Virus record (IMG/VR): IMGVR_UViG_3300014494_000005
Coordinates: 124,001-188,000 of that record
Length of the DNA: 64,000 bases
Strand: one strand, 5' to 3'
The notes beneath the pieces were generated by a model that saw only the letters and a list, made by a program, of their open reading frames with translations, had not been told where the DNA came from and searched no databases. Position numbers and translations under genes: made by a program. Below, piece by piece: positions 1 through 64,000 of the stretch. The number at the start of each line of letters is the position of its first letter. Positions within the stretch are counted from its first letter, which is position 1.

Positions 1-375
1 TCGTATTTACAAACACCATTTGTTGCACCAGTAACTGAAGTATTTAATGTGTTTTGTGTAATTGTAGTAAGACAAACATTATGACTATCGTATTTACATA
101 TACCATTTGTAGCACCTGTTAATACTGAATTAAAAACAGTACCATCAAGACAAATATTATGATTATCATATTTACAAATGCCATTTGTTGCACCAGTAAC
201 TGAAATATTTAATATGTTTTGTGTAATTGTACTGAGACAAGCATCATGACAACTATATTTTGTTAATCCACCAGTTACACCCGTTAATGTAGAATTAAGT
301 ATTGTTTGAATTGTATTATCGAGACAAACATTATGACTATCGTATTTACAAACACCATTTGTTGCACCAGTAATT
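1..375 (-). repeat. Intragenic degenerate tandem repeat, 78-87 nt period, about 5 copies visible
   Basis: Recurring tttgttgcaccagt / gacaaacattatgactatcgtatttac near 19, 106, 184, 271, 358. Confidence 0.8.
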
Positions 376-1409
376 GTAACAGCAAGTATATCTTGTGTTG
401 CATCATTAAGACTAATAATATGTGTTGTACCTGAAGTTGTAACAGTAATTCCTGTTCCTGCTTTAACATCAGTAACATGATTAAAATAAACAAATAATAA
501 TGGAGTAGTGTCAACAATTATAGGGTCATCCGTTGCTAATACCCATGAAGTATTTTTATTTGTATCACCACTTAAAACCCATGCATATGAACCAGAAACT
601 ACTTCACCACTTGGTGTACCATCGAAATCTATTGCACGTGTCCACGTACTTGCACTTGCAATCCAAATACCATTTGTTTTACCACTTGGTATAAATGGTA
701 TTTGATTTTTTATTAAAACTCTATCACCATTTAAAAGTATAATACCATCAATTGTTGATAATCCACTGAAAGGATATGTTAAATTTGTTGTAGTAGCTAC
801 TTTAACTACTTGTTTAGGTTTTAAACCAGTAACTATTTCATCCGCATATTGTTTAGTTATAAGAGAACGATTAGTGAAATAACTTTCATAATCACCACCA
901 TATTTTATACCACCATTGTCTTCATAAGAAAATGAACCACCTGAAAATAAAAAAAGTAAACCAACATTATCAATACCAAAAATAGTTGTTAAACCACTTG
1001 TAGATACTTGAAAATCGGTGAGATTTGATAAACTTATATTATGTAAACCAATACCATTAATTGTTGTTCCACTTAAAAGATTACCACCTAATGCAACTGT
1101 TGTTCCACTATTTGCAAGATGTAAACCATTTGTTGCACCAGTTAATGTACCACTTCCACTTCCAACTTTTATCCAACTACTTGTTGAAGTATAGTTGTTA
1201 GCATCACATAAATAGAATAATCCTCTATTTACACCTGAAGCAACTGAAACTACTGCACCATCATAAAGCCAAACACTACCACTTCCACACCATGTTGCAG
1301 GTAATGTTAGGTCAGCATATGTACCAACTAATTGTTTTGCATCGATAGGTGCTTTTAAAAGACCTTCGAAATTTGCTGCAAAATTAAATGTACCTATATT
1401 TCTTGACAT
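1..1409 (-). CDS. Tail fibre-like structural protein, runs off the left edge; ~29-aa Cys-containing repeats
   Basis: Not in ORF track (no stop in window). ATG at 1409 gives MSRNIGTFNFAANFEGLLKAPIDAKQ; contains VKVATT..IDG..L.NGDRVLIKNQ..NGIW..WTRA motif typical of phage fibre proteins and TGATNGxCKYDxHNxCL repeats. Confidence 0.7.
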   Translation of the reverse strand, partial: MSRNIGTFNFAANFEGLLKAPIDAKQLVGTYADLTLPATWCGSGSVWLYDGAVVSVASGVNRGLFYLCDANNYTSTSSWIKVGSGSGTLTGATNGLHLANSGTTVALGGNLLSGTTINGIGLHNISLSNLTDFQVSTSGLTTIFGIDNVGLLFLFSGGSFSYEDNGGIKYGGDYESYFTNRSLITKQYADEIVTGLKPKQVVKVATTTNLTYPFSGLSTIDGIILLNGDRVLIKNQIPFIPSGKTNGIWIASASTWTRAIDFDGTPSGEVVSGSYAWVLSGDTNKNTSWVLATDDPIIVDTTPLLFVYFNHVTDVKAGTGITVTTSGTTHIISLNDATQDILAVTITGATNGVCKYDSHNVCLDNTIQTILNSTLTGVTGGLTKYSCHDACLSTITQNILNISVTGATNGICKYDNHNICLDGTVFNSVLTGATNGICKYDSHNVCLTTITQNTLNTSVTGATNGVCKY

Positions 1410-1419
1410 ATTTTATATT

Positions 1420-3387
1420 TTAAAAAACTAATCTTATGCATACTGCGCTTCTATCAACACCATTATATGTATATCTACAATAACCAATTGAATTTCCTTG
1501 TATTGTTTCTGATGATGTGCTACAATTCCATAATGCTAATGAACTTCCTTGTGAACCACCCGGATATTCCCATTGTGCTGAAACAGTATTATATTGTTGA
1601 ACACCTACTAATGGTCTATTAGTTGGTGTACTGAGCCAAGCACATGGAATTTCAAATTTTTGTTTATTTGGACTACTATCTGAAACTAAATTCATTTGAA
1701 CATTATTTGCTGTGGTCATATCTACTAATGATTGTTTAGTTAAAACAGTAATACTTGAAGTTGTTCCAAAAAGAGGATAAACACCTACAATTGAACTGTT
1801 TGCAGCACTTGTACAACCTGCTGATAGTGCTGTACAATATTGTGTACCTTTACTACCTAAAGCAGGACTACCTGCATCATAACAAGTACAAACTCCCCAA
1901 CTTTGTGAACTTATTATAACACTATAACTTGGATTTGTTTGTATTGCAGGTGATGATGCACAACTCTGAAAACCAGAAGGCATTCCACAACCAGTAAAAC
2001 AATATGAAATTGCACAACCACTTCGTTTATCTGAACTACTACAATATTGTGGATTAATACAACCTCTATTAAATGTTCCAGTAACTGTTTGAGAAAGACT
2101 ACAACCAATTTCATATAATCCTGAAGCAGTTAATCCAATTCCAATTGAAGGTGCTGTAATTGTACCACATAATTCTGGAACTAAAATTTCTGCTAATATT
2201 TGATTTGCTGTTAAACCTGTTAATGTTGAACCAGCAGGTAAACCACCAACAGTACATACTGAAGGTGAACCATATGTATATTTTTCACTACCAGTACCAC
2301 CACTTGAATATATTACAACTGTACTACCACTTTGAATTACTGTGGTATTACCACTACCTTTAAGACTTCTAAATAATAATGAAGCACCAACTTTAGTACT
2401 ATAAATACCAGTACCAATACCAATATTAGCACCTATTGTTGTACCACCACTACTTGAAGATATGAGAATTGTACCACCATTATTTGTTACAGTAGTACCA
2501 CCTGTTCCAAGAATACTCCTGAATTGTAATGTATTTCCAGTTACACCAGTATAAATACCAATACCAATACCAAGATTTTGACCTCTTGTTAATGATGAAC
2601 CTGAAAAATATATAAAGCTATCATCGTTTGTTATTTTAATAACACCCGGATTTTTTGATTTTATTGTTCTAAATCTAAGTTCATTATATCGTATATTATT
2701 AAACACTGGATTACCTACTGTAATTGTTACACCTGTATTTAAACTACCATATGCTGTAACTAAAACAGAACCATTATATGTACTTCCACTCCATGTTGCA
2801 TTTGTAAATCCACTACCAGTATATCCAATAATTGGAACATAATTTCCAATATATGAAGTAATATCAACACTACTTAATTGCCATGCATTTAAACCTTGGT
2901 CAAATAACCATGAAACTGTTCTTGCAGAATTTATATATGCACGTCTAAGTGCCCCATGATATGTTGGTGTACCAAGTCTTACAATTCCTGAACTATCTCT
3001 ATAATAATTATTATATTCAGAATAATAATTACCAATATATGAACCAAAACCAGCACCACTTAAATTAAGTGTTTGTATACCTGTTTTTCCGCTAAAAAAT
3101 CCAATATTTGTTGCACCAGTTATTGCATTAATAATATTAACTGTTCCACCCGTAACTGTTTTTAATATCAAATTACCATCAGCAACACCATTTTTAAACC
3201 AATAATCAACATTATTAATGTTGACTGTTAATCCAATATATCTTTCACTTGAAGGAATTATTGCAATTACCTCTGTTGTTGCGGAATATGGCAATGGACT
3301 ACCACCAACTGTTCTTTCACTTAAATATCGTTTATCAATTGGTGCAGGTGCTGAAACTTTTATATTTGTATTTAATTGTGTTGCCAT
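1420..3387 (-). CDS. Gly/Ser/Thr- and Cys-rich virion structural (fibre-like) protein
   Basis: 655 aa; GxNxGxGxGIY..LxFRSxxGxG repeats; N-terminal APID motif shared with the 1409 gene; C-terminal half resembles 3390..4505. Confidence 0.6.
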   Translation of the reverse strand: MATQLNTNIKVSAPAPIDKRYLSERTVGGSPLPYSATTEVIAIIPSSERYIGLTVNINNVDYWFKNGVADGNLILKTVTGGTVNIINAITGATNIGFFSGKTGIQTLNLSGAGFGSYIGNYYSEYNNYYRDSSGIVRLGTPTYHGALRRAYINSARTVSWLFDQGLNAWQLSSVDITSYIGNYVPIIGYTGSGFTNATWSGSTYNGSVLVTAYGSLNTGVTITVGNPVFNNIRYNELRFRTIKSKNPGVIKITNDDSFIYFSGSSLTRGQNLGIGIGIYTGVTGNTLQFRSILGTGGTTVTNNGGTILISSSSGGTTIGANIGIGTGIYSTKVGASLLFRSLKGSGNTTVIQSGSTVVIYSSGGTGSEKYTYGSPSVCTVGGLPAGSTLTGLTANQILAEILVPELCGTITAPSIGIGLTASGLYEIGCSLSQTVTGTFNRGCINPQYCSSSDKRSGCAISYCFTGCGMPSGFQSCASSPAIQTNPSYSVIISSQSWGVCTCYDAGSPALGSKGTQYCTALSAGCTSAANSSIVGVYPLFGTTSSITVLTKQSLVDMTTANNVQMNLVSDSSPNKQKFEIPCAWLSTPTNRPLVGVQQYNTVSAQWEYPGGSQGSSLALWNCSTSSETIQGNSIGYCRYTYNGVDRSAVCIRLVF

Positions 3388-3389
3388 GT

Positions 3390-4505
3390 TTAACTATTTT
3401 TAAATGTTATATTATAAGGAGTACCACCAGCTATTGTACTTGTTGGATAATTACTAATGTAAAATTTATAATTTACTCCTGACCAACAAGAACTTGGAGA
3501 ATTTACTGATACTGTTGTTGGTGCATTAAATAATCCACCCGGTATTGATTCTGTATTTGTTGTTGGTGCATTTGAACCTTCCCACTTAGTTTTTGTTGTT
3601 GATGTTGCGGGAGTTGCAAGCCAAATATATTTGCTTGTAACATTATAATTTACTATGACATTACTACTACTATCAATTACACATTTAGTACCTGTTGTAA
3701 GTAATGCTGAACCAGCAGTAGGAACACTTACACTATTTCCATAAAAATATGGATATATACCACAAACAACAGCACATGATGAAATTGTATCTGCAGAACA
3801 TGTACAACCTGTCATTAAATTTCCATCACTTTTTGTAGGTGCTATTCCTGCAGTATAATCAACAACACCAAATGCAGTATTATTACCAGATGATATTGTT
3901 ATACTTGGCATTATGCATGTATTAGTTATTCCCGAATATTGATTACCACCCATATCTGTAAAAACATAACAATCAGCAACGCCTGTTCTATATTGAGTAC
4001 CACCACAATATACGGGAAATACACTACCCCTGTCAAAATTTATTGTTCCAGTAAATGCAATACTACAACCTATTTCAAAAATTGTTGTTGTTGGTGATAA
4101 TGAAAGTGAACTACTTGGCGATATTAATGTAGGATAAAGTACTGGTGCAACCATCATTTCAATTATACATGATAATTGACAACCTATAATAGGAGTATTA
4201 ATATCTAATCCACCAACAGAACATGTTGTAGGTGATGCACCATTATATATTGTCGAACCACCTGATGCAGATGATTGTGCTAATGATATTGTTTTTGTAG
4301 TATCACAATATGTTAAAACATATCCATCTGTTGAAAATGATGCACCACTTGCAGTAAGTAATACATTAGTTGGAATTGGATTACCATCAGTAAGTGTTAA
4401 ACCAGATACAGATGCTATTTGAGTCTGACCTTCTAAGGTTAGTGTACTTCCACTTAATTGCTTAAATTGAGTATTCTCTAAGTTTGGTCTTGCGAAAAAT
4501 GGCAT
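3390..4505 (-). CDS. Cys-rich virion structural protein, paralog of the C-terminus of 1420..3387
   Basis: 371 aa; shared blocks CxVGGL, FxRG, GxYPxF. Confidence 0.55.
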   Translation of the reverse strand: MPFFARPNLENTQFKQLSGSTLTLEGQTQIASVSGLTLTDGNPIPTNVLLTASGASFSTDGYVLTYCDTTKTISLAQSSASGGSTIYNGASPTTCSVGGLDINTPIIGCQLSCIIEMMVAPVLYPTLISPSSSLSLSPTTTIFEIGCSIAFTGTINFDRGSVFPVYCGGTQYRTGVADCYVFTDMGGNQYSGITNTCIMPSITISSGNNTAFGVVDYTAGIAPTKSDGNLMTGCTCSADTISSCAVVCGIYPYFYGNSVSVPTAGSALLTTGTKCVIDSSSNVIVNYNVTSKYIWLATPATSTTKTKWEGSNAPTTNTESIPGGLFNAPTTVSVNSPSSCWSGVNYKFYISNYPTSTIAGGTPYNITFKNS

Positions 4506-4506
4506 G

Positions 4507-5235
4507 TCATTTTGTATTTATTAAAATACTTATATTATTTTTTAATATTTCTGAAAGATTTTTCTTTTCAGTATATGGAATACGCAATAATTTAATATTA
4601 TTGTTTAATGCATATTCTGTTTTTAATTTATCGTTTAATTTAGTTTTTTCAAATTTTATATTACCGCCAAAATGTTTAAAAATTTTATGGTGTTGTTCAC
4701 CATCATATTCAATTAATAAATTTTGATTTGGCAAATAAAAATCAAAAAATAATTTATATTTATTATTTTTACAATCATCAAATTTTTTTTGATATTCAAA
4801 TAAAACATTATTTTCTTTTAAATATTTTATAATATTTTCTTCGCCTTTCGAATTTTTACAAATAGGACAACCTTGACTACACAAATGAGCATTAGGTTTT
4901 TGTAAAAATTCACCATGTTTTTTACAAATTATATTTATCTTTTTATGTGCATTAACATATTTTACTAATGAATAATTATACTTATTATCATGTATAATAT
5001 TTGCCTTTTCAATAAATTCCTCTATCGTTGATTTTTTACTTGGATGTGAACACTTTGAACAACCATGACCATCTAAATGGTCAAATGGTATTTGCTCAAA
5101 TATTCCATGTTTTGAACAAACTATTTTAATTTTATTTCTATTACCCGTATATTCAACCAAAGAATAATCATAAATATTATTATGTATTTTATTTGCTTTT
5201 TCAATAAATTCTAATGTAGTTAATTTATTTTTCAT
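4507..5235 (-). CDS. Putative homing endonuclease (zinc-ribbon repeats + Vsr/PD-(D/E)xK-like nuclease)
   Basis: Repeats FIEKA..IH..YDYS..I.C..HG.F.Q....HL...GC..C; C-terminal FDFYLP..LLIEYDGEQH. Confidence 0.75.
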   Translation of the reverse strand: MKNKLTTLEFIEKANKIHNNIYDYSLVEYTGNRNKIKIVCSKHGIFEQIPFDHLDGHGCSKCSHPSKKSTIEEFIEKANIIHDNKYNYSLVKYVNAHKKINIICKKHGEFLQKPNAHLCSQGCPICKNSKGEENIIKYLKENNVLFEYQKKFDDCKNNKYKLFFDFYLPNQNLLIEYDGEQHHKIFKHFGGNIKFEKTKLNDKLKTEYALNNNIKLLRIPYTEKKNLSEILKNNISILINTK

Positions 5236-5350
5236 AATCTTTGTAACTATATGACCGTACCCCTAATTACCAAAACTGAAGTTTTTGCTTCAGTTTTATT
5301 TATAATAAATACAATTAATTTAATTTAAAATCGAGATATATGTAAAATAA

Positions 5351-5379
5351 AAAACCCGTAAGAATTTCTTACGGGTTTT
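5351..5379 (-). terminator. Intrinsic terminator after the ARPP-like gene
   Basis: aaaacccgtaag/cttacgggtttt perfect inverted repeat with A/T tails. Confidence 0.8.
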
Positions 5380-5397
5380 AAATAAATAATTTAAATT

Positions 5398-6504
5398 TTA
5401 TAAAGTAAATTTTTCTTGCTTTCTAGCTTTTTTTCTCAATTCGTTAACTTCTCTATAAGCATTAGGGTCAAATTTTTCTCTTTTAACTATACTTACAAGA
5501 TGATTAAATTCATTTTCAGTAATCACTTGACCAACATAACTATTATTAGTTTCTTTTAAAACATAAGATTTTGGTGCTTTTGCAAAAGTTGATTGTCCTT
5601 CTGTATCAAGAGTTGCATCAAAAGTAAGTTCAAGTAGTTCTTGAATCTTTTCCTGAACATTAGCTGTCATATTCTGTTTTGTTTTCTTTAATGCTTTTTC
5701 AAGTAAATCAACAATATTTTCTTGATGAGTTTTTTTCATTTCATTATATGTTGAAGTAAATTCTTTTCCAGAACTTTTCTTCTTAATTTCAGAAATGATA
5801 GCCAAAGAACCATAACAGTCACGAATCATCAAATCCCATACCTGTTCAGCATATGTGAATGAAGGAAATTTGTCTATTGCAACAATTTCACCATCTATTA
5901 AAACAATAATACCAATAAGATTACGTGGACGTTCAAAATGTGCAATAAACTGTTCAAGTTTCTTATCATATTTTTCGAAATATACATTCAAGTAATTACC
6001 TGTACCAGATTGAGTATCACTACCCAATTTCTGAATAGCAGGATAAATTCTTGAATAACCACCTGTTTGTCCAATTGTATCAAATAACATTTCACGCATT
6101 GATACGGGTATCATACGAAATTCATTAGTTCCACAAAAATAACCTGTTTGTCCACCTTGTACACAACCTGCATCATGATAAGTGGTATTTGCATATTTTT
6201 CCAAATAACCCGCCTTTATCATACCATGATTTTGAGCACTTTGTTTAGTCATAACAGCCATTTGAGTAGGTACAATAACTTCTTTATTTTCTTTATTAGT
6301 AAAACTAATTTGACCATAAGTTTGATTACCTGCTTGAAGCGAAGTTAATGGATTCGCAAATCTAGTATCCAATGAGTTTTCTTCATCAGTTGTCAATGTT
6401 ATTATTGACATATTCATAATAGATTGAATAATAATATTTCCATTTGAATCTTTATGTGGTCTACATCCCTTTAAAAGTTCAGTAAATTCTCTTTGATTAT
6501 TCAT
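5398..6504 (-). CDS. ARPP-1 / DUF6569-like protein
   Basis: 368 aa; KQSAQNH...GCVQGGQ and GIIVLIDGEIVAIDKF resemble the family's KQNR...CVEQGRW and G....I.G.....D.F motifs (recognised by eye). Confidence 0.6.
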   Translation of the reverse strand: MNNQREFTELLKGCRPHKDSNGNIIIQSIMNMSIITLTTDEENSLDTRFANPLTSLQAGNQTYGQISFTNKENKEVIVPTQMAVMTKQSAQNHGMIKAGYLEKYANTTYHDAGCVQGGQTGYFCGTNEFRMIPVSMREMLFDTIGQTGGYSRIYPAIQKLGSDTQSGTGNYLNVYFEKYDKKLEQFIAHFERPRNLIGIIVLIDGEIVAIDKFPSFTYAEQVWDLMIRDCYGSLAIISEIKKKSSGKEFTSTYNEMKKTHQENIVDLLEKALKKTKQNMTANVQEKIQELLELTFDATLDTEGQSTFAKAPKSYVLKETNNSYVGQVITENEFNHLVSIVKREKFDPNAYREVNELRKKARKQEKFTL

Positions 6505-7067
6505 AATTTTTTAATTTTAATGTTATTAATTTTACATTCGTTTAAATATGCCTCATATGCTAATTTTTCATTCGAATATCTACCAATATATTTAATCTTT
6601 CCATTAATTGTAATTCTACTAACCCAAGGATTAGTTTTATCGTTTGGAGAAAATGAAACTCCAATATAATTAGAACTACTTTTCATTTTCTGTCTTGCAT
6701 GATGAGTATTTTCTCTTGCAGTACACCATTCTAAATTATTTAATATATTATCTTTTTTATTACCATTTTTATGATTAATTTGTTTATAATTAAATGGATT
6801 TAAAAGAAATGCATTTGCTACTAATTTATGTACTAAATATGCTTTATTAATACCTTTCTTACCTAATGAAACCATTAAATATCCACCATTTATTTGATAT
6901 GTATTTTTCAATGAACCTTTTAATTTTCGTTTAACACCCATTTTATTTATCACAAATCTATCAACACTTCTTAATCTACCAAAATTACTTATTTGATAAT
7001 ATCCTTCATAATCAATAACATCCTTCCATTTTTCAAATAAAAATAATTTTAATTTATCAAGTATCAT
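6501..7067 (-). CDS. NUMOD4-HNH(-AP2) homing endonuclease
   Basis: WKDVIDYEGYYQISNFGRLRS (NUMOD4); VHKLVA..F...INHKNGNKKDN..NLEWCT..EN (HNH); YIGVS...W...I...YIGRY (AP2-like). Confidence 0.9.
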   Translation of the reverse strand: MILDKLKLFLFEKWKDVIDYEGYYQISNFGRLRSVDRFVINKMGVKRKLKGSLKNTYQINGGYLMVSLGKKGINKAYLVHKLVANAFLLNPFNYKQINHKNGNKKDNILNNLEWCTARENTHHARQKMKSSSNYIGVSFSPNDKTNPWVSRITINGKIKYIGRYSNEKLAYEAYLNECKINNIKIKKL

Positions 7068-7075
7068 ACAAATTA

Positions 7076-8710
7076 TTAATCGTTTATATTAATTTTTTTA
7101 ATTCTTTTAACAGGTGCTGCTTCAAGAGCCAATACCTGATTTTCCAACCAACGTTTTGTATCAATTTCAAGCAATCTTGCATTGATTTGAGGCTGTAATG
7201 CGACTGGATTATTTATTGCCATTGTGACAACACCTTCACCCAATTTTCTTACATTAGCACCCATTTCAGCACTTGTAATTGGTGATATTTGGAACATTGG
7301 AATATTCCTACCACTTTCTGCTTTCCAAATTGAAATAACTTCATTAGTCAATCCATCATAAGCATTTTCATAACCATCTGTTAAAATAAAAATTGCATCA
7401 TATGGTTTTAAAGAATTTTCTTCTTTTAACAAATCAATAAATGATGTTGCCAAATCAGTAATTTCACCTCTAGTATTTACTCTGTTAGATTCTTTTGCTG
7501 AAGCAGTTAGAACCAATGCAGTAAAATCTGCAATAGCCATTGGTGTATTTTTTGATTCATTTTTATCACCAGTCATAGATACACTTTTATCGACAATAAC
7601 ACCAATATTCTGGTAAAAGAATCCCTGAATTTTTTTCTTTTGTGCAAGTTTTACAATTGCTGACCTAATTTCGTCAGTAAAACCATTTTCATAACCAGTT
7701 TTGTAAAGTGCAAGAAAATCAGTTGCTTTTTCCAAATCAACAGTTTTTTCAACACCCAACTTTGCAGTTGATTTGGTTTGACGAACCTGCTGATTTACAG
7801 AAGTAACTTCAACATTCTTACGAATAAGTGCTTTTGTTGCTTCTTTCTGAATATCAGTTGACCACATTGAATGATATTGTGGATGTTTTACACTTGAAAT
7901 TAAACCAAGTAAAACTTCTTCTGGTACATTTTTAATACCAGTAATATCAATTTTTGCTTTCTGATATTCACTTAAAAGAGGAAATTCAGTTGCATTATAT
8001 GCTACGCCACTATCTTTTTTAAATAAAAATAATAACAATTTGAATGCTTTAATTGAATCACCATTGAAATATTTCAATATACATTCATTTACAATACTCA
8101 TTTCTTTTTCACTTCCAAGCAAAGTTGCTCCATTAATATTTATTTGTTTTTGAGCAATTGAAAGTAATATTGATGTTTTCTTAACACCATATGCATGCCT
8201 AAGTACTTCAGCAATTTTATTACGATATTTCATTGAATAGAATTCAAGATTTGCTTGACCCCAAATAAAACCAAGCATAATTTTTCTTGTTCTTTCATTG
8301 TTTACTTTTTCATTCTTCAAATCAATGAAAAGACGTAATACATATGGTAAACCATTTTCGCCAAGATTGTTTAATGCAGAAAGTACTGCCTTATCACTTA
8401 AACCATTATCATACCAATCAATTGGATTAACAATATTACATGCTCCACCCCTTAAAGTATTTTTGAATTCATTCAAAAGTACTTCAGAAACAAATCTACC
8501 AGTAGCTCCTTTTTGACTTGCTATAATCAATGGGAGTTCCTTTGAAAGTTTATACAGGTTCTTTATTTGACCCTGAATTGCTTTCATTTGTTCGTCTTTA
8601 CTGTGATAGTAAGTTGCTGAACTTTTACTACCAGATGCAATAGTAAGACCATCAATTAATGATTGCTTAACTGTTGCCAACATTTTCTGTGTTAATACCA
8701 AATTTTCCAT
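7076..8710 (-). CDS. Divergent Ro60/TROVE-like RNA-binding protein with C-terminal vWA domain
   Basis: MIDAS VDKSVSM, TDLA, IFILTDGYEN; N-terminal SGSKSSATYY and MKYRNK...VLRHAY echo Ro60 GxxxGTYY and KYxxR..DLLRLxH; likely start MENL at 8710 (8770 overlaps upstream gene). Confidence 0.65.
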   Translation of the reverse strand: MENLVLTQKMLATVKQSLIDGLTIASGSKSSATYYHSKDEQMKAIQGQIKNLYKLSKELPLIIASQKGATGRFVSEVLLNEFKNTLRGGACNIVNPIDWYDNGLSDKAVLSALNNLGENGLPYVLRLFIDLKNEKVNNERTRKIMLGFIWGQANLEFYSMKYRNKIAEVLRHAYGVKKTSILLSIAQKQININGATLLGSEKEMSIVNECILKYFNGDSIKAFKLLLFLFKKDSGVAYNATEFPLLSEYQKAKIDITGIKNVPEEVLLGLISSVKHPQYHSMWSTDIQKEATKALIRKNVEVTSVNQQVRQTKSTAKLGVEKTVDLEKATDFLALYKTGYENGFTDEIRSAIVKLAQKKKIQGFFYQNIGVIVDKSVSMTGDKNESKNTPMAIADFTALVLTASAKESNRVNTRGEITDLATSFIDLLKEENSLKPYDAIFILTDGYENAYDGLTNEVISIWKAESGRNIPMFQISPITSAEMGANVRKLGEGVVTMAINNPVALQPQINARLLEIDTKRWLENQVLALEAAPVKRIKKININD

Positions 8711-8720
8711 AATATATAAT

Positions 8721-9551
8721 TTATTTATTAAGTGCAAGTTGAATTTTCTTTGATTTTTCAACAAAATCACGTAATCTATTTGTTACATTTTTACTCATTT
8801 CATCAGTAAGATGACCACCCTTTGCCATAAGCATTGTTTCAGCAACTACCGCAATACCTTCTAATATTATTGCTTGGTCATGTTGCATTTCATCAATCCT
8901 CATTTTCAGTTCCAAATAATCCTCAGAAACATTTTGTTCAGGATAAAACGCTTGATTTAACCATTTTAATCCTTCTTCACCAACCATAATACGTTTTATA
9001 TATTTGTTACTTTCTAATGGTTCGCATGTAAAATAACCTTTATTAATAAATTCTGGAAAAGGTTTATTATGTTCATCAAGAATTCCTCTCAAACGTAATT
9101 GTTCATAAATTTTATATCTTCCGGTCTTACAATTACTATTATTCTTCAAAACATTTGTTGCTTCACTTAAAGAAAAAACAATTTTTCTTATTTTTTCTTG
9201 TGTTGCAGTAATTCCATATTTGAACAACTCTTTTATTCTGTCATTACACCAAAAATAAAATTCTGGTGAAAGCCACTGTGCAAAAATTAAAGCAATATCT
9301 TCATGTATCCAAGTTCCTTGTGCAGATTTATCATTACCACCCTGCCTAATCATCACTAAATCAGCCGTATTGATATTCTTCAACTCGGCATATTTAGCAA
9401 TAATTCTTTGTGCAGTATCAGTTTTTAACCAAAAATTTGGTTTAACATCAAAAAGATTTGCCATTTCCGTGGCATTTATCATAACATTACTGCCTGTGAG
9501 AAATGAAATTTCATTTCCTTCAAATTCAAATTTTTTAATTTCTTCTTTCAT
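8721..9551 (-). CDS. KilA-N domain DNA-binding protein with antirepressor (ANT/KilAC-like) domain
   Basis: INATEMA...GTWIHEDIALIFAQWLSPEF; GRYKIYEQLRLRGIL..P..EFINKGYF..GEEGLKWL. Confidence 0.85.
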   Translation of the reverse strand: MKEEIKKFEFEGNEISFLTGSNVMINATEMANLFDVKPNFWLKTDTAQRIIAKYAELKNINTADLVMIRQGGNDKSAQGTWIHEDIALIFAQWLSPEFYFWCNDRIKELFKYGITATQEKIRKIVFSLSEATNVLKNNSNCKTGRYKIYEQLRLRGILDEHNKPFPEFINKGYFTCEPLESNKYIKRIMVGEEGLKWLNQAFYPEQNVSEDYLELKMRIDEMQHDQAIILEGIAVVAETMLMAKGGHLTDEMSKNVTNRLRDFVEKSKKIQLALNK

Positions 9552-9603
9552 GATATTTTAAATTGAATTTTTATATTATCAAAATCTAATTAATTTTTGA
9601 TGC

Positions 9604-9634
9604 CAAATATATAAAAAGTTTATTTAAAATCCAA
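9604..9634 (-). promoter_or_regulatory. Bacteroidota-type promoter for the KilA-N / Ro-like / HNH / ARPP operon
   Basis: Minus strand TTG (9632-34), 20 nt, TATATTTG (9604-11). Confidence 0.7.
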
Positions 9635-9676
9635 CTATTATACCAAAAGAATATCAAAATATTACAAAAAACAAAA

Positions 9677-9723
9677 AAATGGGCAAGTATTGATTAATTT
9701 CTTAATCAAATCCCCGCCCATTT
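9677..9723 (-). terminator. Terminator-like hairpin closing the ncRNA array
   Basis: AAATGGGC/GCCCATTT outer and TTGATTAA/TTAATCAA inner stems, followed by a T-run on the minus strand. Confidence 0.65.
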
Positions 9724-9755
9724 CTATTTTAGAAAAACACTTCTTTCAAATAAGA

Positions 9756-9847
9756 GAAGAAGTTTAGTTGTAATTTGGTAAGTTTGTCCCCTCTCTCACG
9801 AAGGGGATTTCATTTTTACAATTTACTGTATTCACAACAAGTTCTTC
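9756..9847 (-). ncRNA. Y-RNA-like structured RNA C (conserved stem + TCCCCT/AGGGGA hairpin)
   Basis: GAAGAA/TTCTTC and GTTGTGA/TTACAAC stems; motif AAGAACTTGTTGTGAATACAGTA shared with neighbours. Confidence 0.7.
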
Positions 9848-10013
9848 AGTATTCCTTTTTTAGAAAAAAAAGCACTTCTGCTCGAAAAACCATTTTTAAC
9901 CAATTAAATGTTAGGTGATATAATTTGTTTTTGTAAAAAACTCTGATATCAACAACTAAAAACTTGCGGGTTTAATTTGTTATTATTAACAACTTTTTAC
10001 CGCTTTATAACTT

Positions 10014-10158
10014 AGGGAACAATTTTAAAGTATTTGTTGTTTTTGTTTTGCAAGTTTAACTGACTTGTGACTTAACCAGCTTGTCTAATTATTCAATTTT
10101 GGCGAATAATGATGGACTCGAACCATCGAAATTACTGTAAACACTTTACGTTTTCCCT
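10014..10158 (-). ncRNA. Y-RNA-like RNA B containing a circularly permuted tRNA-like domain (YrlA-like)
   Basis: AGGGAA/TTCCCT and TAAAGTGTTT/AAATACTTTA stems enclose T arm GATGG-TTCGAGT-CCATC, acceptor ATTATTC-GCCA-AAATT-GAATAAT, D arm GAC-AAGCTGGTTAA-GTC, anticodon arm CAAGT-CAGTTAA-ACTTG. Confidence 0.8.
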
Positions 10159-10196
10159 TTGTACTATTATGCAATTATATATCGCATTTAAATTTG

Positions 10197-10333
10197 TGGG
10201 GAGAGCAGGATTTGAACCTGCACATCATTGTTTTAACGACAATTGCTTTACCTTTTACTGAAAATACAATCAGTTCTCTCTGTTAAGAGAGCAGTGAGAT
10301 AGTATTTTTTGTTTTTTATTTTGCTATCTCCCC
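10197..10333 (-). ncRNA. tRNA-like RNA D with ~65-70 nt D-loop insertion carrying the shared stem motif
   Basis: Acceptor GGGGAGA/TCTCCCC, T arm GCAGG-TTCAAAT-CCTGC, anticodon arm ATTGT-CGTTAAA-ACAAT; insert AATACTATC..CTCTCT-TAAC-AGAGAG-AACTGATTGTATTTTCAGTA. Confidence 0.8.
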
Positions 10334-10359
10334 ATATATTTTAAAGAACTTTAAAAATT

Positions 10360-10448
10360 AGAAGAAATTTGTTAGTATTGTTTTTCTGCCGTCACTCATG
10401 GACGGCATACATTATTTTTCAACTGCTGTAAACACTATCAGTTCTTCT
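10360..10448 (-). ncRNA. Y-RNA-like structured RNA A (conserved stem + TGCCGTC/GACGGCA hairpin)
   Basis: AGAAGAA/TTCTTCT and TAGTGTT/AATACTA stems; motif AAGAACTGATAGTGTTTACAGCA. Confidence 0.7.
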
Positions 10449-10525
10449 CATTTTGATTAAGTTGGCGCAGTCTTCTTTTGTGACTTACTTTCAACGGAGT
10501 GTATGCCGTGACCTCTTAATCTTTG

Positions 10526-10597
10526 TAGCGGGAGAGGGACTTGAACCCCCGACCTTTTGGTTATGAGCCAAACGAGATGCCTCTTCTCCACCCCGCA
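10526..10597 (-). tRNA. tRNA-Met(CAT), initiator-like
   Basis: TGCGGGGTGGAGAAGAGGCATCTCGTTTGG-CTCATAA-CCAAAAGGTCGGGGG-TTCAAGT-CCCTCTCCCGCTA; T1:T72 mismatch; CCA not encoded. Confidence 0.92.
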
Positions 10598-10644
10598 ATA
10601 TACTTTTTAATCTTTTTAAAGAACGTTATATCATTTTGACGATG

Positions 10645-10675
10645 CAAATCTATAACACATTTTTTAATTGTGCAA
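10645..10675 (-). promoter_or_regulatory. Bacteroidota-type promoter for the tRNA/ncRNA array
   Basis: Minus strand TTG (10673-75), 20 nt, TAGATTTG (10645-52); GTATTTAT motif also at 10721-28. Confidence 0.7.
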
Positions 10676-10768
10676 GTTTTTTTCAAAAAAAATAAAAAAT
10701 ATTTTACAACGTCTGGAAAAATAAATACGTAGAAATTTCAAAAAAGTTATTGTTTTTTATAAAATATT

Positions 10769-13700
10769 TTAATCATCTTTTATAACTCTCTGATTTTGAC
10801 GTGCTTTATTTAAAATATTAAATACATTTTTTTCATTTTCTTGTGGCTCATCAGGGTCAATTAATAATTTATTTTCCAATTCTTTTATATTAATATTTTT
10901 ATTTGTTCTTTCAATTAATGGTTTTATTGTTAAATTTTCTTCTTTAATCTCACGATTTTTTTCAACAATATTATTATCAATTTCTTTAACAAAAACTCCC
11001 GGTGGAACAAATTTAGTTAAATCTAATGATTTTTTAATATCTTCTAATTTTACTTCTGGTTGATTAATAATTTCATTAATTGTACTACCTGATTCACCAT
11101 TCCATTCAAATGGTTCTTTTTTTTCATCCCTTTTTATTTGTTCTTCATGAAATATTACTTCAGGATGAATTATTTCTTCATTTAATTCTTCAACCACACC
11201 ATTAATTTCCAGTATTGCTTCGTTGGCAATATCAATTATTTGTTTAATTTCATTTTGATTTAAATCTATTCTTGTAGTACTAATATGAATATTTTCTATT
11301 TGTTTAACAGGAACACCATGTATCTCACCTTCAATCTCTCTTCTCATTTGTTCAATAAAATCACTACTTTCAGCTTTAATCGGTTCGGTCTTAACAATAG
11401 GTTCTTCTTTTTTTACAATAGGTTCGTCAGTATTTGTTTTTATTACAGTTTCATTTTCTTTTACTGTATTTTGTTCAATTTCAAATTCAGAATTGTTTTG
11501 CAATAATCTATTAATTTCAGTAGAAGATAAATTTACAACATCAACAGCATTTTTAGAATCTTCAGCAAGTTGACTAACAACAACATGCATTTTATTTGCA
11601 GTACTTTCAACTTTATTTACATCATTTTCATCGTAATGTTTCAGTTTATTCTTTACAGGATATTTTGAGTCAGTTATAATAATTTGCATTGTATCATTAT
11701 TAAAAATACAATCTTCAAATGTTTGTCCATCTTTTGCAAATCTTGCTTTAAGAATACTAATATTAGCAAAATTTGCATCTTGTTGTGCTGGTGTTTTAGC
11801 AACTGACATAAAAAAATGTGCTTTTTGAATTCTTTTAATATTGCCACCTGTTTGTTGTGCTCCAACAATTGCAGCACCAAAACCAGAACGATTAGTTTGA
11901 ATTGCTGACCATGCAGGTATATCAAAATCTGAAGCAAGTGCTTCAAAAGATTTTACTATTTGTAATTCAGCTTCATTTCTATCTGGTGATTTTTTATGAG
12001 ATTCAAGGCAATCAAGATAATCTATTACAAGTATATCAAATTTAAAACCATATTTTTTTTGATATCCTATCATCCAATTTTTAATATCCAACATTGTAGT
12101 ATTTTCCTGACTAAATTGTTTAATCAAAAGTCTACCTTTTCCTTCTAATGATTCTGCTTTTTCTGTTGCAATTTTAAAAACTCTTGCATTTTCATCCTCA
12201 TCATCAAGTTTACTTAATGCAGATTTTGCCCAAATAGTATAATGTTTACGTTTAATCTGTTCTTTTGTATCTTCAATTATAATTTGTGCAACATTTTTTT
12301 CTTGTTCATAAGCAGTATTAGCAATAATTGTAAGTGCAGTAGTATTATGTGTTAAAATATAATCATCAATTATATATAAATGGTCATTATTTTCAACATA
12401 TATACATGTTGCATCTTCTTCATGTGAATATTCAATATTTTTTATAAATTTATTATATTCATATTTATCACGAATTACAATTCTATCAAGTTTGGTAGGT
12501 AAAGTACATGGTTTAATACCATTGTTTGGAAAACTTATGGTTAAACAATAATTTTTTTTACCTAAAACTTTTACACCATTTTTATTATACGATTTAATTT
12601 TTTCGTTAATTCTACATGTTCCACCCAATGATAATACTAATTCTCGAACATTTTTTGATAATTCTTTTGAAACTGTAGAATAAATAATTGAATGATTTTT
12701 ACCAACACCACCATCTGAATCAATTAAACCTTGTAATAATTTTTCTCTATATTCGATACAATTATATAAATAAATATTAGGAATAAATTTATTAGTTGAA
12801 TCAGTACCATATAAATTAAGTTCTGTTTCTAAAACATTTCTCGAATTTATTAATGATATTCGATATAATTTTTTATAATTTTCTTTTCTTCCTTCATATT
12901 CATGAACAATAACATTTTTTTCAAGATTACATATTTTATCAACAATAAATAAATCTGATGTTATAATGTGTGGTTGATTTTTTCTTGTTAAACATCCATC
13001 ACCCAATAATACCCCCATTATATAAGGGTCAATTTTAACCTCTAATTTATTAAATTGAATTGGTAATACATTAGGTAATCTATAATTTAAATTATTTTTT
13101 ATTTTAATATCTTCCATAATTTCAGACGTTTTTAATATCTGAAATGTATGGTCAGGAATACTTAATGTTTTACCATTTATATTAGTTTTTTGATTTCTTT
13201 GTTTAAATGAATTAACTGCCCATAAATGTTCTACATCACAATAAGATATTGTTTGGTCTGAAAAAGTAACTTTATATATTTTTCTTTTACCTTGTGGATA
13301 TACTGCTAATATTTTTTGTTTTTTTCCGTCACTACCAAAAATATAATCATTAACTTTTAATGTACCATTTTCAACCCAACCATTTGGTGTTAATACTTTA
13401 TGGCTATTTGGCAAGGCTTTTCCTACACCTGATGGTGTTAATATTAAACCAATTTCACCTTTACCAAGACCACCACCAGTCAATGAATCTATTACACCAA
13501 TTCCAGTAGGTATTGGTTGTCTAAATTCTTTTCTTAATGCTTTTTCAATACCTTCTATTACTTCTTCACAATCATCTTCATCCTCACCAATATGTGTAAT
13601 TTTTTGAAATTTTTCTTCAATTGCTGCAATAACATATTTACTTTTAATTTCACCATTTTTTACTTTATCAATAATACCTTCAGCTAATTTACGATATTCT

Positions 13701-14089
13701 TGTTGTTTAATAAAAGAATTTGTAGATTTTTGTATAACATCTCCATCATAAAGCATTTGTTTATTAATAATTCTTTCATTCCAAAGTTCAATACGTTTAA
13801 TTACAGCAAATAATGATTCTTCTTCAATTACATTATTTGGAGTTTTATATTTATTAATTGCTTGATGAATACTTTGATTTTGAAGATTTGGAACTTTCTG
13901 AAATTCTTTAAAATATTCTAAAATAATTAAAAATAATCTTCTAAGATTTGGGTCATCAAAATATTCAATTGCTATATCTGGAATTATTTTTTCTGCAAAC
14001 TCTGGTTCAACTAACAACTGCCACATAAGATGTTGTTGAAATTCAGGACCTAAATATGATGATAATGTATTTTCTGTTATATCTGCCAT
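10769..14089 (-). CDS. Replicative DNA helicase (gp41/DnaB family) with intein and acidic C-terminal extension
   Basis: IPTGIGVIDSLTGGGLGKGEIGLILTPSGVGK|TT Walker A split by intein; DILVIDYLD; WSAIQTNR; ILKARF. Confidence 0.92.
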   Translation of the reverse strand: MADITENTLSSYLGPEFQQHLMWQLLVEPEFAEKIIPDIAIEYFDDPNLRRLFLIILEYFKEFQKVPNLQNQSIHQAINKYKTPNNVIEEESLFAVIKRIELWNERIINKQMLYDGDVIQKSTNSFIKQQEYRKLAEGIIDKVKNGEIKSKYVIAAIEEKFQKITHIGEDEDDCEEVIEGIEKALRKEFRQPIPTGIGVIDSLTGGGLGKGEIGLILTPSGVGKALPNSHKVLTPNGWVENGTLKVNDYIFGSDGKKQKILAVYPQGKRKIYKVTFSDQTISYCDVEHLWAVNSFKQRNQKTNINGKTLSIPDHTFQILKTSEIMEDIKIKNNLNYRLPNVLPIQFNKLEVKIDPYIMGVLLGDGCLTRKNQPHIITSDLFIVDKICNLEKNVIVHEYEGRKENYKKLYRISLINSRNVLETELNLYGTDSTNKFIPNIYLYNCIEYREKLLQGLIDSDGGVGKNHSIIYSTVSKELSKNVRELVLSLGGTCRINEKIKSYNKNGVKVLGKKNYCLTISFPNNGIKPCTLPTKLDRIVIRDKYEYNKFIKNIEYSHEEDATCIYVENNDHLYIIDDYILTHNTTALTIIANTAYEQEKNVAQIIIEDTKEQIKRKHYTIWAKSALSKLDDEDENARVFKIATEKAESLEGKGRLLIKQFSQENTTMLDIKNWMIGYQKKYGFKFDILVIDYLDCLESHKKSPDRNEAELQIVKSFEALASDFDIPAWSAIQTNRSGFGAAIVGAQQTGGNIKRIQKAHFFMSVAKTPAQQDANFANISILKARFAKDGQTFEDCIFNNDTMQIIITDSKYPVKNKLKHYDENDVNKVESTANKMHVVVSQLAEDSKNAVDVVNLSSTEINRLLQNNSEFEIEQNTVKENETVIKTNTDEPIVKKEEPIVKTEPIKAESSDFIEQMRREIEGEIHGVPVKQIENIHISTTRIDLNQNEIKQIIDIANEAILEINGVVEELNEEIIHPEVIFHEEQIKRDEKKEPFEWNGESGSTINEIINQPEVKLEDIKKSLDLTKFVPPGVFVKEIDNNIVEKNREIKEENLTIKPLIERTNKNINIKELENKLLIDPDEPQENEKNVFNILNKARQNQRVIKDD
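12344..13417 (-). mobile_element. Class 3 (Ala1, WCT) intein with LAGLIDADG endonuclease, 358 aa
   Basis: Starts ALPNSHKVLTPNG, ends ILTHN|T; HLW (block B), ATCI (block F); VLLGDG and GLIDSDG motifs. Confidence 0.88.
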
Positions 14090-14159
14090 TTTAAAATATG
14101 TGTGTGAAAAATCATTACAATTTTAATAAAAAATAGTAATAATAATATTATTTTTCTAT

Positions 14160-14702
14160 TTAGTTTCGTCTAATTTTTTTTAATATTTCTTCTCTTTTAG
14201 AAATAGAAAATTCTCTGATTTGATTAATTGATAAGCCACCCAAATTAATTAAATCATAATCATCCCACATATTTTTAATGTCATTCTTTTTTATTTTATC
14301 AAAAATAGTATCAGCAATTTCAATAACTGCATCTGTTAAATCAAATGACCATCTTGCCACAGGATTAAATCCATCAACATAAAATAATCGTTCAACAATT
14401 GGATTACTGTTTATATAAAAACCGATTTTACATTCAACTCCTTTAATTGTTTTTTCTTCAATTTGTTGTACAATAGGTTTTGGATTATAATGTGTATCGA
14501 CTTTATCACTAATAACGTAATAATTTCGTTTTGATAAAGTTTTTTGTAATTTTGTTATTGCACGTGGAAGAATATCTCTAATATCAATTGAATATCTCGT
14601 AAATGGATTAAATTTATCTGCATTAAATGCTTTTTCACATAACAAAATATTTTCTTGATATAATGAAAATCTAAATTCGTTATTATTTTCTTTTTCGCTC
14701 AT
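14160..14702 (-). CDS. Hypothetical protein
   Basis: 180 aa ORF in the replication block; TATATTTG at 14735-42 upstream. Confidence 0.7.
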   Translation of the reverse strand: MSEKENNNEFRFSLYQENILLCEKAFNADKFNPFTRYSIDIRDILPRAITKLQKTLSKRNYYVISDKVDTHYNPKPIVQQIEEKTIKGVECKIGFYINSNPIVERLFYVDGFNPVARWSFDLTDAVIEIADTIFDKIKKNDIKNMWDDYDLINLGGLSINQIREFSISKREEILKKIRRN

Positions 14703-14771
14703 TTTGATTATTTTTAAATTGTTAATAACTATGACAAATATAGTGTGAATCTACTAAAAGTAAAAGACTTT

Positions 14772-15830
14772 TTATAAATTACCACGATTATTTTTTATAT
14801 ACTCTGTAAATAATTGCTTTTCATTCATAATAACTGTATAAAATGGTTCAACATATTGAACAAATGTACTACCATACACTGATAAGAACTGGTCTTCATT
14901 CATCATTTTAAGTAAATTTGTGCTTCCTCGACCTTCTGGAGATAATGGTATTTCTAATTGTTTTAATTCTTCAATTGCTTGTTCATTAAGCATTGGTTCT
15001 CTTAAATTAACTAGTTGAAAATTTGTTTTTAATCTTTCAACACCTTCTGGACTTATTAATTTTTCTAATGCTTTTAATGGTTTCTTTTTATTGGCAATTC
15101 GTTCTTTATTTATTTCATCTGCTCTTCTACAAATTTCCCTAACACTAATATGTTTGAATTTCAATTCAGGAAAATGTTCTAATAATGTTTTTTCACCAAT
15201 ACCTTCAATACCTTTAATATTATCGGCATCATCACCACATATTATTTTTAAAACAAGTGCATTCGAATAATGATGATTAAAATGCATTAAATAATTAGAA
15301 CGAGTTACTGGTTGGTCAATGTTTGGAAATATTATTGTAATATTTAAATCCAATAATTGAGCGAAATCCCTGTCATTAGAATATAGGTGAATGGATTCGA
15401 GATTATTATGTTGTAAACAGTATGCAGCAATCAGGTCATCAGCCTCTACCTCAACTACTTCAATCTGTCTGAGAAACAATTCCTCGACATATGCTTGTAC
15501 TCTTTTTCTTTGTTTTAATATTGATTCTTCCTTCTCCCTTTCTCTACGAATTTCAACATCACTCATTTCAATTTTTTCATACCAATTTTTGCTTTTTCTA
15601 TTAGATTTATAGTTAGTATCTATTTGGTGGCGCATAATCCCACCCATTTCTCCGTCCCAGCATATAATGACCTTTGTTATCATATGGTTTTTAATTAATT
15701 TACGTGTTGTAGTTAAAAATTGATAAACTGCTCCAAAATGTCCAAAATTAGAAGTATATATATCTTTAGCTCCATGATATGAGCGTTGAAGTAAATATGA
15801 CCCATCAATTAATAATGTGCGTATTTTCAT
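14772..15830 (-). CDS. 5'-3' exonuclease / flap endonuclease (T4 RNase H / PolA N-terminal-like)
   Basis: LLIDG, WDG, YKSNR, EADDLIA, SNDRDFAQL, GDDADNIKGIEGIGEKT. Confidence 0.92.
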   Translation of the reverse strand: MKIRTLLIDGSYLLQRSYHGAKDIYTSNFGHFGAVYQFLTTTRKLIKNHMITKVIICWDGEMGGIMRHQIDTNYKSNRKSKNWYEKIEMSDVEIRREREKEESILKQRKRVQAYVEELFLRQIEVVEVEADDLIAAYCLQHNNLESIHLYSNDRDFAQLLDLNITIIFPNIDQPVTRSNYLMHFNHHYSNALVLKIICGDDADNIKGIEGIGEKTLLEHFPELKFKHISVREICRRADEINKERIANKKKPLKALEKLISPEGVERLKTNFQLVNLREPMLNEQAIEELKQLEIPLSPEGRGSTNLLKMMNEDQFLSVYGSTFVQYVEPFYTVIMNEKQLFTEYIKNNRGNL

Positions 15831-16600
15831 ACTTCAATTAATTTCAAATTTTGACATATTTCACCCAACCAATTATTTTTACATGCAATTCTATATGCGC
15901 AAGTAAATTCTTTTTCAAAGTCTCTCATTTTTGTAAAATTTTTTGCAAATTCAATTATATTTTCTTTAGTCCAAAATAATGTTGGATATCTTTTTTTATA
16001 ATTCAACATTGGGTATATAATATCTCTCCATCCATTATCTCTTATTTTTAAATATAATGCGTTATTCTTTTTCATTAAATCTCCAACCGATTTATATTCA
16101 ATTATTATTGATTTAACATAATCTAAATCATCATATTTGTGCTTTTTACCTGTCCACCCAATAGAACCAGTTTTTGCTCGATTTAATATGTCCCAACCAT
16201 TATTTTTATATTTATTAAGATATTCTTCTTCTAATTTAATTGCTAGTTCTACTTCGACATAATCAGTTAATTGTTTATATATTGGAATATAACTCGTTTT
16301 ATTAATATAACTTGTTACAGTATCACCACTTTTATTCATTCTTTTTATTTGCCTTTGTTCCATGAAATATGTTAAACCTATATATACCGAATGACTTTCA
16401 ATAAATTCAACAGCATATATACATCTATAATGTGCATTATTTAGTGGTTTCATGTGTAAACAAATATCATTAATATATTTATATCTCTTTGCTGCATTAT
16501 ATGCACACGAATCAAACAATCTAAAATCACGTTTATTATTATATTTTAATGCTTCTTCTTTACATTTTTCTTTAGTCCAATATCCTCTAGGTTTTCTCAT
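15827..16600 (-). CDS. GIY-YIG-like homing endonuclease with short repeats
   Basis: CIYAVEF...VYIGLT; WTKE repeats; paralog of 25837..26604; likely start MRKPRG at 16600. Confidence 0.7.
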   Translation of the reverse strand: MRKPRGYWTKEKCKEEALKYNNKRDFRLFDSCAYNAAKRYKYINDICLHMKPLNNAHYRCIYAVEFIESHSVYIGLTYFMEQRQIKRMNKSGDTVTSYINKTSYIPIYKQLTDYVEVELAIKLEEEYLNKYKNNGWDILNRAKTGSIGWTGKKHKYDDLDYVKSIIIEYKSVGDLMKKNNALYLKIRDNGWRDIIYPMLNYKKRYPTLFWTKENIIEFAKNFTKMRDFEKEFTCAYRIACKNNWLGEICQNLKLIEV

Positions 16601-16653
16601 AATAAAAAAAATAAAAAATCTTTGGTTAAATTTATTAACCAAAGATTTAAATA

Positions 16654-17757
16654 TTATTCAGCTTTTTCTATAATATCAAATACTACTTTTCCATCAGTAT
16701 TTTCAATACGTTCACCTGTGCCAATATCATCAACATTTAAATCATCATTACCAAATAAATTACGAAAATATAATATATTTTTCTTTTTATATTCTTCAAC
16801 ACCTTCAGGAGTTATAAATCCTTGTGGTACTGAAATTATTGACCCTTCCATCGAAATACCACCAAGCGGTCCATCTATTTGATTTTTTAATACATTAACT
16901 TTTACTGACACACCATATGATATTTCACGTTTTTTTGAAATAGCTGTAATTTTCTTAACACCTTTTGACACAATACCACCAAAATAATACTGCAATCGAG
17001 GCGTGTATTCCCATGTACGTCCACCTTTCATAGTAATTGAATTATTCATTGCATCACGACCAATTTTCTGAACAACAAATACTGTATTTGTATATTGTTT
17101 TGTTGCTTTCCTACTATTTGGAATAACATCATTAAATAAATACATAAATTCTTTTTCATACGCACCTGCATTCCAAAAATTGGAATCTGATTCATTTTTT
17201 TCTGCAGCATTAATTGTTTTATTGCAATTCAACGTACCAATTGAGTCAATTGCAAATGCTAAATCAAATGGTAAATTACCATCGCTTTGTTCACGTAATA
17301 AGAAACGAACACAATTCGCTAAATCTTCAATTGAAGCATAATTTCTATTTTTATCTAAAACTCTTCCAAAATGTTCTAACAGATATTCATTATCAATAAA
17401 AATATGTTCTTTATCCCAATCAAAACCCATTGTAGTTAATCGATATTTACTTAAGTTATTTTCTAAATCAATTATTATTGGAAGCAATCCCATTTTTTGT
17501 GCATTAACAATACCTAACGCTACTGCAGTGGATTTTCCGCTATTAGAAAATCCGCAACATGCTGATACGTAGCCCTTTGGGAAGCCCGGAATTCCAGTTA
17601 CCTCCTCCATAGCATCATCAATTTTTATCCATTGTAGTGGTTTATCTGGAATATCTTCAACTCCTACCTTCTTTTTAAAATTTTCAAGACTAAATGTTTT
17701 TTTTGCAGTCGGTTTTCTTACCTCATTTGAAGGTACTTCAATTTCATTTTTTTTCAT
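16654..17757 (-). CDS. uvsX: RecA/UvsX-like recombinase
   Basis: GIPGFPKG, Walker A GFSNSGKST, IIDLEN, AIDSIG, MKGG, VLKNQ. Confidence 0.85.
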   Translation of the reverse strand: MKKNEIEVPSNEVRKPTAKKTFSLENFKKKVGVEDIPDKPLQWIKIDDAMEEVTGIPGFPKGYVSACCGFSNSGKSTAVALGIVNAQKMGLLPIIIDLENNLSKYRLTTMGFDWDKEHIFIDNEYLLEHFGRVLDKNRNYASIEDLANCVRFLLREQSDGNLPFDLAFAIDSIGTLNCNKTINAAEKNESDSNFWNAGAYEKEFMYLFNDVIPNSRKATKQYTNTVFVVQKIGRDAMNNSITMKGGRTWEYTPRLQYYFGGIVSKGVKKITAISKKREISYGVSVKVNVLKNQIDGPLGGISMEGSIISVPQGFITPEGVEEYKKKNILYFRNLFGNDDLNVDDIGTGERIENTDGKVVFDIIEKAE

Positions 17758-17786
17758 AAATTTTTAATTTTTTTAAAATAGATTAA

Positions 17787-17813
17787 AAAAGGGGAAATAA
17801 AAATTCCCCTTTT
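17787..17813 (-). terminator. Intrinsic terminator after the SSB gene
   Basis: aaaaggggaa/ttcccctttt inverted repeat. Confidence 0.7.
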
Positions 17814-17830
17814 ATTTAATTAATTACTTT

Positions 17831-19051
17831 TTAAAAAGGAAGGTCGTCATAATCTGGACTACCTGATTGATTTTCTTCTGCAGTAATGACATTTTCTGCG
17901 GTTTCTGCAAGTATTTCCTTACCTAAATCAGTAGCATCATCTTCAAATGTACCGACTTTTGATTCAGTAATATTACTTATAGTAACTCTTGGATATTCAT
18001 CATCTAAATCTGAAGCATATTCAAAGTTTTCTTCATTTGCATCAAGATTACGAGTACGAGTATTAGCTGCTTCTTCCAAGTCAGGACGACCCGGAAATAC
18101 CCAATGTTTATTATTTGCATCAGTATCATCCCAATAAGGACTTGTACCGTTAGCCACTGCTTCAAGAAATTCATATGGTGGCATTCCGGGTGCTTGTTTT
18201 GGTTTAAATACATCTCTCCATGTTATATCATCTTCAAGCCATGCTCTCATAATCAATGGGTCATTATTTAATAATGATTTACCTTTTGCTGTGATTGCAG
18301 AAATTGCTTTATAAATATAACCATTGAATTCACTATCAGTCATAGTTAAACTTAAATCAGTACCATTATTCTGGTCGGAAAAATCTGCTTGATGATTTGA
18401 CATATAATCTTCCAGAATTGGAAGAAGTTTGTCAAGAGTACCCTGATTTTTGTAGTTGTGTTTAAATCTCCAAAATTTAACACCATCTTTTTCAGCACCT
18501 TTATCAATTCCACGAACAATATAAAATTTCTTGGCTTCCCATTTAATGGCTTCCTTATAAATTTCATCATTCTTAGCTTTGATTGCTTTTTGTGCATCAT
18601 TCATATTTTCCTTTTTAATTCCTTTTAAGGATTGGTCTTGTTTTGCAAGCCATTTTTTATGTCTTACACAAAGAGGACATGGCGCAGGTACAAGAATAGG
18701 ATTACCAGTTGCTTGGTCGATTAATGGCTTATTATCTGCTCCCAATTTAGGAACTTTAGGGTCATTATGAGCAGGACAGTAAATTACCGTTCCATGTTTC
18801 TTTTTTCCACCAGCAGCATTAGTAGTAACAACATGAAAAAATGCTTCTTCAATATGTTTTTTATTGGGTTTTGGGGGAAGAATTCTGAAGATTTCTTTTG
18901 CTTTACGTGGTACAAAGTACTTTGCTAAAAGGTCTTCACGTGATTTTCTTTTGTTTGTTTGAGATTGTTTTTTCTGATAATCAGAAAACATTTTTTTTAA
19001 ATCTGACAAATTACCACCTTGGGCATTTGTCGTTGAATTTTGATTTTCCAT
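17831..19051 (-). CDS. gp32-like single-stranded DNA-binding protein
   Basis: FRILPP, H..CPAH..CPLC zinc ligands, KFWRF, acidic tail ending DDLPF; next to recA. Confidence 0.8.
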   Translation of the reverse strand: MENQNSTTNAQGGNLSDLKKMFSDYQKKQSQTNKRKSREDLLAKYFVPRKAKEIFRILPPKPNKKHIEEAFFHVVTTNAAGGKKKHGTVIYCPAHNDPKVPKLGADNKPLIDQATGNPILVPAPCPLCVRHKKWLAKQDQSLKGIKKENMNDAQKAIKAKNDEIYKEAIKWEAKKFYIVRGIDKGAEKDGVKFWRFKHNYKNQGTLDKLLPILEDYMSNHQADFSDQNNGTDLSLTMTDSEFNGYIYKAISAITAKGKSLLNNDPLIMRAWLEDDITWRDVFKPKQAPGMPPYEFLEAVANGTSPYWDDTDANNKHWVFPGRPDLEEAANTRTRNLDANEENFEYASDLDDEYPRVTISNITESKVGTFEDDATDLGKEILAETAENVITAEENQSGSPDYDDLPF

Positions 19052-19162
19052 TTCAATTTTAAATTACAGTAAAGTTATTTTTTCAATTATAAAAATTGCA
19101 ATACAAATATATTTCACATTTTACATAAATACAAGGATTTTTAAAAATAAACCTTTTATATT

Positions 19163-20578
19163 TTATACATTAGTTAAATTATTAGAAACTATTGTAAAAG
19201 AAAGTGTTTGTTTATTTTCATAATAATTACCATTTTTTAATCTTATTTGTAAATGATAATCTTGAGGTATTAACCATGATGTATCAAGATTAAATTCATA
19301 ACCAGTATTTGTTCTATTTACCGATGTAAATGGTATTACATCAATTTCATATTTATTAGCTATTGTAGTAAATAATCTATATTCAATATCTAAAGGTAAG
19401 AAATTATTTTGATTTGGATATAATTCTTTTATTGTTAATTTTATTTTTTTTACTACACCTGAAATAATATTTTCTCTTTCACCAATTCCCCAAAAATAAA
19501 AGAAATAATTATCAAATTGAATTTGATTTGATTGGTCAAATGTATAATATTTATCAGGAGATATTAAATAAAATTCTCCAACATGTTCACTTTGTCTACT
19601 GTTTATTGTAACAGTCCACACATCTTTAAATAATACAGCATCTGGATAATTTTGTGAATCAACAAAATATGTTATTTTATAAATACCTTTACCCACATTA
19701 ACAATTGATGTTCCACTTAATATATCAATTAAATTATCTTCATTATCATATATATTGACTTTATTTACTATAATATCTTGTGAAAATGCACCAATATTTA
19801 TATATAAGTACAAATCATTACTTTTATCTAAATAAAAATAATTTCTATCATCAGTAATGGTATCATCAATAATAGTTTCAACATATGGTTCATACCAAGT
19901 ATTAGTATTTTTTGCATGAAAAGCAACCGCTTCTCTATATGCTGTTTCTTGTGATTCAAGATTATTTGGAAATTTAAGACCAAGACCATATGAAGAACCA
20001 GTAAATGCAGATGTTCCAGTATAACCAGTACCAAATAATCTTTGATTTATATAATTAGTAATATCAATATCAAGACTTTCATTTCCTTTTTCAAATCTTT
20101 CAGTAGCTATTGTTTGAGTTACACCACTAATATATGCACCAGAATTTATCCATAAAGTATTTGTTCTTGCTGAATACCAATTTGATGCTTCAATAATTGG
20201 TACAGCAATTACTGTATCATCATATATAAAATCATAACCACTACCTTCATCCCAATCTTGATTAATATTAAACAAATTTAAATCAAAACTACTTGCTCTA
20301 TTAATTGCTTGTGTATATGATTTTTGTCCAAGATATTGCGAAGCATAACTAATTGTATTAGTCATATGTAATATGTGTTTCACAATTCTATTTGGATTAA
20401 TAAGACCATCAGTAATTCTATTATGTAATTCAGTTAAGTCAATATCAAAAATAAATCGACTAACCTGTTTATTAGATGTACCATATGATACTTCTGTAAC
20501 AGGATTCTGCGAGTTATTGGTCTTATTATTAGTAATAAGAGTTGTGTTCTTTTTAAAATAACTTCTAAATATCGACAT
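19163..20578 (-). CDS. Putative virion structural protein
   Basis: 471 aa beta-rich; WDEGSGYD; GTATTTAT motif upstream. Confidence 0.55.
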   Translation of the reverse strand: MSIFRSYFKKNTTLITNNKTNNSQNPVTEVSYGTSNKQVSRFIFDIDLTELHNRITDGLINPNRIVKHILHMTNTISYASQYLGQKSYTQAINRASSFDLNLFNINQDWDEGSGYDFIYDDTVIAVPIIEASNWYSARTNTLWINSGAYISGVTQTIATERFEKGNESLDIDITNYINQRLFGTGYTGTSAFTGSSYGLGLKFPNNLESQETAYREAVAFHAKNTNTWYEPYVETIIDDTITDDRNYFYLDKSNDLYLYINIGAFSQDIIVNKVNIYDNEDNLIDILSGTSIVNVGKGIYKITYFVDSQNYPDAVLFKDVWTVTINSRQSEHVGEFYLISPDKYYTFDQSNQIQFDNYFFYFWGIGERENIISGVVKKIKLTIKELYPNQNNFLPLDIEYRLFTTIANKYEIDVIPFTSVNRTNTGYEFNLDTSWLIPQDYHLQIRLKNGNYYENKQTLSFTIVSNNLTNV

Positions 20579-20595
20579 CTTTTTAATTTATTATT

Positions 20596-20612
20596 GTATT
20601 TATTATAAATAC
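20596..20612. promoter_or_regulatory. Back-to-back GTATTTAT motifs (palindrome) between divergent genes
   Basis: gtatttat-t-ataaatac between starts at 20578(-) and 20619(+). Confidence 0.6.
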
Positions 20613-20618
20613 TAAAAC

Positions 20619-21722
20619 ATGAAATATAATACAGAAACATTTATTGAAAAAGCTAAAGAAATTCATGGCGATAAATATGACTATTCTTTATCGGAATATA
20701 AAAAAAATCATTTAAATGTATCAATTATTTGTAAAAAGCATGGAGTTTTTAAACAGATACCTGCTAATCATACAAGAAAAACTAATCCACATGGTTGCCC
20801 TAATTGTGCGAGTAATAAAAAATTAACAACCAAAACATTTATTGAAAAAGCTAAAGAAATTCATGGCGATAAATATGACTATTCTTTAGTTAAATATATT
20901 GGCGCACATGATATTATAAAAATTATTTGTCTTAAACATGGAATTTTTGAACAAAAAGCATTTGCCCATTTGCAAAATTATGGGTGTCAAATTTGTGGAA
21001 ATAATAAAAAATTAACAAAAGAAATATTCATTAAAAAAGCTAAAGAAATTCATGGCGATAAATATGACTATTCTTTATCGGAATATAAAAATAGTCACAC
21101 TAAAATAAAAATAATATGTCCCAAACATGGAATTTTTGAACAAAAGCCAAATAATCATTTATCAAAACAAGATTGTTATAAATGTGGAGAAATTATTAGA
21201 AGCAATAATAAAATTTTAAAAGCTAAAAATAGTTTTATTGAAAAAGCTAAGAAAACGCATGGTGATAAATATGACTATTCTTTAGTTAAATATATAAACT
21301 GTAGGTCTAAAATAAAAATTATTTGTCTTAAACATGGAATTTTTAAACAATCACCGCATTCACATATAAATAATCATGGATGTCCTGATTGTTATATTTC
21401 AAAGGGTGAATTTAAAATTAAAGAAATTTTAAATAATAAAAATATTAATTTTATATTTCAAAAATCATTTGATAATTGTAAAAATGAAAATAATAAAAAA
21501 TTAAAATTTGATTTTTATTTACCAAAACAAAATATTTTAATTGAATATGATGGAAAACAACATTATGAACCTATTGAATATTTTGGTGGCTTGAGTTCTT
21601 TTAAAATTACAAATGAATATGATAATATTAAAAATAATTATGCTAAAAATAATAATATTAAATTAATAAGAATACCATATTATAAATATAAAATTATTAA
21701 TAAAATATTAAATTTTTTATGA
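20619..21722 (+). CDS. Putative homing endonuclease (4 zinc-ribbon repeats + Vsr-like nuclease)
   Basis: Four FIEKAKEIHGDKYDYS repeats, near-identical at DNA level; FDFYLP..ILIEYDGKQH; paralog of 4507..5235. Confidence 0.8.
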   Translation: MKYNTETFIEKAKEIHGDKYDYSLSEYKKNHLNVSIICKKHGVFKQIPANHTRKTNPHGCPNCASNKKLTTKTFIEKAKEIHGDKYDYSLVKYIGAHDIIKIICLKHGIFEQKAFAHLQNYGCQICGNNKKLTKEIFIKKAKEIHGDKYDYSLSEYKNSHTKIKIICPKHGIFEQKPNNHLSKQDCYKCGEIIRSNNKILKAKNSFIEKAKKTHGDKYDYSLVKYINCRSKIKIICLKHGIFKQSPHSHINNHGCPDCYISKGEFKIKEILNNKNINFIFQKSFDNCKNENNKKLKFDFYLPKQNILIEYDGKQHYEPIEYFGGLSSFKITNEYDNIKNNYAKNNNIKLIRIPYYKYKIINKILNFL

Positions 21723-21726
21723 AAAC

Positions 21727-21756
21727 AATAAAGACTACTATTAAGTAGTCTTTATT
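21727..21756. terminator. Bidirectional terminator
   Basis: aataaagactact/agtagtctttatt between convergent genes. Confidence 0.75.
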
Positions 21757-21759
21757 TTT

Positions 21760-21981
21760 TTATTCAAAAACAATTATTTCTTGTTTCCTGTGCTGCTTTT
21801 TATGTTTTGAAACATCCTTATGAATTTTATTTACGGTTTTAGAATAATTTTTACGTGCTGTATATTGTGATGTATTTTTTTTTGAATGACATCCAATTAA
21901 TAAAAATACAAATAATATAATTAATATAATATTAAGTATTTTTATATTTATTCCAAAGTTCAAAAAATTCTTCTTTTTCAT
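21760..21981 (-). CDS. Small predicted lipoprotein
   Basis: Hydrophobic stretch ending LLIG-C then basic tail; start uncertain (overlaps upstream gene). Confidence 0.4.
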   Translation of the reverse strand: MKKKNFLNFGINIKILNIILIILFVFLLIGCHSKKNTSQYTARKNYSKTVNKIHKDVSKHKKQHRKQEIIVFE

Positions 21982-24313
21982 TATCTTTTAAAGAATTAAA
22001 ATCTTTTTTTTGATATTCTTGATATTTTTTCAAACTATCGGCATTTTCTGCTTCAACATTTGAATTTGAACCGACCACTGATTTTGCACTACTTGCACCA
22101 ATAATATTTTCTTCTACTTTAATACCACGTTTAGCTAATATTTCTCTTGCTTCTTCTTTTGTCATTCCACCCATAACATTAGCCATAGCACCCGGCATTT
22201 TTATTGTCTTTTTTGCAATTTGAATTTGATGCCACGTTGCTGGGTCTTTTTGCTTTAATTCACTTTCACTATCTTCTTTAATTGTAAGGGCTTTAGGAGT
22301 TTCATCATCTCCAATATTATCTCCAACATTTTTTGGTTCATATCCAAGCAAAACATCAGTCATTTCTTTATCATCTGGTTCATTATTAAATTTTTTTGCA
22401 AATTCAACTGGTGAACCCATGTCCATATCTGGATTTGTTAAACCATTTTCTTCATTTCCTTCTTCAGCATCTTTTGCTGCTTCAGCTTGTGCAGAATCTT
22501 GTGGAGTATCTTTAACAGTATAATATTCAGGATTTTCAGTAAGATGGTCTAATACAATTTCAATTGCAACTAATGGGTCATCAGTATGTTCTTTTTCAAC
22601 TTCCAAACCCTTTGTTACTTGGTCTGGGTCAAATTCAAGTAGAGATTTACCATCACCCTTACCACCTTGAATAATTTCACCTTGTTCTTCTTTTTCTTTT
22701 GCAAGTTGTTCAATATTTGGTTCTTCATTATCAAATGACTGATGTGACATTTGTTCATCATCTTCATTTAACTTCGATAAATCATATTGTAAACCAATAT
22801 AACCAATACTTGAATTCCATGACATAATATAACCATCTTTTTCATAAGTTTGGTCACCAGTGCCATGTCCTAATTCTTGACTACCTTGATGTTCTCCGGG
22901 ATAATGCCATTGTTTTAAATATTCTAATGCAGCATCTTTACCTTTTGTACTAAGTATTTCCAAAGGTTGATATGCTTCATCACCTTGTAAAAAAACAATA
23001 TCTTCATATTTATCTTGGTCAGTACTTTCACTAACACCAGTTTTAATTTTTAATTTTTTTATTTTATGTTTTTTTTTCGGTTTTGGATATTTTGTTATTG
23101 TTTTAATTTCTTTTGGAATACCCATTTCTTCTGGATAATCTGTTTCATTTAATTTTGCTAAACTCGCATTATATATTTCCAATGCCACGTTTTTAACCAT
23201 TGCAATATAATCTTCTTTTGATGTTTGAAATTTTTTAGCACCTAATTGCATATCAATATATGTTTCAGCATTATTAATTATTATTTTTTTCTTTTCTGGA
23301 CTTAATTGTTGTTCATAAGTTCTTGAAAGTAAATTTGTTGCATCTAAATTTTCTAAAAATGGTTCAGCCATACTTGGATAAACTCTTTTCTTTCCAGCAG
23401 CCATATGACTTTCAGGGTCTGGTTTTTCTAAAGCAGGTGGATTTATTTTATCAATTTCTGCCAATATTTGATTTACTGTTGGTGCAGAAACACCTTTTGC
23501 AATCAAATTATCATATGCTTGCATAATTATTTTTTCCTTTTCTGGAGAAATTGGTTCATCGGGTTCTGATGGTTTAATATTATCTGGATTAACAATATCT
23601 GGTTCATCATCAGTAGAAATATCTGTATCACTATAATCTGGTGGCAAATCCAAAACATCTCCTTCAGGTTGTTCTTCTTCAGGATTATATTCCTGTATTT
23701 CACTTACATATTTTTCCAATTCAGGTGAATTAACTCTTACTTCAGGATTTGTTGGTTTTTCATCTGCATATGCTTTAAGTATTTGCATTCCTTCTCTATT
23801 TTTAGCACCAAATGGATAAGAATCAATTTTTTTTATAGCTTCTTCATAAAGTTCATCAACTTCAGGTTGTTCAGATTCAACATCAACAAATTCACTAACA
23901 ATATCAACTAATTCTTGACCATGTTGAGCATTAAATTGTTTCAATGCATTTACATCCATTTCAATAGTTTGACCACCACCTTTTGTATTAAATGTGAAAC
24001 CATCTAATTGTGCTGAATCAACATTAAATACCCCATCTTGTTCACTTTGACTTGAAGTAACTTTGAATTTGAAATTTACATTATTACCACCTTTATCAGT
24101 GCCAATTATTTCAACAAAACTTTCATCACCACTAACTTGATTATTTGTATGTTGAATATTTAATTGATTGTTTTTTAATTCTTGAAATGCATTTTCAAGA
24201 ACTGAATTTGAATTATTGTTTTGTACAATTTCTTCATTCAATTGTATTTTATTAACCCTTTGGTACATTTCAAGAAATCTTTCTTTACTACCAACTTGCG
24301 TAAGTATTTTCAT
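21932..24313 (-). CDS. Large acidic protein, probable internal head protein with DUF5661-like segment
   Basis: GLEVEKEHTDDP..AIEIVLDHL.E.PEYY motif; several LNE/xSE sites. Confidence 0.55.
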   Translation of the reverse strand: MKILTQVGSKERFLEMYQRVNKIQLNEEIVQNNNSNSVLENAFQELKNNQLNIQHTNNQVSGDESFVEIIGTDKGGNNVNFKFKVTSSQSEQDGVFNVDSAQLDGFTFNTKGGGQTIEMDVNALKQFNAQHGQELVDIVSEFVDVESEQPEVDELYEEAIKKIDSYPFGAKNREGMQILKAYADEKPTNPEVRVNSPELEKYVSEIQEYNPEEEQPEGDVLDLPPDYSDTDISTDDEPDIVNPDNIKPSEPDEPISPEKEKIIMQAYDNLIAKGVSAPTVNQILAEIDKINPPALEKPDPESHMAAGKKRVYPSMAEPFLENLDATNLLSRTYEQQLSPEKKKIIINNAETYIDMQLGAKKFQTSKEDYIAMVKNVALEIYNASLAKLNETDYPEEMGIPKEIKTITKYPKPKKKHKIKKLKIKTGVSESTDQDKYEDIVFLQGDEAYQPLEILSTKGKDAALEYLKQWHYPGEHQGSQELGHGTGDQTYEKDGYIMSWNSSIGYIGLQYDLSKLNEDDEQMSHQSFDNEEPNIEQLAKEKEEQGEIIQGGKGDGKSLLEFDPDQVTKGLEVEKEHTDDPLVAIEIVLDHLTENPEYYTVKDTPQDSAQAEAAKDAEEGNEENGLTNPDMDMGSPVEFAKKFNNEPDDKEMTDVLLGYEPKNVGDNIGDDETPKALTIKEDSESELKQKDPATWHQIQIAKKTIKMPGAMANVMGGMTKEEAREILAKRGIKVEENIIGASSAKSVVGSNSNVEAENADSLKKYQEYQKKDFNSLKDNEKEEFFELWNKYKNT

Positions 24314-24324
24314 ATTAAATATTT

Positions 24325-24777
24325 TTATTCAAAAATTATTGAATTCATTTTACCGAATTCTCTCATTAATGCACCTGCAAGTGCATTCGCTTCATTTTCT
24401 TCAGGACTACCAGTATCATTTGAACTTGAAGTTAATCTTCCATCTAAATATTGTCTATAATGTATTAACTCATGCACTAATGTTCTCAAAATATCTGCTA
24501 AATTTCTATTAGCAATAACAATTCTAATTTTTTTTATCTCTGGTGTATTCTTTCCAAAAGAATGCATTTCTTGTGCTTCTTTTTCATCATTAGATAACAC
24601 AATTTCTGGTAAATCTTTATCTAATTTTAATTTTTTATCAACAAATTTAATAAAGTCATTAATTATTGCTATTCTTTTTTCTTTAGGAAGCAATGCTTCA
24701 TTCAATCCCATTCGACCAACTTTTTGCATCATTTCAAAAAGTCTATCCTTTGAGCCATATTGATGAAAAATTCTCAT
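24325..24777 (-). CDS. Zincin-like (HExxH) metallopeptidase
   Basis: LRTLVHELIHYRQ...ENEANALAG. Confidence 0.7.
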   Translation of the reverse strand: MRIFHQYGSKDRLFEMMQKVGRMGLNEALLPKEKRIAIINDFIKFVDKKLKLDKDLPEIVLSNDEKEAQEMHSFGKNTPEIKKIRIVIANRNLADILRTLVHELIHYRQYLDGRLTSSSNDTGSPEENEANALAGALMREFGKMNSIIFE

Positions 24778-24779
24778 TA

Positions 24780-25502
24780 TTAAATCATGTCATTAAAACT
24801 ATTTTGCACATCTGTTTTAGACTTTTGTGGCAAATCATCAAAATCTGCAACAAATGTACCATCAGGTAATTCTTTTATACCCTTTTCCATTTCCTGATTA
24901 CGTTTTTCATTAAACCAATTTCCCGACCAAAAATCATTTAAATTAAAATAATATGGATAACTTACATTGGTTTTGTTCATTAACTTTTCAGAATTAGTTG
25001 GTTCTCGAACTTCCTGAACATCTGCATTAAGTGCTTCTAATTTAGTATTTATACCTTGAACAACATTATTCAAACCTTCTAATTGGTCATGAATACTTTT
25101 CATGGCTTCAATATTGTGTTTTATAATTTCATTTTGAACGTCATTAACCTGATTATCAGGTTCAGGAGCACCCATTGGATTCGCCATAAGGTCTGAGGGT
25201 TCACCAGTCATAGGTTCTGCTGGAATTTCACCACTATCACCACCTGTTTTATCAAAAGCAGGTATTGGTGCATCAGTACCAATAGGTTGGTCATTTGAAG
25301 GTGCTGGAGGTTGTTCTCCACCACCCGGTTTTTCTGCATCTTCTTGTTCACCAGCTTCATTTGTTAATATAGGAACTTTATCAAATTCCTCATTACTACT
25401 AACTAATGGACGATATTTAGGGGATTCGTTGATTTTATAATCAACACGATAGTTAATCTTTCTTATTTCTTCTGAAAGATTAATTAAATTTTCATTTTTC
25501 AT
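24780..25502 (-). CDS. Hypothetical acidic/proline-rich protein with coiled coil
   Basis: 240 aa; SYPY motif. Confidence 0.65.
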   Translation of the reverse strand: MKNENLINLSEEIRKINYRVDYKINESPKYRPLVSSNEEFDKVPILTNEAGEQEDAEKPGGGEQPPAPSNDQPIGTDAPIPAFDKTGGDSGEIPAEPMTGEPSDLMANPMGAPEPDNQVNDVQNEIIKHNIEAMKSIHDQLEGLNNVVQGINTKLEALNADVQEVREPTNSEKLMNKTNVSYPYYFNLNDFWSGNWFNEKRNQEMEKGIKELPDGTFVADFDDLPQKSKTDVQNSFNDMI

Positions 25503-25516
25503 TTTAATGAATATTT

Positions 25517-25711
25517 TTAATATACTTCTCTAAGTAATTGTCTTCCATCCGATGTAACGAACTGTTTATCAATACGTTCAATAATAAGACCGTCTCTTTC
25601 ATCGAGAACAACTTTTTTAATCTTATCAAGTTTTGCTTTTTCTTCTAATTCTTCATCAGTTTTAAGAGTTTCAACAAAATCTTCAAGTGCTTTTTCTACT
25701 TTATTTTCCAT
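25517..25711 (-). CDS. Hypothetical protein
   Basis: 64 aa; GTATTTAT at 25730-37 upstream. Confidence 0.65.
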   Translation of the reverse strand: MENKVEKALEDFVETLKTDEELEEKAKLDKIKKVVLDERDGLIIERIDKQFVTSDGRQLLREVY

Positions 25712-25747
25712 AGTACTTATTTTTTAATAATAAATACTATCTTATAA

Positions 25748-25813
25748 TCATTTTGACAATATCACAACAAGATATCTTTTAAGAAGAGTAAAATTTGGGA
25801 ATATTTTATAATT
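25748..25813 (-). pseudogene. Orphaned duplicate of the 3' end of gene 26661..27311
   Basis: Reads NYKIFPNFTLLKRYLVVILSK* versus YYKIFPNFELLKRYIVIII*. Confidence 0.8.
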
Positions 25814-25836
25814 CAAATTCACATTTCTTGATTTTA

Positions 25837-26604
25837 TTAAAAAGAACTACCACCAATACCGCCAGTTTTATTTCTATTTAATGGTATCCAACCCTCTAAT
25901 ATATATTTTTTAAGAAAATCTCCCTCTAATTTAATTGCCTCATTAACTGAAATATAATTCGTCAATTGTTTTCTAATTGGTATTATTCCGGTTTTTCTTA
26001 TATGTATTGTAACACTATCTTTTTCATCAGAATTTCTATTATATTCTCTTTTAATTAAATTATATGTTAACCCAACATAAACATGATTATCAGAAAATTC
26101 ATATGAATATATACATCTTTTATATTTACTTCCAATTGGAATCATATGTTGACAAATTTCGTCAAGCCATTTGTTTTTTAACGAAATATAATATACGTGA
26201 GGCGACTTTTTTATAAATTCTGTTTTTGTGTTATATTGTAATGCTCTTTGTTTACAATTTTTTATATTATTCCAATATCCATTCGGTAATTTTTTAAATT
26301 GCATGTGCTGACAAATTTCATCAAGCCATCTATGATTTTTTGCTGCCTCATATGCCTTCTTATCATTTTTTTGAAATTCTATTCGAGAATTATATTTCTT
26401 TGCATTTTTTTTACATTTATTTATACTCCATTTAATAGCAGAATAATATGGTTTTTTCATATGACTACATCCAATATTCAATAAATTATTTTTTCTCAAT
26501 ATCTCATATGCTCTTGAAGATTTTTTATAAAAATCGTTTCTATTATTATATTTTTTTACTTCCAATAATGAAGAATCAACATCCCACTTTTTATATTTTT
26601 TCAT
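25837..26604 (-). CDS. GIY-YIG-like homing endonuclease
   Basis: CIYSYEFSDNHVYVGLT; WLDEICQHM repeats; LNRNKTGGIG. Confidence 0.75.
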   Translation of the reverse strand: MKKYKKWDVDSSLLEVKKYNNRNDFYKKSSRAYEILRKNNLLNIGCSHMKKPYYSAIKWSINKCKKNAKKYNSRIEFQKNDKKAYEAAKNHRWLDEICQHMQFKKLPNGYWNNIKNCKQRALQYNTKTEFIKKSPHVYYISLKNKWLDEICQHMIPIGSKYKRCIYSYEFSDNHVYVGLTYNLIKREYNRNSDEKDSVTIHIRKTGIIPIRKQLTNYISVNEAIKLEGDFLKKYILEGWIPLNRNKTGGIGGSSF

Positions 26605-26660
26605 AAAAAAACCGTTAGTTTAAATAAATACTAACGGTTTATAAATTTTTTAATTTATTT

Positions 26661-27311
26661 TTATATTATTATTACAATATACCTTTTTAATAATTCAAAG
26701 TTTGGAAAAATTTTATAATATTTTTCGTATATCGAACCATCTATATCACATATACAACTATAATTCTCTGAATTACCGTTAAATGTTAGTTTTTCAATTT
26801 CTATTATTAATTTATCAACATCAAATTTAAAAAATCGATACATATCAAAATTAAGACCATATATTTTTTTATCGCATAAAATATATAACATACTATTTTT
26901 TAAAAAATAATATTTGTCAATACTTTTAGGAATAACATCAATTATGTCTTGAACATCTTTTAATTGAAAGAAAACGGGGTCTAAATTAACATAAGAATAT
27001 TTTGGTGTAAAATAAAATTGTGGTGCAAAATTTACAAAAGAATCAACTCCTTTAACATGTGATGCTTTACCTTCCTCAAAATTACATTCCCAATATAATT
27101 CATTGGTTATGATTCTTTTCTTAAGAATATCTGCATTTTGAATTATTAAATTATCGGGATTACAGGCTTTCATAAATGACCAACCCACATATAATGTTGG
27201 CATGGTTTTGTCTAATGTATCATATATAATAGATTCATTATAATAATTTACATATTCAACCCTTGTATGATTTACTAATTCTTTTTCAAAAATAACATTA
27301 GCAATTTTCAT
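26661..27311 (-). CDS. Hypothetical protein
   Basis: 216 aa; PTLYVGW. Confidence 0.7.
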   Translation of the reverse strand: MKIANVIFEKELVNHTRVEYVNYYNESIIYDTLDKTMPTLYVGWSFMKACNPDNLIIQNADILKKRIITNELYWECNFEEGKASHVKGVDSFVNFAPQFYFTPKYSYVNLDPVFFQLKDVQDIIDVIPKSIDKYYFLKNSMLYILCDKKIYGLNFDMYRFFKFDVDKLIIEIEKLTFNGNSENYSCICDIDGSIYEKYYKIFPNFELLKRYIVIII

Positions 27312-27349
27312 ATTCTATTTTTTTAATAATAAATACTTTAATAAAATAT

Positions 27350-27637
27350 TCATAATTCTTCAATTCTTTTACTTTTATCATCAATTAATAAATCATAAGC
27401 GGGTTTTGAATTCATAATGACATCATGAAATTTGCAACCCCAAACAGTTAATTGTTGACCAGTTAGTTCTGACCAATCAATACCTGTGTTTTTACCTCTG
27501 GAAGTCCAGTAGACAATAATATTACCTTCATCATAAAGTTTATTAATTTTATCTATATTCTCTTTAATTGGTTTGGCATTCATATAACCGCCTTTGGTAT
27601 CACATATTGTGCCATCAACATCTACATAAATTAACAT
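27350..27637 (-). CDS. HAD-superfamily phosphatase (capsule-biosynthesis phosphatase-like)
   Basis: VDVDGTIC, WTSRG, KPAYDLLIDDK. Confidence 0.85.
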   Translation of the reverse strand: MLIYVDVDGTICDTKGGYMNAKPIKENIDKINKLYDEGNIIVYWTSRGKNTGIDWSELTGQQLTVWGCKFHDVIMNSKPAYDLLIDDKSKRIEEL

Positions 27638-27639
27638 AC

Positions 27640-28233
27640 TTAATTATATTTACTATCTAATTTAATTATTAATCTTTTTTTATTTGACCTAACATCTGGC
27701 ATGTAAAAATAACTAATAATTCTATTTTTCAATACATCTAATATATTTTTTTCATTTATTCCTGTCCATGATACTTGAGAATCAACAAATTCAAACAAAT
27801 CAGCATCATCAATAATTATTAAACCATCATTAATATATTTTTCCTCAATAATTATTAATTCTTCTATTAATGGAACATCTTTATCCCCCTTACCAGTAGT
27901 ACCTGCCGAATAATGCCCATCTAAAAAAAATATAATTCGTTTATCATTAAATCTATTAATTAATTTAGGCATTTCTACAACTGAATCACCCCAAATTATT
28001 TCAATTTTATTTTCATTAATAAATCTTTCCTTTGATACTTTATAAAGATTTTCAACAATTTCTATTGAAACTAATTGTTGAAATTCCGATTTAATATTAT
28101 TAATGGTATCGCCTATTAATGTACCTGTTTCAAGAAATAAATCAAAATCATTTTTAGATTTATTTATCATTAGAAATATTTCATTTAATTCATGTAATTG
28201 CATCTCAATTATTATATTTTTGATTTTTATCAA
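27640..28233 (-). CDS. SAM-dependent methyltransferase-like protein
   Basis: FLETGT..GDT, SIEI, GDS, FFLDGHYS, IIIDD. Confidence 0.7.
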   Translation of the reverse strand: MIKIKNIIIEMQLHELNEIFLMINKSKNDFDLFLETGTLIGDTINNIKSEFQQLVSIEIVENLYKVSKERFINENKIEIIWGDSVVEMPKLINRFNDKRIIFFLDGHYSAGTTGKGDKDVPLIEELIIIEEKYINDGLIIIDDADLFEFVDSQVSWTGINEKNILDVLKNRIISYFYMPDVRSNKKRLIIKLDSKYN

Positions 28234-28789
28234 TTATTATAAAATAATCATACTGTCCCATTTGTATATCCAATTCTTTTGTTCTAATTTTTTGAATTGA
28301 TATTGCATATGGCTTTGCCATCTCAATAAATTCATGAATATCTTTATAACCAATTGATATAGAATCTGACCAAAAATTACAATGACCTTCCGGTAGTGGG
28401 GCAGAATCATTATATGATTGTTCAAAAGGAATTGTAATAATTAATCTCTTTCTTGTTAATGTCAATAAATTCATAAATGCTTCCTTATAATTAATTAAAT
28501 GTTCTAAAACTTCAGAACATATTACACTTTCAGCATTTTGAATTGGAAATGAATTGAGATTAAATATATTACTGTGATAGTAATTTAATATGGAAAAATA
28601 TTCTTCCATATTTTTTCTAAACTTTTCTGCTGTTTGATAATCTGTCGAATATACTTTATAATTCATTTTAATTAGATGATAATCAATTTTACAATCACCG
28701 CATCCAACAGTTAATACTTCTTTTTCAGTATTATATATTGGTAATGCATCTATTATTGAAACATGTCGTATATCTAATATTGGTATCAT
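28205..28789 (-). CDS. Class I SAM-dependent methyltransferase
   Basis: VLTVGCG, VICSEVLEHL, LIITIP. Confidence 0.8.
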   Translation of the reverse strand: MIPILDIRHVSIIDALPIYNTEKEVLTVGCGDCKIDYHLIKMNYKVYSTDYQTAEKFRKNMEEYFSILNYYHSNIFNLNSFPIQNAESVICSEVLEHLINYKEAFMNLLTLTRKRLIITIPFEQSYNDSAPLPEGHCNFWSDSISIGYKDIHEFIEMAKPYAISIQKIRTKELDIQMGQYDYFIIIDKNQKYNN

Positions 28790-29550
28790 ATGTTTGGTAT
28801 TGAATAATTTACATTCTCTGTTATTTTATTATTTAGATTTCTTACTCTATTATATACATCAACACCTCTTCCAAAATAAACAAAATCAATATTTTTATCT
28901 AATCCACTACATGCATGATAAAAAACTGAATCTGGAATACAAACTGCAGATGCTCTACGTAATATTTCAAATTGAATATTAATATTGTATTCATCATATT
29001 TAAAAGTTTTACCAATTTCGATAAAATATTTTAAATTCTTTTCTTTTCTCAACCATTTTTCACCAAATCCATTAGGTAAATCTTTAGTAACACCTGCACC
29101 AGTTGTTGTTTGTATAAAACCAAACGGATTTAATCCAACATATTTATTAATAATTTCATTAGTAATCTTTTTTTCTTCATCAGAAATAAATATATCAATA
29201 TGTGTCGATTCTAAAGTCAATCCAAGTAATCCTGCATTTTTAAATATCTTATGTATTGGTGGTGGTTGATTTAAAAATATTGAAATTAAATCATTTTGTG
29301 CTGCAATTATTTCTCCAGCTTTTTCTACTTCAACGAAACCAATATTTGCATTATCATAATCATTCCAAGGGTCTTGTACATAAAATATTTTATCCACATA
29401 TGGATTATTTGCAAAAATTTTAGAAGATTCAAATCTTTTCATTATTGCAACATTAACCCTTGTATTATTTTTTCTATACCATTCTCTTAATGATGGAGTT
29501 AGCATCAAACAATCCCCCAAACCATGTGGATATGTTATTAAAATATTCAT
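28786..29550 (-). CDS. GT9 (heptosyltransferase)-like glycosyltransferase
   Basis: HGLGDCLMLTP, NNPYVD, DSVFYHAC. Confidence 0.7.
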   Translation of the reverse strand: MNILITYPHGLGDCLMLTPSLREWYRKNNTRVNVAIMKRFESSKIFANNPYVDKIFYVQDPWNDYDNANIGFVEVEKAGEIIAAQNDLISIFLNQPPPIHKIFKNAGLLGLTLESTHIDIFISDEEKKITNEIINKYVGLNPFGFIQTTTGAGVTKDLPNGFGEKWLRKEKNLKYFIEIGKTFKYDEYNINIQFEILRRASAVCIPDSVFYHACSGLDKNIDFVYFGRGVDVYNRVRNLNNKITENVNYSIPNI

Positions 29551-30242
29551 TTTTTATATTTATTAAGTAATTCATCATCTATTGCACAAATTAGATGTTT
29601 TTTATTTTCATAATCTTTATAATTAAACCATCCTTTTTCATAAATATTTAATTGTATTGTCAAATCAACCATCTTATGACAAATTACTATAGAATTATCA
29701 TTTTTACTTTCTTGCATATTATTAATTTCAAAATCCCATGCAGTATAATTCGGTTTTAACATTTTTTTAAAATATTCTGTTCTCCAAATTGATGGTTTCA
29801 ATGTTGTTCTGTAGTCCATTTCTTTATGAAGTGATAATGAACTATTAGTAAATTGTGAAGAACCAATTAACATGTTATTTGGAAGTGCACCAAGAATATA
29901 TTTATCAAATCGTTTTTTTTCTATTTCTGCTTCATCAAATACATTAAACAATTTTTCAATTTCTGTTGGTCTAATAAAAAATAAATCATCTAATAATATA
30001 CAAACAAATTCACTTTTAATTTTATCAAAATATGGTATAAGTGCATTTGTCCAATAACTTCCAAAATTATTTTGGTCGCCCAATGAATGAAAAATAAAAT
30101 TATTTGGTAATTCATTTGATGGCAATGTGTAACCTAAAATAGTTACAAAAATATTATCACTCCAATATTTATTAAAAAATTTAGCATAATCTTCCATTAA
30201 ATGAACATACTTATCACAAGTTATTACAAAAAATTCAATCAT
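29547..30242 (-). CDS. Putative GT-A glycosyltransferase
   Basis: ILLDDLF (DxD-like), PSIWR, AWDFE; cluster context. Confidence 0.55.
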   Translation of the reverse strand: MIEFFVITCDKYVHLMEDYAKFFNKYWSDNIFVTILGYTLPSNELPNNFIFHSLGDQNNFGSYWTNALIPYFDKIKSEFVCILLDDLFFIRPTEIEKLFNVFDEAEIEKKRFDKYILGALPNNMLIGSSQFTNSSLSLHKEMDYRTTLKPSIWRTEYFKKMLKPNYTAWDFEINNMQESKNDNSIVICHKMVDLTIQLNIYEKGWFNYKDYENKKHLICAIDDELLNKYKK

Positions 30243-30928
30243 ATTAATTTAAATAAAAAATCTTTATGTGTTCCTTCTATTTTTCTTGATGTTAAACTAA
30301 CAATATTATATTTTAATAATAAATCAATTACTTCTTGAGCAAGACAATGATTTGGTGCTTCTCTATAATCTCTTAATTCCATATTAAGTCCAGTAATTAA
30401 ATTATTTTCTAAAGTTTTTTGTGCCCCATATAACATATCTAATTCACTTCCTTCAATATCTGCCCAAATAAATATTTTTTTATTTAAAAGATTATATTCA
30501 TCAACAATCTTATCTATTGTAACACTATTTAATTTAACCTTTTTATATGCATTATTGTTTTCAGCATCTCCACCATAAAGCCAAAAATCTGATTTGCCAC
30601 CATCTTCATATCCCATATAACCTTCGATTTCTTCACAGTTTTTTCCAACAACTAATTTTAATAAATTTCCGGGATATAAATTACTTTTTAATATTTCATA
30701 TCTTTCATTTTGTGGTTCAAAACCAATAATTACACAATTTGGTTTTAAATCTCTTACAGACCATGCTTCCGACCCAACATTACCTACACCGCAATCAATG
30801 AAACAATCAAAATCAATAACATTAATAATTTCAAGTATTTCGCTATGATGAGTTCTATCAGTTTGTTTATAGTTTTTTATTCTATTCCAATCCCATAATC
30901 TTTGATTTTTTATTGAATCATTATTCAT
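30239..30928 (-). CDS. FkbM-family methyltransferase
   Basis: IDCGVG, IGFEP, VTIDKIV, WADIEGSE; ORF-track start 30955 also possible. Confidence 0.8.
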   Translation of the reverse strand: MNNDSIKNQRLWDWNRIKNYKQTDRTHHSEILEIINVIDFDCFIDCGVGNVGSEAWSVRDLKPNCVIIGFEPQNERYEILKSNLYPGNLLKLVVGKNCEEIEGYMGYEDGGKSDFWLYGGDAENNNAYKKVKLNSVTIDKIVDEYNLLNKKIFIWADIEGSELDMLYGAQKTLENNLITGLNMELRDYREAPNHCLAQEVIDLLLKYNIVSLTSRKIEGTHKDFLFKLI

Positions 30929-31770
30929 ATTTTTTCTAAAATTTTTTTTGCCCAATTTATTCTATCAAACTTCAATACTGTTAAATATCCTTGTTCTGCA
31001 ATTTTCAATCTTTCATCTTCATGCCCAAGATAATATTTTATTTTATTTCGTAATTCTTCAACATTTATGAATATATCAAAATCTTGACCAACAGTAAAAT
31101 CATTTTCCATTGAAGTCCAAGGTTCTGTTAATAAGAATCCTTTACTGGCAAGTATTTTATATGTTCTATCTGAAGTACCACCTTCCGTAAAATTTAAATT
31201 AATTTTTGTCTGTGAAACTACTTTAGAATGTTCGGCACTATATGCTTCAATTATTGGAAAATTGATTGCTTTATGATATTTAAATCTATTATTTCTAAGA
31301 TTACCAATAAATGATACATCATATAAATAAGGTAATTTTATTGGATAATTACATAAATGGTCATAACCTTCTTGTAAGAAGAATACTTTATCACCACCAA
31401 CTTGTTTTGCTGCTACATATGAATCCCAAATTGAACAAAAAATTAAATTACATTTCTGAATTTTTTCAATCAACATTTCATTATAATTTGCATTCATAGT
31501 ATCCATATACCATAAAACCGTTTTAGAAATTTTATTACATTCATCAACCACCCAACTCATTATTTCATTACATTTACTGAATACCACAGCATTAGGTTTT
31601 TCTTCTTGACATAATTGAATTAATCGTCTATCACGTTCATAATCACCATATTTTTCGCCAATTTCTCTATAATTAAATTCTAATACTTCACAACCATTTT
31701 TTCTAAATCCATCTGCTTGTGATACATTAGTTGAATTAAGATTAAAAACTGCTGCAAATATTATTTTCAT
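30925..31770 (-). CDS. CgeB/Glyco_trans_1_2-like glycosyltransferase
   Basis: DVSFIG, TKINLN, SDRTYKILASKGFLLT, YYLGHEDERLKIAEQG; ORF-track start 31788 possible. Confidence 0.8.
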   Translation of the reverse strand: MKIIFAAVFNLNSTNVSQADGFRKNGCEVLEFNYREIGEKYGDYERDRRLIQLCQEEKPNAVVFSKCNEIMSWVVDECNKISKTVLWYMDTMNANYNEMLIEKIQKCNLIFCSIWDSYVAAKQVGGDKVFFLQEGYDHLCNYPIKLPYLYDVSFIGNLRNNRFKYHKAINFPIIEAYSAEHSKVVSQTKINLNFTEGGTSDRTYKILASKGFLLTEPWTSMENDFTVGQDFDIFINVEELRNKIKYYLGHEDERLKIAEQGYLTVLKFDRINWAKKILEKI

Positions 31771-31771
31771 T

Positions 31772-32611
31772 TTATTTAAGAATTTCAACTATTTTATTAT
31801 AAATAAAATTAACTTTTGGATTCCAACCCATTTCCGAATAAAAATATACTGGAGTATTATGGGGATTCCAATATTTTGTATATCTATTTCGATTATATTC
31901 TTCTGACCAAACTAAATGTGGTGTACCGCAAAGGCTTGCTAAATGAAGTGGTCCTGATGATTGTCCAACAACTAATTTACAATTATTCATCAAAGCAACA
32001 GTATTCTCAATTGGTATATTTCTAAAATCCTTAACACCTTTGAGTTCAAAAGTTTCAGTAGTACCAATAATACCAACAATATATTTTTCAGATAATAATT
32101 GTATAAGTGATTGCCAACTATTTAAATCCCAATTTCTATGATTTCCAACTTCTCTATTTCTCGGATGTACAAGAATATCAACTTTTTCACATGGTAAATC
32201 GGATTTATACTTAATGTAATGTTGTCCTAAAAATCTATCATCAAATAATGAAAGATAACCAGAACCATTCATTTCAAAACCAATATTAACTGCTGGTTGC
32301 CTAAAATCATAATTAATGCCATTAATTTGAGATAATAAATATTCCTCATTAATACCAGCACAAGACCAACCATCAAATTGTAAATTATTGGGTGGTAAAT
32401 TAATTATATGATATTCATCACAAAAATCTCGATATAAAAATTCATGACCTGCTTTACTTACTACAATAGTTTTTTTAAATTCTTTTGATAATCTACGAAT
32501 AAATCCTTGCCAACAGCAAAGTTCCCATCCAAATTCACCTATCCAAGGACCAGCTAATAATATTTTTTCACTATTTGGTTTAATTTCGAAAGTTGTTCCT
32601 GCAATAACCAT
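31772..32611 (-). CDS. GT9-like glycosyltransferase
   Basis: GPWIGEFGWEL, RNW..W, VVGQSSGPLHLASLCG; likely start 32611. Confidence 0.7.
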   Translation of the reverse strand: MVIAGTTFEIKPNSEKILLAGPWIGEFGWELCCWQGFIRRLSKEFKKTIVVSKAGHEFLYRDFCDEYHIINLPPNNLQFDGWSCAGINEEYLLSQINGINYDFRQPAVNIGFEMNGSGYLSLFDDRFLGQHYIKYKSDLPCEKVDILVHPRNREVGNHRNWDLNSWQSLIQLLSEKYIVGIIGTTETFELKGVKDFRNIPIENTVALMNNCKLVVGQSSGPLHLASLCGTPHLVWSEEYNRNRYTKYWNPHNTPVYFYSEMGWNPKVNFIYNKIVEILK

Positions 32612-32612
32612 A

Positions 32613-35123
32613 TTAATTAATTGTTTTAATTCCAATATTATTTGCTGTTGATTTTTCTCTTTTTTGCCTATCAAATACAACAACACTATCATAAAAATGA
32701 ATTCCCGTTGTGTTTTTTGTAAATTCTGTTACTTTTAATTCAGGTGCTTCGCTATAAAAAGAATGAAGTTCATCAATTAAATTCTTAGTATATTCTATAA
32801 ATGTTAATGATTTCTTATAACCACCATTATAACGTGCCCAATAATTAGTATGAAGGTCTTCACATAAATATACACCACCATCATTTAATGCGCCATATAA
32901 TTCTTGAAAACTAATTATTTGTTGATGCATATAATGTCCACCATCATCAATAATAATATCAAATTTACCTTCAGATTTAATTAGTTCATGTAAAAAATTG
33001 GTATCAGCTTGGTCACCAATATAAATTTTAATTCTTTCTTCTTCAAATTTTTTACAACGAGGTTCAATATCGACACCAATAATTTCTGCTTGGTCACCAA
33101 AATATTCTTTCCACATTTTAAGTGAACCACCTTGCCAAATACCAATTTCTAACACTTTTATTTTTTTTCCAACAAAAGAACTAAAATGCCTTTCATAAAT
33201 ATCAAAATAATGTAACCATTTATCTATCATATTTCTATTTTGATTTGAATTAAAATAATCAATTAGTTTCATAGAATTTAATTTATTTAATAATTTTATT
33301 TTTATAAGTATTATTCCACCATTTATTACATCATTTGCAAATACAAGTGCTTCATCACCTTCTGACCATGACATTAAATAATCACGTATCTTTTTCATAC
33401 TAATAGTTACATAAGAATCATCAGTTGTTGATGCTACACTATTATTTATTTTAACGGAAAAAGAATTTTTTAAATATGTATAATGATGCATATACATTTC
33501 AGATATTTTATATGTACCTTCATTCATTTTTCTAACGGAGTCTACCAATACGGAAGATTTTGTAACTTCAAATTTTCTATTATCAATTTTAAGTACACTT
33601 GCTACAAAATATGTATCTTTAAAATAATGATTTTCATCATAATAATACGAATAAATTGGAGAATATAATGTATCTATATTATTATCATACATGAAATTAA
33701 TTTCGGATATTAATTCATTTACATTATATCTTTCATCTGAATCCATTGGCATTATGAACGTGCAATCATTTTTTTTACAATAATCTAAACCAATATTTCT
33801 TTTATTTAAAACACCTTGCTGTATATCTTTATCATTAATATCATAATAAACAATATCATTAACCAATTTATTATTTAATAAACGCTCTAAAATTTGTTTA
33901 TTTTCTTCTGGTTCTAAATTTCCTATAAACCCAATTTTTTGATGAACGATAACAATATAATCAACATAATTTTTAATTGATTTTATCGACTTCTCAATTA
34001 ATTCTAAGCCATAAAATGTATTATAAGCAACACCAACTTTAAATCTTTTATATTCTTTATTTTTAAATCTTTTAGATATATTATTATTTTTCCATATATT
34101 ATTTTTTAGTAATAGATTAATCTTTTTAAACATATCTCGTTCATTATCAAACTCATATATTAAATTACCAAAATAATTTCTTTTTGATTTTTCTGACACA
34201 ATTACACTACCATTAATTAATAATTCAAAAAGTCTAACTTGTTCTTGTAAATTAGATTCATAATAGTGTAAATTAACAATAATTTTTGAATTAAAAACAT
34301 ATTTATATAAATCATCACCAAATACTGAATGATTCATACATTTTCCAAAATTATAATTTTTATACTTATTACAATCAACTTCAGGAGCAAGTATACAAAT
34401 TTTATATTTATCATATAATAATGATAATATTTTTGCTCTTTTATCATTAACTGAACCTAAAAATAATAATTCATATTCTGGATTTGTTATATTATTTGTT
34501 CTAATTAATTCTGATACGTATTCTAAAGGAACATGAATTATATTATTAAATCCTTCTGCTTTTAAAAAATTAATATTATCTAAATCATAATCCCAAATTT
34601 CATCACATTCACTTAATGATTTTTGTATATGTTTTGTTCTATTAACAACTTCTCCATTTTTACTATTTATATTGTACCATTGACTTTTATTATCATAAAG
34701 TTGCTCTAATTGATATATAACAATTTTATAATTTGGATATTTTTCTCGATATTCTGAAATATTAAAATCTATATTGTAACTTAAAATAACTAATGTGTTA
34801 TTATATTTAAATTGATTTTGAAATTTAGATAATACCATCGTTCTCACACCTTCAAAAGGATTGTATTTTGTTTTTCGTGTGATAATACATTCCAATGGAC
34901 AATTAGGTAATTGAATGAATGTTTTTTTAGGAATTTGAATATTATGGAAATTACCACCTCTTAATTTAGTACGTTCATCATTAGATAATTTAATATCTGG
35001 TCTTGTAATATCATTATTCATTTTTAATTCATTTTTTTTACTATCAATAAAGGCATGTTGATTCTGATGAATTTCAATTCTTTTTTTTATTGTTCTTTTT
35101 ACTTCATTTCTTGTTTTTTTCAT
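32613..35123 (-). CDS. Multidomain glycosyltransferase(s) + C-terminal SAM methyltransferase
   Basis: LFLGS..R, SKIIVNLH..RL (GT-B-like); MDSDERY (GT-A-like); DKWLHYF..VLEIGIWQGGS..IIIDDGGH..EDLH. Confidence 0.8.
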   Translation of the reverse strand: MKKTRNEVKRTIKKRIEIHQNQHAFIDSKKNELKMNNDITRPDIKLSNDERTKLRGGNFHNIQIPKKTFIQLPNCPLECIITRKTKYNPFEGVRTMVLSKFQNQFKYNNTLVILSYNIDFNISEYREKYPNYKIVIYQLEQLYDNKSQWYNINSKNGEVVNRTKHIQKSLSECDEIWDYDLDNINFLKAEGFNNIIHVPLEYVSELIRTNNITNPEYELLFLGSVNDKRAKILSLLYDKYKICILAPEVDCNKYKNYNFGKCMNHSVFGDDLYKYVFNSKIIVNLHYYESNLQEQVRLFELLINGSVIVSEKSKRNYFGNLIYEFDNERDMFKKINLLLKNNIWKNNNISKRFKNKEYKRFKVGVAYNTFYGLELIEKSIKSIKNYVDYIVIVHQKIGFIGNLEPEENKQILERLLNNKLVNDIVYYDINDKDIQQGVLNKRNIGLDYCKKNDCTFIMPMDSDERYNVNELISEINFMYDNNIDTLYSPIYSYYYDENHYFKDTYFVASVLKIDNRKFEVTKSSVLVDSVRKMNEGTYKISEMYMHHYTYLKNSFSVKINNSVASTTDDSYVTISMKKIRDYLMSWSEGDEALVFANDVINGGIILIKIKLLNKLNSMKLIDYFNSNQNRNMIDKWLHYFDIYERHFSSFVGKKIKVLEIGIWQGGSLKMWKEYFGDQAEIIGVDIEPRCKKFEEERIKIYIGDQADTNFLHELIKSEGKFDIIIDDGGHYMHQQIISFQELYGALNDGGVYLCEDLHTNYWARYNGGYKKSLTFIEYTKNLIDELHSFYSEAPELKVTEFTKNTTGIHFYDSVVVFDRQKREKSTANNIGIKTIN

Positions 35124-35929
35124 TTAATAATTCTATCATAATTACTTAACATTATAATTGGTTCAATTTTTTTTAATTTTAAAAATCCCCATTCATTTAA
35201 ACCAACTAAATTATCTTCATTCCAATTGTTATAATAATCAATTTGTTTTTGAATAGCAACATCATTATCATAATTAAGTCTTTTTGCTGCATTTCTTATC
35301 TTACTATCAATATTCTTCCTAACCAATGTCATATGATGCATTTGTATAACATCAGGTTGAAATATAACATATCTATCATAATTAGGTCTTCTTGTTGGGT
35401 CAACAAGTACTGGCGAAGGATAATCTTGTATAAATGAAACATTATTTCCTTTAATTGGAAAAAATAAACTAACCATAGTATCGTGTGGTTTATCAATTAA
35501 ATACGAGGAAGATTTATAATAATCATTATAATCTGCAAAACCAACAAAATTTGGATTTTCATCATACCATGCCAATAATTTAGCAAATTGTTCTTCAACA
35601 TAAAATTCATCACAATCCATTGACATATGATGGGTACAATATTTTTTTCTTGATAAATTAATACCAATATTTCTTTTAATAATTTGATTCGAATGAGGTG
35701 AAAGTGTTTGTTGATTTTCATAAAATACTAATTCATCAATTAATCCCTCATTTTTTAAATCGTTTAATATTTCTATTAAATTTTCAGAACATTTATTTCC
35801 CCAATATGATTCTGTTTGATATACAACCGATATAAATTCAACCAAATCTCTTATTTGAAGTATTGAATCTTTTAGTAATTCTTGTCCATCAAAAATATTA
35901 TAACATATACCATATTTTGTAAATCCCAT
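35120..35929 (-). CDS. GT2-like glycosyltransferase
   Basis: KRNIG, MSMDCDEFY, VDPTRR, MHHMT; paralog of the middle domain of 32613..35123. Confidence 0.65.
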   Translation of the reverse strand: MGFTKYGICYNIFDGQELLKDSILQIRDLVEFISVVYQTESYWGNKCSENLIEILNDLKNEGLIDELVFYENQQTLSPHSNQIIKRNIGINLSRKKYCTHHMSMDCDEFYVEEQFAKLLAWYDENPNFVGFADYNDYYKSSSYLIDKPHDTMVSLFFPIKGNNVSFIQDYPSPVLVDPTRRPNYDRYVIFQPDVIQMHHMTLVRKNIDSKIRNAAKRLNYDNDVAIQKQIDYYNNWNEDNLVGLNEWGFLKLKKIEPIIMLSNYDRIIK

Positions 35930-35930
35930 A

Positions 35931-37439
35931 TTATTTAATCATTCTAATAATTTTATTTAAAACTTCTTTATTTTTTAGATAAAATGGATGTAATCTTTCA
36001 AAATAATCACTATTTAATTTTTCTAATTTATCATTACTTCTATCTCTTGACATTGATTCATAATGATATGCAACTGCATCACAAACTGTAATATTTTTCT
36101 TACCTTTAATAAGACAATTCAAATTCAATTCAACATCTTCAAAACATTCAATATATGATTCATTAAAATATCCAATATCAATAAATACTTGTTTATTAAT
36201 CAATAAAAATGCTCCTGTATTTCCTAACGAATTATAATTTATTCCAGTAAAATAATTATTTGTTTTTCTAAGGTCAGTATGTGTTAAATGTATATTATCG
36301 GTTGTATCTCTAACAATTGCAATTCCACAATGCTGTACACTGGCATCTGCGAAATGCAATCTAATTCCAATTGTACCAACATTTTCTTTATTTGCATTAT
36401 AAATTTCGACACACCTACTTAATACATCATTTAATAATTTAACATCATCATTACAAAATAAAATTAATTCAGTATCTTCAGATACATGATTTCTCACCAT
36501 ATCATTATTTATTTTACCAAAATTATACCAATCATATTGAATTAATTTAACTTTATCACTTAATATCTCCGAATATCTATTAATAACATTAGGACTACTA
36601 CCAGTATCAGCAATAAGTATTTCATAATTATAATAATTAACACAATCATTCCATGAATTAACATTATTTTTAATTAAATTAAAATTATTTTTTGTTGGTA
36701 TAATTACACTAACTTTAGGTGTTTCTTTTAATTTAATATTAAATTCTTTATATTGTGGTGGTAATGATAATGGTAACTCATCTTTATATTTATTTGCAAA
36801 TTGAATTCTACTATTCTCCCATTCTTGATTGGTCATGCCTATTGATTTATGTAAAATTCTTATTGAAGTGGTTACTCCTATATTACAACCATCAAGGTAG
36901 TTAGGTATTACCATTGAAATTTCGTAAAAATGAAACCCTTTAAATTCTTCATCAAATTTATGCACAATATTATTACAATCAATTGCCATAAACACACCAT
37001 CAATAACTACTACTTCTTTTACATTTGGTATTTCCTTTGAATATTCGCTAACCCAAGTACTTATTCCATTCGTATGCTCTACTATCCCAAACATTTTAGT
37101 TTTATCGGTCCACCAACAGCCATTTTCGTGAAGAAAAGTTGTACCAGCTATTCCAATAATATCAAAATTAGTATTATTAAATTTATTTAATAATATTTTA
37201 CCCCAATTTTTTGTTTTTATTAAAACATCCGGATGTAGGAATACCATAATAACATTATCTTTATTATAATCGACAATTGCTTTATTATATATTGAAGTTA
37301 ATGAATATTGATTATAATTAGTGTAGCACACAACATCATGGTTAACACCAATAGTGTTATGAATATGATTTATAAATTCATTATTCTTTTCATCACCTAA
37401 ATGTGATGAAAATACTACTATTATTTTATTTTTTATCAT
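35931..37439 (-). CDS. Double-domain GT2 glycosyltransferase
   Basis: FLHPDV, IDGVF, FHFY; second domain VSVIIPTKN, ADTGS, FCNDDV, EDVEL, HYES. Confidence 0.85.
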   Translation of the reverse strand: MIKNKIIVVFSSHLGDEKNNEFINHIHNTIGVNHDVVCYTNYNQYSLTSIYNKAIVDYNKDNVIMVFLHPDVLIKTKNWGKILLNKFNNTNFDIIGIAGTTFLHENGCWWTDKTKMFGIVEHTNGISTWVSEYSKEIPNVKEVVVIDGVFMAIDCNNIVHKFDEEFKGFHFYEISMVIPNYLDGCNIGVTTSIRILHKSIGMTNQEWENSRIQFANKYKDELPLSLPPQYKEFNIKLKETPKVSVIIPTKNNFNLIKNNVNSWNDCVNYYNYEILIADTGSSPNVINRYSEILSDKVKLIQYDWYNFGKINNDMVRNHVSEDTELILFCNDDVKLLNDVLSRCVEIYNANKENVGTIGIRLHFADASVQHCGIAIVRDTTDNIHLTHTDLRKTNNYFTGINYNSLGNTGAFLLINKQVFIDIGYFNESYIECFEDVELNLNCLIKGKKNITVCDAVAYHYESMSRDRSNDKLEKLNSDYFERLHPFYLKNKEVLNKIIRMIK

Positions 37440-37455
37440 ATAAGATTTATTTAAA

Positions 37456-37824
37456 TTATAATAATTTTTTTCTTACTTCTAATAAAGCATCATCAATTCT
37501 TTCGCTCATCCTTTTTAAGTTTGTAAATGATGCTCCATTATTAATTAATATTATATCTTCAAATCTATCTTTAGATATTAAAAATTCAATAACTTCTTCT
37601 TTTGATGGACAATCAAATAAATATTCAAAAAATTTTAAATATTTATTATTGTTTAAATTTACTTCAACAATTAAATTATTATACATAATTGTTTTGTCAA
37701 AATATTCTAAATAACATTTACCATCCTTTTCACGAACTCTTGCTCTTATTTCCCTTTCTATTTCATCATCAGTTAATAGTTTAGGATATATCAATTTATA
37801 AAAATTTAATGATATTATTTTCAC
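37456..37824 (-). CDS. Hypothetical protein
   Basis: 122 aa ORF. Confidence 0.5.
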   Translation of the reverse strand: MKIISLNFYKLIYPKLLTDDEIEREIRARVREKDGKCYLEYFDKTIMYNNLIVEVNLNNNKYLKFFEYLFDCPSKEEVIEFLISKDRFEDIILINNGASFTNLKRMSERIDDALLEVRKKLL

Positions 37825-37876
37825 TAATTTAAAAATTATTTCATCTGAAGTTGGTTTTTATTTAGACCAAAGAGTA

Positions 37877-38257
37877 TTAGAAATTACACCAAGGTCGTAA
37901 TTCCTCCCATCCAAGATTGATTTTCACCCAAGCACCTATAAAATCTCTAATTTGATTGTAATTAAGACCATATTTATCTTCAAAAATCTTCCAAATTAAT
38001 GAATGTCTTATAAGAAAATAATTATCTTTATAATCCAATTTAAATAACCACTCATTGTTCTCATTATAAAAAGTTGTTATTTTTTCACCAGTAATCTTAA
38101 GTGTTGAATTATTAAACACACTGAAAAGAAAATCCTGCATTTCCTTTTCTTTTAGTTTATCTAATTTTAAAATTGTTTTGAATTTAATTACTTCTAATGT
38201 GCTATTTTTTATATCAATTTCAAAACCTTCAGGTGCATTAATCTTAATTTCATTCAT
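37877..38257 (-). CDS. Hypothetical protein
   Basis: 126 aa; IKINAPEGFEID N-terminus. Confidence 0.65.
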   Translation of the reverse strand: MNEIKINAPEGFEIDIKNSTLEVIKFKTILKLDKLKEKEMQDFLFSVFNNSTLKITGEKITTFYNENNEWLFKLDYKDNYFLIRHSLIWKIFEDKYGLNYNQIRDFIGAWVKINLGWEELRPWCNF

Positions 38258-38275
38258 AATATTTATTTTTTTAAT

Positions 38276-39115
38276 TTATTTATTTTCTTTAAGAAATTTA
38301 ATAAAATCTTTTTTTAATGCTTCTCCAATAATTTCATAAATTTCATCAGTCTTAACATTTCCATTGATGGGCAAATCAATCAAAACGGGAAACCCAAATA
38401 TTATTCGTTTAAATTTTCTAAAACTATTGGGATGAGATAGTGTGATGTCTTCTTTATAGAATTTAAATTCATCTACGATATGTGGTTTATCATTATAAAA
38501 CCGAACTTCTATCATGTCATCATTTTCTAACTTAGATATTGTTAAATTCGGGTGTAGCGACTCATTTTCATTATTTGTTAATGCGTATTCATATATAGCA
38601 TTTTTTGATTTTAATTCATCAATATGGAAAAATATTATACTACCAACATCAGTAATACGATTCGTTAAAATACCCTCATATATAATATCATTATCATCAA
38701 TAATTCTACCAGACGTAAATTTTTTATTTAAATAATTGCGAATATTTTCTTTGCTTTTCCAAACTTCGGGATATATTTCTGGTAATGGGTTCAAATCTAA
38801 ATTTAGAAAAACATTTTTTTGTGCACTAATCCATTCTTCATCCTTTTGATGATTATATTCATAACATTCAATGCGTAATTTATTATTATTCACATATATT
38901 GAATGTTCTATATCATATCTATAATTTATTATTGGCTTATTTAACCAACTTAGAGATTCTAATAAATCTTTAAGTACATAACTTGCAGAAATAGTGTCAT
39001 TTTCATTAAGAATTGATTCATTAACTTCATTTAATTTACTAATTAATGTTTGATTCCAATCCTTTTGAAATTTTTCGTTAGAATTTTCTGGCATTAAATA
39101 ATTCCATTTTTCCAT
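38276..39115 (-). CDS. Hypothetical protein
   Basis: 279 aa; promoter TTGACA...TATATTTG at 39156-39186. Confidence 0.65.
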   Translation of the reverse strand: MEKWNYLMPENSNEKFQKDWNQTLISKLNEVNESILNENDTISASYVLKDLLESLSWLNKPIINYRYDIEHSIYVNNNKLRIECYEYNHQKDEEWISAQKNVFLNLDLNPLPEIYPEVWKSKENIRNYLNKKFTSGRIIDDNDIIYEGILTNRITDVGSIIFFHIDELKSKNAIYEYALTNNENESLHPNLTISKLENDDMIEVRFYNDKPHIVDEFKFYKEDITLSHPNSFRKFKRIIFGFPVLIDLPINGNVKTDEIYEIIGEALKKDFIKFLKENK

Positions 39116-39205
39116 GATTATTTTAATTTTATATTAATAATATTTTATATGATTACAAATATATAACATTTAAATTAAATTGTCAAGTATTATTATATTT
39201 CTCCG

Positions 39206-40300
39206 TTATTTAAATCCAATATTATTTTTATTTTCAACATAATTTTCATCTTTTTCATAAAAGACATCTGCTAATGATACTTCACTATCATATATTTTAT
39301 TAATATTTAATTCTATAGCTAATTTATTTGCATTTTCAATTGTAAGTGCTTTAAAATTATGTTTAAATAATGTTCTTCCCTTTCTTAAAAGCGCATTATC
39401 TATATTATCTGCAACATTATATGTTAAAATTATTTTTAAATTTAATGCTTCCCCTAATAAACCATCGCCTAAATTTAATAGTGTAGATATATTATTTGTA
39501 TTAATTTTTCTTGATTTAATTAAATTTTCACAATCCTCTAAAATAATAACGCTATTTTTTAAATTATTTAAAATAAATGATTGTAATGATGGGTCATTAA
39601 ATCCTTCAATGTTTTGAATTGAAAGATTATAAAACTTTTTATTAATAATAGATAATAAATATTTTATTAATGTTGTTTTTCCCGAACCCGGAATTCCAGA
39701 AAATAATAAAATACCGCATTTATCATTATTAATAATATCAACTATTTTATTAATATCTAAATCATTATAATAATATTTTTTTATTTCTGGCGCATGAACT
39801 TCATAATCTTGTAATGAAAAATTATTATTCTGATGGGATATTTGATAAAATTTTGGTTTTTTTATATCTTCACAAATTCTATAATTAGATATGAATTTTT
39901 CAATAAATTTATTATGTTCAATATTATTAAGTAAAAATATTAAATAAACACTAAATGTTTTATTATTAGAATTTTTAAAAATTTGAATGAATAAATCTTT
40001 ATTTAAATTTGTAAAAATGCTGTCATTAAAAAATGGTATAACCTCATATCTTTGAATATTATTTCCTATTTCCAATAGATGATATTCATCCCTTTTAAAA
40101 TCAGATGAATTAGATTGAAACATAATTAAATTATTTTTATATAAAAAATTAATTAATTCATCATATTTACAATAATTTCCATTTAAAGAAATAATTTTAT
40201 ACTCTATTGAGTTATTATAATAAATAAATAATTTTTTTATAAATATATCAGAATTACTAACAATATCTAATATATTTGAAGAATTCATAATTTTATTCAT
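39206..40300 (-). CDS. AAA+ ATPase
   Basis: Walker A GIPGSGKT, Walker B IILEDCE, LLNLGDGLLG, IDNALLRKGR. Confidence 0.88.
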   Translation of the reverse strand: MNKIMNSSNILDIVSNSDIFIKKLFIYYNNSIEYKIISLNGNYCKYDELINFLYKNNLIMFQSNSSDFKRDEYHLLEIGNNIQRYEVIPFFNDSIFTNLNKDLFIQIFKNSNNKTFSVYLIFLLNNIEHNKFIEKFISNYRICEDIKKPKFYQISHQNNNFSLQDYEVHAPEIKKYYYNDLDINKIVDIINNDKCGILLFSGIPGSGKTTLIKYLLSIINKKFYNLSIQNIEGFNDPSLQSFILNNLKNSVIILEDCENLIKSRKINTNNISTLLNLGDGLLGEALNLKIILTYNVADNIDNALLRKGRTLFKHNFKALTIENANKLAIELNINKIYDSEVSLADVFYEKDENYVENKNNIGFK

Positions 40301-40683
40301 AATTTTATGTTTTAAATTAACTACAAATATATAAAATTATATTTAAATAATAAATGTTATTATAATATAAGTTTAAATTTTATATTACCACAATTATAGA
40401 TTCTTAAATATTTTCTTTCTAAATTTTATATTTAATTTTTTACTAAAAGTCTTGTTTTAATTAACCAAATATTTTTTGAAAATATGTATACTAAATGTAA
40501 TCCAATATCTGAATAATCATCAATTAAAAATTATGACGGAGAATATTATGTGTTGAAAGAAAATAAAAGCAGTTATATTTTTATTAAATCTTTTTAAATA
40601 AAAATAAAAAATGTTTGTTAAATTGATTTAATTTTGTATATTTGCTCACATAGAAAAAATTTTTTAATCTAAATTAGAATCAT

Positions 40684-41019
40684 ATGAAAGATAATCAAAC
40701 ACATGAATTAAAATTTTTAAATAAAAATAAAAATAATTTTGAAAAATTAAATCAATTTATTAATATTAATCGAAATAATATTCGTTTAATATTAGCATCT
40801 CCCGAAATGTGTGAATATTTAAAATCATCAAATGATTGTGAAAACATTATTCATAAAGGTTATCCAGAATTTACTCATATAAAATATAAAGGAATTTTTG
40901 TTATTGAAATCCCATTAAAATTTCCAATAAATGTAATTAATTTTATATTAAAAAATAATGATATAAAATTCAATATTCCATGTATTTGTGGAATATATAA
41001 AGATGAGAAACATTCATAA
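40684..41019 (+). CDS. Hypothetical protein
   Basis: 111 aa; TTTG-N19-TATATTTG promoter at 40614-40644. Confidence 0.55.
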   Translation: MKDNQTHELKFLNKNKNNFEKLNQFININRNNIRLILASPEMCEYLKSSNDCENIIHKGYPEFTHIKYKGIFVIEIPLKFPINVINFILKNNDIKFNIPCICGIYKDEKHS

Positions 41020-41049
41020 TTATCATGCAAAAGACCTATAATAATTTAT

Positions 41050-41361
41050 TTAATTATTTTTATATGCAGTTAATATTGCCTCATAATCTGCAATTGCTTT
41101 ATTAAGTGGAAATGGAATTCTAATTAAAACACCTTCAGGAATATCAAATTCATTGGCATATATATTATTTCCGTAAAGTATTATAAAATCATAAAAAGGA
41201 TTTCCATAATATTTTTGAGATATTTTATCCAATCTACTTGAAGGAGTCCAATATTCATATTTATCACTAGAATTAACAGGCAAATTTACAAATGGCATAG
41301 AATCTATTGTACCATCTGAATTTTTTAAAATTGAATATCTATCATAGTCTTTGTATGGCAT
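41050..41361 (-). CDS. LysM/tail-X-like baseplate protein
   Basis: RLDKISQKYYGNP..IILYGN..IPEGVLIRIP. Confidence 0.75.
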   Translation of the reverse strand: MPYKDYDRYSILKNSDGTIDSMPFVNLPVNSSDKYEYWTPSSRLDKISQKYYGNPFYDFIILYGNNIYANEFDIPEGVLIRIPFPLNKAIADYEAILTAYKNN

Positions 41362-44300
41362 TATTTTCCTTGTGTATTTTGTGTTTGTAATGTTTTATTT
41401 ACTGCATCTGAACTATTTGCTGTTGGAACATCATTTGATATACCATTTTTATAACTCATTTGCGCTGCTGAAACTTTTGAAGGACGTGCATACATGCCAT
41501 TTTTACTAAATGTTGAATTTGCATATTGATTAAATGATACTGCATTTTGTAATGCATCGATAGGTCCTTCTAATGATTGACCGCCAATTAACTTCATTTG
41601 TAATGTGATTTTAGCCATCATAGGTTGCATACCAAATCCTTCCGGATTCATATCCCAAGTAGTTTCATTATAATCAAAAGTAACATTTTCAATAATAACT
41701 TTTGTATAGAAAAAATCACCTACTCTTAATATACAAATCGGTTGTCTACCAAAAACAGAATTTCTGGCTCTTAATGTACCTGCAGCATCAATTTCAGGAA
41801 TAAATTGTTTCGCAGAACCTTGTCTTGTACATTGCTGTAAAAAAGTTAAACGTCTATGAAAATTTTCTGGCGTTTGTGTATGAAATGCTGGATAATAATT
41901 ATTTTTAATTATTGATTCAAAACCATTCAATATTGCCTTTTCTCTTGTTGCAAAAATATTATCATTTGGAATAATTTGATTATTATATTGTTTAATTAAA
42001 TATTCAGTCGCTGCTATTTCATTTTTTATTTTTTGGACATCTTGTTGTTGATTTGTATTTTGTATTTGTTTTTTTGATTCAATATTTTTATTATTTTTTT
42101 TAATATTAATTGATGCACGTCTTTCTTCTTTCACAGTTTTTAAAGTTATACCATTTACTGTTGCACCTTCAGCACTACCGTCAGCACTACCACTACTTAA
42201 ATTTGACACAATATTGATTCCTAATTCATTTAAACTTACTTTAAAAATCGCTTTTAAACGTTCCTCAACTAAATGTTTTGCTGCTGCAATTCTTCTATCG
42301 CCAAGTGCTTTATTATAAGCAGCTTCATCTTTACCTTGATATAATTTAGATGAACCACCATCAATTATAATATCATAATATTTTCTATTTTCAGGATTAC
42401 TATATACATCAGATAATATTTTATTTAATGAATTATTTTTATTAGATATATTATATTGTGGAATCGAACTACCAGTAAGAACAAATGTTCTATTTTCTGT
42501 ATCAGCACTAAGTCCAACAACTTCATAAATACCACCATTTTTACTATCATTTAATCCAAAACCATTACCATCTTTTTCTGAAATACAACCTTCTCTAATT
42601 TCATAATGAAGTGGATTATTATACATATCTTCAATAACAGTATTAACTTGTGCATCAGTTGGAATATCATTAGGAAAAAATATTTTTATCTCTGGTGCTG
42701 ATATTGGTGCAACATCGGCTTGTTTTGTCGGACCTGTTATTTGAGTAATTTTATCTTGAAGTTGTTTTAATGATAATTCTAAATCTTCAACTGTTTTTTG
42801 AGGTACTAATTCATTACCGCCAAATGCAAAAAAATCAGCAATATTTTTATTTTGATTTTCACCTTGATAATTTCTAAGTTGTTCTGGATAATCAATAAGT
42901 AATGTAAAACTAAGTGTTGCAGTTCTTTCTGAATTCATATAATTATACATTGGTTCATTTCTACCAACCATTACTGTTGATTCATATTTAGCACTTGCTG
43001 TTTCATTAAGTTGTATATCATATGGTGGAAACCACATAATTCGTCCTTTAAACGGTCCAACTTCACTTAATGGTATTATAGAATGCCATTCATCATCAAT
43101 AATACCATAACTATCATTTGGAATTGCAACTATTGCAAGATTTTCAATACTAAACATCATATTTTTAGGATTAAGAAATGGATTACCATTATCATTAGTT
43201 TCCCATTCTGGATGAATTTTTGGAATTACAGTTTTATAAATAACTGAATTTTGATTACCACCATAAACAATATTTCCTTTATATCTTATTGTTTTTGCAA
43301 ATCTATCATACTGGTCTACCATTGTATGTTGACGTATACCTGTTTTCCCAGCTATTTTACTTTCACTTGCATAATTACTATTATTTGCTTGCCATAATGG
43401 AGAACCATTAAAACCAATAATTTCATTATTACTTTCTTTAAATACTTTTCTTGTAATATCAACAAAATATCCAGAACTTGCATTTAATAAATTTTTTGTA
43501 TATTCTAATAATCCACCATTTATTCGATAATCAATAATATTTGATGTTGAATTTAAATTATTTGTTTCATCATCAGCATTACCATGTTGTTGAGCTAAAT
43601 AGCTTTTACTGTCATCATTAATACCATCTCTACCCCAAACTAATTTATCTCCAATATCATCAGTAGTTATATCTGATTTATTATCAACAAAATTATTAAT
43701 ATCTTCTTTAAGTGTAGATTTATTTGCTGTACCAAAATTTTTATAAATAAAATCATAATTTGGAGCATATTCTTGAATAGTATTTCCTAATGTTATATAT
43801 GAATATGCGGTTTTTTCATCATTATTAGCATAATCAATAGAACTTTGAATAAAAACATTACTTGGTTTTTTTAAATAAGGATATGCATTTTTATTATTAA
43901 AATTAAAAAATATTCGATTATTAATAATGTTATTTACTGGTTGAATTGGTTGTTTAATATCAACTCCATTTTGAAGAATTGTTGAACTACTATCATCAGG
44001 TCCGATTTGTTTATAAACATTTAAATTTATTCCTTGATAAAAATACGTTAATTGACCTTTACCAGTATTTTTTATATAATCAGCATTTGTTGAACCAATT
44101 GAACCTGTAGTATGTAAACTTGGTTTAAAAGGATAGTTATTACCAACAGCATCAGTATTAAAAAATATCTTACCAATAAATCCACCCGCTTTATCTAAAA
44201 GACTTTTATCATCTTGATTATTTATTGTAATTGTATTATTAATATTTTTTTCAAAAGGACTTTTTCCTTTTAATACATTTGAAAGATTAACTGTTGGAAG

Positions 44301-44612
44301 GTTTTGTTGTGCAAGATGTGATGCTGAATTATAAAACATTTGTTGACCCAACATTCTTGTACCAATTTCAGTTAATGGTGTATTTGAAAATCCTCTTAAT
44401 AATAAACTATTTTCAATATTAAAATGTTGATATTGTGGTATTACACTTAAAATACTGGCAATAGAATCTGCAACCTTACTTTTATTTCTAAGTGAAAGTT
44501 TATCTGTTGATTCATATTCATTATCAAGATTATATAAATTACGTGGTATTAATTGATTTCTAAATTGTTCACCACTTACAAGTAACCTTGAATTTCCATT
44601 AATATCAGCCAT
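41361..44612 (-). CDS. Baseplate hub / tail-tube initiator-like protein with OmpA-like insertion
   Basis: WFPPY..E..A.Y....VGRNEP.Y.Y.NSER...L.F.L; PICILRVGDF..IENV.FDY..WD..G.QPM; lies between tape measure and LysM genes. Confidence 0.6.
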   Translation of the reverse strand: MADINGNSRLLVSGEQFRNQLIPRNLYNLDNEYESTDKLSLRNKSKVADSIASILSVIPQYQHFNIENSLLLRGFSNTPLTEIGTRMLGQQMFYNSASHLAQQNLPTVNLSNVLKGKSPFEKNINNTITINNQDDKSLLDKAGGFIGKIFFNTDAVGNNYPFKPSLHTTGSIGSTNADYIKNTGKGQLTYFYQGINLNVYKQIGPDDSSSTILQNGVDIKQPIQPVNNIINNRIFFNFNNKNAYPYLKKPSNVFIQSSIDYANNDEKTAYSYITLGNTIQEYAPNYDFIYKNFGTANKSTLKEDINNFVDNKSDITTDDIGDKLVWGRDGINDDSKSYLAQQHGNADDETNNLNSTSNIIDYRINGGLLEYTKNLLNASSGYFVDITRKVFKESNNEIIGFNGSPLWQANNSNYASESKIAGKTGIRQHTMVDQYDRFAKTIRYKGNIVYGGNQNSVIYKTVIPKIHPEWETNDNGNPFLNPKNMMFSIENLAIVAIPNDSYGIIDDEWHSIIPLSEVGPFKGRIMWFPPYDIQLNETASAKYESTVMVGRNEPMYNYMNSERTATLSFTLLIDYPEQLRNYQGENQNKNIADFFAFGGNELVPQKTVEDLELSLKQLQDKITQITGPTKQADVAPISAPEIKIFFPNDIPTDAQVNTVIEDMYNNPLHYEIREGCISEKDGNGFGLNDSKNGGIYEVVGLSADTENRTFVLTGSSIPQYNISNKNNSLNKILSDVYSNPENRKYYDIIIDGGSSKLYQGKDEAAYNKALGDRRIAAAKHLVEERLKAIFKVSLNELGINIVSNLSSGSADGSAEGATVNGITLKTVKEERRASINIKKNNKNIESKKQIQNTNQQQDVQKIKNEIAATEYLIKQYNNQIIPNDNIFATREKAILNGFESIIKNNYYPAFHTQTPENFHRRLTFLQQCTRQGSAKQFIPEIDAAGTLRARNSVFGRQPICILRVGDFFYTKVIIENVTFDYNETTWDMNPEGFGMQPMMAKITLQMKLIGGQSLEGPIDALQNAVSFNQYANSTFSKNGMYARPSKVSAAQMSYKNGISNDVPTANSSDAVNKTLQTQNTQGK

Positions 44613-45014
44613 TAATATTATTTTTAAATAAATACTTGTAGAATAAATTTATAATATCTATTTTTACATTGGTGAAAACTATCCCAATCTATAAAAGATT
44701 AATTACTTATTTTTTTAAAATAAAATTGAGGGTGAAATATTTTTTATTTATAAATAAAATTAATAATTATGAAACTAATTTCAATTATGAAAATAATTGA
44801 ACATAGTTATCCTATGTTGTTAAATTTTTATTAGATTTGAAAAAATTAATAATAAATATTATAATTTTGTTCTTTTATTTAAAAGAAAGAGTTTTTGAGT
44901 GATTAATTAATTTAACTAAAATAGTTTCGTAGAAGTTTAATGAAAAAACTTGTCAAAGTTATAATATTTTATTTTAATAATCAAGACTTTTTATAAATTA
45001 TATGAAAATAAATA

Positions 45015-47522
45015 TTATTTTCCTGCTTTACCTGTTTTTAATGCTTGTTGTTTATCAATTGCTATTACTGTATTATAAACTTTATGCATAAATTTATCAC
45101 CATCAAGATTTAATGTAACATCATTTTGTAATGTAACTTGACCACCATTAGCAAATTCAACTTTTAATGGAGATTTTAATAGTGTTGCTAAATCAGCTAA
45201 CATACCACCACCTTTAGTATTCATTTTTGATATACTTTCAACTGCATTTTGAACTGCAATAAAATCATCTTTACTACCATGCATTACAGCATTTATTTGT
45301 TTAAATGATTCTCCTACTTTTACAAGAGCATCAGCATGTTTTGCTATAGTATGCATAGTTGCAGCAAATGTAATAAATCCTAACGCACCAAAAGTAAATC
45401 CCATCATTGCTAATGATATAGCAGCAATACCAGCACCAACTTCTAACATAGCAGGACCTGCTCCTTTTGATGATTCAACAAGTTTTGCTAAACCCATTGC
45501 CATAAATCCAATACCAGCAGCAGCAATACCAATACCAGCACCAATACCTAATGCTGCAAGAGCTAACATACCTAATCCTTCAGTACTTATTGTAGCTGCC
45601 ATACCAATAGCAATTATTGCAGCAGCAAGTGCAGCACCACCAATTACAAACCAACCTAATGATTTAACAATATCTTTTAATATTTTTGCTTTTTCTGGTG
45701 TTAATTTACTTAAAGAATCAGCAAGTTTACTAATACCAACAGCAGCAACTCCAATACCAGCACCAACACCTAATGCTCCCATTCCAATACCAGCACCAAT
45801 ACCAGCAGCAGCACCACCGCTTATGCCTTTACCTGCACCACCTTCAACTGCTTCAGTAAGTCCACCACCTTTACCAAATTTACCAATATTAGTAATTTTA
45901 CTACCAATACCACTTTTTATAAAACTATCAATACTATTTTTAATTCCAATAGAAGCTATTTTCCATGCACCGCCAGCAGCAAGTAACATTAAACCTGCTT
46001 TCCACCAACCACTAGAACCTTTAGTAAAATCACCAATCCAGTCAGCTATATTAGCAACTGGTTTTAATATTGTATTAATACCTCTTAATATTGGTAATAA
46101 TGCTGCTTTTAATTCATTAATTGTTGCTTTAAATACTTCATCAAATGTTTGTGCTTGTTTTGCACGTTCTTCTAAACTAACTCTTTCCTTAACAAAACTT
46201 TTAGCTTGGTCTTGTGTTAAATTACTAATATCTCGCATTTGACCAGCAAGTTGAACTTGATATTTACCTGTGGTAGTGTTAAAAAATGCAGCACCTTGAA
46301 TAAGTTCTTTTTCACGGTCAGTTAAACCCATACCTTGTAATTTATCTGCCATTGTACTTATATCAAGTTGTCTTAAAGCCATTGCTTTCATTTCATCAGC
46401 ATTAATACCCAATGCTTTACCAACTTGGGTAAGTCTATCCATATCAGCAGGACTAATAAATTTTTGAAATGTACCATCAATATTTTTTCTTAAAGTAGCA
46501 ATACCTTTAGTTAAATCAGCAATTTTTGCTTGTAATTTGGCTGGGTCATTACGAGCGAAATATAAAGTTTCAAACATATCCATTTTTGCAAATTGACCAC
46601 CCATTACTTGTAATTGTGCCACCATACCAATCGCACCTTCAAGTGTTCTTCCCATATCTGCAGCATTTAATGCACCATCAATACTAATTTTAAATTTTTC
46701 AGCATATTCTGCCATTTGAGCAAAACCTTTTACTCCTTGCTGAAAAGTATATCCTTGTAATTTTTTAAAATTATCACTTATATTTTTAAGTACCTTAGTT
46801 GTATTAACACCCATTCTTTCAGAAGTATCAACAACACCTTGAACATAATCCATTGTTGATTTAGCATCAATACCCATTATTTCAAATTGAGCACCAAGTT
46901 TTGTTGCTTGTTCAATTCCAAGACCAGTACCTTTACCAATCATTGTAATATCTTTTACCATATTAGAAGATAAAACACGTGCTCTACCAGTTTCATCAGC
47001 AAAACCTTCCATTATTCCTTGAACATCTTCAAGGCTTCCACCTAATCTTGCAACAAAACCAGCAGATTGTTCAAATGAATCTCTCATCATATCTGCCTTA
47101 GTACCTGACATTCCGAGATTAAGAATAGTACTTTTAATATTTTTATCTTGTGATTGTAAAAAAGTCCAAGTTTGTTTTAAAGCAGAAGCTAATCCACTTG
47201 CTAAATCAACAATTTTTTCTCTGGCTTTTATTTCTTTTTGAAGTTGTTCATTAATTAATTGTTGTTGTTTTGATAATTTTTTTAAAGTATCGTATTCAGT
47301 ATTTTGTAATTTAATTAAATTATTTAAAACACCTTTTTGACGATTATTTAAATCATTATAATTTTGTTGTAATTGATTAATAAGAGATTGTCTTTCACTT
47401 CTTCTTTCTTGTAAATCAGCTACTTGTTTTTCAATATCTAAATTACTTTTATATGTAGTTTGCAATTCCTTAGTTAAATTAAGGAGTTCTTTCATTGCTT
47501 TTGTTCTACTATCATCAGCCAT
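45015..47522 (-). CDS. Tape measure protein
   Basis: 835 aa; coiled-coil N-terminus, Ala/Gly-rich hydrophobic C-terminal repeats; downstream of chaperone pair. Confidence 0.8.
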   Translation of the reverse strand: MADDSRTKAMKELLNLTKELQTTYKSNLDIEKQVADLQERRSERQSLINQLQQNYNDLNNRQKGVLNNLIKLQNTEYDTLKKLSKQQQLINEQLQKEIKAREKIVDLASGLASALKQTWTFLQSQDKNIKSTILNLGMSGTKADMMRDSFEQSAGFVARLGGSLEDVQGIMEGFADETGRARVLSSNMVKDITMIGKGTGLGIEQATKLGAQFEIMGIDAKSTMDYVQGVVDTSERMGVNTTKVLKNISDNFKKLQGYTFQQGVKGFAQMAEYAEKFKISIDGALNAADMGRTLEGAIGMVAQLQVMGGQFAKMDMFETLYFARNDPAKLQAKIADLTKGIATLRKNIDGTFQKFISPADMDRLTQVGKALGINADEMKAMALRQLDISTMADKLQGMGLTDREKELIQGAAFFNTTTGKYQVQLAGQMRDISNLTQDQAKSFVKERVSLEERAKQAQTFDEVFKATINELKAALLPILRGINTILKPVANIADWIGDFTKGSSGWWKAGLMLLAAGGAWKIASIGIKNSIDSFIKSGIGSKITNIGKFGKGGGLTEAVEGGAGKGISGGAAAGIGAGIGMGALGVGAGIGVAAVGISKLADSLSKLTPEKAKILKDIVKSLGWFVIGGAALAAAIIAIGMAATISTEGLGMLALAALGIGAGIGIAAAGIGFMAMGLAKLVESSKGAGPAMLEVGAGIAAISLAMMGFTFGALGFITFAATMHTIAKHADALVKVGESFKQINAVMHGSKDDFIAVQNAVESISKMNTKGGGMLADLATLLKSPLKVEFANGGQVTLQNDVTLNLDGDKFMHKVYNTVIAIDKQQALKTGKAGK

Positions 47523-47567
47523 AATAATATTTTATATTATATAATATAAATACAAAGACCAAGATTT

Positions 47568-47747
47568 TTATTTTCTTGGTCTAAAATTGTTTTTATTTCT
47601 TGCTTGTTCTTGCAATCTTTCAATTTCTTCATTTTCTTTTTGTAATAAAAATAAGAAATGTCGTCTACGATATATTGGTAGATTCTCGATATAATCTGCT
47701 TGAAACTTAGCGTGTTTGGTTAAAATGTATATCTCTTCATTAACCAT
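47568..47747 (-). CDS. Tail assembly chaperone second ORF (gpT/gp51-like), probably reached by -1 frameshift
   Basis: 59 aa MVNEEIYILTKHAKFQADYIENLPIYRRRHFL...; frame stays open back to the T9 run at 47778-47786. Confidence 0.7.
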   Translation of the reverse strand: MVNEEIYILTKHAKFQADYIENLPIYRRRHFLFLLQKENEEIERLQEQARNKNNFRPRK

Positions 47748-47764
47748 TTTTTTATACTCACCCG

Positions 47765-48688
47765 CTAAGTGTTGGGGAAAAAAAAATCAATACCAACTGC
47801 TAAATTTGCAGTAAATTTAAAGCCATCTTTAGCAATAAATTCATATGACATATCAACATCTGGACTGACATCAATTATTTTTCTACGAATAGTAAATGCA
47901 TCAAGTGCTGGCATTGCGTCCACAAATTTATCAATATATGCTCTATCTGATTTTTCATTAATTGCAACAATATGTGCTTTTAATTTTAAAGTATTATATT
48001 GACTATATTCTTCATTATATGCTTCTTTTATTGATTCTGATTTTTTAAAAAGTTTTGTTTCTTCACCAGCAGTAAGTAATTTAATAGTAGCAATTTTTTT
48101 ACGCATTGGTAATTCAATTGTAAAATAACCATATTGGTCTGGCATTTCTTTAGTTTCTTTATATCTGAGTTGAAGTAAATCAACAACTGCTTTAAAAGGA
48201 ACACCTGTTCTTGGGTCAGTTACTTGTACAGTATATTCAGGACCATAGCTTGAACTACGTAGGAATAAGATAATTGCATTACGGTCACCCGGTAATAAAT
48301 CTTCTGGATTAACACCAGCAGTTTTAATTTTTCTTTTTAATAACATATCTAAAACCATACCACTTTCAAGTAATGAAGGAGTTGTAAGTAAATCCTCATC
48401 TTTTGAAGTCATATATTCTACATTAACTTCATTAATTTGATTAGCATAAAATAAACCCTTTGAAGGTAATTTAACAATTTCATATGAAGTCATTAAATCT
48501 GGGTCGGTTTCTTTCATCATAGTTTTTTCAAATTCCTGTGGATTAAATGTTGGTGCTTTTGGTATTTCACCAATAACATTATTAGATATTGGTTGTGATG
48601 GAATTATACCTTCACCACGTTTTTCTTTATATTTTTTAAGCACTTCACCAATACTTTCTTTTGGCTGTAATTCTTCTTCTTTTCCCAT
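47765..48688 (-). CDS. Tail/baseplate hub assembly chaperone (T4 gp26-like)
   Basis: VKLPSKGLFY, YMTSKDEDLL, GDRNAIILFLR..SYG; ends GIDFFF. Confidence 0.75.
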   Translation of the reverse strand: MGKEEELQPKESIGEVLKKYKEKRGEGIIPSQPISNNVIGEIPKAPTFNPQEFEKTMMKETDPDLMTSYEIVKLPSKGLFYANQINEVNVEYMTSKDEDLLTTPSLLESGMVLDMLLKRKIKTAGVNPEDLLPGDRNAIILFLRSSSYGPEYTVQVTDPRTGVPFKAVVDLLQLRYKETKEMPDQYGYFTIELPMRKKIATIKLLTAGEETKLFKKSESIKEAYNEEYSQYNTLKLKAHIVAINEKSDRAYIDKFVDAMPALDAFTIRRKIIDVSPDVDMSYEFIAKDGFKFTANLAVGIDFFFPNT

Positions 48689-48849
48689 GTTTTTATAAAT
48701 TTTTATATTTTATTATTGTTTTCAGTAAATAAATACTACGAAAAAAATTTTCAACATAATTCAAGATTTTTAAATAAAACACGTATTAATATATAATTGA
48801 TACTATTTAGAAAATTTAGTGTTATTTAAAGTAAAGAATTAAATAAAAA

Positions 48850-49155
48850 ATGAAAAAAGAAATTGAAAATAAAATATTAGTTATATATATTGGTGTTGCA
48901 GGTATTCGTAGTGTGGATATTGAAACTTTCACACAAAAAGTTACAAAAAAAATTATACCAGCAACATTTCAAGGTGAAATAATAATAATACCAACACAAT
49001 CAGTAGATACAAGAATTGAATGTATTAATCCTATATATATAGTACAATCAGAATTAATTCAAAAACATACTGAATTAATGAAAGAATTAAATGAACATCT
49101 CAAATATCAATTAAATATATTAAAAGATAATAAAAAAAGAAAAAAAAATGAGTAA
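48850..49155 (+). CDS. Hypothetical protein
   Basis: 101 aa; first gene of the plus-strand operon. Confidence 0.65.
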   Translation: MKKEIENKILVIYIGVAGIRSVDIETFTQKVTKKIIPATFQGEIIIIPTQSVDTRIECINPIYIVQSELIQKHTELMKELNEHLKYQLNILKDNKKRKKNE

Positions 49156-49888
49156 AATAAGAATAGGTATCGTTATTGACGAAATATTAAGAGCAAAATG
49201 GCTTCAATTTGATAGATTTTATGCACAAGAATTTGGTGAAGAAGGAATTCCTGAAAAACAACCATATGTTTATGATTTTTTTAAATATTATCAGTGGAAA
49301 GATACTGAGGAAATAGTTAAAGAAATGCGTGAACCAGAAGAAACACCAGAAAATGTTAATCCAATTGATTATCAAGTAGATGAAAAAACTGGTGAAGCAC
49401 CTGCAGACTTTTTATTATTTAAAAAAGAAGAAAAAATAAAAAAAACAGCACGTGAAGTATATAATCGTTTTATGTATGAGGATTATTTATTTGAAATACA
49501 TGGTGCAGCACCAATAATGTATAAAAATATGGATTTACATGTTAATAATTTTTTATTAAAATATGCAAATTCTGCAAATTTTATAGTAATGAATGTTGAA
49601 AATAGATTTAGTATACCACCCACACTTTTTTTCTTAAGTAAAATATCATGCAGATTTACAAATTATAAATTTGTTGATAAAGCAATAGATATGTGGCGTG
49701 ATGTTGATGTACTTATTACTACTGACCCTGAAATTTTAAATGTAGGTACACCTTGGGGTAAAAAATTAATTAAATTAAAAAGACCATATAATGAAAATAT
49801 TTATACTGGTTTTTTAGAAGTATTACAAATTGCAGATTTAATTGATAACAAATATTTTGAAAAAATAATTAAATATAAAAATAAATAA
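49148..49888 (+). CDS. HAD-like / 5'(3')-nucleotidase-like protein, degenerate catalytic motif
   Basis: IGIVIDEILR, DVLIT, IKLKRPYN. Confidence 0.5.
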   Translation: MSKIRIGIVIDEILRAKWLQFDRFYAQEFGEEGIPEKQPYVYDFFKYYQWKDTEEIVKEMREPEETPENVNPIDYQVDEKTGEAPADFLLFKKEEKIKKTAREVYNRFMYEDYLFEIHGAAPIMYKNMDLHVNNFLLKYANSANFIVMNVENRFSIPPTLFFLSKISCRFTNYKFVDKAIDMWRDVDVLITTDPEILNVGTPWGKKLIKLKRPYNENIYTGFLEVLQIADLIDNKYFEKIIKYKNK

Positions 49889-49889
49889 A

Positions 49890-51056
49890 ATGAGTGAAGA
49901 AATAAAAAATGCAACACAAGTTGCTGAATTAGAAAAAATAGAAAAAATTAAGGTATCATTAGATAGAATAGTAAATAAAAAATCAAAATTTTTATTTTGT
50001 GTACCTGAATCTACTAATCCTGTTGCAAGTGTATATGAACTTTATTTTCATGCCACTGTAGTAAAAAATATGGGATATGAAGTAATAATTATGGTAGAAA
50101 AGGGTGATTATGTTATACCTGTTTGGATTGAAAAAGAACTTACAAATCATAAACATGTACCTATGTCAGACCCTAAACTTACTGTAGGTCCTGAAGATAT
50201 TATGATAATTCCTGAAGTATTTTCAAATGTAATGGAACAAACTAAAAATTTACCTTGTGTAAGAATAGGTCTATTACAATCGGTTGATTATATGATTAAT
50301 TCATTAATTCCGGGTACTGATTGGTCTTCATTTGGTATATATGATATCATTACCACCTCTCCAACACTTAAAGAATGGATTGATGTATTTTATGGTAAAA
50401 AATTCAATATTAAAACATATAATATTGGAATTCCTGAATATTTTGAAAGGTCAAATATTCCACAAAAGCCAATAATTTCAGTAATTGGTAGAAATGCGAA
50501 TGAAATTTCAAAATTTGTAAAATTATTTTTTTGTAAATATCCACAATATAGTTGGGTAACATTTGACCCAATGGTTACAAAAAGCAAACCACCACAACCA
50601 ATGCGTAGAGTTGACTTTGCTAAAAGATTACAAGGCAATTTTGCTGCAGTTTGGATTGATAGAATTGCAAGTTTTGGTACATTTCCTCTTGAATGTATGA
50701 AATCTGGCACAATTCCAATTTGTTTAAAACCAGATATTATGCCTGAATATATGATTGAAAGAGATGAAAATGGTACACCAATTAAAGCAGTTGAAGGTGC
50801 TGGTGTATGGACTGATAATTATTATGACCTTCCTGTATTAGCAGGTGATGTACTTGTTAAATTTTTAGATGATAATATTAGTCCTGAATTATATGATTTA
50901 ATGGAAAAAAATGCATCTAAATATAATCAAAACGATAGTGAAAAGCAATTAGTGGAAATTTATTCTAATTATATAACACAAAGAATTAATTTATTTCAGA
51001 ATGTAATACAACCAATACAAGAAACTAATATAATAGAACCACCTGCTGTATCATAA
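49890..51056 (+). CDS. Putative GT-B (GT4-like) glycosyltransferase
   Basis: IIPEVF; SFGTFPLECMKSG resembles E.FG...LEAMA.G. Confidence 0.65.
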   Translation: MSEEIKNATQVAELEKIEKIKVSLDRIVNKKSKFLFCVPESTNPVASVYELYFHATVVKNMGYEVIIMVEKGDYVIPVWIEKELTNHKHVPMSDPKLTVGPEDIMIIPEVFSNVMEQTKNLPCVRIGLLQSVDYMINSLIPGTDWSSFGIYDIITTSPTLKEWIDVFYGKKFNIKTYNIGIPEYFERSNIPQKPIISVIGRNANEISKFVKLFFCKYPQYSWVTFDPMVTKSKPPQPMRRVDFAKRLQGNFAAVWIDRIASFGTFPLECMKSGTIPICLKPDIMPEYMIERDENGTPIKAVEGAGVWTDNYYDLPVLAGDVLVKFLDDNISPELYDLMEKNASKYNQNDSEKQLVEIYSNYITQRINLFQNVIQPIQETNIIEPPAVS

Positions 51057-51087
51057 AAATAATTATAAAATTTAAATAAAAATAAAC

Positions 51088-51912
51088 ATGAACGTTTCAA
51101 TAATAATTCCAATACATGAATATAATGACCAGATTTCAAGTCTTTTAGATAAGGCAATCGAATCTATTAATAAACAAGAAAATATAACCGAATTACCTGA
51201 AGTACTTATAGTATATCCATTAAATCTTGATGGTGAAATTATTCCATTTAAAGATTCTATGCTTCGTAAGTATCAAGATAAAATTAAATTTAATTTAATA
51301 CAAAATCAAGGTAAAACTGATTATCAATCACAAGTTAATTTAGCAGTTGATGCTGTAACTACTAATTATTTTTCAGTACTTGAATTTGATGATGAATATG
51401 GTACAACATTTTTTAGAAATGTAGAAAAATATATTCAAACATATCCAGAAATTGATATTTTTCTAACCATGATGATTGAAGTTAATGAAAAAAATGAGGG
51501 TATTAAATTAACAAATGAAACTGTTTGGGCACAACAATTTGTTGGTGAAAATGGCGAAATGGGTTATTTAAATGCTAATTCATTAAAACAATATTCTGAT
51601 TTCAAATTAAGTGGCGCAGTAATTAAAAAATCTGACTTTATTAATCTCGGTAAATATAAATCTAATATTAAGTTAGCATTTATGTATGAATATTTACTTA
51701 GAGCATTAAATAACGCAAGTAAAGTATTTACAATTCCAAAAATTGGTTATAAACATCTATCAACACGTGAAGGTAGTATGTTTGATAGCTATTTAAAAAA
51801 TATGCCAGTAGATGAAAGAAAATTTTGGTTTGAAACAGCAACTAAAGAATCTAATTTTTCTAATGATAGAGTAATCGACATGTCAAGACTTCAAAAATTA
51901 ATTGTCGAATAA
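51088..51912 (+). CDS. GT2 glycosyltransferase
   Basis: VSIIIPIH, FSVLEFDDEY, IGYKH. Confidence 0.75.
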   Translation: MNVSIIIPIHEYNDQISSLLDKAIESINKQENITELPEVLIVYPLNLDGEIIPFKDSMLRKYQDKIKFNLIQNQGKTDYQSQVNLAVDAVTTNYFSVLEFDDEYGTTFFRNVEKYIQTYPEIDIFLTMMIEVNEKNEGIKLTNETVWAQQFVGENGEMGYLNANSLKQYSDFKLSGAVIKKSDFINLGKYKSNIKLAFMYEYLLRALNNASKVFTIPKIGYKHLSTREGSMFDSYLKNMPVDERKFWFETATKESNFSNDRVIDMSRLQKLIVE

Positions 51913-51941
51913 ATAATTTGATTATTTTGATTCTATGATAA

Positions 51942-52706
51942 ATGAAAGAAAATGAAAATGAATTCGAAGTTAGTGTACCATATTTTGCAGAAAAGGAAGA
52001 ACAAGCAGTTATAGATTATATAAATTCTAATTCTTTAGAAGAAAAGAATAAAATTTATAATGAAATTCTTATTGAACCTTTTAAAAAAATGATACAATCC
52101 ATATTAAGACGATATCCCATTCATATTGGTAATTACGATATGAGTGAGGTTGAATCAAATGCTCTTACACATTTAATCGAGCATATGGTAAAATTCAATC
52201 CAAATAAAATTACTAAATCGGGAAATAAAACAAAAGCATTTAGTTATTGCCAAACAATAATTAGAAATTATTATAAAGACCATAGCAAAAAAAGTTATAC
52301 TGAAAAGAAAATTAATTTATCTTTTGATGATTATATTGATGAAATTAATCAAAATGTTGAATATACCTATGAAATTGAAACAGAAAGTCAGCATCAACTT
52401 GAGAAATTAATTAATTCTGTAATATCCAAAATTGAAGATAAAATCAATAATGACCCAATAATGAAAAGAAATGAAATTATTGTTGGTGATGCAATTGTTA
52501 ATGTATTAAAAAATTGGCAAGTATTATTTATGGAAGATACTCCAGAAGGAAAATATAATAAAAGAGTTACAAATAAATTTGCTAAAAATAAAATTTTATT
52601 ATATTTAAAAGAACAAACAGGATTATCCACAAAAGAAATAAGAATAGGCATTAAACCATTTAAAGAAATATATTTTTTACAAAAAACAGATTTTTTGGAT
52701 GATTAA
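51942..52706 (+). CDS. Phage sigma factor (T4 gp55-like)
   Basis: YF..EEQAV..Y; KFNP..KAFSYCQTIIRNY region-2-like motif. Confidence 0.6.
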   Translation: MKENENEFEVSVPYFAEKEEQAVIDYINSNSLEEKNKIYNEILIEPFKKMIQSILRRYPIHIGNYDMSEVESNALTHLIEHMVKFNPNKITKSGNKTKAFSYCQTIIRNYYKDHSKKSYTEKKINLSFDDYIDEINQNVEYTYEIETESQHQLEKLINSVISKIEDKINNDPIMKRNEIIVGDAIVNVLKNWQVLFMEDTPEGKYNKRVTNKFAKNKILLYLKEQTGLSTKEIRIGIKPFKEIYFLQKTDFLDD

Positions 52707-53193
52707 AATTTATCAAACAATAATTGATAAAAGTCATGGTAATTGTATGCAAGCAGCAATTGCCAGTTTACTTGAATTATCTCTCGAAGAAGTACCAAAT
52801 TTTAATACATTAGGACACGAATGGTTTAATACGTTTTATCATTTTTTACATAAATATGGATATAATTATGATGGTGGTCTTTATAATAATAATCAATATA
52901 GAACAATAAATAAAAGAGAAGGAATACCAACTGTTAAATTACGAACCGAATTTTATAGATTAAAAAATATGGAAGGAGTTAAAGGATATTTCTATGCAAG
53001 TGTATATTCACCTAAATATTATAATCCAAATGATAAACCACCCACAACACATGCAGTTATTATTGATAAAAATTTAAATATTGTACATGACGTTAATCTT
53101 GAAAATATAAATATTATAAATTATCCAGAAAGTAAAAAACTTAAATATAATGGAATTCTTGATATTTTTATGATAAATCCACTTTCTAATTAA
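52699..53193 (+). CDS. Hypothetical protein (possible Cys/His peptidase-like fold)
   Basis: GNCMQAAIASLLEL..EVPNF ... THAVI ... VHD. Confidence 0.55.
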   Translation: MIKIYQTIIDKSHGNCMQAAIASLLELSLEEVPNFNTLGHEWFNTFYHFLHKYGYNYDGGLYNNNQYRTINKREGIPTVKLRTEFYRLKNMEGVKGYFYASVYSPKYYNPNDKPPTTHAVIIDKNLNIVHDVNLENINIINYPESKKLKYNGILDIFMINPLSN

Positions 53194-53225
53194 TGTGTAT
53201 TTATATGTACTAAAACTATAAAATT

Positions 53226-53618
53226 ATGCCAAGACCAACTCGTAAACAATTAAAATTTGATGAAGAAAGCGTAAATAAATTACTTCAAGAAATTTATGAC
53301 GAATCTCATAACATAAAAGCAAAAATTACTAGACTTTTTACAAAATGGGAAACTAAAGTAAAAGAAAGTGGCGAAGTTCAAGCTATTGGTGACCAAATTG
53401 TAAAATTAATTGCTGCTGAAGCTAAAAACCAAGACCAAAAAATCATGTTACTTCGTTATTTAAAAGAAGTTGTTTTTGATAATAAGGTTGGTGGTTTTAA
53501 TAATAATTATAAAAGCAATAGAGAAGAAGAAAAGAGTGAAGTAACTACTGACAGAAGAAACGAATTACTTAAATTCGTTGCCGATGAATTGGAGAAAAAA
53601 GAAAATAAAAAAAAATAA
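53226..53618 (+). CDS. Hypothetical protein
   Basis: 130 aa; GTATTTAT at 53197-204 upstream. Confidence 0.7.
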   Translation: MPRPTRKQLKFDEESVNKLLQEIYDESHNIKAKITRLFTKWETKVKESGEVQAIGDQIVKLIAAEAKNQDQKIMLLRYLKEVVFDNKVGGFNNNYKSNREEEKSEVTTDRRNELLKFVADELEKKENKKK

Positions 53619-53624
53619 CGAATA

Positions 53625-54950
53625 ATGAGTTTATCTGATAACAAAAGAGGTGTTTTTACCACTATTGGTGCATATACTTCATTAAATCAACAACAAAAAA
53701 CACCAAGGTCAACTGATTTATATCCATCTGTTAATAATAAAAAAGATATAATTCCGTTTTTACTTGATGTATTAAAAACTGTTGCTGGTAGTGAAGCGTT
53801 AAAATTAGTGGTGGGACAAATGCTTACAAAAGTTGTTGGTAATTCAGAACCAAAATTAAAAACAGCACTAAAAAAACAATTTATACATTCAAATTCTGGG
53901 GATGCATTACCATCAACATATGCATCAGACGGTGTTATAATGCCAGTAAAAAATGTTGATACCACAGGTAAATATAAAGTTGATAAAAATTCAAGTGAAG
54001 GTAGTTTATTATATAATACTTCTACTCCAAATTTTGATAGTTCAGCACATGATGCTATTTTAAATTCTGGTACTGATACTCCATATAATAATATGACAAT
54101 TAATTATAATGCAACATCAGATAGTTTTAATATAAAACCCCATAATAGTAGTAGTTCAAATATTGGTGATTATTTTAGTAATTATATTGATAATGCGCAA
54201 ATACTTGACCAGAAAGAAATTGTAAGTAATACTATGGATAGTATTTATGGTACACTTACAAATAAACGAAATAAAACAATACAACAAACATACGATGAAT
54301 TACAAATTCAAAAAATGTTGGAACAATTATTAAATGATGATGATTCATTTACAATTTCACCAAGTGATTATGCAGATTTACTTCAAAAAGCACGTGAAAT
54401 GGTTGATGGTGTTGTAAATTATGATATGGGTTGTGGTATTATGCCAGCACAATTATCGTATGATGATTTTAAAAATTTAGTTTCATCAATATCTGGGTCA
54501 ACTGACCCATTTGCAGTTGGTAATGCCGTAGAAGCAACAATTGACCAAAGTAATAATACAGAAACATCTACAGAAAATAAACAAACAATAAAAGATGGAT
54601 TTTTTCAAAAAATAATTGGTGCAATTACAATGGCAATGTTATTAGCTGTAACTACTGCACCACAAATTAGAGTATTATTGGGTGTAATGAGTGCTTTTGA
54701 AAATAATGGAGTTGTATTAATTAGCAATCCAAAGGATGATATGAAAAAATTTAAGATTTGTATTAAATGTATTGCAAAAGAAATAATAAAAATAGTTGCA
54801 GAATTTATTTTTGCATTAGCAATTTTATATCTAATAAAATTATTAACACCAGTAATAAAAAAAGTAATTAAAGAAAAAATAAATCAATATATTAATATAA
54901 TTTTAAGTTTAACTGGTACAAGTAATATTGCATCAAGTTTAACAGGATAA
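53625..54950 (+). CDS. Hypothetical protein, probably structural
   Basis: 441 aa; hydrophobic C-terminal helices; in baseplate operon. Confidence 0.6.
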   Translation: MSLSDNKRGVFTTIGAYTSLNQQQKTPRSTDLYPSVNNKKDIIPFLLDVLKTVAGSEALKLVVGQMLTKVVGNSEPKLKTALKKQFIHSNSGDALPSTYASDGVIMPVKNVDTTGKYKVDKNSSEGSLLYNTSTPNFDSSAHDAILNSGTDTPYNNMTINYNATSDSFNIKPHNSSSSNIGDYFSNYIDNAQILDQKEIVSNTMDSIYGTLTNKRNKTIQQTYDELQIQKMLEQLLNDDDSFTISPSDYADLLQKAREMVDGVVNYDMGCGIMPAQLSYDDFKNLVSSISGSTDPFAVGNAVEATIDQSNNTETSTENKQTIKDGFFQKIIGAITMAMLLAVTTAPQIRVLLGVMSAFENNGVVLISNPKDDMKKFKICIKCIAKEIIKIVAEFIFALAILYLIKLLTPVIKKVIKEKINQYINIILSLTGTSNIASSLTG

Positions 54951-54966
54951 ATTTTAAATAAATAAT

Positions 54967-55146
54967 ATGATAGTAGACCAAAAATTAAACAAACAGTTTG
55001 TGGGCGTTTATCTCATTGATAATGGTGATATAGAAGGCACACAACTCGCAACAACTGTAAAACCAAATTGGTTCAGGATACTGATGACCAAATGGTTTTT
55101 GGGTTGGAAATGGATTAGTATTAAAGAACTAAAGGCAAATAAGTAA
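54967..55146 (+). CDS. Small hypothetical protein (59 aa)
   Basis: MIVDQKLNKQFVGVYLID...KPNWFRILMTKWFLGWKW; fills the gap exactly; below ORF-track cutoff. Confidence 0.6.
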   Translation: MIVDQKLNKQFVGVYLIDNGDIEGTQLATTVKPNWFRILMTKWFLGWKWISIKELKANK

Positions 55147-55147
55147 C

Positions 55148-55555
55148 ATGGCAATTGATTATAGTAGTATTAATGCAATTATTGGGGGATTTAATAAAGT
55201 ATTAAGTCTTTCATCTCTTGGTGGACCGCCACCTATTCCAACACCAATGATATTAATTGGTGTTCCATTACGTCCCGGTCTATCACCAACTAAAATTGCA
55301 TCACGTATTATTGCCAGAAAAAGTGAAGCGGGATTACCTGTTGGTGTTTTACCTTCAGGTGGTGTTAATCCTGATGAAATTATGGAAAGAATTCGAATTG
55401 AAGAAATAATCAAAGCATTTCAACAGGATGCTGTTATTACTGTAGCAGTTCCACCCGGAATAACTCTCACAGGAACAGGCACTTCACCATCAGGACCTGT
55501 TTCTGTGTATGGTTCAACAATAATAATAATGACTGCATTTGGAGTAATACAATAA
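55148..55555 (+). CDS. Hypothetical baseplate-associated protein
   Basis: 135 aa; RPGLSP..IASRII, PPGITLTGTG...GPV. Confidence 0.6.
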   Translation: MAIDYSSINAIIGGFNKVLSLSSLGGPPPIPTPMILIGVPLRPGLSPTKIASRIIARKSEAGLPVGVLPSGGVNPDEIMERIRIEEIIKAFQQDAVITVAVPPGITLTGTGTSPSGPVSVYGSTIIIMTAFGVIQ

Positions 55556-55560
55556 ATAAC

Positions 55561-55728
55561 ATGAAAGTACAAACTAATTATGAACCCAAAAGAAAAGATA
55601 GATTTGCAATTAAATTTAATGACATTAATATTGAACCATTTGTGGTACAAAATATAATATTACCAAAATTAATTAATAATAAATGGAAGATTATAGCAAA
55701 TATACGCCAATTGAATTACTTAAAATAG
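55561..55728 (+). pseudogene. Truncated tail-tube paralog fragment
   Basis: YEPKRKDRF.....IEPFVVQ...LPKL matches tube N-terminus YEPKRVNRF...LEVWQVQ..RPSL. Confidence 0.55.
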
Positions 55729-55886
55729 GTAATGATATTAAAACAAAACATGATGCTTTAAAGCAAGAAATTGTTGATTATAGTTTTCAAATAGAAGAGC
55801 TTGAAAAATTAATCAATGAAAAACTTGTATTATTAGATGAACTTGAAAAAAATTATGTTGTGATAATTGAAAAAATAACAATATAA
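55683..55886 (+). CDS. Small coiled-coil hypothetical protein
   Basis: 67 aa. Confidence 0.6.
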   Translation: MEDYSKYTPIELLKIGNDIKTKHDALKQEIVDYSFQIEELEKLINEKLVLLDELEKNYVVIIEKITI

Positions 55887-55888
55887 AT

Positions 55889-56809
55889 ATGTCATATAAT
55901 AAACCATATATACAAACAAGTAATCCTAACAAACAACAGCAACCCACAATTACTCCACAAAGAACAATATACTATGGTGAAGTTATGAGTATTGATGATG
56001 ATGCTGATGGTGGTAGAATTAAAGTAAAAATACCAGATTTAGATAATCGTACAACAGATATTAATGATTTACCTTGGTGTTATCCATTAATACCCAGATT
56101 TATTTATCAGTATCCTCAAATTGGCGAATTAGTTAGAGTATTTCTTGAAGATATTAAATTTCCAATGAGAAGTCGATTTTGGACAGGTAGTATCATATCT
56201 CAAATACATAAAATAGGGTTTGATTCTAAATTTACCGCAACATCTACAACAAATTATGCATTAGTTAATCCAGAAAAAGCAGCATCAACATATCCTGATG
56301 CTGATGGCGTATTTCCAATAAAAACTGATATTGCAATTATTGGTAGAATTAATACTGATGTAATATTAAGAATAAATGAAGTACATATTAGAGCAGGTAA
56401 ACATGAAAATGATAACATATTAAAATTAAATACAAAAAATCCTGCTGAAATTAGTTTAGTTTTTGAACCAATAAATAATACAACAACTGCTACTATAAAT
56501 AATACATCAACTTGTTATTATAGTAATACTATAATTACAAGTGATAAAATTGCAATAATTTCACATACTGGAAATCCACAATTTAAAGCAGCAAGACTAA
56601 CTTCTGATGATAGAACAAGAATATTTAATGAAGGACATCCACTTGGAAGAGGGGATATTATTGTCGAAGCATTAAACGTTTTTAGAGATGCAATAATTAA
56701 TCATATACATGGATATTCAGTACTTCCTGCCGATAAATCAGCTATCATCAATAAATTAGAACAATTACAATTAGACCTAATATTACAAAAAAATATTGTA
56801 ATTAATTAA
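55889..56809 (+). CDS. Baseplate spike protein (gp5/gpV N-terminal OB fold)
   Basis: GEVMSIDD...GRIKVKIP..LPWCYPL..PQIGELV.VF; C-terminal HIH. Confidence 0.8.
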   Translation: MSYNKPYIQTSNPNKQQQPTITPQRTIYYGEVMSIDDDADGGRIKVKIPDLDNRTTDINDLPWCYPLIPRFIYQYPQIGELVRVFLEDIKFPMRSRFWTGSIISQIHKIGFDSKFTATSTTNYALVNPEKAASTYPDADGVFPIKTDIAIIGRINTDVILRINEVHIRAGKHENDNILKLNTKNPAEISLVFEPINNTTTATINNTSTCYYSNTIITSDKIAIISHTGNPQFKAARLTSDDRTRIFNEGHPLGRGDIIVEALNVFRDAIINHIHGYSVLPADKSAIINKLEQLQLDLILQKNIVIN

Positions 56810-56831
56810 TTAATTTATACCTTTACAATCT

Positions 56832-57656
56832 ATGAATATTCAAATACCTAATGAATTATTTACATCATTTAATGATATTACATTTTATGATGAACCACAT
56901 AAATATTATATTGATGGTAAAGAATTAATATCTGTAACTACTTTAATTCATAAATATCAAGAAGATTTTGATGAAGAATTTTGGTCTGATTGTAAAGGTA
57001 ATGAATTTAATATAAGTCCCGAAATAATTAAAAGAGCATGGAATTTTATAAATAAAAAAGGTACTATTAAAGGTTCTGCAATACATGATTATGCTGAAAA
57101 TCTATTTCAAAATAAAATATTCGAATATCCAAAACAATTAATTTTAAATGAATTTGGTTTTGACCCTGTATTAAGTGAATATTTAATAACAAAAAAACAT
57201 GTTGATAAATTTTATAATGATGTACATAATAAATTAATACCAATTCGAACTGAAATGATTGTATATGATAAAGAATCATTGATTGGTGGAATGCTTGATA
57301 TTTTATTTTATAATATTAAAATGGGAGTGTTCCAAATTTATGATTGGAAAACAAATAAAAAATTTAGTAAAGAAAATAAAGGAAGACATTTACTTAATGA
57401 ATTATATTTATTAGAAGATTGTGATTTAGAAACATATTCATTACAACTTGGTTTATATAAATATATTATTGAAAAAATTACTGGTGTTAAACTTGGTAAA
57501 TCATATATTGTTTGGTTTTCACATAATAATGATTCATATGAATTAATTGAAGCTAAAGATAGGTCATATTATGTTAATCTAATTATGAATAATAGAATTG
57601 CTGAATTATCTACATTAAAAAAGCCACAATTAAGTGGCTTTTTAATACTTAACTAA
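56832..57656 (+). CDS. PD-(D/E)xK exonuclease (RecB/Cas4-like)
   Basis: HKYY..SVTT, GSAIH, E..GGMLD..IYDWKT, YSLQLGLY. Confidence 0.85.
   Translation: MNIQIPNELFTSFNDITFYDEPHKYYIDGKELISVTTLIHKYQEDFDEEFWSDCKGNEFNISPEIIKRAWNFINKKGTIKGSAIHDYAENLFQNKIFEYPKQLILNEFGFDPVLSEYLITKKHVDKFYNDVHNKLIPIRTEMIVYDKESLIGGMLDILFYNIKMGVFQIYDWKTNKKFSKENKGRHLLNELYLLEDCDLETYSLQLGLYKYIIEKITGVKLGKSYIVWFSHNNDSYELIEAKDRSYYVNLIMNNRIAELSTLKKPQLSGFLILN
57614..57646. terminator. Bidirectional terminator
   Basis: aaaaagccac/gtggcttttt between convergent genes. Confidence 0.75.
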
Positions 57657-57660
57657 TTGA

Positions 57661-58152
57661 TTATAAATTAAGTATACATCTCCAAGGTTGAATTTCTAAA
57701 ACCACGTTTGTTAATTCATCACTACTATAATCATTATCCATAAAATCAATTGATGTAATCATACATTGTTCAAGTGTCCATTTTTCAATTTCAACGCCAG
57801 TTGGGTCTAATGCCTTTAAATAAATATCTTTTTTATATCCTGCAGCATAACCCATACGACCTGTAAGTGATTCAGCGTGTAAACGAACCCATTCCATAAG
57901 AATTTGTGAAGTAGAAGGACCGATTGGGTCAATAAATGTAATTGACATTGTATCCCATGTATATCTACCAGCTACATAGTTTTGTTCATTCATATATTGA
58001 ATTGGAACACTATTGATTTTTAATGAAGGTCTTTTGAACTTTTGTACTTGCCATACTTCAAGTCCGATTGTATCTGAGAATTCCGCAAAGAACCTATTAA
58101 CTCTTTTTGGTTCGTATTTAAACGGAATCGTTCTTATCATTTCTCCTGCCAT
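57661..58152 (-). CDS. Tail tube protein (T4 gp19-like)
   Basis: EPKRVNRF, GRYTWDTMSITF.D, W....TG..GY...YKK, LDP.G..IEKWTL. Confidence 0.85.
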   Translation of the reverse strand: MAGEMIRTIPFKYEPKRVNRFFAEFSDTIGLEVWQVQKFKRPSLKINSVPIQYMNEQNYVAGRYTWDTMSITFIDPIGPSTSQILMEWVRLHAESLTGRMGYAAGYKKDIYLKALDPTGVEIEKWTLEQCMITSIDFMDNDYSSDELTNVVLEIQPWRCILNL

Positions 58153-58226
58153 AGTATTTATATTTATAATTTACGTTAATATTATTATTTTTAAAATTAT
58201 CTTTACATAATTTAATTATAAATACT

Positions 58227-59891
58227 ATGATTGAGAAAAATATATCAAAATCGGAATTAATTAATTATTTTTTAAATAATAATGGTTCGGGATATAAAAC
58301 AAAAGAAAAACACATATTAATTAAATTTATTGGTTTGATTGATTTAATTAACAATTATCATGATAATTTTTTTAAAACAAATGATTTTCCATTTACACAA
58401 AAATTATATAATTATTTATATAATATAATTGAAATTCCTAAATGTAATAATTGCGGAATACATATTAAATGGAGAGGTATATTTAGTGAAGGTTATTTAA
58501 CATATTGTTCAAAACAATGTAAAAATTCTAGTAAAATTAGAATTGAAAAAGCAAAAAAAACCTGTTTGAAAAAATATGGTGTTGATTCACCATTAAAATT
58601 CAATATCTTTAAAAAGAAAAGAAGTGATACTATTCTAAATAAATATAATATTAGTAATATCTTTGAACATCCAGATATTAAAGAAAAAACAAAACAAACA
58701 AATTTATTGAAATATGGGAAAGAATTTGCAATCCAATCAGAAATAATAAAAAATAAAAGAAAAGATAATAATTTCCTTAAATATGGTGTAGAAAATCCAT
58801 TATCATTAACCATAAATAAACAAAAAAAATCTAAACTGAATAAAGATTATTTTGAAAAAAAAATAAAACAAAGAAATTATATTGTTTTAAATTATTTGGA
58901 AAATGATATTATTGTAATAAAACATCCAGATGGTCACATTTTTGAAACACCCAGACATATTGCTAATAATAGATTTAATACAAACGCAGAATTGTCAACA
59001 AAATTACTTCCATTGGGTGGTAGTATCTCAACTGGTGAAATTGAAATTAGAGAATTTTTAAAAACCCTAAATATAAATTATATTACTGGTAATAGAAGTA
59101 TATTGTTTGGTAATGAAATTGATATATATTTACCAGATAATAAATTGGGTATTGAGTTCGATGGACTTTATTGGCATTCAAATTTATTTAAAGATAAAAA
59201 TTATCATCTCAATAAAACTGAAGAATGTGAACAACTAGGCATACAATTGCTTCATATCTTTGAAGATGAATGGATATACAAAAAAGAAATTGTCAAGTCA
59301 ATTATTAAATCTAAATTAGGTATAGTTGAAAATAAAGTTTTTGCAAGAAAATGTGTTATCAAAAAAATTGATAATATAACTTGTTCTAATTTCTTAAATA
59401 ACAATCACATACAAGGTAATATTAATTCTAAGGTTAAAATTGGTTTGTTTTATAATAATGATTTAGTGTCGGTTATAACTTTTGGTAAAAAACGTATTGC
59501 AATGGGTAATAAAACCAATATTGAAGGTGAATATGAGATGTACAGATTTTGTAATAAACTTAATACAAGTGTTATTGGTGGGGCAAGTAAGTTATTAAGT
59601 TATTTTACAAAAAATTATAAACCTAAGTCAATTTTAACATTTGCAGACAGAAGATATAGTCAAGGTAATTTATATAAACAATTAGGATTTAATTATATAA
59701 AAAATACTGAACCTAACTATTGGTATTTCAAAAAAAATGAAATAATTAGATATTATCGTTTTAAATTTAGAAAAGATGTTTTGGTTAAACAAGGTTTTGA
59801 TAAAAATAAAACAGAAAAGGAAATAATGCAAGAAAATCAATATAATTATATATATGATTGTGGTAACATGAAATATATGTTAATTTATTAA
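58227..59891 (+). CDS. Putative homing endonuclease (Vsr-like nuclease + conserved C-terminal domain)
   Basis: KYGV repeats; EIDIYLP..IEFDGLYWHS..HIFEDEW; ARKC..NHIQG..RFCNKL..GGASKL; paralog of 60343..61941. Confidence 0.75.
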   Translation: MIEKNISKSELINYFLNNNGSGYKTKEKHILIKFIGLIDLINNYHDNFFKTNDFPFTQKLYNYLYNIIEIPKCNNCGIHIKWRGIFSEGYLTYCSKQCKNSSKIRIEKAKKTCLKKYGVDSPLKFNIFKKKRSDTILNKYNISNIFEHPDIKEKTKQTNLLKYGKEFAIQSEIIKNKRKDNNFLKYGVENPLSLTINKQKKSKLNKDYFEKKIKQRNYIVLNYLENDIIVIKHPDGHIFETPRHIANNRFNTNAELSTKLLPLGGSISTGEIEIREFLKTLNINYITGNRSILFGNEIDIYLPDNKLGIEFDGLYWHSNLFKDKNYHLNKTEECEQLGIQLLHIFEDEWIYKKEIVKSIIKSKLGIVENKVFARKCVIKKIDNITCSNFLNNNHIQGNINSKVKIGLFYNNDLVSVITFGKKRIAMGNKTNIEGEYEMYRFCNKLNTSVIGGASKLLSYFTKNYKPKSILTFADRRYSQGNLYKQLGFNYIKNTEPNYWYFKKNEIIRYYRFKFRKDVLVKQGFDKNKTEKEIMQENQYNYIYDCGNMKYMLIY

Positions 59892-59898
59892 TTTTATA

Positions 59899-60246
59899 TT
59901 ATTCAGGTAATCTACCAGTTCTTTGATACATTCTAAATTCATCCTTACCAAGACTTTCAATAGTTCTTTTTGGTTTTATTGCAACATCAATTTTTATTTT
60001 AATTGGTTCATTAACTAATTCAATTTTTGGTAATTCATTAATTGCTACTTGTTCATCTGAAAGATTATTATTCTCAATAATTATTTCTTGTGGTATATCT
60101 AAAAGAATTTCTGGTTGTACTTCAGATTTTTCTTCAACAATTGGTTTATTATCAACTTCTTCTATTTCAATTATTTCTTGTTTTTTAGTTTTTTCTATGG
60201 ATTGTTCAATTTTATTGATTTTATCCCTTTTACTTTTTTTTGTCAT
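59899..60246 (-). CDS. Hypothetical protein
   Basis: 115 aa; GTATTTAT at 60278-85 upstream. Confidence 0.6.
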   Translation of the reverse strand: MTKKSKRDKINKIEQSIEKTKKQEIIEIEEVDNKPIVEEKSEVQPEILLDIPQEIIIENNNLSDEQVAINELPKIELVNEPIKIKIDVAIKPKRTIESLGKDEFRMYQRTGRLPE

Positions 60247-60295
60247 TATTTCTTATTTAAAATTATGTTATTTTTATATAAATACTTGAAAATGA

Positions 60296-60324
60296 AAAAG
60301 ACCCACTAAATAAGTGAGTCTTTT
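60296..60324 (-). terminator. Intrinsic terminator
   Basis: aaaagacccact/agtgagtctttt. Confidence 0.65.
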
Positions 60325-60342
60325 CAATTTATAATTTATAAA

Positions 60343-61941
60343 TTATGCTCCAACATCAATAAATTTAATATTGCCACAATCATATATTCTTGGAATTTTT
60401 CTTTCTGACATTATTTGATGTTCAGTTTTATTTTTATCAAATCCTTGTTTAACTAAAACATCTTTTCTAAATAAAAATCTATGTTTTCTTTCCTTTCCAA
60501 CAACATACCAATAATTAGGTGCTGTGTTATATTTTAAATTAAATCCTAATTGTTTATATAAATTACCATTTGAATATCTTCTATTAGCAAAACTAATCAC
60601 ATTAAATGGTTTATATTTTAATTTAAAAAAAGAATATAATTTACTAGCACCGCCAACAACAATAGTATTAAGTTTATTGCAAAAACGTAACATTTCATAC
60701 ACATTATCATTTTTTATTTTATTACCAAGAACGTTTCTTAATTTTCCAAATGTCATAATAGATACTAACTCATTGTTATAATATAATCCTAATTTAATGG
60801 ATGCATTAACATTACCTTGTATATGATTTTTTATTAAAAATTCGAAGGCTATTTTAGGATTAATTTCTTTTATTTGACATTTTCTTGCAAATATTTTATT
60901 ATTAATAATACCTAATTTACTTTTTATCATTGATTCAATAATATTATATTTTTCAAGTAATTCATCTTCAAAAAAATGCAATAATGTAATATTTTTTTCT
61001 TCACATTTTTTTGTTTTATTAATATGATAATCGTCATTTATATAATATTCGGAATGCCAATGAAGTCCATTTATTTCAATTGCTAAATTATATGAAGGTA
61101 TATAAATATCCAATTCACCATCAATTGTTTTTCTATCATTTGGAATATAATTAATATTATTATTTTTTAAAAATTTACATATTTTTAATTCAAATGTTGT
61201 TCTTGGTGACCCAATTGGTTGTAATATTGTTGATAATTCAACATCATGATTTAATCTATTTACTAATAATTTTCTATTGTTTTCAAAAACATGACCATTA
61301 GGATGTGAAACTTTTATATTATCATCATTAAATTCTAATATTGAATATCCTTTTTCTGAAAATCTTTTCTTTAATAATTTATCTCTATTTAGTTGAACTT
61401 TTATTAAACCACGATTTATAATTTTATTACCATGCGTAGCATATGTTTTTTTCATATTATGAGTTGCTAATAATCTAATACTATTAACTTTAAATGTACT
61501 ATCAACACCATATTTTTTAAATACCGCTTCTTTCGACTTTTTAATTCTAATTTCTTTATTTTCTGGAATACTTTGCCAAATTTCTCTACATTTTTTAGAA
61601 CAAAATTTTCTTTCATATTTTATTCTTTCAATAAATAATTTATTACATATTAAGCAATGTCTATTTTCTTTCGATTTTTTCTTTTTATTTAAACCAGAGC
61701 ATTTATATGAACAAAATTTTTTCTTTTCTTTCTTTTTTGATTTAAAAATCTTTTCACAATACTCACACTTTTTTTCAACATAAAATTTATTATCTTCTTG
61801 TGCTCTATGTGCTAATTTACAATCTTTAGAACAAAATTGTTTTTCCCTTCCTTTTTTTACATAAAAAATATTATTACAATGTTTGCAAATTAAATTAACT
61901 ATTGTTGCCATATATGATGAATTTATATTTTTACTAACCAA
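60343..61941 (-). CDS. Putative homing endonuclease with CxxC..FCS..C zinc fingers
   Basis: Three C..C...FCS..C repeats; ELDIYIP..IEINGLHWHS..FFEDE. Confidence 0.75.
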   Translation of the reverse strand: MVSKNINSSYMATIVNLICKHCNNIFYVKKGREKQFCSKDCKLAHRAQEDNKFYVEKKCEYCEKIFKSKKKEKKKFCSYKCSGLNKKKKSKENRHCLICNKLFIERIKYERKFCSKKCREIWQSIPENKEIRIKKSKEAVFKKYGVDSTFKVNSIRLLATHNMKKTYATHGNKIINRGLIKVQLNRDKLLKKRFSEKGYSILEFNDDNIKVSHPNGHVFENNRKLLVNRLNHDVELSTILQPIGSPRTTFELKICKFLKNNNINYIPNDRKTIDGELDIYIPSYNLAIEINGLHWHSEYYINDDYHINKTKKCEEKNITLLHFFEDELLEKYNIIESMIKSKLGIINNKIFARKCQIKEINPKIAFEFLIKNHIQGNVNASIKLGLYYNNELVSIMTFGKLRNVLGNKIKNDNVYEMLRFCNKLNTIVVGGASKLYSFFKLKYKPFNVISFANRRYSNGNLYKQLGFNLKYNTAPNYWYVVGKERKHRFLFRKDVLVKQGFDKNKTEHQIMSERKIPRIYDCGNIKFIDVGA

Positions 61942-61976
61942 TTCGGTTATGCAAATATAAATACTTTAAATAAATA

Positions 61977-62011
61977 AAAAAAGCCATTAAATATATATTT
62001 AATGGCTTTTT
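61977..62011 (-). terminator. Intrinsic terminator after the sheath gene
   Basis: aaaaagccattaaat/atttaatggcttttt. Confidence 0.75.
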
Positions 62012-62027
62012 AATATAAAATTATAAA

Positions 62028-64000
62028 TTATGCCCCAACATCAGCAAATGATGCACCAGAAGGAGTAATTGTAAATGTAATTCCAATAAATTCAACAGCA
62101 CGTGTTGGTTTTAAGAATATTTCACCATACAATTCGTTTCTATCCATTGTTTCTGGAGTATTATTTGAATTATCCATTTTAATTCTAAAGTCATTCAAAC
62201 CTCTTTCTCTCTTAATACTGTCAAGAATAGGATTTGCTTTTGCCAAGAATTGGTCAATTGTTGTTTGGTCATTTTGTTCAAATACAAGTCTGATAGCAAT
62301 ATTTGCAATAAGAACTTTAATTTGAAGTAATAATCTACGAACATTGATTCTATCAAGTGCACTTTCTTTAACTTGTAAAGTTTTTTGTCCGAAGATTGCT
62401 GTACCTGCTTCTGCAAAATCAGCCATTGGGTTAATTCTACCAGCATATAAAATATCACGAGCTTCTTGAGACAATTTGTATCTTGATTTAATTGCATTAG
62501 TTACACCACGATTTAAACCAGCAGGTGCAAACCAAGGAAATTTTACATTATCTGTAAATGCCATTGCTCTTACAACTTCGCCAGTAGCTGGAATATAAAC
62601 ATTAACATTATTTTGATTATCTCTTATTTGAATCCAAGGGAAATATGTACATGAATAACTACTATCAATATCAACATCATTAAGTAATTCCACAACTTGT
62701 TGAGCAGCTTCTACATCATCAGGAACACCAGTATTACCATTATTTGTTATATTTATATCAATATTTGGTGAATCAATTACATATAATGAATCGGTTCTTT
62801 GTTGTTCAATCATATCAATTGTATCTTGAACTAAAATACTTTGGTCTGACCAGTTAATACCCGGAGTTGAGAAAAGATTAATTGTAACTTGTTCTGGGTT
62901 TGAAAATGTATTTATTGCTGTTTGCCATGCATGAAAATCATTTGTTGGTATTGTTTCTGGATGACCGGGATGACCACTAAATATACCACCCTGTTGATAA
63001 CCATCACCATATGAACGGTCTTCACCATTTATACCTCTATTAACATCCCATCCATCAAAACCACGAGCAGGAACAAAAGTGAATTTTCTTGTTTTAATAC
63101 TATAATATGGATTTAGTGGGTCATTGGTATCAAGATATGTTTGTATTTGTCCCGCACCAACTTCAAATTGACCAATATATATTGTACCATTAGTATATAT
63201 ACCAGTTGCACCAGAATCCATATGGAATCCTTTTGTTTTAACAAAACCGTTTTGACCATTATAATTAAAAAAGTTCTGATTAATACCACTACCAGTTGAA
63301 TTGGTACTATCATAACCATGTTCAGAAATACCTAAAAATACTTTATTTACTTTATCAGTTTCGCTATATTTTGTTTTATAGAAAATTTTTGGTGGGATAC
63401 CATTAGTTGTTGGGTCACTTGTTGCTGACATTGCATAGTCATTAAATTCATAACCTTCAAAACCTGCAGGAAATACATCATTTGGAATATCTGTTGCAAG
63501 TTCAACCATAATATATTTACTTGCAAGATTATAAATACCATCAGTAGTACCAATTTTCTGTGCAATATAACTACTAAGTCCTTCAATCATTGTACATTTT
63601 GAATATGTTTCAAGTACTATTGGACTTGCATCAGTATCGTTAAAATCACGAACAACTACATCAAATTCATAAGTGTCTGGATTAATATTAACAATACTTA
63701 TTTTAATTTCATCATTTGCAGCATCACCATCAGAAATACTAATAAATTTGAATAATCTATTAACATGATTACCCATTAATTGAGATACAACCCAAGGAGT
63801 TTCAGGTGTTTGGAATCCAATTTTATAATTTGTAAAATTATTTGAAGTGGCAGTAATTAATGTTGTATTAATACCATAACCAATACCTTCTGAATCTAAT
63901 TTCTGAATAAGGTCAGGATAAATTGCTTGAACCCAAATTTTTGTTTTTTTGTCTTTTGGTGCTGAACCAATTACATTTGGTAAGAAACTACTTGAGTTTG
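62028..64000 (-). CDS. Contractile tail sheath protein (gp18-like), 5' end outside window
   Basis: PWFAPAGLNRG, LY.GRINP, FGQKTLQ..SALDRINVRRLL, FEQND, KPTRAVEFI; frame continues upstream of 63776 (ETPWVVSQL). Confidence 0.93.
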   Translation of the reverse strand, partial: NSSSFLPNVIGSAPKDKKTKIWVQAIYPDLIQKLDSEGIGYGINTTLITATSNNFTNYKIGFQTPETPWVVSQLMGNHVNRLFKFISISDGDAANDEIKISIVNINPDTYEFDVVVRDFNDTDASPIVLETYSKCTMIEGLSSYIAQKIGTTDGIYNLASKYIMVELATDIPNDVFPAGFEGYEFNDYAMSATSDPTTNGIPPKIFYKTKYSETDKVNKVFLGISEHGYDSTNSTGSGINQNFFNYNGQNGFVKTKGFHMDSGATGIYTNGTIYIGQFEVGAGQIQTYLDTNDPLNPYYSIKTRKFTFVPARGFDGWDVNRGINGEDRSYGDGYQQGGIFSGHPGHPETIPTNDFHAWQTAINTFSNPEQVTINLFSTPGINWSDQSILVQDTIDMIEQQRTDSLYVIDSPNIDINITNNGNTGVPDDVEAAQQVVELLNDVDIDSSYSCTYFPWIQIRDNQNNVNVYIPATGEVVRAMAFTDNVKFPWFAPAGLNRGVTNAIKSRYKLSQEARDILYAGRINPMADFAEAGTAIFGQKTLQVKESALDRINVRRLLLQIKVLIANIAIRLVFEQNDQTTIDQFLAKANPILDSIKRERGLNDFRIKMDNSNNTPETMDRNELYGEIFLKPTRAVEFIGITFTITPSGASFADVGA

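What the first reader, a model, noticed from the sequence alone, without database searches (positions are those of the whole stretch)
10197..10333. Complete tRNA scaffold with the shared stem grafted, permuted, into its D-loop
Normal acceptor, anticodon and T arms are present, but ~65-70 extra nt sit between TAGC and GGTAAAGC. They hold the motif stem in reversed order (3' strand first, capped by CTCTCT-TAAC-AGAGAG). B permutes the tRNA and D permutes the handle, giving two topologies of the same handle+tRNA fusion at different graft points. The anticodon loop CGTTAAA lacks U33 (GTT shifted by one; nominal anticodon TTA). tRNA scanners would likely call this a pseudo-tRNA or intron-containing tRNA, or miss it.
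Basis: partly seen in the sequence, partly recalled or inferred. Interest (0 to 1): 0.82.

Follow-up and report, generated by a model that had tools for sequence, protein, structure and literature searches.

The report
tRNA-shaped phage RNA with Ro-handle
A giant peat-soil phage encodes an expressed, conserved 137-nt RNA with a complete tRNA fold whose D-loop carries the conserved hairpin 'handle' also found on three neighbouring small RNAs beside a Ro60-like gene. It is most likely a new layout of Y-RNA-type tRNA mimic, not a working tRNA.

Summary
On the minus strand, 10333..10197 folds as a 7-bp acceptor stem, a 5-bp anticodon-like arm and a canonical T arm. A 70-nt insert sits between G10-C11 and G18-G19. 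The insert is the handle module of three neighbouring RNAs (A, B, C), with its strands in reversed order and a capping loop.

- **Conservation:** 32 distinct homologs keep 99.4% of pair cells paired, against about 50% in slid controls. Compensatory changes occur in 14 of 29 pairs. About 70 copies occur in related huge phages, and two lie in LR756500.1, where the neighbouring protein is only 28% identical.
- **Not a decoder:** cutting the insert out in silico makes ARAGORN call a tRNA, but with 9 different nominal anticodons across homologs.
- **Expression:** four peat metatranscriptomes cover the cluster at 43-99x, against 0-17x on flanking genes. The unspliced form is present and no spliced joint was seen.
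- **Partner genes:** the 564-aa gene downstream has a Ro60 fold (model pLDDT 91; the top 12 PDB hits are all Ro60). It is always followed by an ARPP-domain gene.

Best reading: a Y-RNA-like tether with a free tRNA acceptor end. Binding to the Ro60-like protein is inferred, not shown.

The parts
10327..10333 (-). Acceptor stem, 5' strand (GGGGAGA).
   Evidence: Pairs with 10198-10204. Paralogs carry other, covarying acceptor stems: all 7 pairs change on both sides in the wider alignment A3, which also holds ordinary tRNAs.
10323..10326 (-). U8, A9 and the 5' half of a reduced D stem (G10, C11).
   Evidence: T8, A9 and G10 are invariant and C11 is at least 90% conserved. G10-C25 and C11-G24 are the only Watson-Crick D-stem pairs.
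10306..10322 (-). A-rich single-stranded linker (about 17 nt) leading into the handle.
   Evidence: Unpaired in the minimum-energy and consensus folds. The same A-rich linker precedes the 3'-type handle strand in B.
10299..10305 (-). Handle proximal stem, 3'-type strand (AUACUAU).
   Evidence: Pairs with 10262-10268. Helix 3 is 99% paired with compensatory changes. It is homologous to the B 3' strand (repeat family D2).
10292..10298 (-). Handle internal-loop strand (CUCACUG).
   Evidence: Conserved and unpaired.
10276..10291 (-). Handle distal stem with cap (CUCUCU-UAAC-AGAGAG). In A, B and C the equivalent stem is formed by the two ends of the RNA.
   Evidence: Helix 4 is 100% paired and 3 of 4 pairs show changes on both sides. 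The cap loop varies in sequence and length.
10269..10275 (-). Handle internal-loop strand carrying the invariant AACU.
   Evidence: A59, A60, C61 and T62 are invariant. AAC is also invariant in B, and AACU is kept in LR756500.1.
10262..10268 (-). Handle proximal stem, 5'-type strand (UGUAUUU).
10253..10261 (-). Conserved UCAGUAAAA joint between the handle and G18-G19.
   Evidence: C74, A75, G76 and T77 are invariant. CAGUAA is also conserved after the handle 5' strand in B.
10245..10252 (-). GGUAAAGC: G18 and G19 of the D-loop and the 3' half of the D stem.
   Evidence: G82, G83, G88 and C89 are at least 90% conserved. Rfam aligns this stretch to the tRNA D-loop.
10227..10243 (-). Anticodon-like arm (AUUGU-CGUUAAA-ACAAU). 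It has no U33, and the nominal anticodon is UUA.
   Evidence: The stem is 100% paired with compensatory changes. The loop is not conserved in sequence or length.
10222..10226 (-). 5-nt variable region (GAUGU). U48 is invariant.
   Evidence: T112 is invariant. Together with A15 it could form an A15:U48 Levitt-type pair (inference).
10205..10221 (-). T arm (GCAGG-UUCAAAU-CCUGC).
   Evidence: G53, T54, T55, C56, A58 and C61 are invariant. 4 of 5 stem pairs show changes on both sides.
10197..10204 (-). Acceptor 3' strand plus discriminator A (10197). CCA is not encoded.
   Evidence: The next base (10196) is C in 57 of 57 homologs. One metatranscriptome contig ends against the adapter at 10196 or 10195.
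10339..10353 (-). Leader box (GTTCTTTAAA type) just upstream of the D 5' end.
   Evidence: The GTTC[T/A]TT core lies within 45 nt upstream in 45 of 57 homologs. It also precedes the window's tRNA-Met.
10525..10597 (-). Ordinary tRNA-Met (CAT) at the head of the RNA cluster.
   Evidence: ARAGORN; Rfam 56.3 bits.
10354..10456 (-). RNA A: handle in normal order, with its ends in the distal stem, enclosing a plain hairpin.
   Evidence: The fold has z = -3.9. The handle motif matches with 0 mismatches.
10010..10175 (-). RNA B: handle 5' strand, T arm, closed acceptor hairpin (loop starts GCCA), D arm, anticodon arm, A-rich linker, handle 3' strand.
   Evidence: (34 pairs, 21 with changes on both sides).
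9752..9856 (-). RNA C: handle in normal order enclosing a G+C-rich hairpin.
7076..8770 (-). 564-aa Ro60-like protein (helical-repeat ring plus vWA domain with a MIDAS DxSxS motif). It has no Pfam hit.
   Evidence: The AF2 model has pLDDT 91.4 and pTM 0.90. The top 12 Foldseek PDB hits are all Ro60/TROVE, E from 7e-8 to 1e-3. Atlas lead. Invariant D394, S396 and S398.
5398..6504 (-). ARPP-1 domain protein, the obligate downstream partner of the Ro60-like gene. In this window an HNH endonuclease gene (6501-7067) separates the two.
   Evidence: Pfam PF20208, E = 9e-12. It is adjacent in 63 of 63 loci and in 3 distant relatives.

Best explanation
D is a stable non-coding RNA of a huge, AT-rich phage from peat and permafrost. 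It combines two modules.

1. **A near-complete tRNA body.** It keeps the acceptor/T-arm coaxial helix, the elbow nucleotides (U8, A14, G18, G19, U48, G53, T54, Psi55-equivalent, C56, A58) and an anticodon-like arm.
2. **A portable handle.** This is an A-rich linker followed by a two-part helix. The helix has an asymmetric internal loop carrying the conserved AACU, and it is followed by the conserved CAGUA. In D the handle leaves the tRNA body from the variable 5' part of the D-loop, where an insertion need not disturb the L-shape.

The proposed mechanism is that of a Y RNA. The handle is the docking site for the Ro60-like ring protein encoded 1.4 kb downstream, which always comes with an ARPP-domain partner. 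The tRNA-shaped body then brings that protein to something that recognises tRNAs. Candidates are tRNA processing, repair or modification enzymes, the translation apparatus, or host tRNA-cleaving defence nucleases.

Unlike known YrlA RNAs, D keeps native tRNA ends. It is probably cut out of the cluster transcript by RNase P and a 3' tRNA-processing activity, and it may receive CCA.

- **Shown here:** the fold, its conservation and covariation, the modular reuse of the handle, expression of the unspliced form, linkage to the Ro60-like/ARPP gene pair, and the non-conserved 'anticodon'.
- **Inferred:** handle-protein binding, tRNA-type end maturation, and the nature of the recruited partner.
For: - **Fold and covariation:**. 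After in-silico excision of the insert, ARAGORN calls a tRNA (17 of 20 deletion variants of the window copy; 30 of 32 homologs).
- **Shared handle:** it occurs in four clustered RNAs on one strand. The strands are homologous between B and D, including the A-rich linker and CAGUAA.
- **Family size:** about 71 full-length matches of at least 84 bits in 65 related loci, often 2-3 paralogs per locus with different acceptor stems.
- **Deep conservation with the protein:** LR756500.1 has a Ro60-like protein only 28% identical. It still has two D-type RNAs upstream on the same strand (71 and 56 bits), keeping AACU and the CAG of the CAGUA joint.
- **Linkage found from the RNA side:** 16 of 16 D-type hits with at least 3 kb of downstream sequence have the Ro60-like gene 0.47-2.4 kb downstream on the same strand.
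- **Protein fold:**
- **Expression:** word depth is 43-99 over about 9682-10508 in four metatranscriptomes, against 0-17 on flanking genes. The insert is present, no joints were found, and one adapter-flanked end lies 1-2 nt past the discriminator.
- **tRNA-like flanks:** the leader box and the C-first trailer are shared with the adjacent true tRNA-Met.
- **Precedent in the literature:** Y RNAs with tRNA-like domains are encoded next to Ro60, including in phages (PMC4201824). A phage Ro60 binds phage Y-like RNAs and host PNPase (PMC12135203).
Against: - No binding data exist.
- The protein is Ro60-like by predicted fold only. TM-scores are 0.43-0.52, and neither Pfam nor PDB sequence or profile searches reach TROVE.
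- The canonical Ro60-binding motifs (GGUCCGA; GNCGAAN0-1G / CGAA) are not conserved in the handle. Only about half of the B homologs happen to read CGAA.
- In known Y RNAs the Ro60 site lies in the stem formed by the RNA's ends. Here it is an internal capped hairpin.
- Most homologs keep a well-formed 7-nt loop with U33 (35 of 48) and a purine at position 37 (45 of 48). Some tRNA-like use of that loop is therefore not excluded.
- The RNA evidence comes from assembled contigs, which cannot show the mature sizes, a CCA tail or rare spliced forms. The discrete 3' end is seen in one run only.
- No tRNA-processing or RNA-repair genes were found in the window.
Confidence: 0.6

Rival explanations
1. 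D is a tRNA decoy, bait or processing cassette that does not depend on the Ro60-like protein. On this reading the handle binds another factor (ARPP, a host protein such as Hfq on the A-rich linker, or a nuclease), or it merely stabilises or times the maturation of tRNA-like RNAs. The tRNA bodies, with their drifting anticodon loops, soak up host tRNA-targeting nucleases.
For: - The anticodon-like loop drifts fast among otherwise near-identical copies.
- In other members the two handle strands simply flank a complete tRNA, like a leader-trailer duplex.
- ARPP is as tightly linked to the cluster as the Ro60-like gene.
- The conserved A-rich linker is single-stranded.
Against: - The only RNA-binding fold recognisable in the conserved gene pair is the Ro60-like ring.
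- The arrangement of Y RNAs next to a Ro60 gene has direct precedent (PMC4201824, PMC12135203).
- In D the handle is internal, so end-processing cannot remove it.
Confidence: 0.2
2. D is a working tRNA with an expanded D-loop, either an ochre suppressor (nominal anticodon UUA in this copy) or a Ser-UGA-like decoder.
For: - The scaffold minus the insert is called tRNA-Stop(tta) by ARAGORN.
- 18 of 32 homologs read UGA in a well-formed loop.
- The elbow and acceptor features are intact.
Against: - Nine different nominal anticodons occur among homologs that share almost the same acceptor stem, and 6-nt and 8-nt loops also occur.
- This copy has G at position 33.
- The D stem has only two Watson-Crick pairs.
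- There is no long variable arm, as a bacterial tRNA-Ser would need (established knowledge).
- Window ORFs are long and dense under the standard code, so no stop-codon recoding needs a suppressor.
Confidence: 0.06
3. D is an intron-containing tRNA gene whose 70-nt insert is spliced out.
For: Removing the insert restores a scanner-detectable tRNA.
Against: - Unspliced D is present in high-depth contigs in four RNA runs and no joints were seen.
- The insert is too small for a group I intron, and no Rfam intron family matches it.
- The insert's sequence is conserved and is shared with non-tRNA neighbours, as expected for a functional module.
- The product after excision would still have a 2-bp D stem.
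Confidence: 0.02
4. D is a decaying tRNA pseudogene hit by a dispersed repeat.
For: Scanners fail on it. One lineage (L010/L011) does have a D copy broken by a 1-kb insertion.
Against: - Compensatory changes occur in every helix, counting the wider alignment A3 for the two D-stem pairs.
- The RNA is retained at 28% protein identity.
- It is strongly expressed.
Confidence: 0.01

Closest known systems
YrlA (Y RNA-like A) of bacteria and mycobacteriophages (Chen et al. 2014, PMC4201824; structure preprint 10.1101/312249)
   Same: - A non-coding RNA encoded a few kb from, and on the same strand as, a Ro60-type gene.
- It combines a protein-binding helix with a tRNA-like domain that keeps the T arm, the D-loop G18-G19 and the tRNA tertiary nucleotides.
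- It is also found in phages.
   Different: - YrlA resembles a circularly permuted tRNA. Its acceptor stem is closed by a loop, it has no free CCA end and no anticodon loop, and the Ro60 site lies in the stem formed by the RNA's 5' and 3' ends, with a GNCGAAN0-1G motif.
- D has native tRNA ends, an open 7-bp acceptor stem and a complete anticodon-like arm. Its handle is a capped hairpin inside the D-loop, and its conserved loop motif is AACU.
- The partner protein is Ro60-like by fold only.
[quoted passage not shown]
   Same: It has a 7-bp acceptor stem and a tRNA-like domain that tRNA end-processing enzymes accept, so it ends up with a tRNA-like 3' end.
   Different: There the free end is produced by cutting open a closed acceptor loop. 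The window's neighbour B, whose loop encodes N-CCA in 30 of 47 homologs, is the closer analogue. D is transcribed with the ends already in tRNA order.
Thermus phage phiLo Ro60 with Yrl1/Yrl2 (PMC12135203)
   Same: A phage-encoded Ro60 homolog with several Y-like RNAs encoded directly upstream. The proposed role is to capture host RNA-handling enzymes.
   Different: - Yrl1 and Yrl2 are classical stem-bulge-stem Y RNAs with a CGAA motif, and no tRNA-like body is reported for them.
- phiLo Ro60 is a recognisable TROVE protein.
- No ARPP partner is described.
Deinococcus radiodurans Yrn1
   Same: It shows that the order of tRNA-like elements relative to the Ro60-binding stem can differ between Y RNAs (PMC4201824).
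   Different: Yrn1 has only partial tRNA features (a T arm and a 6-nt 'anticodon' loop), and its Ro60 stem is terminal.
tmRNA and viral 3' tRNA-like structures
   Same: These are tRNA mimics with a free acceptor end that is processed, and charged, by tRNA enzymes.
   Different: ARAGORN finds no tmRNA here. D has no tag reading frame or pseudoknot domains, and it is not at the end of a genome.
Circularly permuted and intron-bearing tRNA genes (algae, archaea)
   Same: Unusual gene topologies of a tRNA body. B resembles the permuted type.
   Different: Those genes are processed into ordinary decoding tRNAs. D is not permuted, its insert is retained in the RNA, and its anticodon is not conserved.

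Membership tests
Canonical tRNA (Rfam RF00005 / ARAGORN) | 7-bp acceptor stem stacked on a 5-bp T stem with a GTTCRANNC-type T-loop | tested here: met
   The T-loop nucleotides are invariant, and both stems are about 100% paired with compensatory changes.
Canonical tRNA (Rfam RF00005 / ARAGORN) | D arm with a 3-4 bp stem and a 7-11 nt loop | tested here: not met
   Only G10-C25 and C11-G24 pair. 70 nt lie between C11 and G18.
Canonical tRNA (Rfam RF00005 / ARAGORN) | 7-nt anticodon loop with U33, and an anticodon conserved among orthologs | tested here: not met
   The window copy reads CGUUAAA, with G at position 33. There are 9 nominal anticodons among 32 homologs, and 6-nt and 8-nt loops also occur.
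Canonical tRNA (Rfam RF00005 / ARAGORN) | Reaches the detection thresholds of tRNA scanners | tested here: not met
   ARAGORN finds nothing. Rfam scores 25.2 bits against a threshold of 29, and matches only positions 9-63. The thresholds are met only after in-silico removal of the insert.
Canonical tRNA (Rfam RF00005 / ARAGORN) | Aminoacylated and used in decoding | not testable with these tools
   Needs charging and ribosome assays.
YrlA-type Y RNA | Encoded within a few kb of a Ro60 ortholog and on the same strand | tested here: met
   In the window, D lies 1.4 kb upstream of the Ro60-like gene on the same strand. 16 of 16 RNA-first hits have the gene 0.47-2.4 kb downstream. The same holds in LR756500.1.
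YrlA-type Y RNA | The partner protein is a TROVE/Ro60 family member | tested here: inconclusive
   By fold, yes: the top 12 PDB hits are all Ro60, E from 7e-8 to 1e-3 and TM 0.43-0.52, from a model with pLDDT 91. By sequence, no: there is no Pfam TROVE hit and no PDB profile hit.
YrlA-type Y RNA | Ro60 site in the stem formed by the RNA's 5' and 3' ends, with a GNCGAAN0-1G (CGAA) motif | tested here: not met
   The handle is an internal capped hairpin. Its conserved loop nucleotides are (G/A)AACU. CGAA is present in only part of the B homologs and is not conserved.
YrlA-type Y RNA | tRNA-like domain with a T arm, D-loop features and tRNA tertiary nucleotides | tested here: met
   U8, A14, G18, G19, U48, G53, T54, T55, C56, A58 and C61 are invariant or at least 90% conserved.
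YrlA-type Y RNA | Closed acceptor stem-loop (no free CCA end) and no anticodon loop | tested here: not met
   D has an open acceptor stem with a discriminator and a complete anticodon-like arm. For the YrlA features, see 10.1101/312249.
YrlA-type Y RNA | Bound by the Ro60 protein in vivo | not testable with these tools
   Needs immunoprecipitation or in-vitro binding.
Intron-containing tRNA | The insert is removed from the transcript | tested here: not met
   Four metatranscriptome runs hold the unspliced sequence at high depth and report no joints. Caveat: contigs can hide rare forms.
Intron-containing tRNA | Recognisable intron class (group I core, or bulge-helix-bulge) | tested here: not met
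   The insert is a 70-nt hairpin. No Rfam intron family matched it at E up to 10.
tmRNA | tRNA-like domain plus a tag reading frame, detectable by ARAGORN or Rfam | tested here: not met
   There is only a 7.8-bit chance match.
Circularly permuted tRNA gene | The 3' half precedes the 5' half, with a closed acceptor stem | tested here: not met
   D is in native order. The neighbour B does meet this feature.

The most novel reading that the evidence does not exclude
D is matured exactly like a tRNA: cut by RNase P and a 3' tRNA-processing activity, then CCA-tailed and perhaps charged. Because the handle leaves from the D-loop near the elbow, both the acceptor end and the anticodon-like loop stay exposed. 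D would then be a 'tethering tRNA' that carries a Ro60-like ring and its ARPP enzyme into tRNA-handling machinery such as synthetases, EF-Tu, the ribosome or host anticodon nucleases. The rapidly drifting anticodon-like loops of the paralogs would reflect an arms race with host tRNA-targeting defences. The Ro60-like protein, the ARPP protein and the handle-tRNA chimeras would together form a previously undescribed phage counter-defence or RNA-surveillance module.
Probability: 0.15. Interest if true: 0.9.

Novelty: new variant of a known kind. Interest (0 to 1): 0.7.

Why it matters
Y RNAs with tRNA-like domains have been known since 2014, but what those domains bind is still unknown. All described cases lack a free acceptor end and an anticodon loop.

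This family offers a natural series of the same handle fused to tRNA bodies in at least four topologies. One of them is a full cloverleaf with native ends. The series is conserved across deeply diverged huge phages and is abundant in environmental transcriptomes. It says which parts of the tRNA shape must stay exposed, and it gives defined RNAs and two defined proteins (Ro60-like and ARPP) for binding and structural work.

It also shows three further things:
- A whole Ro60-like protein family (361 cluster representatives) is invisible to Pfam.
- That family is always paired with an ARPP-domain protein, which links Ro-type RNPs to a predicted ribose/ADP-ribose-acting enzyme.
- tRNA scanners miss a class of tRNA-shaped genes in phage genomes.

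Tried and rejected
- **GenBank phages, blastn with the whole RNA gap.** Only the tRNA-Met matched.
- **Sequence route to TROVE.** Pfam on the protein and on 10 distant homologs, phmmer against PDB, and hmmsearch with 11- and 64-sequence profiles against PDB all failed. The best result was a weak vWA hit, E = 0.28.
- **First structure model.** It was made from 11 close sequences and was poor (pLDDT 64). It was replaced by the 64-sequence model.
- **Rfam.** At E up to 10, nothing but tRNA is credible in the gap.
- **Sigma-70 promoter scan.** Uninformative in this AT-rich DNA: 8 sites found against 7.2 expected.
- **Kink-turn reading of the handle loop.** Rejected by inspection, because the non-bulged strand next to the distal stem is variable and is not G-A.
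- **Pairing between ACUG (loop) and CAGU (joint).** Rejected: ACUG varies while CAGU is invariant, so there is no covariation.
- **Canonical Ro60 motif.** Not conserved.
- **Genes downstream of ARPP (371 and 655 aa).** They look tail-fibre-like at best, not RNA-related.
- **Rest of the window.** It holds structural, glycosyl/methyl-transferase and replication genes, and no tRNA-processing or RNA-repair enzymes.
- **ORFs in the 1-kb insertion that breaks D in L011.** They gave no clear family.
Full report
**What is there.**
The window is AT-rich (about 26% G+C). Its genes are phage genes: tail sheath, baseplate, a DnaB helicase with an intein, and several HNH endonucleases. The same DNA sits in IMG/VR contigs of up to 349 kb and in peat and permafrost metagenomes.

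Between 9552 and 10768 there is a 1.2-kb stretch with no long ORF. The finding lies in it, on the minus strand at 10333..10197. Read 5' to 3', it gives:
- a 7-nt acceptor strand, then U8, A9, G10, C11
- 70 extra nucleotides
- GGUAAAGC
- a 5-bp arm with the loop CGUUAAA
- a 5-nt variable region
- a T arm with the loop UUCAAAU
- the complementary acceptor strand and discriminator A

The 70 nt comprise a 17-nt A-rich linker followed by a two-part hairpin. The hairpin is AUACUAU / CUCACUG / CUCUCU-UAAC-AGAGAG / AACUGAU / UGUAUUU, and it is followed by UCAGUAAAA.

RNAfold returns exactly this cloverleaf with a hairpin in the D-loop: -37.7 kcal/mol, z = -4.6, and no shuffle out of 200 folds as well. 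ARAGORN does not call it. Rfam's tRNA model matches only positions 9-63 at 25.2 bits, below its 29-bit threshold. When I cut the insert out in silico, ARAGORN called a tRNA in 17 of 20 deletion variants, with anticodon tta.

**The handle is shared.**
The motif GAACU-N4-GUGUUU-N-CAG occurs four times in the window with 0-3 mismatches. All four copies are on the minus strand between 9826 and 10444.
- In RNAs A (10456..10354) and C (9856..9752), the two handle strands form the ends of the RNA and enclose a plain hairpin (z = -3.9 and -1.75).
- In B (10175..10010), they enclose a T arm, a closed acceptor hairpin, a D arm and an anticodon arm, in that order. This is a permuted tRNA-like body with the handle at the position of the variable arm.
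- In D the strands come in the opposite order and the distal stem is capped.

The strands are homologous, not merely similar in shape. The A-rich linker followed by AAUACU, the loop nucleotides AAC, and the GUGUUU-N-CAGUAA stretch are shared between the B and D consensus sequences.

**Conservation.**
A search with the downstream 564-aa protein fetched 79 related loci. D has full-length homologs at 73-87% identity in most of them.

The 32 distinct sequences were aligned. RNAalifold recovered the acceptor, handle-proximal, handle-distal, anticodon-like and T helices, and 14 of its 27 pairs show changes on both sides. I then added the two D-stem pairs by hand and counted the named 29-pair structure:
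- 99.4% of cells are paired, against 45-55% when partners are slid by 1-3 columns.
- 86 cells show double changes, against 21 expected.
- None of 500 shuffles reaches the observed values.

A covariance model built from this alignment scores D at 145 bits in the window and nothing else comparable. In 65 loci it finds about 71 full-length members of at least 84 bits. Loci often hold two or three paralogs with different, internally complementary acceptor stems. In that larger, model-fitted alignment the two handle helices remain 97% and 99% paired. B is equally well supported: 34 pairs, 21 with double changes.

The strongest test came from LR756500.1, a 462-kb metagenomic phage genome record in GenBank. 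Its copy of the protein is only 28% identical. Upstream of it, on the same strand, lie:
- two D-type RNAs (71 and 56 bits) with their own acceptor and handle helices, both keeping AACU and one keeping CAGUA (the other reads CAGAA)
- a handle-only RNA
- a complete tRNA (Rfam 51.5 bits) whose leader and trailer are the two handle strands

A still more distant relative has two such flanked tRNAs just after its ARPP gene. The handle is therefore a portable module, seen in at least four topologies.

**It is not a decoder.**
The nucleotides that build the tRNA core are invariant or nearly so: U8, A14, G18, G19, U48, G53, T54, T55, C56, A58 and C61. The anticodon-like loop is not conserved.

After the same in-silico excision, 30 of 32 homologs are called tRNAs. 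They carry nine different nominal anticodons: tga 18; ttg, tgg and gta 2 each; and tta, ttc, att, taa and cga once each. This is despite almost identical acceptor stems.

Among 7-nt loops, U33 is present in 35 of 48 and a purine at position 37 in 45 of 48. Loops of 6 and 8 nt also occur. The D stem has two Watson-Crick pairs. Window ORFs are long and dense under the standard code, so nothing calls for an ochre suppressor.

**Expression.**
Metatranscriptome runs from peat hold the locus. Logan contigs of four of them were laid on 8900-11300. The word depths were:

| Run | Depth over about 9682-10508 |
|---|---|
| X15 | 43 |
| X16 | 53 |
| X17 | 63 |
| X18 | 84-99 |

Depth on the flanking protein genes is 0-17, and over the tRNA-Met and its leader it is 0-7.

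- The contigs carry the D insert, and no joints were reported.
- Several contig ends abut Illumina adapters: 10508 (two runs), 10488, 10150, 9682, 9699 and 10195.
- At 10195 the last adapter base coincides with the genomic T. The end therefore probably lies at 10196, one nucleotide past the discriminator.
- Contigs cannot show mature lengths or CCA tails, and this end comes from one run. I take it only as consistent with tRNA-type 3' processing.

**Flanks.**
In 57 non-redundant homologs the base after the discriminator is C in all 57, and the trailer reads CAAA in 36. A GTTCTTTAAA-type box (core GTTC[T/A]TT) lies within 45 nt upstream in 45. The same box and a C-first, A-rich trailer flank the true tRNA-Met at the head of the cluster. 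Together with the 12-bp acceptor/T helix, this makes maturation by the host's tRNA end-processing enzymes likely. That step is an inference.

**The neighbouring genes.**
The 564-aa protein (8770..7076) has no Pfam, PHROG or PDB sequence match, and profiles do not help. The protein atlas pointed to TROVE/vWA clusters.

A profile search of 1.8 billion representatives found 361 relatives. None of ten distant ones carries a Pfam domain. With 64 of them as the alignment, AlphaFold2 gave pLDDT 91.4 and pTM 0.90: a helical-repeat domain followed by an alpha/beta domain. Foldseek's top 12 PDB hits are all Ro60 structures (frog and human Ro60, Deinococcus Rsr, Thermus phage phiLo Ro60). Their E-values run from 7e-8 to 1e-3 and their TM-scores from 0.43 to 0.52 over about 580 columns. 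Unrelated folds follow after a clear gap.

The vWA MIDAS residues (DxSxS, and the D of a TDG-type motif) are conserved: D394 and D465 are invariant, S396 and S398 at least 90%. It is a Ro60-like protein by fold, not a demonstrable TROVE family member by sequence.

It is always followed by an ARPP-1/ARPP-2 domain gene:
- 63 of 63 loci show this. 54 have a 12-39 nt gap. The other 9, including this window, have an HNH endonuclease gene inserted between the two.
- All three distant relatives examined show it too.

Searching from the RNA side, 16 of 16 D-type hits with at least 3 kb of downstream sequence have the Ro60-like gene 0.47-2.4 kb downstream on the same strand.

**Most likely mechanism.**
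The arrangement matches the Y RNA paradigm: small RNAs encoded beside a Ro60 gene, with one helix for Ro60 and a second module that recruits something else. In YrlA RNAs that second module is tRNA-like (PMC4201824). A phage Ro60 has been shown to bind phage Y-like RNAs and host PNPase (PMC12135203).

I therefore read the handle as the docking site for the Ro60-like ring, possibly together with ARPP, and the tRNA body as the adaptor. The insertion point supports this. Positions 16-17 of the D-loop vary in length in ordinary tRNAs and lie on the outside near the elbow (established tRNA structure). A helix leaving from there, or from the variable-arm position as in B, leaves the acceptor end and the anticodon-like loop exposed. 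What is recruited is unknown. I put this reading at 0.6.

The main rival (0.2) keeps the tRNA-mimic idea but assigns the handle to another factor or to processing control. Evidence for it is the flanked-tRNA members and the equally tight ARPP linkage. The working-tRNA, intron and pseudogene readings are each contradicted by a direct test described above.

**Comparison with what is known.**
Described YrlA RNAs resemble circularly permuted tRNAs. They have a closed acceptor stem, no free CCA end and no anticodon loop, and they carry a terminal Ro60 stem with GNCGAAN0-1G (PMC4201824; 10.1101/312249).

D fails three of these defining features and meets the linkage and tRNA-core features. It works like a Y RNA on present evidence, but it is not a YrlA family member. 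B is closer to YrlA. It still differs in keeping a whole anticodon arm and in encoding N-CCA at the start of its acceptor loop in 30 of 47 homologs. This recalls the M. smegmatis YrlA, which is opened by RNase P and then CCA-tailed.

My literature searches found no description of a tRNA cloverleaf with a Y-type handle in the D-loop. The paper that defined ARPP does not mention TROVE or Ro60.

**Verdict.**
This is a real, conserved and expressed RNA family, and a new variant of the Y-RNA/tRNA-mimic kind. Its protein partner and cellular target are still to be shown.

Noticed in passing
window 5398-8770 (-); loci L005-L079; L299, L300: The Ro60-like gene is always followed by an ARPP-1/ARPP-2 domain gene. 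This holds in 63 of 63 loci, and in three relatives at about 25% identity (21-27%). In this window an HNH endonuclease gene (6501-7067) has been inserted between the two. The paper that defined ARPP does not mention Ro60/TROVE.
   Followed up: partly
window 10010-10175 (-) and 47 homologs: RNA B is a permuted tRNA-like RNA with the handle at the variable-arm position. In 30 of 47 homologs the loop closing its 7-bp acceptor stem begins with N-CCA (GCCA in the window). This looks like an encoded tRNA 3' end that could be exposed by RNase P cleavage.
   Followed up: partly
L298:3340-3480 (LR756500.1); L299:7800-7940 and 8030-8170; after the second-subfamily D copies (acceptor GGGGAAG) in many main-clade loci: A further topology: the two handle strands flank a complete, scanner-positive tRNA, like a leader-trailer duplex. 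This type is not present in the window.
   Followed up: partly
window 10339-10353 and 10614-10628 (-); upstream of 45 of 57 D homologs: A conserved GTTCTTTAAA-type box (core GTTC[T/A]TT) lies shortly upstream of D and of the tRNA-Met. Further upstream, a TAnnTTTGCATCGTC element resembles a Bacteroidota -7 promoter box, a resemblance I recall from memory. This hints at the host phylum and at one promoter for the whole cluster, at about 10655.
   Followed up: partly
window 10196 and 57 homologs: The nucleotide after the discriminator is C in 57 of 57 D homologs, usually followed by AAA. Full CCA is encoded only rarely, for example in L298:1865-1998.
   Followed up: partly
L011:4095-5222 (also L010): In one lineage the D gene is split inside the handle's 3'-type strand by about 1 kb of foreign DNA with small ORFs of no clear family. 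It is probably an inactivated copy.
   Followed up: partly
window 612-728 (-): A weak match to the D model (16.8 bits, E = 0.08). It folds (z = -2.5) into a capped hairpin that resembles the permuted handle (AAAUACCAU ... AAAC ... AUGGUAUUU) inside a short closing stem. It may be a fifth, degenerate handle element 9.5 kb from the cluster.
   Followed up: partly
window 10457-10524 (-): A conserved stretch between tRNA-Met and RNA A shares UAAGUCACAA with the D-arm/anticodon junction of B but has no stable fold of its own (z = 0.2). Two RNA runs have an adapter-flanked end inside it at 10508.
   Followed up: no
window 10150 (-): One metatranscriptome contig ends against an adapter exactly at the invariant C of the AAAAC loop in B's handle, and nothing covers 10151-10194 in that run. 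This could be a cleavage site, a reverse-transcription stop, or chance.
   Followed up: no
window 10769-14089 (-): The DnaB-type helicase gene carries a LAGLIDADG/Hom_end intein. Three further free-standing HNH-type endonuclease genes lie at 4507-5235, 6501-7067 and 20619-21722, so this region is rich in mobile endonucleases.
   Followed up: no
window 10525-10597 (-): The tRNA-Met has a U1-U72 mismatch at the top of its acceptor stem and lacks the three G-C pairs of initiator anticodon stems. Its identity (elongator, initiator-like or Ile2-type CAT) is unclear.
   Followed up: no
window 58227-59891 (+) and 60343-61941 (-): Two large proteins have Mom-family domains, one with a Vsr-like and one with a restriction-endonuclease-like region. 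This suggests DNA modification functions.
   Followed up: no
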